From NCBI GenBank assembly GCA_012295275.1, contig CM022665.1:25730001-25794000 (forward strand): 64,000 bases of DNA, in the 5' to 3' direction. Position numbers and translations under genes: made by a program. Shown in pieces: positions 1-64,000 of this stretch (the first letter of the stretch is position 1; every line of letters begins with the position of its first letter). The notes under the pieces are model-generated. The model did not search any database and had not been told where the DNA came from. It saw only the letters and a list, made by a program, of their open reading frames with translations. The DNA comes from Chrysomallon squamiferum (Eukaryota; Animalia; Mollusca).

Positions 1-597
1 TTAAAATGGTTTATTAACAGCCAGTGGTTTTTCCATTCATAAAAATTATTGTGTATCTGAAAAGAATTTCCAATATCTTGGTACTTTTTGAAAAAATAAG
101 TAACTCAATCAAGTCAGTGTATTAATAAATAACAGTGTATATAATACCATTTTGTTTCTTATTTAGTGTTTTCTTTATAAGAAACTGTTGTGGTAAGTCC
201 CAGTGAGTGATGGTGGAACTACTTTCAGCTGCTGTCAGTATATGACAGATACTGTAACTGTTCAATAAATGTAAAGTTTACTTGTGTTACTTTGCACCCA
301 AAGGCTGATCAATTTTTTATCCTGGCTTGTTGTTAAGCTCATTCAGTCACTGTATTATTTGAAAAAATATATGTAAAATTAACTGGGCACATATTATACA
401 GAGCTTGACCACTCTTTATCAGCAGGCCAGTCGGGTATTTCTGAGTAATGAACATAGGTAAGTGATGTGTCAGTACCCCCTTTTACATATTTTCCTATTA
501 CAAGGAGGGTTTATTCTTTGAAAACAAAAATATAATTTTATAATGTTCAAAACCAAAATATTATAAGCATTTAATAGATTTTTATTTGTTTCTTTAG

Positions 598-1303
598 AAT
601 TGGACATCACAGTACATCTGATGACAGTTCTGTTTATCGGTCAGTAGATGAAGTGAGTTACTGGGACAAACAAGATAACCCAATTACACGTCTTCGACAT
701 TACATGGAAAACCAAGGCTATTGGGATGAAGAACATGAAAAAGAATGGAAGCTGGAATCTAGAAAAATGGTCAGCATTTCATTTATTTGTGTTAGGCACA
801 CAGAATTTATTGATTTACTTTAATCTTTCAGTTTTAAGAAAATTACTCCAAAATAAAAATATTTCAAATGTTTCCACTAACCATTCAATCAGGTTTTAAT
901 TTTTAATATTCTAGATGTGTATAGCATTTACTTTTTAAAATTTAGGTTTTATTTTGAAAAATAAAATATATTTTAGTTATTTTTGAAAAGAACATTAAAA
1001 AAAAAAAAAAAAAATTTAAATGAAAGAAAGATTAATTCATTAAATGATCCAACAAAGTTAGCATTTAAAAATATACTGGATTTTTTAAATAATAATATTG
1101 TAAATTAGGTAAATAATTTTATTCAGGTTATGAAAGCATTTGCAGAAGCAGAAAATCGAAAGAAGCCAAATCCTGAAGAATTGTTCAAGGATGTGTATGA
1201 CAAAATGCCACGTCATTTAGAGGAGCAAATGGAAGACATGAAGAAACATGTTCTACAGTATAAAGAACATTATCCATTGGAACACCATGAGAAAATGTCT
1301 TAA
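598..1303 (+). CDS. BCKDHA: Branched-chain alpha-keto acid dehydrogenase E1 alpha, last two exons (598-769, 1127-1303); 5' part lies outside the window
   Basis: Spliced translation [57 protein letters not shown]|[58 protein letters not shown] matches the E1-alpha C-terminus, including the HHSTSDD phosphorylation loop. Canonical AG/GT junctions, TAA at 1301-1303. Confidence 0.96.
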
Positions 1304-2582
1304 ACTTTTGTTGTGAAAAATAAGTATCTATTATAGGGTTCCATGGGACTCATCTGTTTATATTCTGAGTGGTCTGAACTTGAAAACCAAAGGGTAGCAG
1401 TGAAGTTATGACTATATAAATAAATAAAGAAGAGAAAAGTGAGGTGTTCATTGTTGTTTTACCATAATTTTATTTATTCAGATGACAGTATATTGTTTCC
1501 TTTGTTTTAGGTACTTAGCAAACAGCTATGGCATAGAAAGGACCATTCATTTTAATAAACTCTGTCTTTTGAAGTACTGAATGCTTTGGCAGCATTTTTC
1601 AAGACTGCTAGCAAATAAATACTGACAAATCATAGCCATACATCTTACTATTAAAAAAATTAATGCATTTATATTAAATGTTAAACTTGCATCATATAGG
1701 AAATTAATTCATTTGTATTAACTTCCATATTCATGTTACTTAGTACTGAATTCCATAATCTTTTTTTTTAATCATGCAAATAACTAAATAAATATATCTT
1801 TCAGATTGTTAATATTTGTTAAGTCAGTAAGCAGAAATACATAGTTGGTCATTTAGTTATTTTATTGGCTGCACCCTTTTTTTTAATAAATGTACATTTA
1901 AAAAAATACATTTGCTAATCTGTTTCTGCTTTTACAGTAATATCTATTGTATATATGCATACATGTATTTCTCTAAATTATTAAATTGATACATTTTTTC
2001 AGATGATTTTCTATAATACTTTAAGAAAATAATTTGCAGTCAGTTACTTGATTAAAAAACAACAGTAAAATTGTGTAAATAAAAATGTAAAAATTTGCCT
2101 ATTCTAATTGTTTTATTTATTTATTTTTTGTTGTCGTTTTTCTCTATCGAAATTTTCAAGATTGCATAGTAAAAAAGTATGGGTTTCTTTTAGGATGTAT
2201 TTATGTTTTTGCATGTTGTCATCTTTTGTTCATTAAATACCTATAGCCTGTGATGCATTAACTGATTATTCAATAAACAAAGCAATATTATTTTTGTTTT
2301 CTTTTTTCCTTTACTATTTTTTTTTTTTTTTTTTTTTGAATATGTTTATGTTTAAAGCTCTGTAATCACCAAAATCTCACTGTGGTCACGTTTCCTAATT
2401 AAAAAAGTGCTGTTCAGGTATACACACTAAAGTCATCATATTTTTTTTATTATTCCAGACTTCACATATCCTTGGAAATACCTTGATTTGTACTTTATTT
2501 AAACTAATGTCAATGGGACCAGTATATAATTCTACACAGGTATAACTAAGGATGCTTAAGAGAGTCAGACAAATGTCACCAT

Positions 2583-2838
2583 CAGGGGCAGATCTGTTAT
2601 GAAACTAATGAAGCTAAAACTTCATGGCCCTGATCCAGTAGAGACCCTATAAGTGACTGCAATGCTTCAAAATTTTAATCCAGATTTGAGATGTCATGGT
2701 TACATTTTTAAAAGATCTTTAATGATCTGTCATGACCGACTGATGAAGACAACAGTGGATATCCAGGTCTCATTGCTGTTTGTATAGGGTCCTGAACAGT
2801 TCGAGTTTCAGGGCCCCAAAAATATAGGTCTCCCATTG
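2583..2838. mobile_element. Degenerate non-autonomous hAT-like MITE
   Basis: Imperfect terminal inverted repeats (CAGGGGCAGATCT versus revcomp CAATGGGAGACCT), flanked by a near-duplicate 8-mer (GTCACCAT 2575-2582 / GTCACCTC 2839-2846). Internal inverted segment GACCCTATA...GCAATG / CATTGC...TATAGGGTC. Confidence 0.55.
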
Positions 2839-4084
2839 GTCACCTCACTAAAATCTGATACCTGTAATACTATGCAGTGTGTCCCATCTATAGATTTTGG
2901 TATTCTTCCATCTGAGAGATACTTCAGAAGTGGAGTTGATCCTCCTTCGAATATGAGTATGGATGATGTGATGTTTAGACTCTACTTGAACTGTAAAGAA
3001 CAAGTTGAAAATGACAATGTGACTATTTCTTACAATTATAGCTTCTCGTTGATGTTTAATACACATTTCTTCCTACAGTACATGATTTTCAGTTTCAGGA
3101 TTCACTGAAATTTTGTTTTCATTGAATTTATTATTAGTGCATCTGAAGCAAGTATGCAGAGTACTTGCTGTTTTCTACCTGATACACTTGGATCAAGAGA
3201 ATTTTAATAAGAATCTGTATTTTGTAACTGCTAACCAGACACACAAAAAAAAGGTAGTTAATAAAGCTTGGGTAAGGTTTGTCCTGACCATTTGCACCAA
3301 TTACTCAGATCATGCTATCAACATTTATATGGTCCTGTATTACAGTTTGCATAACAATTCTATTACAGTCATTAATGTGCTCTTGCATTGATAAAACAGC
3401 TCTATTTGACGGCCAGTAATGATTATAACGTTTGTATTTTTGTATGCCCTTGGGTTTTTTCCTTAGTCAAACTTTTTAAAATGTTATATATATATATCAA
3501 TATCCAAACAAGAGGTACCAAGTAAAACCATTTTTGGACGTTGAACACTGACATTAGTCAGTCTTTCAGTAAAATAAAATAACGTTTACCTGAAACATAC
3601 TTAGCCATAAGGATTATAATCTTTCCTTGTATGCAGATTTTCAACATAACATTGTCTTCATATTACATGTGTTATTATTACTTTTTTTCTTTTGCTAGGT
3701 GGGCAACCAGGGATAACGATTTGACTTCACTCTTGGTATTTCCAGTCAGTTGGGGGTGATTGGCTGACTGTTGAGCTTAAACTCTGATATTAGCAACGTT
3801 TCTGTTTTAGACAGTAATCTGAATTTTGGTTCTGTTAGACTGAGTCTTAATAAATGTAGTTTTTGTGACATTTCAGTCTTATGTAGAAGGTGATATCATC
3901 ACCTGGTTCATTTTCTCTGTCTGCGATTTAAAATGTTGTTTCTGCATATTTTAAAAATAAAATTTGTACTTTTTTGTTACCAGTGTCTTAATATATATAT
4001 ATAATGGCACAGATAAATTAATAAAATATAAATAAATAGGCAATCTTTAAAATTAATACATTTAAATAAAAAATATAAAATATA

Positions 4085-4779
4085 AAATCGCCACGTGTGT
4101 GACTGTGCACATAGGGCATTTTTGTCAGACACAAAATCTGAAAGTGGAGAAAAACAATTTATTTTGGTCTTGTGATTTGGGTTTTCCCATTGCGCATCGT
4201 ATGACGATAAAACGCATAAGATGTACTAAATTCAACAATGAATATGAATCGGAAAGAAAACAATAATAACAAAATGCCAAATGCTGTTGTTAAGTACATA
4301 ATTTGTGGTGTGTTTGGTATGTATTAATATGACTTGCTATTATGTTTGGTACATGTATACTATTTTATGTCATGTACATATAATGATATATTTTATATAA
4401 ATGTTTGTGTAAGGATTTCATTGCAGATATTATCGGTTTCATTTAGGCGCTGTTGTGAAAACGAGAATAATTATAAACAGTAATCATAACGATACAAAAC
4501 TACAACTATAATACAGCTATGATTTGTTGGTTCATTAATGTATCTGATTTTAACGCAGTTATCATCTTTTTACAATTCAAAAATGATTCCTATTCCATGT
4601 ATTTTTAAGTAAATGTCTTTGATGCTGCCAATTGTTCCTGAGGAAATTTTCGTCTACCTCCATTGGCCAATGAAATGCAGACTAATTTCGCTGAATTCTA
4701 TTTTTAGTATATGATGAGTTCTGGGAAAAACAGGAAGGAAAGCCGAATTGTAATCTTAAGATAAGTTATAAACGACATC
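4085..4779 (+). promoter_or_regulatory. Putative Rel promoter / 5' region with kB site
   Basis: Locally CpG-retaining region upstream of the ATG. GGGTTTTCCC (revcomp GGGAAAACCC, Rel/Dorsal-type kB site) at 4179-4188 abuts ATTGCGCAT (C/EBP-like) at 4189-4197. E-box CACGTG at 4092-4097; back-to-back ATTGG/CCAAT at 4662-4671. Confidence 0.5.
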
Positions 4780-7700
4780 ATGGAAGATACAGCACTGACG
4801 TTAAGCTCAGGTAAATTTCTTTATTGTTTATCATTCTCCCACTGATCTAGCATATAACTGTTTTGAAATACTTCAAACAGTTTTCTAGGAAATGTGTATT
4901 AACATGTACATCAAATGGTAAATGTCGCGAGTCGCCATGTTGTCTTCTGTTCAGACTATTGATATACATACTACATAATAATAATAGTTTTACATTTGGT
5001 ACGATTAAGCGATACTTTTTTTTTTTATAATTAAAAATTACATTGTTAATGTTATACTAGACCAGTTTGATCTAGAAAATTAATATATAATTTCACTATT
5101 ACTATTTATCATTTTATCATAAAATTTATGATTATTATTATTTTTTTTTTTTTACAAAATATTAAATAAATTGTCTAACTAACTTCATTAAAGAATTAAT
5201 TGCTACAGTTAATTTAAGAAGAAATTTAAGTCATAATTTATATAATAATTATGAATCTCTGACACTGGTCATAGCATTATTTCTTCTATAAACAAATCAT
5301 GTTCAGTTGTGAAAATAAAGTAAAAGCATTCGTTATACAAACAATTCATTAAAAATATTGTCAAAGCAAGACCTTTTAACTGCAGATATTTGTATAAACG
5401 TAAATTAAATAGTAATTTAATTCAGTATAATAATTATTAAATTTATGTACAGTTGTACCTGCATTTTGTGGCCCCCAAAGATAATTGACCACCTGCAATA
5501 TATAGACACTTTTTTGAGTCCTGATTGTTTTACAGTGGTTATGTCCCTTAGTGGATACCCGCTTAATGGAGACACAGACATCATTTTAGAAATTATGCAC
5601 TGCAAAAGCAGGCAGTCGTACCAATTTGGAATTGTTTTCTCCAAAATATATAATTTTACTGTTGTACAGCAGCTTTATACAGAATATTTAAAGATGGCAT
5701 TGCCCATTTCCTGCACAGATGTGACAGAGTGTTGTTTTTGTGAAATCACAAAATGCTCACCAAACCATGCAACTCGTTTGGTACATAATTTTGATAATTC
5801 AAACACACATCATTCTATGCATATCTGTTATATAAAAACAGACTTTAAGGACACTTTTGAGGTTGAAAAGATGGCATGAATGAGTGCTGTATTTGGGTTT
5901 CAAATACAATATTTTGTAAAACATATCTTATGCTTACAATGAGGTTTATAACATGCATAATGTTACATTTACATCCGTCAGTGAACTTGATATGTTTGCA
6001 ATTGTGTTTTAAGAAAAAGCTGTGATGCTTGCTATGTCAGTGCCTGGCCAGGATGTTTGTGCCACTGGGGTGATGCTTATGAATAAAGATTGTAAATATG
6101 TTTTAAAAAAATTGTCTGTAATTATTTTCTTTCTGATGAGTGGACACCTGCAATTTAGGGTTACTTTAGCTCAGCAGTAAGGTGTATCTACAAGACAGGT
6201 ACCATTGGTCCAGACACCCGTTAATCTCTTGTCTAACATTTCCAACATCACACTACTTTCATGTCTATGATTATTTTGTATATCAAAATAATATATGCAC
6301 CTATAAAGATGTAAAATATATTTTAATTATTTGAAGCAGTATGAAATTACAATTATTATTTTTAATTTATGTCATTTAAATTTGGATAAGCATTGTTTTT
6401 TTTTTGTTTTTTCGTCTATTATACAGAATTTCATTTTAATGGTCCTGTTTTTAAAACAGACAGGGTAACTACTTGGTTTTACCATTGTTTTGCTTCCATT
6501 GTTGTACACACAACTGATTTATTGTAAAATAAAGATATTTGTTTGTCTGACTTAAAATACTTCAATAGGGTATTCTTTTCAGTATATCAAAACTTGTATA
6601 ATATCAGTAATGTAATCAAAGTTCATCCTGTCACCAAATAATAAACAGTTTGATTTCAGGCACTGTTAACTCAGTATGAAGTTAGGTTAAAGTCTAATAT
6701 ACTAAATAGTTAACAGGAATTCATAAATCAAAAACAAAAGAACAAGTCGTAAAAACTGAAAGTTAAAGTAAAACTAATTAATGCTGTGTTTGAAACCCAA
6801 AGAATAATAAAATGTTAATTGTTCAATCCAATGAAAGAAATTTCTAGATGGTTTATCAAAAGTCAGAGTTCAGGAATTATTATGTATATTTTCGAAATTA
6901 AAGTTATCAGATTCCAGAATGTTTGTCATTGATTGATGACTTTGATTCTCCTTCTGACTTTCCATATGAAAATAATGTTTTGTCAGATTTCTGTACAAGA
7001 ACAAACACACAATGTTTTGTCAAACTTGTGCACAAGAATGAATGAATAAATGAAAAAATGAATGTGCTTTTCAGGTTTTTTGCACAAGAATGAATAAATG
7101 ACTTGTCATCAGCTTTTGACAGTTTTTTGTTTGGTGAAGAAATTTATATGGTAACAACTTTTCTTCAGGCTTTGATGACACTTGAGATGAAACTTTGAGA
7201 CCAAATGAAATGTAAACTGTTTCAGTGATGTTCACAGTCTTGTGAGAAAAAACTACCCAGCTGAACTGAACTGTGCCTTGTTAGATCAAAAGTCAGTGAA
7301 AGAAAAAAAATGAGTTCTTATGAAAATTTAATCATGTTTTGAAAATTTGGTGTTATCTACTGATATATAAATTAATGTCTGCAGAATCACAGTGAAAACA
7401 AAGCTGTTCATGCAGTAATTAAAAATGTGTTTGTTTCAGTAGTTTACGATTAGTATAATTAGATGCAGTTGTTTTTTTTTGTTTTTTTTAAATTGTTTGA
7501 TTTAGAACTGATCACTTTGAGGGTTTAGCTTTTTAAATTTCTTATTTGATTTATTACAGAGTTTGATTTGGATCAAATAAACCAGGTAGCAAGTGAAGAC
7601 CTGGACAGATTACTTCAACAACAGAATTTAGGTAAAGTGCAAAATATTGTTAGAATACATTTTTGCCAGACATCTTAACTAAAATTTCACACACATACAC

Positions 7701-10700
7701 ACTCACTCCCATTCTTGCTTTGAACCTATTTTTGTATTTAATTTACAGATTAAGCAAACTGTGCCTGATTTTTATTTTCATTCTTTTTCTACAGCTGGTT
7801 TTTGTTTTTAAATTAAATTAATATTTCATGATTCACAATATATATATGCATGATTTTTTAATTTTTTAATTATTTAATTTTTTTAAAGCATCCAATTCAG
7901 CTATGATGAGCGAGGGTCCATTTGTGTGCGGAACGGAGCAGTCACCCTTATTTTCTAGTGCTGCCCTTGGTGCCTCCACGCAGTCACGCTTACCACACCC
8001 TGCATTAGCTAACCCTGATCCTTGGGTAGAGATTGTAGAACAGCCTAAATCAAGAGGCCTTCGTTTCAGATATGAATGTGAAGGTCGATCTGCTGGAAGC
8101 ATACCTGGTGAAAGAACATCAGCTGAAAAGAAAACGTTCCCCACAATAAAAGTAAGTATTTACACTAGCAATCAGAATCATTAATTTTCAGAATGTATGA
8201 ATTATTTTTTTCTTTTATGTCTGACACAGCTTTGAGGTAGATCTGTTTAAAGCTCATAATATTAACATATTTTTTTTTAGATAAATCAGAACTGTTACAT
8301 ATTTCTTGTTAGTTGTTTTCAACAGATATATCAGCCTCAAATCTGTTTAGATGCTAAATAACTTTAAAGAAGGTAAATTGTCTTGATGGTATGTACAGTG
8401 TAATTGTAATTATCTTTTTAAAATATGTAACTCACTATCAGTAACATTTTATATGTACTAAATGCAGTTTAATTTATTTAAATTAAATCCAGTAATAAGA
8501 AGCAACTGGAAGATGATGATTCAGTCATCCATAAAAATGTTTTTACAAGCAGAATTAAAAAAAAAAAAAAGAGAGAGAATCCACAAATCCCTCCCCATAA
8601 AAAAAACCTTTTTGTTCATTTTTGCTTAGTGTGAACATTTTCTACCACAAAATATTTGGTTATGTTATTAATAAATGTGAGCAAAGCTCAGGACTGTTGT
8701 TTTATTGTCTTTATGCTAATTTGTTTATTTATAATAAAATTGTTCTGCAGATTCACAATTATAGTGGAAATGCCATTGTTGTTGTATCATGTGTGACTAA
8801 AGAAGCAGCACCCAATTGTAAACCACATCCTCACTCACTGGTTGGGAAAGATTGTAAGAAAGGAGTGTGCACTGTCAAGGTTAAGGAAAATGATACAGTC
8901 AGGTGAAAAAACTTTATTTTAATGTTTAACATTTTTTGATTTATTTATTAATCTTCAACAAATTTATTATTGTTATCTATATATTTATTTATTTATTTAT
9001 TTATTTATAACAGATGAAACTGCTTTATTTTTTTTTATTTTTTTTTTGAAACAGTTCATGTAAATGTTCTAATTTCATTCAGTTTCCCACATCTTGGAAT
9101 ACAGTGTGCAAAAAAGAAAGAAGTGGAAAACTCCCTAAAAACAAGGAAAGAAATAAATGTGGATCCTTTCCAAAGTAAGACTCAATTGTTTATGTTTTGT
9201 AAGTGGGTGGTGAGGGAACAACCCCCCAACAAAAACACCTCAGCTAAATAAAGAATTTCATTACGTTATACAGAATATTAAAATGTTCTAAGCCATTCTA
9301 TAGTCAGGTTTCAATTTATATTTAAATGCTGGTTAAGCGTAAGACTATTTCAGTACAATATTTTTTTTCCACCTGAAAACAAGATGGTATTATATATTTT
9401 AATTGTGGTGTGACTATTTAGAAAAAGAACTTATCTTTTTCTTTTACAGCTGGTTTTAATCATGGAACTGCAAACATTGACTTGAATGTTGTCAGACTGT
9501 GTTTCCAGGTGTTTTTGCCTGATGCAAATGGAAAGATCACAAGAGTTGTCCCTCCTGTTGTCTCCCAGCTTATTCATGACAAAAGTACGTGAATGTATAA
9601 TTATGGGAAATAGTCTTGTAGTCACATGGAAAAATTTGAAGAGGAAAACAAAAACAAATATTAACATGTAATTTAGAAAAAGTATTTTAAAATGTTTATT
9701 TTGTTTAAACCTATAATTTTCATTCCATATTAATGTATTTTTAAACAAGAGTTATTCATTTTAAACCTATATTTTTCATTTCAGATTAATGTTAATTGTA
9801 AGCATTGAAATGTTTTTATTTGCAAAAGTTCTCTGAAAGAAGAGGTTATAAATGAAACAGTATATCCTTGATTTTTGAACCCTAATGCAATATCACAGTT
9901 TATAGTGATTTAACCAAATTTATAACCATTGTGATTTTGAGATTAGCAAAGAGTAATCTCTACATTATTAAGGACTCTAATTTTTTTTTCTGAAATAGTA
10001 TCAGTACTGAACATTTTAGAAAATATCATAACTGTTTTATCAAATGATACTGATGATATATTTCAGATATTGTAGATCTTGTGTGGTACAGGTTTAAATA
10101 CTAGTCTCGTGTAAAAATGAGTCATTTAATAAGACTTCATGTATATATCATGCTTAAAATGTCTTATAAAAGAAATTAAATTTCTCTGAGAATATATGTA
10201 TGTATGTATATGTATAAGTATATATTTGTGTATGTGTATGTGTAAATATATACATATTTATATTTGTATGTTTGTTAAATGTCTTATAGTAGAAATTAGA
10301 TCTCTCTATTTGAATTGAATATAAATTAGTCCCTTTTTGGGTCCATAAATAGTTATCTAATTTATTTCCAGAGTCACTGAATGAACTGGTTATCTGTCGA
10401 GTTGACAGAAGTTCTGGTCGAGCACGAGGAGGTGACGAAATATTCTTACTTTGTGAAAAAATAAACAAAGGTGAGAAATTCAATACATGGATTGTTTTGA
10501 TTACATATAGCAAAAGATGTTTGTGAAAATGTTACTTGCATATTAAGATAATTTGAAAATAATAATTCTGTTCAGTGTAGTGATGAAACTGTTTCTTAAT
10601 TGATTGCTTATTGGAAGTTCCAATATAAACACAAAATATGTACATAAAATTTATTCTGTGCCTGCTCAACCAGAGCTCTCCAGGTGACCATCTCCAATTT

Positions 10701-13700
10701 TGATAACATTTCACCCATTTGTGCATCCATATAAATGATGAAATTATGGTTAATCAAATGTAGGGCATGTCCTCCCATATTTGAAACTCATAACTGTGTT
10801 GAGATGTTTTCAGCTGTTTTTGAAAGCTAATAACTTTATGTATTACAAAAATGTTGATCTGACATTTGCTATGTTACATATTTCATACCTTGAGAATCTA
10901 AAAATGGAATCATTTTATAAATATCTCTGGCAGTTTGTGACCAGGAGACATCTAAAATTTAGTTTTTTAATATTTTGGAGGTCTATTACTTTCTGATTAT
11001 TTGTCACAGTTACAAACTGTTGATTGAGTAGAGTGTATACCTATGGATGTTTCTTTATGGGAAAATTTATTTGAATCCAGTAAAAATATTAATATGTAGT
11101 TAGGGTCCAAAGTTGAGAAAAAATTACAAAGTTCGCATTTTGTGGTGGAAAATGTCACTGAAAAGTGATAAAGTGACACCTAATTGTCAAAACAAATCTT
11201 AATAATTAGAATGGTTGACATAATATGCTTACTGCATTTTTCTGTAATTAATCACTCTCTTGTAAAGATTGAACAATTCACAAAACAGATATGTTTTGTC
11301 ACTATAAATGATTTCTGGTATCCAAGCTTGAATGTTGCATTAAAATGATCAGATTAAAACTGAAACATGTTGGTTCCCAGTAAATGGTTATTGTAATAAT
11401 GAGAGGTGATTGTGTGTGTGTGTGTGTATTTATTTATTTATATATAGATACATAAATAATATATATAAATATGCAGGTGTCTGTTATCTGCACTGATAAT
11501 GTTATTAATTACAGATGATATTCAGGTACGCTTTTTTGATGAAACCCCAGAAGGTATAGTGTGGGAAGCATATGGAGATTTTGGTTCTGGTGATGTGCAT
11601 CGCCAGGTGAGATACACTTTTAAAGTCAGTTATTTTAAAATGTAAATTTTTCTTTAATAAAATTAACAGAACAATGTGGTGCTCATCATGGTGTAGGTAC
11701 TATAAATAATTACATATATGGATTCCCAGTGTAATCAGTGCTCTTTGCATGCAAAAATAATCAAATTAAGAAATATGAATAGATAGTTATACAATTTCCC
11801 TTATTTAATTTAATAAAGTATTCTCCATGGAAAATGGAAGTTGGTTTCAACATGATTATTAATGTCAAAAATGAGTTGAGGTGTTTTCAAAGAAGCATTT
11901 TTTTCATTTTTTTATTTGTTGAATTTACATCAAAAATAATTCCTGTCATTTTAGTCAGGAAATAAATACATAGTAAAGACTGAAAATTAAATTTGAAAAA
12001 ATTATTAATCATTTAAGTTTTAGATAGTACCTACTGAAGGTAAAATAGTCAACCTTGTAACCACTTTTGTAGGCTGTAAGTAATAAGAAGAAAAAAAATG
12101 GAAATATAGGAGGTAAAATTTAACATAAACTTAAAAGTGGAAACATGTTTCAAATTTGATGAATTCATAAATTGGCCAGATGTATACAAAACAGTCTTGT
12201 TATTTTGACAAACATCATTTTTGTGATTTTACTTCAGTCCTCCTTAAGATGTGATATATTACATATTTTGTGTTCACAGTTTGCCATTGTGTTTAAAACA
12301 CCTGCATTTCGGGAGAGATTAATTGAACGTCCAGTCGAAGTACAGATGCAGCTTCGAAGACCTTCAGATCAAGAAACCAGTGACTCGATTCCATTTACTT
12401 ATATGCCTGAAGATCCTGGTAAATTATTTACAGAAAATTTATCACATTTATGAGTATCATGTTGATATGAAAATTTTGAGAATACTTTTTATATATGACC
12501 CTTTTCAAAACACATTATATTATATGTACTGCAAATATATATTACAATTCAAGTTTTCAGTGACTAATAGAAAAAAAAAATTATTGTAAAAGTTTATTAA
12601 ATGACCAATAAATGATCACAATTTTTTCTTTTGTCATACAAAATTTGGATCAAATATGATAATACAATCAGCTCTGAAAAAAATTATGTTTTATTTTATT
12701 GCGTTTTTTTCTCAACATTGTCTACCATTCCTTTTCAAACATGCTGTTAATATTTTTCTGATAAATATACTGTTTCTTTTTTTATTCTTATTGAGAGCAG
12801 ATTACATAAATGACAAAAGAGAATATTAGATATGTTTTTAACATTGAACAATAATTATACATCATACTTTACTATTATTTTATTTTTTATTTATTTTTTT
12901 TAAACATTAGAACATTGTTGATTTGTGTTGTTTTTGTTTTCTGTTTTAATATAATCTTTCTCTGATTAATAGATCCTGACAGAATTGAGGAAAAACGAAA
13001 AAGAAAATCTGCCACTTTTGCTCATCACTGGAATGCCTCTCCATCAGGTAATTAAAGAGCCAGTTTATTATTAAAGATGTTATAACACTTGCATACAACT
13101 TAATAATGTGATATATCCTTTGACATAATATATAAATTTTCCAGCATTTGTTATTTCCCGGTAAATTTGTTTTGTAAATTATACCAGGCACCATCCAATA
13201 TTTAAATGAACTTCAGTAACCTTCAGTAAATGACATAGATTGGACATTTTCTGAAAAAAAAAATGTTTTATCCTTATTCAACAGCTCTAACTTGTTATAA
13301 ACATTTTCTTTTTCTGTTGCTGACATTAGGAACAGATTTTAAGTATTTTGTAATTGCATAACACCCATATACTGACCTTGTTTTTCATTTATTTATTAAT
13401 ATTATTTTTTTGTGTTTCACTATTTCTTTATAAATAAGTTTGTCTTTTTAAGTTACATCCAAAAAATATTTCAAAAGCTAAAAACAAGTTCTCTGACAGC
13501 GGCATTCAAACCAAAAACTAAATGAACTTGTGGTTTCAGATTCTAATTTGTCAGTTTAAAATACATTTTGTTCAGATTATTTATTATCATTTCAGTTATT
13601 TTAAAAAATAAACATTTCATTTGTTTCAGGTATCTTTGACCCTGAGCGAAATCCAAACGCAGATGTAAAGGAAAGCTTGCGTACAAAACTTAAAGCAAAT

Positions 13701-14565
13701 CGTAAGATAAAAGAAGAGGGAACATCTCAAGGAAGTACGATGCAGTTATTATAAATTTTAAACATATACCATTCAGTTTGTTTAATTCTGCCTTTTTTGT
13801 GTCAAAAAAATGGTGTTGAAATACTATGAACAAAATACCCTTTAAAGAAAATATTTAATTTTAAATATATTTTATTAGCATTATCCCAAAACACCAAAAT
13901 AGGCAAAAATGATTTTAAAAAGTTGGACCAATGTATCGTGTTCTACACGTGTGTCAGAAATAAGTGATTATTATTAAATATTATACAAAATAATGATTTA
14001 AATAAGTATTGCATTAGAATATTATTAATTTAAAGTGGGGCACATAAACTGGCAGATAGTAACATTATCTGTCATTAAATGAAATTAGAAATTAACGCTG
14101 CACGATGATTGGGTTCTTTTTATTTTTTTATTTTTTTCAGATCTTCCCGTGTACTCTCTTGACAATCTTGGCGTGAACACTGCGGGTAACAGTGCCATGG
14201 TCACAAATCAGTCAACAGTATATCGCACAGTTGACAACACAGTGTTGGGCAGTGTCACAATTCAGCAGCCAGTTGTCATGGCAGCTCAGTTTGGAGCTGC
14301 TGCGACCAGCAGCACCAACCCAGCAGGCATGGATGTTGACTTGTCTACTTTAGAAACTGTTGATCTGAACATGCTGCAAGCTTATTTGCAAGACCAAATT
14401 CAAGGCGTTGAAGGGTACACGTTTCAGCCTGTGAATAGTTTGTCAGGTGATCTCCTTGATGCTTCAGTCGACCCTAATATTGCTGCAATGGAAAGTGTTA
14501 CAAGTGATGAAGCAAATGCAGGATCATCCCATGCAAATGTGAAATTGTTTGGAGACAACACATGA
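4780..14565 (+). CDS. Rel: Rel/dorsal-class NF-kB transcription factor (RHD + IPT + NLS + C-terminal activation-type tail, no ankyrin repeats), ~559 aa. Exons 4780-4810, 7560-7631, 7889-8151, 8751-8902, 9083-9174, 9450-9584, 10372-10470, 11515-11606, 12280-12418, 12973-13047, 13630-13734, 14141-14565
   Basis: Motifs [92 protein letters not shown] (PKA-site motif) and EKRKRK NLS. All junctions are GT-AG and phase-compatible; exon lengths sum to 1680 nt. The first two small exons are the least certain. Confidence 0.95.
5450..6207. mobile_element. Old Tc1/mariner (pogo-like) non-autonomous element in Rel intron 1
   Basis: Left end TA|CAGTTGTACCTGC, right end ACAGGTACCATTG (revcomp CAATGGTACCTGT). 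Repeated subterminal GACCACCTGC / GGACACCTGC / GACAC motifs. The 144-aa ORF 5445-5879 overlaps it and has no recognisable domain. Confidence 0.45.
6974..7102. repeat. Short degenerate tandem repeat in Rel intron 1
   Basis: Three related units containing AATGTTTTGTCA...TG(T/C)ACAAGAA; two continue with TGAATAAATGA. Confidence 0.5.
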
Positions 14566-15432
14566 ACATCTTTAGAGAAAGAATGCTGTAAAAATATATG
14601 TTTTTTTTATATTTTTTATTATAACATAACTGCCAAGTTAAGGCAGAAAAATGTAAAGAAAAAATTTCTTGTGTCAGCAGTTGATGTAATAACTGCTTGT
14701 CTTGGTATTTCAGTAATGTACAAGAGTTGTACATATATTACATACTGTTTCTGTAATAACAGTGCATTTTAAAAAAAAAATTATTTCTTTGATTGTTAAA
14801 TTGCTTTGAATTTATGTTCATCTAATGTGGATTTTTTTTTACACATTACTAATAAAATGATTTCTAAGTGCCATATTTTTCTAATACATATTTCTAAAGA
14901 AAGGAGGAGCAGAAATTTGTCTCATTAGAATTTTTACATTGTAATTCTTTTTTTTTTTTTTTTCATGTTCAGATATTTTTAAGTAATATGAAACTAATCA
15001 TTAATTAAGTAGAGTTTTAGAATATATTTTCTGTAATGAAATTAATCATTTATAACAAATAATTATGTTAGTTCAGATTATTTTCAGTTGTAACTATGAT
15101 GTTAATTTTTGTAAAAGCATTTATTAATGGTTTATGAAACATGTTCATGGAGTATTTGGGGAATCTTCTGAGTCTATATAACAAATTAGGAATTTTATTG
15201 ATAGTAATCCACTTTAAACTGTGTTTCTGCAGGATACTTCTTAAAGGGCAGCTGCTTGTTACTGTTGACTTTTTTTTAATGTTTCAACCATTTATGTAAT
15301 TTTGTATATTGTATTTTTTGTTATCCTCCTTTTTTATCAGCTGTAGTTAAAATTGCTTGCTCTACGAAATCTCTTTTGTTTGTTGCTATTTGTTTGATAA
15401 AAAAAAAAATGATATTACTGAAATGAAATAGT

Positions 15433-15466
<34 letters not shown>

Positions 15467-18019
15467 ATTTAAAATGCATTTTTAGATCAGGGAAAAAATA
15501 TATTTTCACAATACATCAAATAAAAGTTTTGATGTCAAAAGCCTGTGGTTTGGACTAGAGTGAACAAATAAAAGTGGACTTGTTTTATCACTGGATTGTT
15601 ATGCATGGGTATTTCGTTTGGTTATTGGTTTTGTAACGAAAATACACAATACATCCACAGAGTTAATTAGGTCTTGAGATAACAAAACAATCTCAGTAAG
15701 TTAATGTGATCCATTAATTTACTAAGTGATTAAATATGCAAAGAAAAAAAAAAATCTTAGTGTGTAGGACCTTTGATACTTTGGTTGATATGTGCGAGAT
15801 GTGTTGATCTTCTAAATGGTTGATATATCATTTGTTGGTTTTATTGCAGTAAAGCAGATTAATGAAGAAGAAAAAAAGAAGAAAAAAAACCCAGGCTAAT
15901 GTTTTACTAAGAAATGCCAAATGCAAATTGTGGCATAAAAATTTCACCCTTGAATTAAAAACAGTCCAGGAAAATTAGTTCTTGGTAAACTTACCTGTTC
16001 TGATGTCATGGGTACAAGGGCATTTGTTTTTTTATGTATCAAAATGAACATCAAAACATACATGGAGTGTTATAGTATTGGTGTTACTGGTCTATTTTGT
16101 TGTAAATGAATTCAAACATAACATATGCAAATTGCATGTTTTAGATATTGGTGACAACAATTCAGTGTTGTTAAATCAGTTTTAAAATTAGATGAACTTA
16201 ACAATATGTAATACATATTTTTTATGATCATTTCATATATATGGTTCTGTGGAACTTCATTTCTGCATATATTCATTATTTTTCATTTATCTATAAATAC
16301 AGTTTATTTTATTTTAAAATGTTATGGCTACATGTTTATATTTATCTGCTTTGTTTGTGAAAATCGTTTTTACAGGAACATGTGGATATAGAGTGCATTA
16401 TTAATAATTAAATGCATAATGAGAAACAAATGCTTGATACTAGTGGAATAGTATAATTATTTTTATTATTCCATGTCTCATGTTGTTTTGTTTATTACAA
16501 TATTTACATTAAATAAAATATTTCATTCCACGTTTTTTTCTGATAGACAGAAACACACACTGAATTAGTGCTTGTAATTTAGCGTTTGTTACGTGTTCAG
16601 GGTTTTATCTAAAAGGTACTGAAATGAGTAAATTATTGTATTCAAGCTTTTAGTTAATGTTTTTATAAATTGGTGTAAGTATGTTTTGAGTGTTTGCATC
16701 TAATGCATTAACTCGTCAGCTTTTAGATTAAACTTAATAATTTGAAGATGGAAAATGGTTTATTAAATATAACATAAGAAAAGAGACGTTAACTACTTGT
16801 GATTGTAAGACATCAAAGATAAACCCCTGTTTGTACAGTTCTTGTTTTTAATGGAAATGTAATCATAGTGTATAAAATTGAATGTATACCTAATAAACCA
16901 AGTAGTATGGAAATGTTTTTTTTGTTTGTATTATGTTCAAGAAATTGTAATTTTTCAGCAACTGAAGGATATATGTGTTAGATTGATGTTTATATCACAT
17001 TACAGTAAAAAAGATTACAGTATACTGAGTATTTTTCATGACACCAAGATTGTAATCCAGAAATTATATGAGAAAACAGAAATAGCCACAGATAATATAT
17101 AAACAAACATAATCATGTATCTGTAATGTTAAAAAATGGTACCAGGTTTATATTGGAAATATTTTGAATTGTCATCAAATTTGTAATGCTAACATTATAT
17201 TTGTAGTTTTCAAAGTTTATTTTTGCTTATTACTATGCGTACATTATTAACAGAAATTAGTGGCCACAGAAAAATTCCATCTCAAGAAATATGTTTGCAG
17301 TATTTTGTGACTTTATAACAAATGCCACATACAATACATTTTTATTTTATATTGACAAAGCCTTTTAAATAGATGTAATCAGAAATTTATATGTCATTCT
17401 TCACTTGTGAAATCCATATACTTAAACAGAAAACATGCCACCTTGTTATCTGTAAGTATTTTATTACACTGAAAAAAAAAATATATATTTATATATATAA
17501 ATTATAATACAAACACTTTATATTGCTTAATTTATAATAGCATTTAAAATAATAGATCTGATGTCTGTGTATGTATAAAACAATATATACTAAAATTAAT
17601 AAGTAATCACAATATTAAATATATATAAAGAAGAAATTAATTTACTTCATTTTGCAGGAACGAGTTCTTTTATTTGGCATAAAACAGATCTATTTAAAAA
17701 TACACATTAATATTCACATAAACAATAAGTAAAATAACAAATGATTAAAGTATATGTAACAAGAATAACAGGAAGTATGCATATATATTAAAAACCAACA
17801 AAAGTAAATAAATAATGCAAAATTAACTAACTACCCTACATAGTATATTTCTAAAATACATGGCTCTTTTTCATATTTTAATTATTCATCTTGTTTGTGC
17901 TTAGTACAGCCACATCAAAAAAAAACCCAGTTACTGACATGTTGTAAAACATCATCCTAGGTGTGGTTAAAGAACTGTTTTTAAGAATGATATGCTCAGA
18001 TTTTCATTATACTTTAACC

Positions 18020-18220
18020 ATCTTGTCTACAGGAAAGAGCAAGATAACAGTAAAAAAAAAAACACCTTACTATTAATCTTGTCTACAGGAAAATACCTAT
18101 ATAATAATAAAACAATAAATTGCTGCTGATCTTGTCTACAGGAAAGTACCTTTATAACTGTAAAAAATACCTTGCTGCTGGAAAGTACTTATATAACTGT
18201 ATAAGGTACCTTGCTGCTGA
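18020..18220. repeat. Degenerate tandem repeat in the presumed AIDA 3' UTR
   Basis: ATCTTGTCTACAGGAAA occurs three times (~18020, ~18076, ~18129), followed by two copies of GGAAAGTAC(C/T)T(T/A)TATAACTGTA...TACCTTGCTGCTG. Confidence 0.75.
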
Positions 18221-18808
18221 TAACAGGTGTTGTGGCACAAAAAGATTTCCTGTCTTAATTCCTTTTATAAAAAAAATAAACATCCAATACATGTTTAATA
18301 ATCATTAATATAGCAAAGCAATGAAATATCCATTATACAAAAATTTCTGCACTACCAACATGGTATGAAAGAAATTTATATATGCACATTAAAAATTATT
18401 CATATAACAAAAATCTTTGGAAATGTAACATTTGATTATGGGTAAAACAGTTTTGAAAAAAACCCACCAAACAATGGTTTAAATATAAATTCCACTTTCA
18501 TGACATAAAATAATTTTTAACAAAAAGTTCTATGACAACATTTTAAAGAAATGCGTAACAAAAATAAGATAACAGTAAATCTTTCACTACTGGCCTAAAG
18601 ATGATTATCAGCTGATTTTCAATTTTAATATGCACACATAGTGGATATTTTTCAGGCTCCTCGATTCTGTTATGGTGTAACAATAACAAAGATGGACTAG
18701 AAGTAAAAATCAGTATATTAATAAAGATGTTTCTTTAAAAAAAAAAAAAAAAAAAAAAGAAAAAGATGTCACAAATTCTACAATTAAGAACAGCAGAATT
18801 TAAGATTA

Positions 18809-23674
<4,866 letters not shown>

Positions 23675-25116
23675 TGTAGTTCTGCAACTTATATTTGTTA
23701 GTGCTGTGGGAAAAATCAAATTCACATATAAATTCTGAATTGTCTGAATATTATTTTTACTGATTTCTTTTCTTTCTTAAATCTCTTTTAAACATTTATC
23801 ACTTTCTGGTTAATCTATATTTTTTTCAAGCAAAAATAGCATTCTATAATTATTTGCAACTCTTTTTATTTATTTCCAATTTATTTTTATACTGATTCAG
23901 TTAATTTTAATTCAATAATATAAAATTTATTTTTTGACTCTGGCAATAGTAAAATCATATAATGATATATTTCAATTCTTAAAGGTTTTTTTAATAGCTA
24001 TTTTGTTACTATTTATTATTATTATTCATTTAGTTTTATATATTAAAAAACTGAATTATTCCATTCATACACATATTAGTATATAAATTTACACACACTG
24101 AAAAGCAACAATCATGGTACAATAAATTAAATACCATTTCTACTGTAAGTGTAATGTAGATTTTAAAATTCATATATCAGTTATTTCCTTTTAAAAAATT
24201 TTTATTATAAAATACTATTGAAGATTAGCTTTATTAAAGTTCTTATTATTATTGTAATTTACCTATGTATTTAATCATCTATTATTTCATTTTTTAATAT
24301 CTTTAATCAAACAAAAGATTTCTGCCTATATTCAGTTATTAAATTTGATAAATAAAATTTTAAAACTGTTGTGTTCAGAGTCTTGATATTAGACATGTAT
24401 CAATTAGAAGGTTTAATAATAGATTATTAATTTTATAGGTATGTTAAAATCTTGGACTGCACCTGTCAGGAACATGCTGAGTGCACAGAGTGCTATCCCC
24501 AAAATGCATTGGTTCATCACAGGAGATTATTTATGGGAGATTTCTCGATTATAATGGGAGGGATATTTGGATTTTTAAAATCTATAAATTTTTCTTGTGA
24601 TACTCTTGATTGTAGGATTTCTTCAAGTTCAGCCAATCAAAACACATTGATCAAGTTATAGTTTTCTTCCAAAGTAAAAGTTTTTTTTACTATAATATTT
24701 CAACTACAAAATGACAAAATTTCATCTTATTCTGATGTTGCAAAAGTTGGTTTTGAACTTGGCAGTGGAGTTGCTGTTGCTCCTATGGAATGTCATGGCG
24801 AATGAAATTCATTGAAAACAGCTCTTAATCGGGATTGATTAAATCTTATATATCTAACATAATAACATTTTAGATAATATATATTGTGAGCTTAATGGTC
24901 ACTATTCTCTTGATTGCCCTTGATTGATGATTTCTGAACATATAGCTTTTTGCCAACTCATGCTGTCAATTCTCCAATCTAGGTCACATAATCTAAATGA
25001 TATCATTAGACAATGCACCATATTTACAAAACAACTCATGTTTATTGTTGCTTCTTTTAAAAAAATATTAAATTGATTATTCTAAAGGGTTGATGGTACT
25101 TTGTGTAGCTGGGTTG

Positions 25117-25166
25117 TAGGACATTTGCTCACCCAAAAGTAAAAAAATTGACAACTGCACACCACC

Positions 25167-25199
<33 letters not shown>

Positions 25200-25472
25200 T
25201 TATTTATTTATTTCTGGTAACACTGTGAAATATTATGAATGTGGCTTATTTCAAAGTCAAATGGAAATTTTATCAAATACGAAATTTTATTTACACATTT
25301 AACAAAAACATAAATGTGAATATAGCAACAACAACAATTTCTTATTTGATATAATATCTATTTGACTCATTTGCTATTAAAATAAGCCACTTTCATAATA
25401 TTTCAAATATATTTTAAAGAATATTCTGAAACCCCCTTCCCATCAAAATACTGGCAGTGGGCAACTGTCCTA
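25117..25472. mobile_element. Palindromic (foldback) MITE in AIDA intron 1
   Basis: Outer inverted repeat TAGGACATTTGCTCAC (25117-25132) versus revcomp TAGGACAGTTGCCCAC (25457-25472), 14/16. Inner inverted repeat 25226-25251 versus 25380-25405, 25/26. Further nested pairs TATCAAATA(C/A)GAAATT and CACATTTA. Confidence 0.7.
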
Positions 25473-25788
25473 GCACTACATAACTGATACCTCAGTATAA
25501 TTATCCTGAAATTTTCATCTAATTGTCTTGAAAAATGATAGGAAATACACATTCCCCCCCTCCCGTTTTATCATTGCTTCATCTTCAAGATCTTGGTGTC
25601 ATTTTGCTATTTGTTTAGTAGTCTTTGTAATGGCACAAAATGTTGTTAAGTATGACCAGGTTAAGACTTGTTGTAACATATCTATATTAATAATTTTATA
25701 TACTATAAATATAATTATATTATGTAATAGTTTTCGATATAAATAATATAAATAAATATTTGACTTTTTTATTTATTTATTTTTTTAA

Positions 25789-25830
<42 letters not shown>

Positions 25831-25842
25831 AATATTAATATA

Positions 25843-25873
<31 letters not shown>

Positions 25874-25928
25874 AATATTAATATATATTTGACTTTTGTT
25901 CTGCCGGACAGAAAAAAAAAATACTTAC

Positions 25929-26060
25929 AATAAAATATTTATCATTCTTATTTTCGTTGTATCTATTTCTTTGTAAATAACAAATTATTTTTAAAAAGTT
26001 ATTTCGGATTTTTTAAACTTGTAAATAAACACAATCATGGACGCAGCCATTTTCTAAAAT
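25929..26060 (-). other. AIDA: Probable first (non-coding) exon of AIDA carrying a 19-aa uORF
   Basis: Minus-strand donor GTAAGTAT at 25928-25921. The ATG exon has an acceptor CAG only 7 nt upstream of the start codon (exon edge 23681), so an upstream exon is expected. uORF MAASMIVFIYKFKKSEITF* at 26050-25991. The 5' boundary is approximate. Confidence 0.6.
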
Positions 26061-26340
26061 GTCTACCAGAAATGAATCTTGGATGTCGAGAAATAACAAA
26101 GAAATATAAAACAAATTAGAGTCCTTTATAAAGCCTTAAGAATAAAGAAAATGAATATTGGTTATTACAAAATATACTGACATATTTTATAATTAATAGT
26201 TAGCTTCCAAAATGTGTCGTAATTGCATGACGAGAATTACAATGCGCATGCGAGTTAGAGGGCTCTTGGAGACATTTCCTGTAAATGCGGAAATTTACAT
26301 GAAGCAGCTTAGAGTAAACAACATTAATTAATCGCGTCTT
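26040..26340. promoter_or_regulatory. Bidirectional promoter shared by AIDA (-) and SOS (+)
   Basis: Head-to-head genes about 0.5 kb apart, CpG-retaining. YY1-like GCCATTTT 26046-26053, NRF1-like TGCGCATGCG 26243-26252, ETS-like ATTTCCTGT 26274-26282 and GCGGAAAT 26287-26294. Confidence 0.7.
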
Positions 26341-26552
26341 TGATTACTTTGATCATTACATAATATAATAATAATGCCTTAGTATTACAATTAACTGTAA
26401 GACATGTAAATCAGTTACGGTGCTTCTCCAGAATATGAAAATTAATATCAAGGTTATGTCCCTTGTATGTTAAACATGACTGGGCCAGGGAAATATGAGG
26501 CAGGCCCAATTTTGAACCTCTGTATACCATAACCTAGTTACAGCTGTCCGGT

Positions 26553-29500
26553 ATGTTCCCAACTCCGTCTGAGGTATCTGGCCACACTCTTCTCTCTAAA
26601 GAGAATGAATCAAAATGGAAAGGCATCTTTATCAACGCTTTGAGAGTGGTAAGTTCGTGTTTATTGTTTTTTCAGTATTTGAGACTAACTTCACCAAAAC
26701 AAATTCAGTCGTTTTGATTGGAAAAACTAACTCATGCAATCAAAATTGAGTTATTTTGGCCAGGTATGATGGATCAGACAGTAATTAATAAAAATCTTCT
26801 TTTTTTAATATAATTTATTTAACTGGCATTTATATTTGAAGAAAACATACTGAATGTTTAGTATCTAAGTATGTGTCTTGCAGTGAAAACATATTCATTG
26901 ATTGGTTAAATATATGTCCAAGAAATAAATTTAACTCCAGTCTTGAAATAGATATGTTCTGTAAGTATGTTGTTATAATTAAATTTGTTTCACATTGATC
27001 AGAATCATCACTCGTGTGTGAGAGAGAGAGAGAGAGAGAGTATACTTATCAGACCATTAGAGATTTAGACATACAAAATATGTTTTATCTTTCTTGGTGT
27101 TATTTTAGTGGGTGTTAATCTGTTCTTAGTTCATCATATTTTGTCATTTTCTTCTTTAATCAGAAAAGTCTTTCTTTTTGTAAGACGTTTTTGTGCTTTT
27201 GTTATAGTTTTACTTGATTACATGTATGAATCTTTATACTAAAACAGCAGTGTTTGTAGTTAATCAGATGGGATGGTAAAATATAGTAGCAGCAGATCAG
27301 CATTTTAAATTAACATAATGATTTGATCCATGGCCAGTTTGTCAGACTGACATATAAATTAAATTCTGATTTTGTGGATCATTAATAAAATATATACCAA
27401 GTGCAGTATTAATGACATGTATTGATTAATGCTCTGAAAACTCTGAACAACATAAATACAACTGATCACTTATAGAATGAGTATATGTACTTATTTTTGT
27501 TATTCAACTTATTTTTTAATTCAAGTCAGTAATTACTAATATCAGTGAGTTATTTATTATCAGCAGTGTTGAAATTATGTGAAAAAAACATCTAAATTAT
27601 TAAATTTTAATTGTTAATTAAGACAGATTTGTTAAGCTAAATGAGGAAGTACAAACAAACAAACTGTATTGAGGAAATGAATATCATTGGCCATGTTGTT
27701 ACCTATTTTTATGGTATGCCATAACATGAACACATAAAGTAGAATATAAACATTTAGACAATAGAACAAGGACCAGCATCTACTCAGTAGAACTAGCATT
27801 GTTTTGAATTTATGGATTAGGAAATTATACATGTACATATAAATACAGAGCTGAATCTTAGTGATAGTCCTGAGTTTTTTGACAACATATATCTCATCTG
27901 GGATACCAGTATTGTAACTGCAGTAGTATGTTCGGCTGTCACTTTTTTTTTTCTGCCTGTGCAGTTGATGATATGGCTAAGTGCACAAAGCTGTGATCAG
28001 CAGAGCTGTTCAAACATGCATAGGTTTTGGTTAGGGTTCTTTCTAAGCTACTCTGGTGCTCTGTTCAGTTGTTGTATTGGTGCTGTTGACATCAGAATGT
28101 TACTGCACACATGAAAACATTACCTCTGACTTTAATCTGCAGAATGTTTGCTTCAGCCACAGTGCACTTCCTGTTTTGCTTTAAGCATCAAAGGTTCCAC
28201 TTAGTCACATTAGCGGTTTAAAAAAAATTAGAGGGAATTTGTAGGGAGCCATTAAAAACATGTTTGCCTGAGTTCAGTTATTCCTGTCATAGTACTTGCT
28301 GTAGGACCTAGTCAGTATTTTTCACTGACTTACGAATTACAAGTAAATCATATTGCAGCTTCCAACAAAACGATGCTGTATACTAATGTCAGTTGGTTAA
28401 AAAAAGACAAATACAGGTTGAGAATCTTTTATCTGAAATAACTGGAAGTATTTCAGATTATAGAATATAAGGAAATAGCACAAGAATAGGATCTAAGTCT
28501 AAACACAAATTCCATTTATTATTTCATATGCAGCTTATACAAATAGTCTGCACAATTTTGTGCATAAAATAAAGTTTGTGTATGCAAAAATCCCAAAACT
28601 GTAAGATATCACCATTTCTGCTGCTTGGAAAGTGTTTGGGATTTTGGAGTTTGATCAAATTTCAAAATTTTGGATAAGGGATTCTCAACCTATAATAGAT
28701 TATAAAGAAAACCATCTAAAACAAATACAAAATGAAATTGAAAGCCACTTTAGTAATGAATTTGGGAAAAATTGCAATAAGTTGATTTGTCAACACACTG
28801 GGAATCAAAACAACTTAGAATAGGACCTGTTCATGTGCCTTTCTGATATTCAGTTACAAAATGTCTATGTTACTGATCTAATGCCAAAATGTTTTTGTTG
28901 AAAAATTGGAACAGATAAAATTTTCCTTTATTCAACTGCATGGCTAAAGAAATTCAGAAACAACACAGCTTTTCTATTCACATGGCACTTGAGGAATTGG
29001 GCAGTGTTGATCCCAGTGTTGTTGTTGAGGGATAACAGCAACTTCAGGAATATCTAACAGATTAGTACTCTGAGAATATTTATAGTTTGGATGAAACATG
29101 TTTATTTTATTGATCCAAATTCAACTCTGGCAAGTGGACTGTGTGAGGTCAAAAAAGGCAAAAAGATCAAGTGACAATGTCGCTGACTGCTGATGCTACT
29201 GGAACAGTCTGATTAACTCAGGAAAATGTTTGATCCCAGTATCTATATTACATGTTATTTGAATTAAAAGCAAGTTAAATTTTTTCTTTTTGTTTTCTGT
29301 TTGTTAGTAAGTTATTACATATTACAGTGTTACAAGTTCTAAATATTTAAAGCTAGCTAAATATGAGAACAAATGAGTTAAGTTTATAATGGCAATAAAA
29401 CACATCACAAACATGACTGCTACTATGAGAGTTGTTCATATACACATCTATATATGTATACTAGCATGCACATGTGTGTATGTTTTTAAATAAAAGAATA

Positions 29501-32500
29501 AACAACATAAATAAAGAATAAATGATAACAACAGCTGCTGTAAAATTATTAGTTGATTAAAATAACTATTATTTTAATTTTTTTTTCTTTAAATTTGTTT
29601 TCATGTTTCATTATTTAAAGCTTGTTAAAATAACAATACAGTCTATAGCAGATATTTTAGCATAACCATTTTTTTTTTTACAGGTGCAGCGACAGGGGCA
29701 TTCCTCACTGAGTGCAAAGGATGATGCACTAGAATACATAGAGCAACTGATGATGCAACTTCTAGTTACTCTGTGTCATTCCCAGCCCCACACTGTCCAG
29801 GATGTTGAAGAAGTGGTACAGAAAACTGTCCCAGATCCACTCAATGAGTTGGCAATTAAAGAGGCTAAAGGAGCACTAGAAAAAGGAAAGAAAAACTCTC
29901 ATCTGGTGCTACCTGTTGATAAAGTGCATCTACTGCTAAAAGTAAGAATTTAAAAAAAAATTCACAAAATGTTTATTAATAATCTAAAAATACTCTCCTC
30001 CACCTATTGTGCACAAAAAATAAAAGGAAGAGGAAAAAAAAAAGGAAACCAATAAATACGTTAATTCTTTATTAAAACACAACCAAATTCTTTATTTTTT
30101 TTTAAAAAGCCTGTATAATTATTTTAACTGAATACTAAATAAAGCTTGCAGAAATAATTAAAAGGGTCAGATTCTTGAATAATTTTCTTTAATTTTTGTG
30201 TCTTTAGTTATTATGTTATTTTTAGTAATTTTCTGTTACCCCAATTTTCATTTGTTATGCATTTTCATTATTTTCATTTTGTTCACTGTATTAGTGTAGA
30301 TTCTAATCTCATATTTCAAACTAAAATATTATATTTGTAATTTAAAATACATAAATGAGAATATGAATTCTTAATTTGTTTTTATCTCAGTTCTTTTTGA
30401 AATTTTCTTTTAATTTCTAATGTAATAATTAAATCTGATAAATATAATTTGTGTATACTTACTTTAATGAAGACAGAGTTGCTGGGACATAAAGTGGACT
30501 ATCAGGTGGCACTCTATATAGTGGCTGTTCTTGAATATATTGCTGCAGATATTTTAAAGGTAAAAATTGACATTAATGATTGTAGATGGATTCAGTGAAA
30601 TATAAAGCCATATTAATTATTTATTTTATAATATTCATTAAGAAAAATACTCTATGCTTTCACTGATTTCAAAATGTGTACAAAACGTTAAAATATTGTG
30701 AATCAAGATTCTGTTTTAATTTATGAAAATATCTTACTAGTGTAGACATAATTATTTAAGTTTAACTCTTTCCACTTTTGTAACAAAACTGAATGTTTAA
30801 CTTTTAACCTTTTCAGTTGTTGTTATTAGTGTCTGAGATTTTCCATGAAAATATTTTGTTTTTCAGTTTGCTGGATTCTATGTTAGAAATATGCGCCAGA
30901 CAGAAATAACATCACAGGATATTAAAGTAGCAATATGTGCAGATCAGGTAAAATCAAAAATAAAAGTATACAGACAAAACAAATATAATTTTAATACTAA
31001 ATAAAATTCTTAAAATGATTTTTAGTTGTTAAATGAGAAAATATTTAGGTTTATATATTGAATTTATACTGAGACAGAATACAGTTCATATCACAACAAA
31101 TTTATTTGTTTATATGTTATAAACAACAGGGATCAGTTGACAAATAAAAATATGTTTCTTAAGAATATAGCACATTGCACAATCACTCATTTGAATTTAT
31201 TTAAAATTACTGTCTGTTTTTAACTGAAGTTAGCTTTTGTCAAAGAATTTTATTGCTTCCCTTACAGGTGTTGATGAACATGTTCTTCCAGGAGGAGGAC
31301 AACAACATGTCTCCCATCATAGACTATGAACCAGTTCACAGAGAGTCAACAACTTATGAGGAAATAGTGAAAGACTTTATTGCAGAGGAAACACAGTACA
31401 TGAGAGATCTTAATATGATTATAAAAGTTTTCAGAGCTCCATTTGTTGAACTGTTTCCTAGGAGTAAGGTAATAAATACATGACGGCAGTAAAATGGAGT
31501 TTTCTTTGAGTATGGTGTATATGTAAAGATCAGACTCTCATGGGGCCCATACCACAAAACATCTTGGATGTTTTATTAAGTCTCAGTCTAGGTTAAAAAG
31601 ATGCTTTAATGGCCACCTAACAAGGAATTTAAAAACTAAACTGACACCAGTCTACATAAATCAATAATTCTATCTATCCAGTAGAGAAATAAAACACAAC
31701 ACAATTTAAGGTACAAGTTAATCATTTAATTGTGATACAATTGATAAAGCATATATTCAAATAACTGATTAATGATATTGAGAGCTACAAGTAAGGTCAA
31801 CCAGGGAATCAAGATAAAATAAGAATCTGCACGGTAGGCAGATTAAACAATTAAAAATTTATTTACATAAAATGTTACTGACACAGGTTAATTACACATT
31901 ACACCCTATCAAAATAAGAATAGACAATTGCTTGTCATACTCATCCGTAAAGACAGTGTCATTCAAAAACATTGGTTCCCTGTGACTGAACAGTTTGGCT
32001 CTCATGTTGGCTTTTTCCTTTTCTCTTTAATTACCAAATGCCAGTTGTTATAAAACAACCCCATGGAGTTGAGAAATTGGCAGCAAAAATGAAACATCGG
32101 ATGTCGCAGAAAACTAAATTTGTTATGCAAGCTGAATTCCATGACATAAAAATAAAATAAGCTGACATCGCAGAAAACTAAATTTGTTATGTAATCTGAA
32201 TTCCGTGACATAAAAATGAAACATAAATGTTGCAGAAAACTAAATTTGTGACACAAACATTAAGTTAGTTGTGGCCAAAAGGATTATGATTTAAAGAAAT
32301 AGACTTCCAAGAATAAAACACCATACTGAAGTGTACATTAGCAATGACAGGAAATCTGATTTATGTTAACAGTTTGTTGTTTGTCTACTCTTATGAAATG
32401 TAGCATTTTCATAGTAATTTTTAAGTAAACATCAGTCAAAATCTTTTATTGTTGAGTTGGAACTTTTTAATACTTCACAGATAATAATTTGGACACTGGA

Positions 32501-35500
32501 TCTAAATTACGAAATTCTTTTGAAAATAATAATTGGGATACAGATAAGAATTAATTATGCATACAAATGTACTTTCTCCACAGGTTTCTCTTCTTAAACT
32601 TTTATTTTTTAATTTTAAATGTTTTTAAGTTTATAAATACCTTTTTTTATTATTAATATTTTTTGTTTTCCCCATGTAACTAAGGAACAGGAATATTTTT
32701 CACCTTGTGGTTGTTCATTTGAACTCTGAATATTAATGAACTCGTTGATAAAAAAGATTAGTTATATCTATTCATTTGTATGTAAATTCATTTTGTTTGT
32801 TCAGAAAACTAACCAGTTAGCTTAAACCCATTTGTATGGTGGCATAGGATAACCAGTCGGATGTCATGCAGTGTAATTTTGAGTTACAGCCTGTTAATGC
32901 AGTCCAGTGCATCAGTAGATCAGTTTTGTTTTTCACCATAAATAGTTTTGAAAACATCTCGATTTTCATGTCTATACATGTGTTTTGCTGAAATCAGTCA
33001 ATAAAACATGTTCTTTGTGTTTTTGTGTGACCTGTCAAAATTTGAGTTAACGAAATTATGCTAAAACTGTGCACTTATTTTGCCAAGATTCATCTAAAAT
33101 CTCTGACATCATACAACCATGCATTGCATATCACAGATCTGTAGAATGTGGTTTATCTTATTCCATCAAAACCTGAGTTTTGATCATTTTCACCATGTGA
33201 CTGGTTATCCTATGCCATCACACATTTTATATATCTTAACTAAATTAAATAAACTGGGTAATGACAAACAATTTATTTAATTAATTAATCAATTAATATT
33301 TTACTATTCTTTTTTTTTTGTCAATGTAAATTTGCATATGTTATCATTTTGATGGTTAAAGACAGGTAATCCCTAATAACAATCAATTATATTTTTAACT
33401 GATTTCCCAATACTAATTTATTTTATTTTTTAAATTACATTATCTTTATAAGCTTGTGTACATACATACAATAGCTAGTCATTCACAATGAATTTTATAT
33501 ATGTTTTATATCTAAATTAAAGAAAGAAATTACCTAATATATGGGTAATCTCATATTTGTGTTGTCATAATAGTTAATTTTCTGATGCTCTCTATTCACA
33601 GGATCCTGAGGTGATATTCAGCAATATAATTGATGTGTATGAGTTCACTGCCAAACTTTTAAGCTCTGTTGAAGATCAGATGGAAGTGGCTGATTCCAAA
33701 GGATCAGCAACAGTAGGGACAAGTTTTGAAGATGTAGCAGAGGTATTTGTCCCTTTTGAATGTTTTAATCAGTGACGAATTCCTGGTTTATGTTAATACT
33801 GCATCCAGAATCCCCAAATCCCAAATCTTTTTAGAGCAACTGAAATAGTGATATCTTAACAGTGTACATCAGATTGTTTAGCATACACAACTCTTTATTT
33901 CATGCACAAAATGATTAAAAATATTTTATAAAAGTACCTACAGAGTATCTGCAAACTACAAGCTGTATACAAAATATCAATGGATTTCATATTTAAACTT
34001 TGTCACTGTTCTGAGACTATCATTTGGGACTTCAAAACAGAAACAAAATCAAAAAGATTTCAGATAAGTGATCCTCAATCTGTATCGCTTTTAGATTGTG
34101 ATGAATGAATTTGTTTTAATGCTAACTGCACACATTAAAGATACTGTTGGTTTCTCTTTATTCAGGGAGAAGAATTCAATGTATATGAAAAATATGTTGA
34201 TGACATGTTAGCTCCAAATGGTCGAGAACGATTAAACACATTACTCTTAAGAAGTGATGTTAGTGAATCTTTATTAAAGGTGAGTGCTTACGAGTTACAT
34301 TTGTTAATTTTATACTCATAATTACCTTGTTTAACAGTTGAATATACACTGTTTTTTTAATTTTAACTTTAATCTAGGAGATGTTTCCATTAGTCATTCT
34401 CTGTTAGCACAGACATTTTTTAATCTATAATGATTTATAATGTTCCAGATTTTCAATAATAAAAATGCATTCTATCAACATTAAAAAAAAAAAAAAAATC
34501 ATTTCAGGGTCCTCATTTATTTTAGGTAAAGGGTTAAAACAATCTTGAAAATAAGCCAATATTTATATGCTTTCTTTGTTTTTGTTGTTTTTAACATTAA
34601 ATCAATTTTAATACCACTGTTTCAGTCTGCTGGTCAGGGTTTAAAAGATGCCACTAAGTATGTTCTTCCAAAACTTTTACTGGGACCAGTTTATCACTGC
34701 CTTCATTATTTTGAAGTATTGAAAGTAAGTATCTTAGACTTTGTTAATTTGCAATATTGTGTATATAATGAGGTGTGTGAATGATGAAAAATAAATAATT
34801 CATGTATGGATTCATTCTTCTGCTATCAGTAGGATTCAAATGTATTTGTGTATGTATGTACATTTGCATTTAAATTTTATTGTTGTTGTTTATTTTTTTA
34901 GGCATTGATAGAAAAAAGCCCCACTAGTGAAGATAGAGAAAGTTTAGAACAAGCTAATGGTCTTCTTCAGGCTCTAAAGGCTTCACTGGAGAGAAAGTTC
35001 AGTGGTAGCATTCATAAGAGAAAGCCTTGGTAACTCTTTATTAACTGGTTTCTTATTTTAATTAATGTGATTTATTCTGTAACTTTCAAATAGCAAACAT
35101 TAACAAATGTACTGTGTCACTCTGTTTTTTAATATCATACCTTTCAAATGGTCAAATACAGCTTCTGAAACAGTGGCATTAATGTTGGATAGTTCATTTT
35201 TATCTTATAAAAACATTGTTAACACCAGTATATTTTATATTGTTGATAATATAAAATTTATTGTTTATTGTTAAAATTGAAATAAAAATGTATTCTACAA
35301 ACAGCATAATAGTATCGATTTTTAGGCATGTAAATTATTATTGTTATTATTTATTTATATATTTTTTTTCAATTGTAGGGAAATTTCCTTGCGCTTCACA
35401 AGTCAGATAGGTCGTACAGCAGTGCTGCAGAAAATGACTGAAGTACAGAAGAGCATTGATGGATGGGAGGGCAAGGACATATGGCAGAGCTGCAGTGAAT

Positions 35501-38500
35501 TTATTATGGGTTAGACTCAGATTCATTCATGTTTATCAAAGACTGGCATGTGCTTTCCTGTAAAATGGGAGACCTATATAAAAATTCCCTTACTGTTAAT
35601 TGATAATTATCTATAGAGTATTGAAATTGTGTTATATTGTTATTATGCAGAAATTTTATATTGGTATCTAATAACCTTTAATTTTAAAATTTGCAAACAA
35701 TTATTTTATATATAATTTGTAATAGAATTGTTTTTGCTTTATTTTCTCAATTACAGATTGTGACAAGAAGTAAAAAATGTATTTCTTTTTAATTTGCAAC
35801 AGTCTACAAGATGTTCAGGGGCCTTTCAGTTCATTTCAATTTAACGTGTTTAATATATTTTGTCCAAAGCTTATTAAAAAATATAGCAGAAGTGGTTAAA
35901 CATTACATCATGGTGTAAATAATAATAATTAAAGAAAAAGTAATAGTTTATAGATTTTGGAAAATTCTTTTCATAATGCATTCTGTTCTTATTTATTAGA
36001 AATTTTAAACATTATTTAAAATACAGACATTACAACGTCTGTTACACAAATTTACTGCTTTGAACCCTAACAGTGACACTAAACATTTTAGTAGAAAAAG
36101 GCTTCATGATTTCAGTTGTTATTTCTGTTTGAATCATAAATGTTGACATCACTTTCTGAAATAAGTGTAAACGTAAGAAAACAATCCTGCTATCATCTCT
36201 GGGAATGTAGTCAATGTGTACAATGTATTTTGCATTTCCTGAAATATCATCTGAAACTGAAATAGTCTTTCGGGTAACTTTGACTAAATTTGATCTATAC
36301 TGTATTGTCAAACCATGGGAATAAAATATTATTTCATTTCAGAGGGTAAACTGCATAAGTTTACTGGACGACATCAGTCTGAACGCCATGTTTTCCTTTT
36401 CGATGGTTTGATAATATTATGCAAGCAGAATGCACGACGTTCTTCAGTAACAGGACCTTTAGGAGAATACAAACTAAAAGAAAAGTATTTTGTGAGAAAA
36501 ATAAAAATTATAGACAAAGAAGACACTAATGGTAAGGAAATAAAAATTTAATATACAAATGAAACAAAAAGTCTAGAGTAATACAGTTCACAGAGGAAAT
36601 GTTTTAATTCTGTTCCTTTGACAAATATTGTGTAATGTTTAGAATTGCTACCTCAGATATGATTGATAAAAATGAATAAAAATATCTTCTTTTTTTCTTC
36701 TGTTAATTTCTGCACCAGAATTAGGTGGGGTTTTTTTTGTTTGTTTTTTTATGTTTTTCTTTTTAAATTAAGAATTTTAACTGAACCTTTGAATGCAGAC
36801 AGATATGTTGACACTGTATATTCTTTATTATTTTTTGTTTCACCCAAAATGCTTTACATTTCAGAAATCAAACATGCATTTGATATTCAGTTACGGGAGC
36901 ATCCAGGAACTGGCTTGGTGTTGGTGGCTAAGAGCAGTGAAGAAAAGGGTAACTGGATGGCAGCCCTCATTTCCCTTCAGACTCGAAGTAATTTAGAACG
37001 TATTCTTGATGGTATTATTCGAGAAGAAGACAAGAAACATCCTCTTAGGTTACCTCCACCAGATAAGTATAGGTAATGGAATATTTTATTTCTCTAACTG
37101 TCTGTCTTGCAAGAACATATGTAAAAAGATAATTTGATATTAAAATTACTGTCATCAGTAAATTTAATGCTTTAGACTTCCCCATGAAATTGTACCTGAA
37201 GAAATGGCTTCATTGTTTTAAGTTTTGGAGTTGTTGTTTTTTTCTTCTCTTTTTTTTTTTTCATCATTCTGTAGAATTTTACCAGTAAAGGTTGGTTTAC
37301 ATTTTTGTGCAATAAAACTTATAAATATTTCTTTTAATTACACTTGTTTTTCTTTTAAAAAAAAAAAAAAAAAAAAATAAACCTTTTGTTTTCCTTTCCA
37401 GATTTGCAGTTGAGGACTCTGATGACAATATAGTTTTTGAAGAGAATCAGGATCCCACAGTAGAAAGTCCTGTGATCAAGGGAGGTTTGCTGCATAAACT
37501 GATTGAACGACTCACCTATCATATGTATGCTGACCCCAAGTTTGTCCACACATTCCTCACCACCTATCGGTCTATATGCAGTCCTCACGAACTTCTCGAC
37601 CTACTCATAGAAAGGTAATCATTTATGAAAAACTGCCTTTTAATATTTTACATATTCATGATATTGGTTGTGATCTATGCTTGTTTAATTAAAAATATAA
37701 TGGATTGTTTTATGACTTGGATAGGATGTCTACTGATATTGTTTCGTGGTGTTGGAAAACTGGGGAAGTTTGAATTAGGAATATTTAATTCCCCAAACCA
37801 AAATTGGTGCAGTTCTGTTTAAATTTATAACTAGCATAGGGTGTCAGTTAATATTATTTTGCTCTATTGTTAACACATTTTATTTTCTTTGAAATACTAT
37901 ATCATTGCTATAGCGTAAAGTCTTGAATTTTCTAGAAATGCTGATTTTAAAGTTGCTTTATTTATTTTCATTTTGCTTTGGATGCTCTCTAACATAAACA
38001 TAGTTTTTAACCTGTTATTATTATCCAGCTCAAATGTTTGTACACTCTGTGTTTTCAGGTTCAATATTCCAGACCCTTGCAATGATGACATTATATCAGA
38101 CGATGGGATTCAAGATAACTTAAGGATTCAAGAAGATCTACGACGGTTTCGCATAGAGTATGTCAGACCTGTACAGTTCAGGTAATAGATTCTTGGTTCA
38201 TTTGTTGTTTTCAAATTTCTCTATGGTGTAATCCATACAAAAAAACATAAAAAAACCAACTTGAAATAAGATGTTTTTAAATTTTTATAATAATATTTTG
38301 TTCATCATACTTAACTGGAATGTTAAAATAATGTTGTAATAAGCTACTTTTAGAAACATTTACAACTTAAAATACTCTATTGCCTTTTTTTTTTTTCATA
38401 TATGAAAAATATTTTTTAGTAATTATTTTTACAGAGTGTTTAATGTCCTTCGCCAGTGGTTTGACCATCATTTCTATGACTTTGACCGAGACAAGAGCTT

Positions 38501-41500
38501 GCTGGATAAGCTCATAGACTTTTTAAAAAGTGTCAAGGGAAAAGCTATGAGAAAGATGGCAGAGTCCATAATTACTGTCATCCACAGAAGGGTTTGTTTC
38601 TTTCTTTTTGTATTTGTTTGAAGATTTTTACATTGACAGAATGACATTTTTTTTTAATCTTGAATGTTGTTTTCTCTTACCTTGTTTATTTATGCATAAT
38701 ATTCTTTATAAAAGATTAAAAAAGAAGAACACAAGTTTCTTCTTAAAACCATTAGGAAGTTTATTGAAAAAAGTGTGAAGACTGTGTTTTTTACTTATTA
38801 TTTAATGCTATTTTCAGAAAAGAAATTATTGTATATTTTAATAATTTTCCATATTTCATTGTTTAATGTAATAAATTGTAAGTTTTAGAAGACAAATTAC
38901 ACCATATTTTAATTCAACTTTAATAATTTTTATGCATATGCATCAGTTAGCACATTTCCCTAAATGGTAGGTTTGGATCCTAGTTTGTAATTTCATATTC
39001 AATTTAAATAAAAATGTAACCATTTTAGTTTCTAATCAGTGTTTAATACACAAAGATTTTATATGATTTTCTCTAATTTTCAGTGTGAGTCTGCTGGGAC
39101 TGAAAGAGAATTTACATATCAGAAACAACCGCCTGCAATAGAGTGGCACATCGCAAAGAAGATAGAAGACTATGATCTGATGACTGTAAGTACATACTTA
39201 CACAGTCAAATTAGAGTGTAAGGTTTTTGACAGATATTTATCAATTAAGTTCAAATTACTATATAATTAATAGGAAAATAATTTTTGCTTATAATTATGA
39301 TCAGTGGTTGAAATATATTGTGTGTTTTTTTGAAGCCTGTAATTATACATTTGAGACTATGTGATGTATGTAATAGTAATAGGTATAAAATTGTTTCTTT
39401 AAGGTGCATAATTTTGGAGAATAGTGAGAAACAATTTTGTAATAATTTATATTGCTTCATTATCTTTTATGAACATGACTGCTTTCTTGTTTCCTGGAAT
39501 TTCAAAATATTGTTTAAATATAAAATAATAAAATTAGTCGTAAATGATATCAGCACTTTTATCTTTTTAACTTGTAATGATGTCTTTGTATTATGTATAT
39601 CTTTGAATGAAAATGTTTGTAATATGTTCTTTGCTGAATGACACTAAGAGCAGAATTACATCTGATGAATGTTTGAATGCGATGTAACAAATAAAACGAT
39701 AATGAAAATCACAGATTTTACGAGAAAAAAATAAAACGATTTTGGAAAACCATTCATGCCCAGTCTCCACAACAGATTTAAACATGAAGGAAAAAAGACA
39801 GCCATGTTCTCTGTGCATGCAGTAAGTGTGTTGATTTTATTTCTTCAGCTTCATCCAATCGAAATAGCTCGTCAAGTGACTCTGATCGAGTTTGAACTGT
39901 ATCGTGCTGTTCAGCCGTCAGAACTAGTCGAGGGGGCCTGGGTGAAGAAAAACAAAGGGACAGAAGCTCTCAATCTCCTCAAAATGATTCGCTTCTCCAC
40001 TATGGTTTGTGTTCAGATTTCAATTGTGTTTTACAGTCATTTTGTTTGGTGTTTTGTTTTCATTGTAAAGTTTTATTTTTCAGACATGTTTCTAAATACT
40101 TGGGGATGGTTTAATACCTGTAAAAATTATTATAGTATTCTTACACACACTTTGTAATTTCCAGTAGTTTCTTTCATCTTCTTTTTCTTCTTTTTTTTGT
40201 TTTTGTTTTTAGATTTATTGCTTTGTACTTGAGATGTTTGCATATTATTAACCATTTCAGTTTGTGAAGTGAGACTTTTATATAAAAAATTAATTGTACA
40301 CTCTCTTTTTATAGGTGGTTTTAATACTTTTCATTATCGTTTAATTAGTGCATTTGATTTTGTACAATTCAAATTGTACTAAATGAATAATTAAAATATT
40401 CAAAGCATTTACTTAGGTGTAAATAAATCATTACTTCATACTGCCAAAAAAAAAACCCCCAGTTTATTTTAATTTTATACTTAAGCATGAAACTGGATTA
40501 TTATTGAACTTTGAAATGTAATATATATTGACAAACAAAACAAATAAATTATTTCAATTTTCACAGTTTACATTTTGGATGGAAAAATGTATTGTGGAAA
40601 CAGAAAATCTTGAGGAAAGAGCTGCAGTAGTTTCCCGGATCCTGGAAATCATGTTAGTCTTCCAAGAACTGAACAATTTCAATGGAATGTTGGAAGTGGT
40701 CGGTGCAATTAATTCTGCTTCTGTTCACAGGCTTGAGCATACATACAAAGTAAGTGTTTTTAATTGAAAATCTGTTCAGTCTTTCAGTAAATAAATCATC
40801 TATAATACCCTTTCATCCCGTGATGGTTTAAATACATCAACATTTGGTTAAATCCGGGAATCTTTTGTTATTTACGTTGACAACTTATTGGATACTTTAA
40901 TGTTAGCCTTCACTGATGACAAAATATATCTTTTTCAGGAGGTTAATCACAAATTGCTGAAAGCCCTCGATGATGCAAAGGAGCTCAACTCGGACCACTT
41001 TAGAAGATATCAAGAAAAACTCCGCTCAATCAACCCACCCTGTGTGCCATTTCTTGGTGAGAGAAAATATATACTCTAATATTACTTCAGTTTTGATAAA
41101 GGCTGTTTTTATCCAATTTTTATATCTGTGTGTTTTGTCAGTGTTACAGCATTCATTCTGTATTTCTTTATAATCAAATATTTATGCTTAATCTTATTCC
41201 ATAACTATTGAGTCACACACACACACACACACACACAGTTGTAGATTGTGGGTTTTTTTATAATTATTTTATCTAAAATTAACATTTGTGAAATAAAGTA
41301 TCCCTCTGTTTGAATAACTTACTTATAAATAACATTTGTCACATTTTTCTTTAATAATATGTAAATATTTTTGCTAAATCTACATCATATATATATATCA
41401 CTGATGAATTGTTTGTTTGTTCATATACCGACTCTAACATATGTAACATCATAAAGACATAAATTAAAAAACCTGGTTTCGAATGGGGGTATAACTGGAT

Positions 41501-43372
41501 AGACAGATAGTTCTGACAGTTGCTGCATGAGATTTGATAAAAAAAAATTATTTATTCATCTAGGTATGTATCTGACCAACATTCTGTTGACTGATGAAGG
41601 AAATCCAAACTTTCTGCCAAACAGACCTCCTGGTCTAATCAACTTCAGCAAGAGACGTAAAGTTGCTGAAATAATAGCTGAAATTCAGCAGTATCAGAAC
41701 CAACCGTATTGTCTGACCGTTGAACCCACTATCAAGGTATAAAAAATAATAATATGAAAGAAATTAGTTTTAACTATATACAACAGTAAAAATTATCCAT
41801 GCATTATTTGATGTTAATTAAACACAGGCCCACTGAACTGAACCAACACATTAAGGTTTAATAAATATTTTTCTGACTTTACTAGTGAGATGGTCGTTTA
41901 TTTGTTCCACTGATTTTGACAGTTAAAATTATAACATGGGTATTACATCATGCTAAACCTTTAAAAAGTTGAATAGTAAAATGATTTTTCATCATGTCCA
42001 GCTTGTGTTCAGTTATGTCAGTGATAATTTAATTGTATGTTTCAGGAATTTTTTGAAAATTTAAACCCACTTGACAATATGTCTGAGAAGGAATTCAATG
42101 ACTACATTTATAACAAGTCACTGGAAATAGAACCCAGAAATGCCAAACAGCTACCCAAATTTGTAAGTATTTTATTCTTGTATATCATACTCAAAGACTC
42201 TATTTTTATTCTCTGAAATTAAATTCAAAATTGTATTTTTAGTCTCAAATGATAAATAAAATAAACCAGTAACTTTATAAAGTATTTGAAACCATACTTA
42301 TAATAAGCACATATGGACTGATGATTATATTAAAACAAATTTTAATAAGTGTGTCTTTGGACACTAAATTATATTAAATGTCACTTGTAATAATAAAGGC
42401 AGTGATGTTCAGTTTTTATTTCCTTTTTTCAGCCAAAGAAATTTGAATATTCTTTGAAGTCTCCAGGTATAAAACCAATGGCCAATCGTCACAGTGCTTC
42501 ATCTCGAAGTCATCCTTTAGCATTTGGATTCACTAAAAGCCCTGATGATGATGACACAGTATCACAGCGTGCAGCAACATCACCCTCAACACCATGCAGT
42601 CCTTTGACACCTCCTCACTCATCAACTGGTAGAAGTAACAATGTTTTTCAACCAGGCAAGTTTTGTTTTACATTCCACCATAAGTAACTTAGATAGTGAG
42701 TAGCAGACTGTTTTTAAATATGGTATTATCAAATTATTGTTGGTTGCATACATATTTTTTTTTAAATTATGCATTTTGTTCATGGTTAATATTAAAAGAC
42801 ACTTTTTAATGAAAATGATTTGTATTATTAATGGATATTGCAAACGATATTAAGTCATTCAATTTTTTGTATTCATTACAGATTCAGCCCAGTTTCAAAG
42901 GCTAAGCCTGAGCAGTGCAAATTTATCAAGTAGCATTCCCTCCAGCACACCAGAAAAACTAGAGGAGTGCAAGTTAAAGCCTCCACCCTTGCCTCCAAGA
43001 CAAAGACATCGGGACTCTGTTAACGAGCTTTCAGGTGTTTTCAGACCACCGTCTGTTCCAGATCCCCCTCCTCCACCTCCTCCTCCTCGCTTTAATGGAG
43101 ATAGGCCTCCCCCTGTCCCTCCACGAAGAGATTCAGTTCGCGACATGGGACACTGCAATACATTACCACGTTCACAAAGTGTCTCCCACCCCAGGCAGCC
43201 TGCTCATTTATTAAATAGTGCTACATTGCCACGACACCACTCAGAACGACACAGCTCAGAGAGGACCTTTCAGAGCACATCAATGATGGATCTTAACGGC
43301 GATGAAACTTATACACCTGAACTGCCACCTAGGACTTACAAATATTCATATTCAGATAAGCACAGCAGCTAG
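26553..43372 (+). CDS. SOS: Son of sevenless Ras/Rac GEF (histone fold, DH, PH, REM, CDC25, Pro-rich tail), ~1262 aa. Exons 26553-26648, 29684-29941, 30473-30559, 30867-30947, 31268-31468, 33602-33742, 34166-34279, 34626-34724, 34902-35029, 35379-35509, 36343-36531, 36865-37072, 37402-37614, 38059-38181, 38435-38591, 39084-39185, 39849-40004, 40567-40749, 40939-41056, 41564-41736, 42046-42162, 42433-42655, 42882-43372
   Basis: Motifs [134 protein letters not shown], and Grb2-type PPPLPPR / PPPVPPRR. Phases are consistent over 3789 nt; TAG at 43370-43372. Confidence 0.97.
28360..29240 (+). mobile_element. Decayed pogo/Tigger (CENP-B-like) transposase relic in SOS intron 1, interrupted by a MITE
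   Basis: Fragments with stops and frameshifts: MSVG*KRQI|[25 protein letters not shown] (N-terminal HTH-like), [45 protein letters not shown] (cf. pogo IYNADETGLF), [20 protein letters not shown] (cf. ITVLLCANATG). Boundaries are approximate. Confidence 0.85.
28414..28692 (+). mobile_element. Tigger4/MER46(Zombi)-like MITE, complete, TA-flanked
   Basis: TA|CAGGTTGAGAATCTTTTATCTGAAA ... TTTTGGATAAGGGATTCTCAACCTA|TA (inverted termini, TA target duplication). Internal AAGTCTAAACACAAATTCCATTTAT..TTTCATATGCAGCTTATACA..AATTTTGTGCATAAAATAAAGTTTGTGTA. The family name comes from my recollection of the mammalian consensus, not from a search. Confidence 0.8.
32087..32250. repeat. Minisatellite, ~62-64 bp unit x ~2.5, in SOS intron 5
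   Basis: GCAGAAAACTAAATTTGT at 32106, 32170 and 32232, with shared CTGAATTCC(A/G)TGACATAAAAAT spacers. Confidence 0.9.
32834..33223. mobile_element. MITE with ~25-bp terminal inverted repeats and ATTT flanks
   Basis: GTATGGTGGCATAGGATAACCAGTC (32834-32858) versus GACTGGTTATCCTATGCCATCACAC (33199-33223). ATTT lies on both sides (32830-32833, 33224-33227). Confidence 0.85.
33800..34082 (-). mobile_element. Second, more diverged copy of the Tigger4-like MITE, inverted, in SOS intron 6
   Basis: Ends ...ATTTCAGATAAGTGATCCTCAATCTG|TA. Contains TTTATTTCATGCACAAAATGATTAAAAATATTTTATAAAAGTACCTACAG and AAGCTGTATACAAAATATCAATGGATTTCATATTTAAACTT, the reverse complement of the interior of the 28414-28692 copy. 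The left boundary is unclear. Confidence 0.75.
42656..42881 (+). other. GC-AG intron (last SOS intron)
   Basis: CAG|GCAAGT donor, otherwise a full consensus match, joins in phase 1 to acceptor TTACAG|AT and keeps the frame into the proline-rich last exon. Confidence 0.75.
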
Positions 43373-43420
43373 GACTGTTTTATGGTAACACTCACTACAA
43401 ATGACGAAACAACCTGCCCC

Positions 43421-43451
<31 letters not shown>

Positions 43452-46421
43452 ATAATAATAAAAAATAATTATGTTGAATTTAACAAAAAGGTGACAAATA
43501 TTATTCTTTTGTGTTATCTGAACACGGATTTACCAAAAAAAAACCAAAAAAAAAAAAAAAAATGAAGAAAGGGGAAAAAAATGAAAGAAGAAAAATCAAA
43601 CAGTGCTGTACTTTTAAAAAAAAAAAAAAAGTAACAACCCAGAAACTTTCTTTTTACTTTTCGATTTATTGTGTTATTTCCAGCTGGAAAGGAATTTTCA
43701 TAGGAGTGCCACAGTACTGCTGTGATGGTGATCAGAAGTCATGTTTATTACTGTATTAAATAAAGAGTAAATGAAAACATGTTTAACAACAGCAGAAAAT
43801 TGTATCTAACTGTAGTTACACATCAAGTCATTAACAAGAGAAGAACTAAACCCAAGCAGGCTTGGAATTTAATCAGTGATGTCAAGATGTGTTAACAAAG
43901 TCTGGGAAAGATCATCATGTATCTCAGCACATTTGTTACCTTTTGAAGTAGACATCTTACAAGTCAGATAACTAAAACAAATTCAACTCCTAGACTTAAG
44001 TATTATGAAGGCCAACATAATTTCTGGTCAGCTTTAATACTGGGGCATGCATCTTTTTAGATGTGCATTCCTTCACCATAATCTACAGTACAATACTGAG
44101 GATTTTTATTATTATTTTTATTTTGTTCAGTCATTTATTTTTAAATGACTCAAAATAATTATTAGAATGAAGCCTGACAGTTTCTTTTTCTCTCCCCACC
44201 TGTGAACATTTGTGCATTTAACTTTTGCTGTTTTAAGTTGACTATCATAAAAAAGAGATATTTTATAATTTTCTATGTGCACACATAAAATGAAAATGGA
44301 TGAAATGGTTATAATGAATTTGTGACTTCTCATTGTAAAGAAGAAAATGTCAAAAGTACATTATCATTATTATTTAATTTTTTCAGTTGTTTGTAAATGA
44401 ATATGCAATTGGTTAAAAATCAGGATAGTATGTTGTAACCTTGAAGCCAGTAATTAAGACAAAACTTTATAATTTTTAAAATTGCAAATGTTTGGTGAAA
44501 ATTGTTTTGTTATTCTGCACCAAATTCAGTAGTGTATTTTGTTATTGAAGCTAGGACAATATTAATAAAGGGTACACCTTAACAATGGTCCCATGTACAA
44601 TGAGTTATGCAGCAATTAATTACAGTTATATGCAGTTATTGTCAGACATATTTAGCAAGTGCATTACACAAACAGTTGTCACTGATGAACATTTTATAGC
44701 AGATAGGACATTGTTCCAAGCTCACCAGAAGTGCAATACAGTTATTCTGCAGACTTGGCAAATTATTAAGAAAAAAATTAAAAGTTAAGAAAGGGAGAGA
44801 GAAAATTATGAAATCTGTTTTATGATTATGAATGAACTTGATTGAATGTTTATTTTTGTTGTTTTCTTTTTTTAATAAAGATTTTGGAATTTTTATTTTA
44901 TGCATGCATTGTGAGAGTAATAAAAATTTGAGAGTAAAAAAAGAACTGCAGTATCATAACTTTTTTTTTTTTTTTTAGTTATTAATTCAGGATTCTCTTT
45001 GTATTTTGTGCCTGTTGTTGTCTGTGCAAGTAACAGTACTGTGAACCAGTGTTACACAAGTGGACAGTTTTAATGTCATTATTTGAATTTAAAATATACT
45101 TATAAAGGTACAAATATATTAGCTTTTGTCTTTATAAAAAGTCAATATTTATTACTGGACTGATATCCCTTTTATGGTATGAGGAAAAAAATTCATTAGA
45201 CTAAATTGCTTTATAGTAATTTAATCAATTGCTTTAACCAATTTTTAACTAAGCTTGTAACTGATACATGAAAATGTATTTAAATATTAAAAGATTTAAC
45301 ATTCTTGAAAGCTAACATTTAATGGCAATTAAGGTTGTGTCATCAGATAATTCTTAATCTTGATCATGAACCAAGTTTTATTGTCGACATCAGTAAGTTG
45401 TAAGTGCATCTTAACTGTGATGTCAAATAGTTGTATACAGCTTTATATTACAAAAATATAATGTTCTGGTAATTTTAGTCTTGTTGTGAAAAAAGAAAAT
45501 AATAAAAATAAAAGTTAACACATGTGTCTTTGAATCTTATTTACATACTTTAATGTAAGCAATTTATTTTGGTAACAAAATTGTGCTATGTTACTTTCCT
45601 AAAAGATGGGTTTTATCAATTGCAGCTATTATTTCTTGTAAAATATAGTGATTACAATTTTAAAAAAAATCATTTTAATTTACTGTAAGATAAGATATAA
45701 GCAATTTTTCAAGTTGGGGAAACATTCCTGTAAGTCTCCATTCTCAAAACAAAATCATTGTTTTTGGTCCTTGAAGGCTGTTTCAGGAATGGAGAATTAT
45801 TCAGACAACCAAATGCCAAGAGAGCTTGTAAAACAGATTTTAAAAATAAAAAACCTCTCGATTTCATGTAGAAAAAGAAAACTTTTAGCCAGAATATTTT
45901 TTTTTAAATGTTTTTATTATTATTTTTATGTTAGGTGTGAAAGAAGAGTGATCGTGTGTGCGTGCGTGCGTGCGTGCATACATGCAGCATGTATGATGAA
46001 ATGTAAAATGTAATATTCAGTACAAACTACTGGAATGTTAAGTCATCTGCAGCTTCCTCCAGTGACCCCCAAAGTATATAGATATTTAATTATGTATATG
46101 TCATGCCTCATTCTGTAGTAATAAATTTAAAAAAAACAACAACAAAAAAAACAAACAATAATAAACAAATGTGGGGAAAAATAAAATCAAGTATAAAATA
46201 ATTTTATTGCGTTTTTGTTGTTCTTTTTTTTTTATCACATACATGTATATGTGTGTAAATATATAAAATTAATATATATAAAAAAAAAAAATTATTTACT
46301 GACATTTTACAAATGTTAGTTGAATTAAAATTTACTAAAAGTTATTTATTACAAGTTCTTAAGAGATTAGGTGAAGTAAATAGACTCCTCTGATCTTTAT
46401 GTACATTTCCAGCAAAATGCA

Positions 46422-49400
46422 TTAACTTGTCAAGCTTGGTGGCCAGTCAATATTCACAGACTGTAAAAGAAAAATATTTAACAGTGATGATAATTTAAAA
46501 AAAAAAACCAAAAACATTTAAGTATAGTTATGATCAGCATTCACTCTTCAAAATGTCCACTTAATGGAATTTATCTTTTCTATAAGTGTGAAAATGATTA
46601 AACTGAATACTCCTATCTAAATTCAAACAGGACGAAAAATATGTTGAAAAATAAGTGAGTTTTTATTTGCCTTTGAACAGAATTTAATTATGTTTATAAA
46701 ATATTTTATTTAAAGTAATAATAATTGTTAATAATTTTTAATACATTTTCAGTTTACTAAATAATAATAAGTACCTCAACATCAAGCTGCATAATGTCAC
46801 ATTCTGTTCCAAGTAAGACTGACAAATGTGGTTGAGTTCGGCCAAAGTCACCATGAACAAATTCTTTAATATATCTTGTACTGAATCAAGGAACAAACTT
46901 TATTGTGATTCTTGATGACTGTACTAGTCTTTCAGTTTATCAAATATTTTATTAAAATTTACTTCCTCTACAGGTATTGTATAATGTTTTATGAAATCAC
47001 AAATTTTCTGTAATGTAACTAGATTAAGAAAATAAAATGGTATAAAATGAATTTGAGTTAAATAAAGGATACGTTCCTGCTTGTGTCCACATGTACAGTT
47101 TAAATCTGTGATCATCTATGTTTTCTGTTCGCATTTCGTGGATAATTCTCTCTCTCACTGCCAGAGGACGCCTTGGATGTAATTTTTTTTAAATGTTAAA
47201 ACAGTAAATCTATGCACAAAAATTACTGTTGTCATTAAATTTTAAATGAAAAATAGAGATTTATTTTTAGATGCTCGTGATAAATGAAATTTTATTTTCT
47301 CATCTCTTACAAGCAGTAATAAAATTACACCATATTCTTGTGTTTATTAATTAGCTAAATTAAATAACATTTATATTATATATAAATACTTATTCATTAG
47401 ATAAATGTTTAATGTTGGCTGCTCTGGTTAACTGTCAATAAAACATTTTTGAAAGAAGAATTTTTATTCTGATCATTTTATTTAGTGACTTGAAGACAAA
47501 ATCTGAAATTGTGTTAGTACCTGTGTAACACTCTGATAGGAGTCTTCTGTTTAAGAACAAGATTCTACAAAAGAATGAGAAAATTTTAACTGAAAATAAA
47601 AAAAATTAGAAATAAAATAATAATAATAATAATACTTTATGTTAGAATCTTTAAATTGTTTATAATATGAAAATTACCACGGGCAAAAAACCCACAAAAC
47701 AACAAACAAAACATGTCATAAAAAAAAGAGAGTGTCCATAACATTTTAAACACAGTTTTATCACAAATCCATGTAAATTGTACATGAAATTTAGTAATTA
47801 TGTATGGTAAATAAATAAATACAAAGATTGGAAACAGTATGATTCTCAGTGTTTAAATCAATACCAAGGAATGAACTATCAAAAACACAGAGAGAAATCA
47901 ATCAATCAAAATCAATGTCTCTCTGTGTGTGTCTCTCCTTACCCCTCTCTTTCTCTTTCATGGCAAAATAGTAATGTATCTTTTTATGAAGATAAAGATA
48001 TATACACTGAACAATATAAATTGATAACAACCTTTATATCATGTAGTTTGTTGAGATCATCTTGACTGAGAGGTTTCTCTGAACAGCACAGTGCACAGTA
48101 AGATTTTGTTTTCTCAATCTCTCCTTCTTTGAGATTTACTGTCTCTTCTCTACAAATACATATAAAAAAAAAAAAAAGCTTTCACATTTTTTTATACCAA
48201 AAGGTCTTGTTTTAATTGTAATAATTAAATTTAATAATAATAATAATACAACAACAGTAAGAAATAACGCTATCAATATCAGATATATTATTGGCTATAC
48301 TATTGTAAAAAGAATTATTTTAAGTTATTTTATCCTGCTGTTGAAGGTAGATAATTTATAAAGAAACTGATGCTCATAAAATTATGGGAATAATCAATTT
48401 AATTATTATTGAATTTTAATTAGTAAATATCATATTTATGTTTGTTACCTTGATACTATCTGTAAATCTCTAACAGCTACATCTTTGGTTGACTGATTAA
48501 TTTTCTGAAGAAAAAAAACAAACAAACATTAAAACATTTATAAATTATAACAGCTGCAAACTTTAACAGGAAAAGAGAAAAAAAAAAGAAAAACAAATCA
48601 ACTTTTAATCAAAATTCTCTTACAATTTTTATGTTACATTTCATTTCAGATCAGTCTTATCCTGCACTATACTCACTTCATTCAGAAAATATCTTAATCA
48701 GCACTTCTTCAATTATCAGTACAAAAAAAAAAAGACTAAATCTTACATCTTGAATAGATTTCAGTTCTTCCTGCGTAAACCTCACAACATGGGGATTCAC
48801 CAGTTCAATGACAAATGGTCGACCTATTACAAAATTTATGAATTACTTTAATGTTGTAATATTATATGTATCATTATATGTATAAATAAAAAATATCGAA
48901 TCTGTTCACCTATAACAAATGAAAAGTTAAAAGAGAAATTAATTTCTTTGATTTCCTTGTCTTTATATGAATATTAAAATAACTATCACTTTAATATCAT
49001 TGTTATAAAAAATTAAATAAAAAAAAGTGTTTCAAACATGACAATTTCTGAAATGTAGAGACCATATTATTATTGGCTGATCCCTCACTGTGTAAACAGA
49101 ATGCTGTTTAAACCAAACTAGATGTATTTAAAACTTTACTATAACAGCTCATACTTAATAAATAAATGTAATACTTAAAAATGTTTTATCTATGAAAGTT
49201 GTAAAAACCCAGTTTGAAAATATTTACATATAAGGTTGTAATCAAGTAATTTAATGATAACACAAGTGTGTTTAGTTATTTAAATGCTGAGATAATTAAA
49301 ACAGAAATAATTTTAAACAACAAAAGAAAAAAGCTTTTGTTCAGTTTAAACAATGTTTCTGAAAATGTCTTAAGAGATAATGGATAATTTGGTGAAAATC

Positions 49401-52400
49401 TATCTGAACATTACCTGTTCCCAACATTCTTACATCAACATCCTCTCTACCAGAAGCAGAGAATTTGTGATCTGAAATATAATCAAATAAAGTAACACAA
49501 ACAAAATATATTTGACATTTTTCTGATATCTAGATATAAACTTCACTATAGCATTTTATTCTTTAAAACACTAGTTCCAGTTACAGATCTGAATTAAAAT
49601 CCATCTGTAATGACAAGATCATAATTCTAAATTCATTATGGGAAGGTAGATACAAAAATTCATCTTGCCACTACTTATGATAAAAGCAGTTTATGGAGTA
49701 CCAGCCACAGATGTGCTATCTCTATTGTGGATATTTAAAAATTACATTTATATTATCTTCAGACGAGTTTATCAGAAGCAAACCAATCAACAGCAGATCT
49801 GTAGTTTTGAAAAATAATAGAACAAAACAAGATGAAACTTAAGATAGTATAACTTTGTAATGCCTTTTTCAACATCTAAAACTTAAAATATGTTAAGCTT
49901 TACAGTCTTACTGATTTCATACTTGTCTTTTTTTTCTCTTCTTTTTTGTAGAACACACACTAATTACATCTAATTCCAACTGACTGATAAATTCCATGTT
50001 TTTTAAGGATGTATAAAATGATACCTGTGAGAAATGAAATCCAAATCACCTGTAGGTTTGAATCTGTCTAGAATCTTTTCACAAATGAGTTCTTGAACTG
50101 AGGACTCTGACTTTCTGCCACCGTCAACAATCCAAGGTGTCTGACTCAAAGTGCGACTGAATTTTTGATATCTCCCTGTAAACAATAATAACAATAATAA
50201 CAACAATAATGATGATGATGAAATAAAACACATTCAAACCATACTTAGGTAGACAGAACTTGTTCTTAAATTATAATATATATATATATTTTTTTTAAAT
50301 CAACAAAGCAAAATAAATAAAAATTATTTTTAACAGGTCTGTACAGAAAGATTAAACTTCTCATTTATACAAGTTGGAAAATATATTTAATTCTGTTTTA
50401 CAAATATTTAAGTTATGTGCCGATTATTTTTGCTTTTGATCTGTTGTAATGTGTAGCCTACAGTTAAAACAGAAATAACTGTTTATTGTGTTCTTTATAA
50501 TTAATTCTCCCACTGCCACTTTTCATAAAGGTTTGAAAAATGTTTTGTTGTAATGGTGCAAAGTTTTTTTAAATGTATAACTGAATTTGTATGATATGAT
50601 GAAATATTCCAGTTTACATTGATACCCAGAGTAAGCAAGAGTTATGGTTCTTGACTGGAACATGCACCACATAATTCAAACATCAACTTTCCTTAATTAA
50701 TGTCAGTGAGATTTATGGACTGCAAATTGTTTTACAAATTAACTATGTAAACTGGTCAACTTTTTCTAAAATCGTATCAGTTCATTTGGTCTTTGGGAAC
50801 ATGAAAACAATTTTGTAATGCCTTCCCGATGCAAATGATTCCAAAGCAAGCACATTTTTATCTGATGTAAAAAAATATTATATGGAAGTCATGTAAATAA
50901 TTTCTTAGAATCTGAAGAAAGAAAGAAAGAAAGTATAACAACAACAATAAATAAATAAATAAATAAATAAATAAATAGAAAAAAACGGAATAAAAAGATT
51001 TTTCTTTATTCTTAAAATTGGAAATATTTGCATTCGCTTATTGATACCTTGAGGATATTCTATGCTGCTTATGAGTGCATGTTCACATTCTGAAGTACAA
51101 CTTACAACAGTGACTAAATGAATATTTATATTAGTTACATTAGATGACTATATTTATTTTAAAATAATAATAATAATAATAATAATGTTTGCTTTATTCA
51201 TTTATTTTTCTGTTCTAACACCAATTTATAGAAATAGGTTAAAAAAAAAGCATAACTCTTTCGAATAGCTTTAGAAAGCTTTCTAAAAACTGAATTAATA
51301 TTTGTATTAAGCTATAGATAGATAGATATTTTTTGTGTGTGCATGTTTGTGTGGAGAAAAGTATTCATAATTATTTTTATTTTATTTATTTTTATTTTTG
51401 CTAATATTTATTTAAAGAAACGGGAATTGACTAGATCCACGATTAAGAAAGTGTAATGACTGAATATTATTTAGTTTTATGTCAGACAGATTTTAACAAT
51501 TAAATTAATATTTGTATAGTTCAGGTTGTTGATGACTGCAAGAAAAAGACAAACGAAAACATTAAAAGCACAATGTTAAAAGCAAATCATATATTTTGAA
51601 AAATTATTTTAACAATACAGATGGTTTAATATTTTAGTTATTTTTATCTTTTTTCAGTGATAAGGAAAATTATTTAGACTATATTTAGACTGTGTGTGTG
51701 TGTGTGTGTGTTTGTGTGTGTGTGATAAATATGTTTTAGTGCTATATTATAGTATTAAATTTTAAGAGGAAAACATTTTGAAGAAAGAAACACAACTTTA
51801 TGGCAAATTCATTGCAGCTGCCAAGGATTAGGATACTTTCTTTGATGTCTGCACACACTCAGTATATAAACAACATCAAAAAGCTGATGTCAATTTCGAG
51901 AAGCTGGGATGGGGGTTCCTCCATAAGCCAAAATTTTCAATTTGTTTTGGAATGTGGAGGTGGCTTAAATATTTGAACATGACAGACAGTCCTTCATTAT
52001 TCCTCACCATGCCCCAAAGCTCACTGGGAAGCTGCTCTGTACCTTGAATGAAGCTACAGTTAGTTACTTGGTGAGTGATGACGCCCCCCCACTTGAAGAA
52101 TGGATAATACAGAACTCATACTTGAAAAATATATTCACCAAAGGTAGAGAACAATATTTAAGAAAATCAAATATGGTTAATTTGAGCTAGAAATCCCTAA
52201 GAATGAATTGTAAAAATTTCAAAAAAACAACAATAAAATGAAATTCATTAAATTGCAAATTGTCCAGATAATAATAATAATTATTATTTAAATTGTTTTT
52301 TATTTATAGTTAAATTTCAAAAAGTATGAGCTACTGATGCAAAACACACACACACACAGAAAGGTATATGGGCATGATTAACTTTACTAAATATCAAAAT

Positions 52401-53774
52401 ATTAAATTTTAAAATTACCTTTATTTGGTGATTTTCAAAACAGATTTACATGCATGTCTCAATAAAAACAAAAAATTTGGGATAACTTTTATCTGACTGC
52501 TGTTATTTATTTTTATTTATTTATTTATTTTTGTTGTTGTTTAACAATATTATGAAAAACATTTTGCTCCTTTCCAGCAGCTGGCATAGTTATAACTTGA
52601 TGGCATAAAAGGTAGAGTGGTTTGCTGGATAAGTTTTTTCTGATATTGTTCAGATTATTGTTTTTAGTGTTTGTTTGTGTGTGTGAATGATTATTCATTT
52701 GTAGCCCCTGCAATATACTTTAAGCATTTAATTCAGTTATATATCACATTTAAGGTAATCCTCACCAAATTATTAAAATGTTTCTATCTCTTAACTCATT
52801 TCTTCTGATATTGTTTAACCAGTGTATGAAGAAACAGTTATTGAAAACTTCATTGAAATTGTTCCTGATGAAAGCATAAACCATGATATTTACATTGAAC
52901 TGCTCAGACTAAAATGTAAGGAAAATGTTTAACAACTTCCAGCAAAGGAAAATACATCAGTTGGTATTCCAGTGTGGCTTGATAATGAAATAATTCTTGT
53001 TCTGGATAAAAAAAAAAACTCTTACCAGCTAAATATACTGCTTCATGGCAACAAGATATTTCATAACGACAGATGCTGTCTGGTACTGAGGGTGGGCACT
53101 GAAAAAAGCTAAAAAAAAGATTATATATATAATTATTAATGTGCAGAAAAACTATTTAAATTGTTTTATTTTAACATGCATATTTTTTTTTTTCATTATT
53201 TTTAACCACCGAAAAAGAGATGAAATGTGACTTATATTTTGATGTTTAACTTGAAATTAAAAAACCCACATAATTTGAAAACTTATATATAAACATGATA
53301 AAGAAACGGATAACAAATCAAATGCAAACATATGAAATAACAATAATATTTAGAAATGACAACAAATTTTATCTCATAATGTTATCTAAATAATGTCCAT
53401 TAAGTTATAAACTAAAGGAAATTTATATTTTAATTAATAGCAACTTATAATTAAAAAATTAAAACCAAAACTAGTCATTTTGCTTACTTATATAAAGAAC
53501 AGGTATTTATAAAATGTTATTATATATTAGGGTTCTCTACAATGAATATTTAAAGACACCCCCCCCCACCAGAAAACAAACCAAGGATGAGTAAACAGAA
53601 AATGAAAATGAATAATCTTTAAATGTTTTGTTTTTTTAAAGATACCTTTTAAATTTCTCTTCATCCATTTGTGATAATGCTTTGGCAACACTTGCTCTGG
53701 TAAAAGTTTCATAACCATACTAAATTAATATAAAACAGATTCAGAATATCAAAAATAAATACTTAAAAATGATA

Positions 53775-53818
<44 letters not shown>

Positions 53819-55747
53819 AACGGTAATTACAAACAATGAAGAAAGAAAATATACAAAGCCATAGGAAAACTGTTTAAAAGTTATTTATAATTAAATAATT
53901 ATTCCATTTTATAAAATGTAAGAAACTAATTCCAAAAACAAACAAACAAGCAAACAATAAATGCTTAAGAAGTGTTAATATGAAAAAAATGATCAGCAAA
54001 TTCAAGCTAATCTCAAAACATCCATGAAATCTATGAGAAATGTGTATATGTTAATGGCCAACATATTTTTTAAACTGTAAAAATATAACAAGTCTTGTAT
54101 TATATGCTATATTATATATATGCAATATATCTCATTTGTCTGTCGTAATTATAATGGCTATGGAGATATATTTTGTTTAAATTACCCTTTTGCATTTTCT
54201 TTTTCTAAAAACATCTGGCTGAGCATTTAATCTAAAAAAAAAAATGAAAAAGGAAGGAATGAGTAATTAATCATTTGAAAAATGCAGATTAAAAATTTTT
54301 TAATTGCTTATGATGATACAAGTTAAGTGTTAATTTCCATCATGGAATAGATTTAAAGAAATAAATACTGGAATCTTTAATCCTGAAAGTTTTATAATCA
54401 AAATATTCTTTGTATTATACACATACAGAGGTAACCTGCTATGATAATTTTATAATCTGACATACTGAATAACAGATGTCTTAGTCTCTGACAGATAAGG
54501 GGTATATATATATTTTTTTTTTTTTCCTTTGTTACCAAAGTTAAAAAGTAAATATAAATAAATCTTTAAAAAATTGGGAATCTAAACTTACTAAACAATA
54601 TTCACAAAAAACACACTTACAAAAATCCACATTCATTATCAGAGTTATCATAGATAAAGGAAATGCATATTTCAAAGTCACTCTGAAATTGAACAAAATA
54701 TTTATATTTAAATAAAATAAAAATATTTTAGCTGTAAGACTTGCAGCACAAATGTGTGTAATTACTTCTGACTGTATGACAAATGTTAAAAATAATCTAT
54801 ATTTTTCAAGACTGCATTTGTATCTGTTGATCTTTCCACCATTAACAATATTTGAATGCATATATGGAAATAGTTGTGAAATTTAAAAATGTTTTTAATG
54901 TAGCATCTTACTCTTACCACCATTAAGCAACAAACATATAACTGACACCTATATTCCTATTAATAATATTCCTACAAGTATTTAAAATATCTTCAAGGTA
55001 CTGTTAAACATTCACTCATTCATTTAATTATATGAACAGGTTTAGAAATCACAAATGAATTAAACAATGATTACAGGCAATTTTTTAACATTTAATTTTT
55101 ATTAAATTATTGTAAAATATATGTTTTGTATGACAGAAACCTTCTGCTGAAAGTCGGTGCCTAGCAACACAGCCAGTTCTGGTCCAGCAAACCATTTCCA
55201 CACATCTTTGATTGAAGCAATCTCATCCTCCACAACAGATTTGTAAATCTCACTGACAAATGCCAATTAAATAAAATGTTATGCTAATTACTGTCAAATG
55301 CTTTGACATGAATACATTTTGGGAAAGGTAAAGATAATGAAATTGCTTCTGGCAGAGCAGAATAAAACAAAAAAGGCATTTATTAATTTAAGATCTATTG
55401 GTAATTTATAAAGCAAAAGGGCTGTTTATAATTTAAACCATAAAAAATAAACTTTGATAAAGTCTATATTTATTAAATATTGGACACTGGCAGAAATTCA
55501 GTTACCAAGGAATTATCACTAAACCTGTCTTTCTTAGCACACTTGTTAAGTTATTTTCAATTACAGCCAATGCATAACAACCAATTATTGAAGATTATGA
55601 TGTGCACTTTGTTGCTTATGAGAAAGTATATATATTTTTATGAACTCCCTCCCCATTTTCAAAAATCAGTGAACTTTTGTTTTGACACCACAACATACTT
55701 TATTATTAACAGTTACTAGGTGTCCTAATGTTTATATTTTATAAGTA

Positions 55748-55806
<59 letters not shown>

Positions 55807-55877
55807 CACCACATACTTTATTATTAACAGTTACTATGTGTCCTAATGTTTATATATTTTATAAGTATGTGTGTGTG

Positions 55878-55910
<33 letters not shown>

Positions 55911-57337
55911 TTACAAAAGTTCATTGATTTTTGAAAATGGGGAGGGGTTTCATAAAAATGTTCCTGTTACTATTACTACTAAATCTAATACTGCACACAA
56001 CTTTGGGCAATTATTAATGATGAATATTTTACAAACACCATCTCAGAAAAAGTGTTTGATACCCAAGATGAGAGACAAATGTGTGTGTGTGATCTGTTTA
56101 TCAACTGTATTTATTTTACAGCAAAATGTGCAACAAATATTATTCAATGATATATTAAACAAGCTGTACAAAACAGCAAAGAAAAAAAACAAAAAACTCA
56201 CCTGAATTCTGTCTTAAGATGTATAAATATTGCATGCTGAAATAATTTAAAAAAAAAAAAACACATCATAAAACAAAAGAACTGACAGCATAATTTCAAA
56301 GAAAATTAAAAGTAAAGAATATCTGAGGAATGTAGTTGAATGATTATTAAAATTTAAAACAGTGATTATTACACAGATGATTTGTGTGGCTGATTTAACT
56401 AGATGTTTCATTTCTGGGTTTAAAATCAGACAACTGTACCTGTCGTGGAAGGGTACATACTGGGACCATCAGAGAACAGAGATAGTCAGTAAACTGGTAA
56501 CCTTCATCATCCACCTCTTCTTTTATCTAAAAAAAAAAATATATATATATATTTTTAATAAATTACTAAAATAAATCTTTAATTAACCACCATTTTAATG
56601 ATCAGTGAGGGCTAACCATGATTGTTGTGAAATTATCGAATTTTAGTGGAAAAACAGTTGTATGATTTCATATTCTTAATGTAAAAAAACTAGCAAGGAA
56701 TTTGATGAATCTCGCATCTTCTTACATGTACTCATGTCATACTAACTTACTACTGCTAGAAAAAGGAAACTGCATAAAAAAAAAATGCACACCAAGATGG
56801 ATGGGTTCAAATACAAACTTTACCATCCAGCTGCTGAACTCTGCCATACAATCAGAAAGTAAAGGAATAAATGTTTAACAAAATTCATATATAAATAATA
56901 AATGTTTAGCTAAGAACTGCAAAATGTGAAATTATTACCAAATATATATATTCACAAAATCATGTATAAAATGGAATTGTTTGTGTTTGAATTTTGATAA
57001 ACATATGTCTGATATAGTATAAAACAGAAACAAAACAATTTACCTTTATGAAGAATTCTTTACAAGAAAAGTCCTGAAGAATGCCAAGACAAGCAGGACA
57101 TGGTTTATTCTTTCCGTTAAAGCTGAAACTGTTTTCACTGCCACACAAACGTCTCACTACCTCTGAGGCTTGCTTTTATTGATTAAGTAAACAAATTTTT
57201 GAAATAATTGTTTTGTATTAAAAATTTAATTATAAACAGGAAACCAAAAAATCAATTCAGTATTATTCTTTTGCATATTATTATATCAAAATAAAGGATC
57301 TAATAAAATATTACTATCATATTCTTTTTTATATGTT

Positions 57338-57384
<47 letters not shown>

Positions 57385-57947
57385 TTTTAAAGTAAATTGG
57401 GTCAAAATTCTAATTCATAAACTATCAGTTGAGTTGATGTTACACTTTTACAGTTATGTTTATCAAATGTAAAAATGATCTGATGATCTTAACTAACCTC
57501 TGTTGTCTTCTTGTATATAAAAGATCTTTTTTCACCCATGAATCGAAGCACACATCTTGGACAGCAACCAGTGGTAACCAGTGATACAACAACTGACTGG
57601 ATTTCAGAAGAAGATGATGTGACAAGCTCCAACTATTTAAAACAACATCGCAAATGTGAGAGCAAATAAATAAATAAATAGCATTCTTGTCATTTTGTGA
57701 CATACAATTACAGTAAAATGTGATTAGTCTATTTCCTATTATACCTGTTTTTAAACATATGTGTCTGACAATATAAAAGTAAACAGCAGAAGCAGCTTAT
57801 TGTTTATTTATTTGTTGTTTATTTATTTATATTTTGTCCTTTATTTTTTAAATTTATTTATTATTTTTAATATTTATGTTCAAGCAAGGATGAACGATTG
57901 AAACTTTCCTCCGCAAATTCCACCAAAACCCACTAGCAAAATTTTTA

Positions 57948-57981
<34 letters not shown>

Positions 57982-58268
57982 AATTAACGAGTAAGACGAA
58001 TCTCTATTTGATAAACTGCAATGTATACGAAATTTTAATCATATCGGAAATAGATGCATTGGCAATACAATTAATGAATTAATTATAATCATTAGTGCAT
58101 TTTGCGGGTTACTTTGCAGTGTTACAAAACAGGTTTTAATTACACAGCGCTAGAGCCAGAGACGTATAATTTAAAATAATAAAGAGAAAACTACATACGG
58201 TTGCAAGAAACATAAAAAAAAAAAAAAAAAACCCAATATAAACTCACGTCTTCCATGGGGGCAGCCAT
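46422..58268 (-). CDS. PUS10: tRNA pseudouridine synthase Pus10, ~499 aa. Exons 58268-58248, 57632-57498, 57172-57044, 56526-56440, 56236-56202, 55252-55141, 54682-54621, 54231-54186, 53719-53646, 53108-53026, 50175-50050, 49471-49415, 48823-48747, 48504-48449, 48149-48032, 47564-47521, 47171-47073, 46874-46775, 46460-46422
   Basis: Zn-site CPRC and CPAC pairs, AGRYQKFSRTLSQTPW, catalytic FSASGREDVDVRMLGTGRPFVIELVNP, QKTPIRVLHRRPLAVR, TQAGTYIKEFVHGDFGRT and IDWPP C-terminus. Phases are consistent over 1500 nt. Confidence 0.96.
46875..47072 (-). other. U12-type (minor spliceosome) GT-AG intron in PUS10
   Basis: 5' site GTATCCTTT (47072-47064). Branch point TTCCTTGATT (46893-46884) lies just upstream of the AG, with no polypyrimidine tract between them. 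The intron splits the conserved TQAGT|YIKEF motif. Confidence 0.93.
55634..55959. repeat. 47-bp inverted repeat pair enclosing a tandem duplication with GT/TA/CA microsatellites (PUS10 intron)
   Basis: 55634-55680 versus 55913-55959 are 44/47 complementary. The interior has two copies of CACCAC..ACATACTTTATTATTAACAGTTACTA(G/T)GTGTCCTAATGTTTATA..TTTTATAAGTATGTGTG. Confidence 0.9.
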
Positions 58269-59575
58269 TGTGAATATTCCTTATTAATCATTCCTTCTTT
58301 TTCAGTGAGAACACAGATTCAAGATTCCGTTTCATGATACATAATAAACAATACAAACATTATTAACTAAAAATATATATACTAAAATTCCTGTCAGTTA
58401 TTAATGTGTATCATATGTATGTATGTAAAATCATTTTGAGTTAAATTATGGAATATGTATTTGCATGAGTAAGAAGAGAATATTAATTAAATATATTCAA
58501 AATATAAATGTATACGTCTCTAAAAACTGTTTGCCATGTTAAATAAATGTATGTGTTAATAAATTTGTTAAAGTTTTAAAACATGTATTATATATGTGTG
58601 TGTGTGTATATATATATATAGTTTTCAAAGATACCTTTGGCGTTATAAAGAAATAGTCAAAATATGTTTTGCATACTTACGTATTCAGATATTGTCTTTA
58701 GTTTGCTTACTGCGGTCCAGTCTTGTATGACGAATAACAGTGAAATATTTCAGTTAAAAATGTGGTGTTGCCGCTGTTTCTCTGTAATCATCACAGAAGG
58801 GCGGATTGAAGTCCTCGAAAGTTTCTTCTGCTGTCAGAACAAAATATAACTGCGATGACAGGTCGCCCCAGAACAGTACAAATAGTGGAGGCTTGTAGAA
58901 TTTTATTACATAATTTATTCATAACTCCACAGGTACATTTTAAATCATAATGATATGTATTTATTAAAATTTTATATCTTTTATATTGCTATCAGTTTTT
59001 CTACTAAATGCCAAAAATACTTAAACAATACATGTAGCTAATAAAAACAAACAAACAAACAATTAAAAATTAAATAAATCATTAAAATTAATTTTAAAAC
59101 CCCCACACCTATATACTAATTATTATTGTTAAAAATAGCACCCTGGGGAATTTTTTATAATAATAATAATAATAATAATAATAATTCAAATGATTAAATA
59201 TCGTTTTTTCTTTCACGTTATATTAAAGTATCTAACAACAGAATTTGTAATATTCCACCAATTTTACAAATGTTCAGTGTGTCAAAGAAAAGTTTCTTGA
59301 AAACCGTTTTGAAATTTTTCCTCAAAACGGCGTAAACGGTGGGATTAACCATGGAACAGCTCAGGCCGAAAACTTGGGGGAAAAGGTTTTATGAATTCAA
59401 GTAGCCTAAATGCTTAAGAACAATGATTTGTTGTTGTTGTTGATGTATTTAAGTCCACCACAGGTCGCATAAGGCATCGTAAGAGAACGAAAGTAATAAA
59501 ACTAGACATCACTTTTGTAGTTTTGACTTGTCTCTCTTTCTCATGGCCATCAAACATTCAAAGACAAGAAGACGG

Positions 59576-59581
<6 letters not shown>

Positions 59582-59636
<55 letters not shown>
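59582..59636. repeat. (TTA)n microsatellite
   Basis: Directly visible; it produces the poly-Y and poly-L pseudo-ORFs at 59523 and 59528. Confidence 0.95.
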
Positions 59637-59637
<1 letters not shown>

Positions 59638-59937
59638 TTTTTTTTATGGATATAAGATATGTAGAATATCCTTATTTTACATCAAGGACGTGGAAAAATA
59701 TAAAAAATATAAATAAAAATACTTAAATAAATTCTAAATTGGAATAATTGTAAATACACACACGAAATAAAATAATATACGTCACATTTGTTTCTTCTTG
59801 ACCGGAAATTTTGACCTGTAATTGGAATGAAGCTAAAATTGAAACCCACAAACTAATAACTTAGCCGATAAAAATACACAGACCGGATCATACGATAACT
59901 TGTGAATGACATTTCGCAAACTGTTTCAGATTGTTTT

Positions 59938-59973
<36 letters not shown>

Positions 59974-61345
59974 TGATCGTTCCTGCTTTATATGTATTTT
60001 ACGCATGCATTTGAAGTGTATCTGTGGAGGTATGAATGAATGGTTTCATAAAATTATTTTTACTTCCAAGTTAATATTTTGTTTGGATGATAGGTCATCG
60101 TCCAAAAAAAAAAAAAAAAAAAAAAAAAAATTGTGACAATAAATATTTGTTATAAGACATTTGAACGCTGCTATTTTAGTGTTCACGTCATCTCTTATGT
60201 GGCAATTTGATTAGTATTTTTTAATTTTTAATTTGTTATTATTATTATTATTATTTTATTTATTTATTTATTTATTTTCCTGACGAAACTAGAAACTAGA
60301 GCAGACGTGTCCTATGGATGGCATCCGAAAGCTGAAAACTTGCGGCTGTAAGTTTTTTAAATTGTACTCTTTCGTTGTTTTACTTTGTTATTAAGACAAA
60401 AAAAAAAAAAAAAAAAAAAATCACATTCTTTGGAAATATGCAAAATATTATACTGTTTCTTTGTGACATTAAAGATTCGCGTTAAGTGACGCTGAAACAG
60501 CTAAGTATGTTACATAATAGTGGTAAATGGCTTGTTATTTGTAATTAGAACAAGGAATTTGACATGTATTTGTCCCCAGCAATGAAATCAATGTTGGTAT
60601 ATTTTTTTTAATTAAAAAAATTTCAGATGGTCAGACATATGATTAACAGAAACGTAAGACACGTTTTAAAACTATTTGTAAACAGTTTACAAAGGCATGC
60701 TGTGATAGGGAAAACAGTAAAAATATAATATAAATAACTGAGAAACTGATAAATCTGATTTTAAAATCAATACTAATGTAATATTGTATTGTAAAAAATG
60801 ATAAATAAAAATAATTAAAACAACAACAACAAAAGATATGGGTGATTCAAAAAAATATTATTGACATCCACTTCATCAAGTTCTGCATTCAACAATATGT
60901 TGACAGTCTTACATTTATTTTGTTCACCATAGGTTAACAAAATTATTAACAATGAAGAAATGTCTGGCAATAGTTTTAAATTATATTCATAATTATACAG
61001 ATTACAGATAGTGACCACAGTAAAATATTTTTTCACAAATTGATAAACCAGACATAATTGTACAGAAAATGGGCAAACATTAAAATCAATTGAAAGAATT
61101 AAACAAAAATACTACCATTCTAATATAAAAGATAAACAGCAGACACTAAACTTTTCTGTACTGATCTAGAAGTGTATACAAAAAACCTACAAATTAAAAA
61201 TACATCACTTAAAGTTTCCAGCACTCTGATATGTTTTTGTTTTTTTATTAGGAATAAAATATCAATTTATCTGGAACAAATAAACAATCCATCATAATCT
61301 CAAAACATGTTTTTTTTTTTGTTTATTTTTAAATGTTTCTTTTTA

Positions 61346-63407
61346 TCATATAAGTTTGTCTTCATCTCCAAATCTGTAATTTTTCCACACGTCATCGAAT
61401 ATATCTTTACAGTATAACGACATTTTAGTTTGTTACACAATAAGAAGGCTCCTGACATTTTCTTGTGTAAGGAATATGCTTCTTTTGGTGGAGGTGTAAG
61501 GCGATGTTTTATCATTACTGGTATCAAGTTTTGTATTCTGTTAGTGGTATTTTGTGTGCCAAAGTCAAACTCTCCATCCTTGGCAAATGATTCTCCAAGG
61601 ATCATCACAGCATCAACATGAGCTTCTTCCATAATCTGTGAAATTAAAATTAATTATTGTTATTATTATTATTATAAATAAAACATTAAAAAGTGTTTAT
61701 AATTAACAAATTCAAAAGTATTTTATTTTAAATAATTACTGAGAAAAACGGTGATCAAATCAGAAATACAATTATCCACTTGTGCTAATGTATAACAGTG
61801 ATTGGAATGATGTACATTTTTTTTTTTTTTCCAATGATTCATCAAAAGCTGGAACATGATAGTATGAACAAATAATAAAAATGTTCTGAATATGTCAGGT
61901 ATTCTGAAATGGACCTATTTTAGGGTAAAAATATAAAATGGTCAAATATATTGAAATTAAAATAATTTCATCTTTAAAGCAAAATAATAATAATAACAAT
62001 AATGAAAATAAAATAAAATTGACCAAGTCATTATTACATGATCAGTGAAAATATTTTCACTTAAAACAGATGTTTCAGGAATTCTAATCACTGGAACCCT
62101 CACACCCCGATATTTTGCATTTGCCAGTTTCCAGTTTATACGAAAAGTCAGCCACAGCACAGATTATAACATCTTTATAACATCTTTTAAATTAAATAAA
62201 AATAAATAAATAAATAAAATAAAATAAAATAAAATAAAATAAAATAAAATAAAATAAAATAAAATGTAAATAAGTTAACTACATTCATGTTTTTATTCTT
62301 TTTAGTTACAGGTGTTTACAGCATCTTTTAAATCAATAAAAACATCATTAGCAAAACAAAAAATAATAATAATTTGGAATTTTTGGACCAGAGTCAACAG
62401 CCAAAAAGAACACAGAAACATCAACAGCAGCTGAGAAGAGAACAAACAAACAGAACGCAACTAACACAGACCCGGTGATGACTAGGAGACCTTCAACGAA
62501 CTAGAAAAGTGCCAGAAACAACAAGGAGCGGAAAACATCAATGAAACATCACAACTGATTCATTACGATCCGATATGCTGGACACTCCCTTGTGTCCTGT
62601 AATCGTAACCAGAACCCATTCTCTTTCCTTAGCCAAAACTCTTTTCTGCGACAGACATGCAAGCTGACCTGTCAGAAAGCGTGTCTGTCGTAGACGTACT
62701 TCATGACAGCTTACTCTGATTAGCACGTTAATTTTTTTCACTTCACTTCACACACAGATTACCTTGGTTTCATATCCAGTAAGAAACCCAATTTCTCTTG
62801 ATCCTTTAAGGACTGCCTCTGTGTCACCTACTGTTGCACTTTTAATTATAGAAATGTATTTGTCGATAAATGGTTTTGGAAAATCTCTGCTTGCACCGAA
62901 ATCCAACAAATTTATCTGAAAAAACAAACAAATGAATACTCAAAAAACAACCCTACCAAGAAAAATAACAAAACCTAATAATAATAATTACAACAAAAAT
63001 AACAATAAAGTAATAATAATAAAAAAAAAAAAAAAAAATATTAAAATGTTCCATAAAGAAAAACAACTTAAATAAAATAAATGGCATTCAACATTAAACT
63101 TTCCAGCAACTGATTAAAAAAAAAATAATAATAAAAATAAAAATCGTAACACATCTCAAGTAAAATTCTTTCTAAATAATATCAAATTATGTTATAGTGT
63201 ACACTTTATTTTTTAGCAGTGACAAATTGATTAAAAAGACATAAAAATATATGTACTTTATTTTTTTGCAAATACATGAAATTTATACTATACACTTACT
63301 TTTCCTGTTTGGGGGTTGTAGTAAAAGTTGGACCAGTTTGGATCAGTTTGCATAACACGAAACTTGAACAATTCTATTAGACAGAGTTTCAGAATAGATT
63401 CACCAAG
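61346..63407 (-). CDS. COQ8: Atypical kinase COQ8 (ADCK3/4, UbiB family), last three exons (63407-63300, 62915-62763, 61635-61346); 5' part outside the window; apparent 1-nt frameshift near 61416
   Basis: [85 protein letters not shown] match COQ8A/B. The conserved tail [12 protein letters not shown] appears in a shifted frame ending in TGA TAA. Confidence 0.94.
62192..62264. repeat. (TAAAA)n / (TAAA)n simple repeat in the last COQ8 intron
   Basis: Directly visible. Confidence 0.9.
62645..62694 (+). other. GC-rich near-perfect hairpin in the last COQ8 intron
   Basis: TCTGCGACAGACATGC pairs with GCGTGTCTGTCGTAGA (16 bp, two G-U pairs on the + strand). It encloses an AAG/AAA internal loop and CTGAC-CT-GTCAG. 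Confidence 0.7.
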
Positions 63408-64000
63408 CTGAAATGAGATATATATAAAACATAATTAAGAACAATATTAATAATTCAGTACAAAATATTAGTTTTTAATAACAATCAGAGTAATTCAGAA
63501 AAAGATCTACAGAAAGAAAAATTTACAATTAAAAATAATCTTAGAAATATGGTTTATATTCTAATTGTGAAATGTAAATAAATAAATAATTAAATAAATA
63601 AAAAAATAGAAAATTAAATAAATAATAAAAAATAATAATCTCTGTTCAAATCATCTAACAGTTTTCTTTTTAAAAATATTTTATTTTATTATTTTTTATA
63701 CATTAAATATTCTAAAATTAATTTTTAAATATATAACCACATTATGTTAAAAATTAAGACAGTAACTGTAAAATCAGCCATCAATACTGTCTTTACGACT
63801 TATCAATGTGACTGTTATTAATGTATTTATAATACATTTACTGTTATGTATTTAGTTCTTACTGCTGTCCAGAAGTAAAAAGTAATTATAAACTACATCA
63901 ACAGTAGGTCATAACCTCCCTCCACTACCCATAAAAATAAAAAATAAAAAATAAATAAATAAATAATATAAAACAAAATAAAAATAATATACATTTCAAG

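What the first reader, a model, noticed from the sequence alone, without database searches (positions are those of the whole stretch)
28414..28692. MITE resembling mammalian Tigger4/MER46 across non-coding sequence: horizontal-transfer candidate
Seen: a complete TA-flanked 279-bp element. From my recollection of the eutherian Tigger4 (Zombi)/MER46 consensus (CAGGTTGAGTATCCCTTATCCGAAA...AAGTCTAAACACGAAATTCATTTATGTTTCATATACACCTTATACACATAGCCTG...AATTTTGTGCATGAAACAAAGTTT...GGATTTTGGAG...AGGGATGCTCAACCTG), the match covers both TIRs and the AT-rich interior in the same order. Inference: non-coding similarity like this should not survive vertical descent since the bilaterian ancestor. It points to horizontal transfer of a Tigger4-family element between this invertebrate's lineage and early mammals, directly or through a shared vector. 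Contamination is unlikely because the element sits in a SOS intron and interrupts another element.
Basis: partly seen in the sequence, partly recalled or inferred. Interest (0 to 1): 0.85.

Follow-up and report, generated by a model that had tools for sequence, protein, structure and literature searches.

The report
Tigger4-like mini-transposon in a mollusc intron
A dead 279-base jumping-gene copy sits inside an older dead transposon in an intron of what is likely a mollusc; its ends match a lizard transposon tied to the Tigger4 repeats of mammals, which likely records this transposon lineage hopping between distant animals (a known kind of event), although likeness to the mammal repeat beyond the ends could not be computed.

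Summary
The element is real. 28414-28692 has 26-nt terminal inverted repeats (21 of 26 paired) and TA on both sides. Removing it plus one TA restores, without gaps, the first helix of an older decayed pogo transposase, which shows both the TA duplication and the nesting. It lies in SOS intron 1, has a second copy in the window (71%), and is multicopy in the host, with both junctions bridged in 4 of 4 runs from 3 studies, so it is not contamination. Its TIRs match the published TIR of anole TcMar-N17, a family with Tigger4-like ends, at 18/20 and 17/20. No mammalian Tigger4 sequence could be obtained, so the key claim, similarity across the interior, stays recalled and untested, as do all three standard horizontal-transfer tests. 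The same TIR type occurs in a lizard, and older related invasions of vertebrates are published, so a widely circulating lineage fits better than a direct invertebrate-mammal jump. Tigger transfers between mammals and invertebrates are already reported. Verdict: new member of a known kind, moderate interest.

The parts
28414..28692 (+). Non-autonomous pogo/Tigger-type MITE, copy 1 (279 bp), decayed, with an internal deletion of about 29 nt relative to copy 2
28414..28439 (+). 5' terminal inverted repeat (26 nt); 17/20 to anole TcMar-N17 TIR
28667..28692 (-). 3' terminal inverted repeat (26 nt); 18/20 to anole TcMar-N17 TIR; outermost base mutated
28412..28413 (+). TA target site, left copy
28693..28694 (+). 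TA target site duplication, right copy
   Evidence: frame restored only when one TA is removed with the element
28397..29210 (+). Older decayed pogo (CENP-B/pogoR-like) transposase ORF remnant, first helix through start of DDE domain, split by the MITE; left limit approximate; stops and frameshifts
33790..34082 (-). Second, more decayed copy of the MITE family in another SOS intron; 3' limit approximate
26649..29683 (+). Intron 1 of the host SOS (Son of sevenless) gene, which holds both nested elements

Best explanation
This is a dead, non-coding pogo/Tigger-type MITE with Tigger4-type ends, one of many copies in a host that is likely a mollusc, and it likely descends from a Tigger4/Zombi-like transposon lineage that moved horizontally among many distant animals, with mammals and this host as two separate recipients. 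Shown: TIRs, TA duplication, nesting in an older pogo ORF inside SOS intron 1, multicopy status, presence in 4 of 4 runs. Inferred: a transposase from an autonomous partner (not found) bound the TIRs, cut the element out and pasted it at a TA; the family then decayed; the copy is spliced out with the intron and has no function. Inferred, resting on recall: non-coding likeness to eutherian Tigger4 too high for descent from the bilaterian ancestor, hence horizontal movement through a broad reservoir, not necessarily a direct jump.
For: Empty-site reconstruction: ungapped alignment to 4 homologues, summed score 217 at the exact 'element + one TA' register against 173-199 at the 12 other offsets. 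Copy 2 is 71% identical, 195 of 273 columns. Summed contig depth over 28531-28617 is 44-102 times the single-copy flank in 4 of 4 runs (not a copy number). TIR match to anole TcMar-N17 (TA TSD, 26-nt TIR, 356 bp, 17% from consensus, 'ends similar to marsupial Tigger4'). 16 nt of human miR-1290, which lies wholly in Tigger4a, agree with 28663-28678 at 11 of 16 by hand count (weak, terminal only). Repeated invasion of vertebrates by this clade: MER46c 24.9% versus Tigger4 14-15% divergence; JRK domestication and pseudogenes. Tigger and Tc1/mariner transfers are common.
Against: No mammalian Tigger4 sequence was compared by a tool, so the interior match is unverified. No autonomous partner, host consensus, tree or taxon survey. 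All collection scans for relatives were empty or gave one TIR-only bacterial match, though those collections are mostly prokaryotic or viral. The published pogo tree lists only mammalian sequences beside Zombi (sparse sampling, flattened text). Of three host-family differences that fall within the quoted interior fragments, two move toward the recalled string and one away (by eye). Host phylum rests on three reference proteins (66/61/56% identity).
Confidence: 0.62

Rival explanations
1. Direct or single-vector transfer: the host's family and eutherian Tigger4 are each other's closest relatives and moved between a mollusc lineage and early placental mammals.
Against: Same TIR in an anole family; related older invasion MER46c; the Tigger survey found cross-phylum transfer only between Eutheria and arthropods; no match in viral contigs.
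Confidence: 0.12
2. TIR-only kinship: the element shares just the Tigger4-type terminal repeat, as many pogo MITEs of one clade do, and the interior likeness is an artefact of recollection; no special link to mammals.
For: Every tool-based match is terminal; the anole paper itself reports likeness mainly at the extremities; interior-motif scans were empty.
Against: The quoted interior fragments are long, ordered and not identical to the window; my independent recall agrees; the empty scans covered collections with little animal DNA.
Confidence: 0.16
3. Vertical persistence: Tigger4-like elements stayed active in both lineages since the bilaterian ancestor, and subterminal cis-sequences were conserved by transposase binding.
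For: pogo/Tigger elements are present in most animal phyla; JRK-type sequences are old in vertebrates.
Against: Needs over 500 million years of conservation of AT-rich non-coding DNA in a mobile element (inference); the Tc1/mariner-host tanglegram is highly incongruent; Tigger4 is young in the human lineage.
Confidence: 0.08
4. Mammalian contamination or mis-assembly.
For: Resemblance to a human repeat family.
Against: Single contigs bridge the left and right junctions in 4 of 4 runs from 3 studies; many diverged copies in the host; exact nesting with TA duplication; second copy in the same gene.
Confidence: 0.01

Closest known systems
TcMar-N17_AC of Anolis carolinensis (PMC3014272; passages and Table 2 read, supplements not available)
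   Same: TA TSD, 26-nt TIR, first 20 nt match 18/20 and 17/20, non-autonomous, similar size class (356 bp), old (17% from consensus), no partner found
   Different: Different phylum; this copy is 279 bp; interior not comparable because the paper prints only the TIR
Eutherian Tigger4 (Zombi) and its derivatives Tigger4a/Tigger4b (MER46a/b) and MER46C (PMC5753468, PMC1914374 passages; PMC4482582 and PMC5331655 supplement rows)
   Same: Mariner/pogo class, short non-autonomous form (Tigger4a 236 bp), terminal letters agree 11/16 with a Tigger4a-derived miRNA; interior likeness by recall only
   Different: Host is not a vertebrate; full alignment not tested; no transposase available to place it in the pogo_JR clade
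Tigger horizontal transfers of Diaby et al. 2022 (PMC9219625; parts 1-3 of 7 read, supplement searched)
   Same: Same superfamily and same kind of event; molluscs and mammals share Tigger clusters
   Different: Cross-phylum transfers reported only for Eutheria-arthropods; the names Tigger4 and Zombi and this TIR were not found in the held supplement; their tests used transposase distances, which are lacking here

Membership tests
pogo/Tigger-type MITE | TA target site duplication | tested here: met
pogo/Tigger-type MITE | Short TIRs (up to 40 bp) | tested here: met
   26 nt, 21 of 26 paired; class definition
pogo/Tigger-type MITE | Short, no transposase ORF of its own | tested here: met
   stops in all six frames
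pogo/Tigger-type MITE | Dispersed multicopy family | tested here: met
   second copy; 44-102-fold summed depth in 4 of 4 runs
pogo/Tigger-type MITE | Autonomous partner with the same TIRs | not testable with these tools
   no host genome held; collection scans empty
Tigger4/Zombi family | Tigger4-type TIR | tested here: met
   by proxy: anole TcMar-N17 TIR 18/20, 17/20; miR-1290 piece 11/16
Tigger4/Zombi family | Alignment to the Dfam/Repbase consensus across the interior | not testable with these tools
   no such library; no paper or supplement searched printed the sequence
Tigger4/Zombi family | Transposase groups with Zombi in the pogo_JR clade | not testable with these tools
   no partner transposase; published placement of Zombi seen
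Horizontal transposon transfer | Element more similar than host genes allow | not testable with these tools
   needs both consensus or transposase sequences
Horizontal transposon transfer | Element tree incongruent with species tree | not testable with these tools
   no set of orthologous elements obtained
Horizontal transposon transfer | Patchy taxonomic distribution | tested here: inconclusive
   TIR type in this host and an anole; no animal genome collection to survey; run search found only the host species
Horizontal transposon transfer | Contamination excluded | tested here: met

The most novel reading that the evidence does not exclude
The host's family consensus is the closest relative of eutherian Tigger4 along its whole non-coding length, so a mollusc lineage (or a parasite it shared with early placentals) was the source or sister recipient of the invasion that left thousands of Tigger4 copies and some miRNA genes in the human genome.
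Probability: 0.12. Interest if true: 0.7.

Novelty: new member of a known kind. Interest (0 to 1): 0.36.

Why it matters
Where mammalian DNA transposons came from is largely unknown. Human holds 1,250 Tigger4 and 3,242 Tigger4a copies in one count, and miR-1290 and miR-5009 lie in Tigger4a. A close relative in a mollusc would add a phylum to the transfer network of this lineage: the Tigger survey found only Eutheria-arthropod cross-phylum transfers. Searches of the held library showed no report of Tigger4 transfer involving a mollusc (listings and passages only). As it stands it is one more lead of a known type, cheap to settle with Dfam and the host assembly.

Tried and rejected
No host genome is held. 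TIR-pattern scans: viral 0, metagenome 0, GTDB 1 locus, which matched only the TIR and is taken as chance. Interior-motif scans: 0 in metagenome, viral and GTDB. blastn of the element: plasmids 1 and phages 2 short hits with E of 0.08 or more, E. coli 0. Rfam: 2 sub-threshold chance hits. Full-text search for two TIR motifs: 0 papers. Supplement searches for motifs: none in PMC9219625, PMC7386202, PMC7325037, PMC5331655; PMC3014272 supplements unavailable and may bear on the interior comparison; PMC3190270 not held; PMC10162687 and PMC10506250 had no relevant terms. Searching a read-through translation of the element for mis-predicted proteins from Tigger4 copies found no candidate. Word-index search with the decayed flank transposase was empty, Pfam did not score it and PDB gave nothing; the full HMMER search did. 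Earlier-finding look-ups by sequence and by the full word set were empty. Variation of host contigs over copy 2 was not measured. A hairpin fold (z -5.1) is expected from the TIRs and is not evidence of function. The idea that the flanking transposase is the MITE's own partner was rejected: the MITE is inserted into it, and it is near single-copy at 80% likeness.

Full report
Observation. The 279 bases at 28414-28692 are flanked by TA on both sides and end in 26-nt inverted repeats, 21 of 26 paired. A scan for TA-flanked arms of this quality found this element and two other regions in the window, and nothing in 5 of 5 Markov resamples. All six frames have stops, so the element is non-coding.

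Host context. Pfam identifies Rel and RasGEF exons in the window. An abalone SOS protein aligns in 22 pieces from 29678 to 43369 at 66% identity, against 61% for a centipede and 56% for a stick insect protein. The first coding exon is at about 26553-26648, so the element lies in intron 1. No genome is held.

Nesting and target site. The DNA after the element reads as a decayed pogo transposase: 40 proteins hit at E up to 0.001, and 10 of 10 scanned carry HTH_Tnp_Tc5 and DDE_1. tblastn maps the remnant over about 28700-29210. Removing the element plus one TA gives an ungapped alignment of the first helix across the junction for the 4 homologues shown; the summed score is 217 at this register and 173-199 at the 12 other offsets. 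Of 12 homologues scored, 9 scored higher on the empty site, 2 tied and 1 scored lower. This shows the TA duplication and that the MITE is the younger element.

Family in the host. A second copy lies on the minus strand near 33790-34082 (blastn E 2e-13; 195 of 273 columns identical) and carries about 29 nt that copy 1 lacks. Nine runs of one organism hold the locus; I laid 4 of them. 240-337 contigs per run were laid on 27400-30000, most under 95% alike (this count includes other repeats in the stretch). Summed depth over 28531-28617 is 44 to 102 times the flank; the tool warns that this is no copy number, but it shows a dispersed family. In 4 of 4 runs one contig bridges the left junction and another the right. 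No empty-site joint is among the 15 of 29 joints shown. Other joints show shorter deletion forms of the family. Contamination is excluded, and the insertion looks fixed in these samples.

Link to Tigger4. The anole paper (PMC3014272, passages and Table 2) lists TcMar-N17_AC with TA TSD, a 26-nt TIR, 356 bp, 137 copies and 17% divergence from consensus, and says its ends resemble marsupial Tigger4. Its printed 20-nt TIR matches the window three times, at both ends of copy 1 (2 and 3 mismatches) and the start of copy 2 (3), with 0 matches in 100 shuffles. hsa-mir-1290 lies wholly within Tigger4a (PMC4482582 supplement row); 16 nt of it, from a primer table (PMC6554369 supplement), agree with 28663-28678 at 11 of 16 by hand count, which is weak and terminal. 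No route gave a mammalian Tigger4 interior. Of three host-family differences inside those fragments, two move toward the recalled string and one away. My own recall of the consensus agrees, including an AT-rich stretch where copy 1 has its deletion, but recall is a lead and not a test. I put the interior match at roughly 80-85% likely to be real.

How it works. Shown: ends, TSD, nesting, copies, decay. Inferred from established pogo/MITE biology: an autonomous element's transposase bound the TIRs and moved this deletion form by cut and paste into a TA; the copy has since lost TIR symmetry and an outermost base and is removed with the intron. The strong hairpin follows from the TIRs.

Transfer. 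If the interior match is real, vertical descent from the bilaterian ancestor is implausible for AT-rich non-coding DNA (inference), so the lineage moved horizontally at least once. The pairing with mammals is not exclusive, though. The TIR type is in a lizard. MER46c, at 24.9% divergence against 14-15% for Tigger4, is read as an earlier related element (PMC1914374 passages). JRK was domesticated before the monotreme-therian split, and JRK pseudogenes occur in cartilaginous fish, lobe-finned fish and frogs (PMC7386202 passages). A published tree lists Zombi beside a human and an opossum protein in the pogo_JR clade (PMC7325037 supplement file 4 part 14; flattened text; that these are JRK is my recall). 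Unchecked earlier notes report Tigger4-like MITEs in a ray and another vertebrate. A broad reservoir therefore fits best (0.62), ahead of TIR-only kinship (0.16), direct transfer (0.12), vertical persistence (0.08) and contamination (0.01). Against my reading: no invertebrate sits next to Zombi in that tree, and none of the three transfer criteria could be run.

Known versus new. Tigger transfers among animals, including Eutheria-arthropod, are published (PMC9219625, parts 1-3 of 7), and Tc1/mariner elements are the most often transferred group (PMC7325037 passages). A snail-parasite retrotransposon transfer is also in print (PMC13155389 passages). I saw no report of a Tigger4 relative in a mollusc in the listings and passages; the library lacks most subscription papers, and Repbase and Dfam could not be checked. 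The element is a member of the pogo/Tigger MITE class; it has Tigger4-type ends, but membership in the Tigger4 family is not established. Verdict: new member of a known kind, interest 0.36.

Noticed in passing
window 55634-55959: Another TIR element: 47-nt arms, 94% complementary, with an internal tandem duplication (83%) containing TG/TA/CA microsatellites.
   Followed up: no
window 25233-25398: TA-flanked imperfect AT-rich inverted repeat, possibly another small MITE.
   Followed up: no
window 28009-28095 and 29488-29661: Two further depth peaks in host contigs, so other repeats or low-complexity matches lie in SOS intron 1.
   Followed up: no
window 29039-29154: A different host contig matches the old pogo transposase remnant with 9 differences in 116 bases (listed for 3 of 4 runs): at least one more copy of the older element exists.
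   Followed up: partly
window 28439-28630: Host contigs in 3 of 4 runs join these places with 12 other letters between: a much shorter derivative of the MITE family.
   Followed up: no
window 32085-32249: Local tandem duplication, 82% over 105 nt, in a SOS intron.
   Followed up: no
window 578-61653: Compact gene cluster: Rel/NF-kB (7870-14565, Pfam RHD) and SOS (26553-43372); by eye and recall only, BCKDHA-like (578-823), AIDA-like (minus, near 23564), PUS10-like (minus, 50003-57175) and COQ8/ADCK3-like (minus, 61300-61653) exons.
   Followed up: partly
L001 1001-1025: Single TIR-like match inside a 645-kb bacterial MAG contig, no further similarity; taken as chance.
   Followed up: yes
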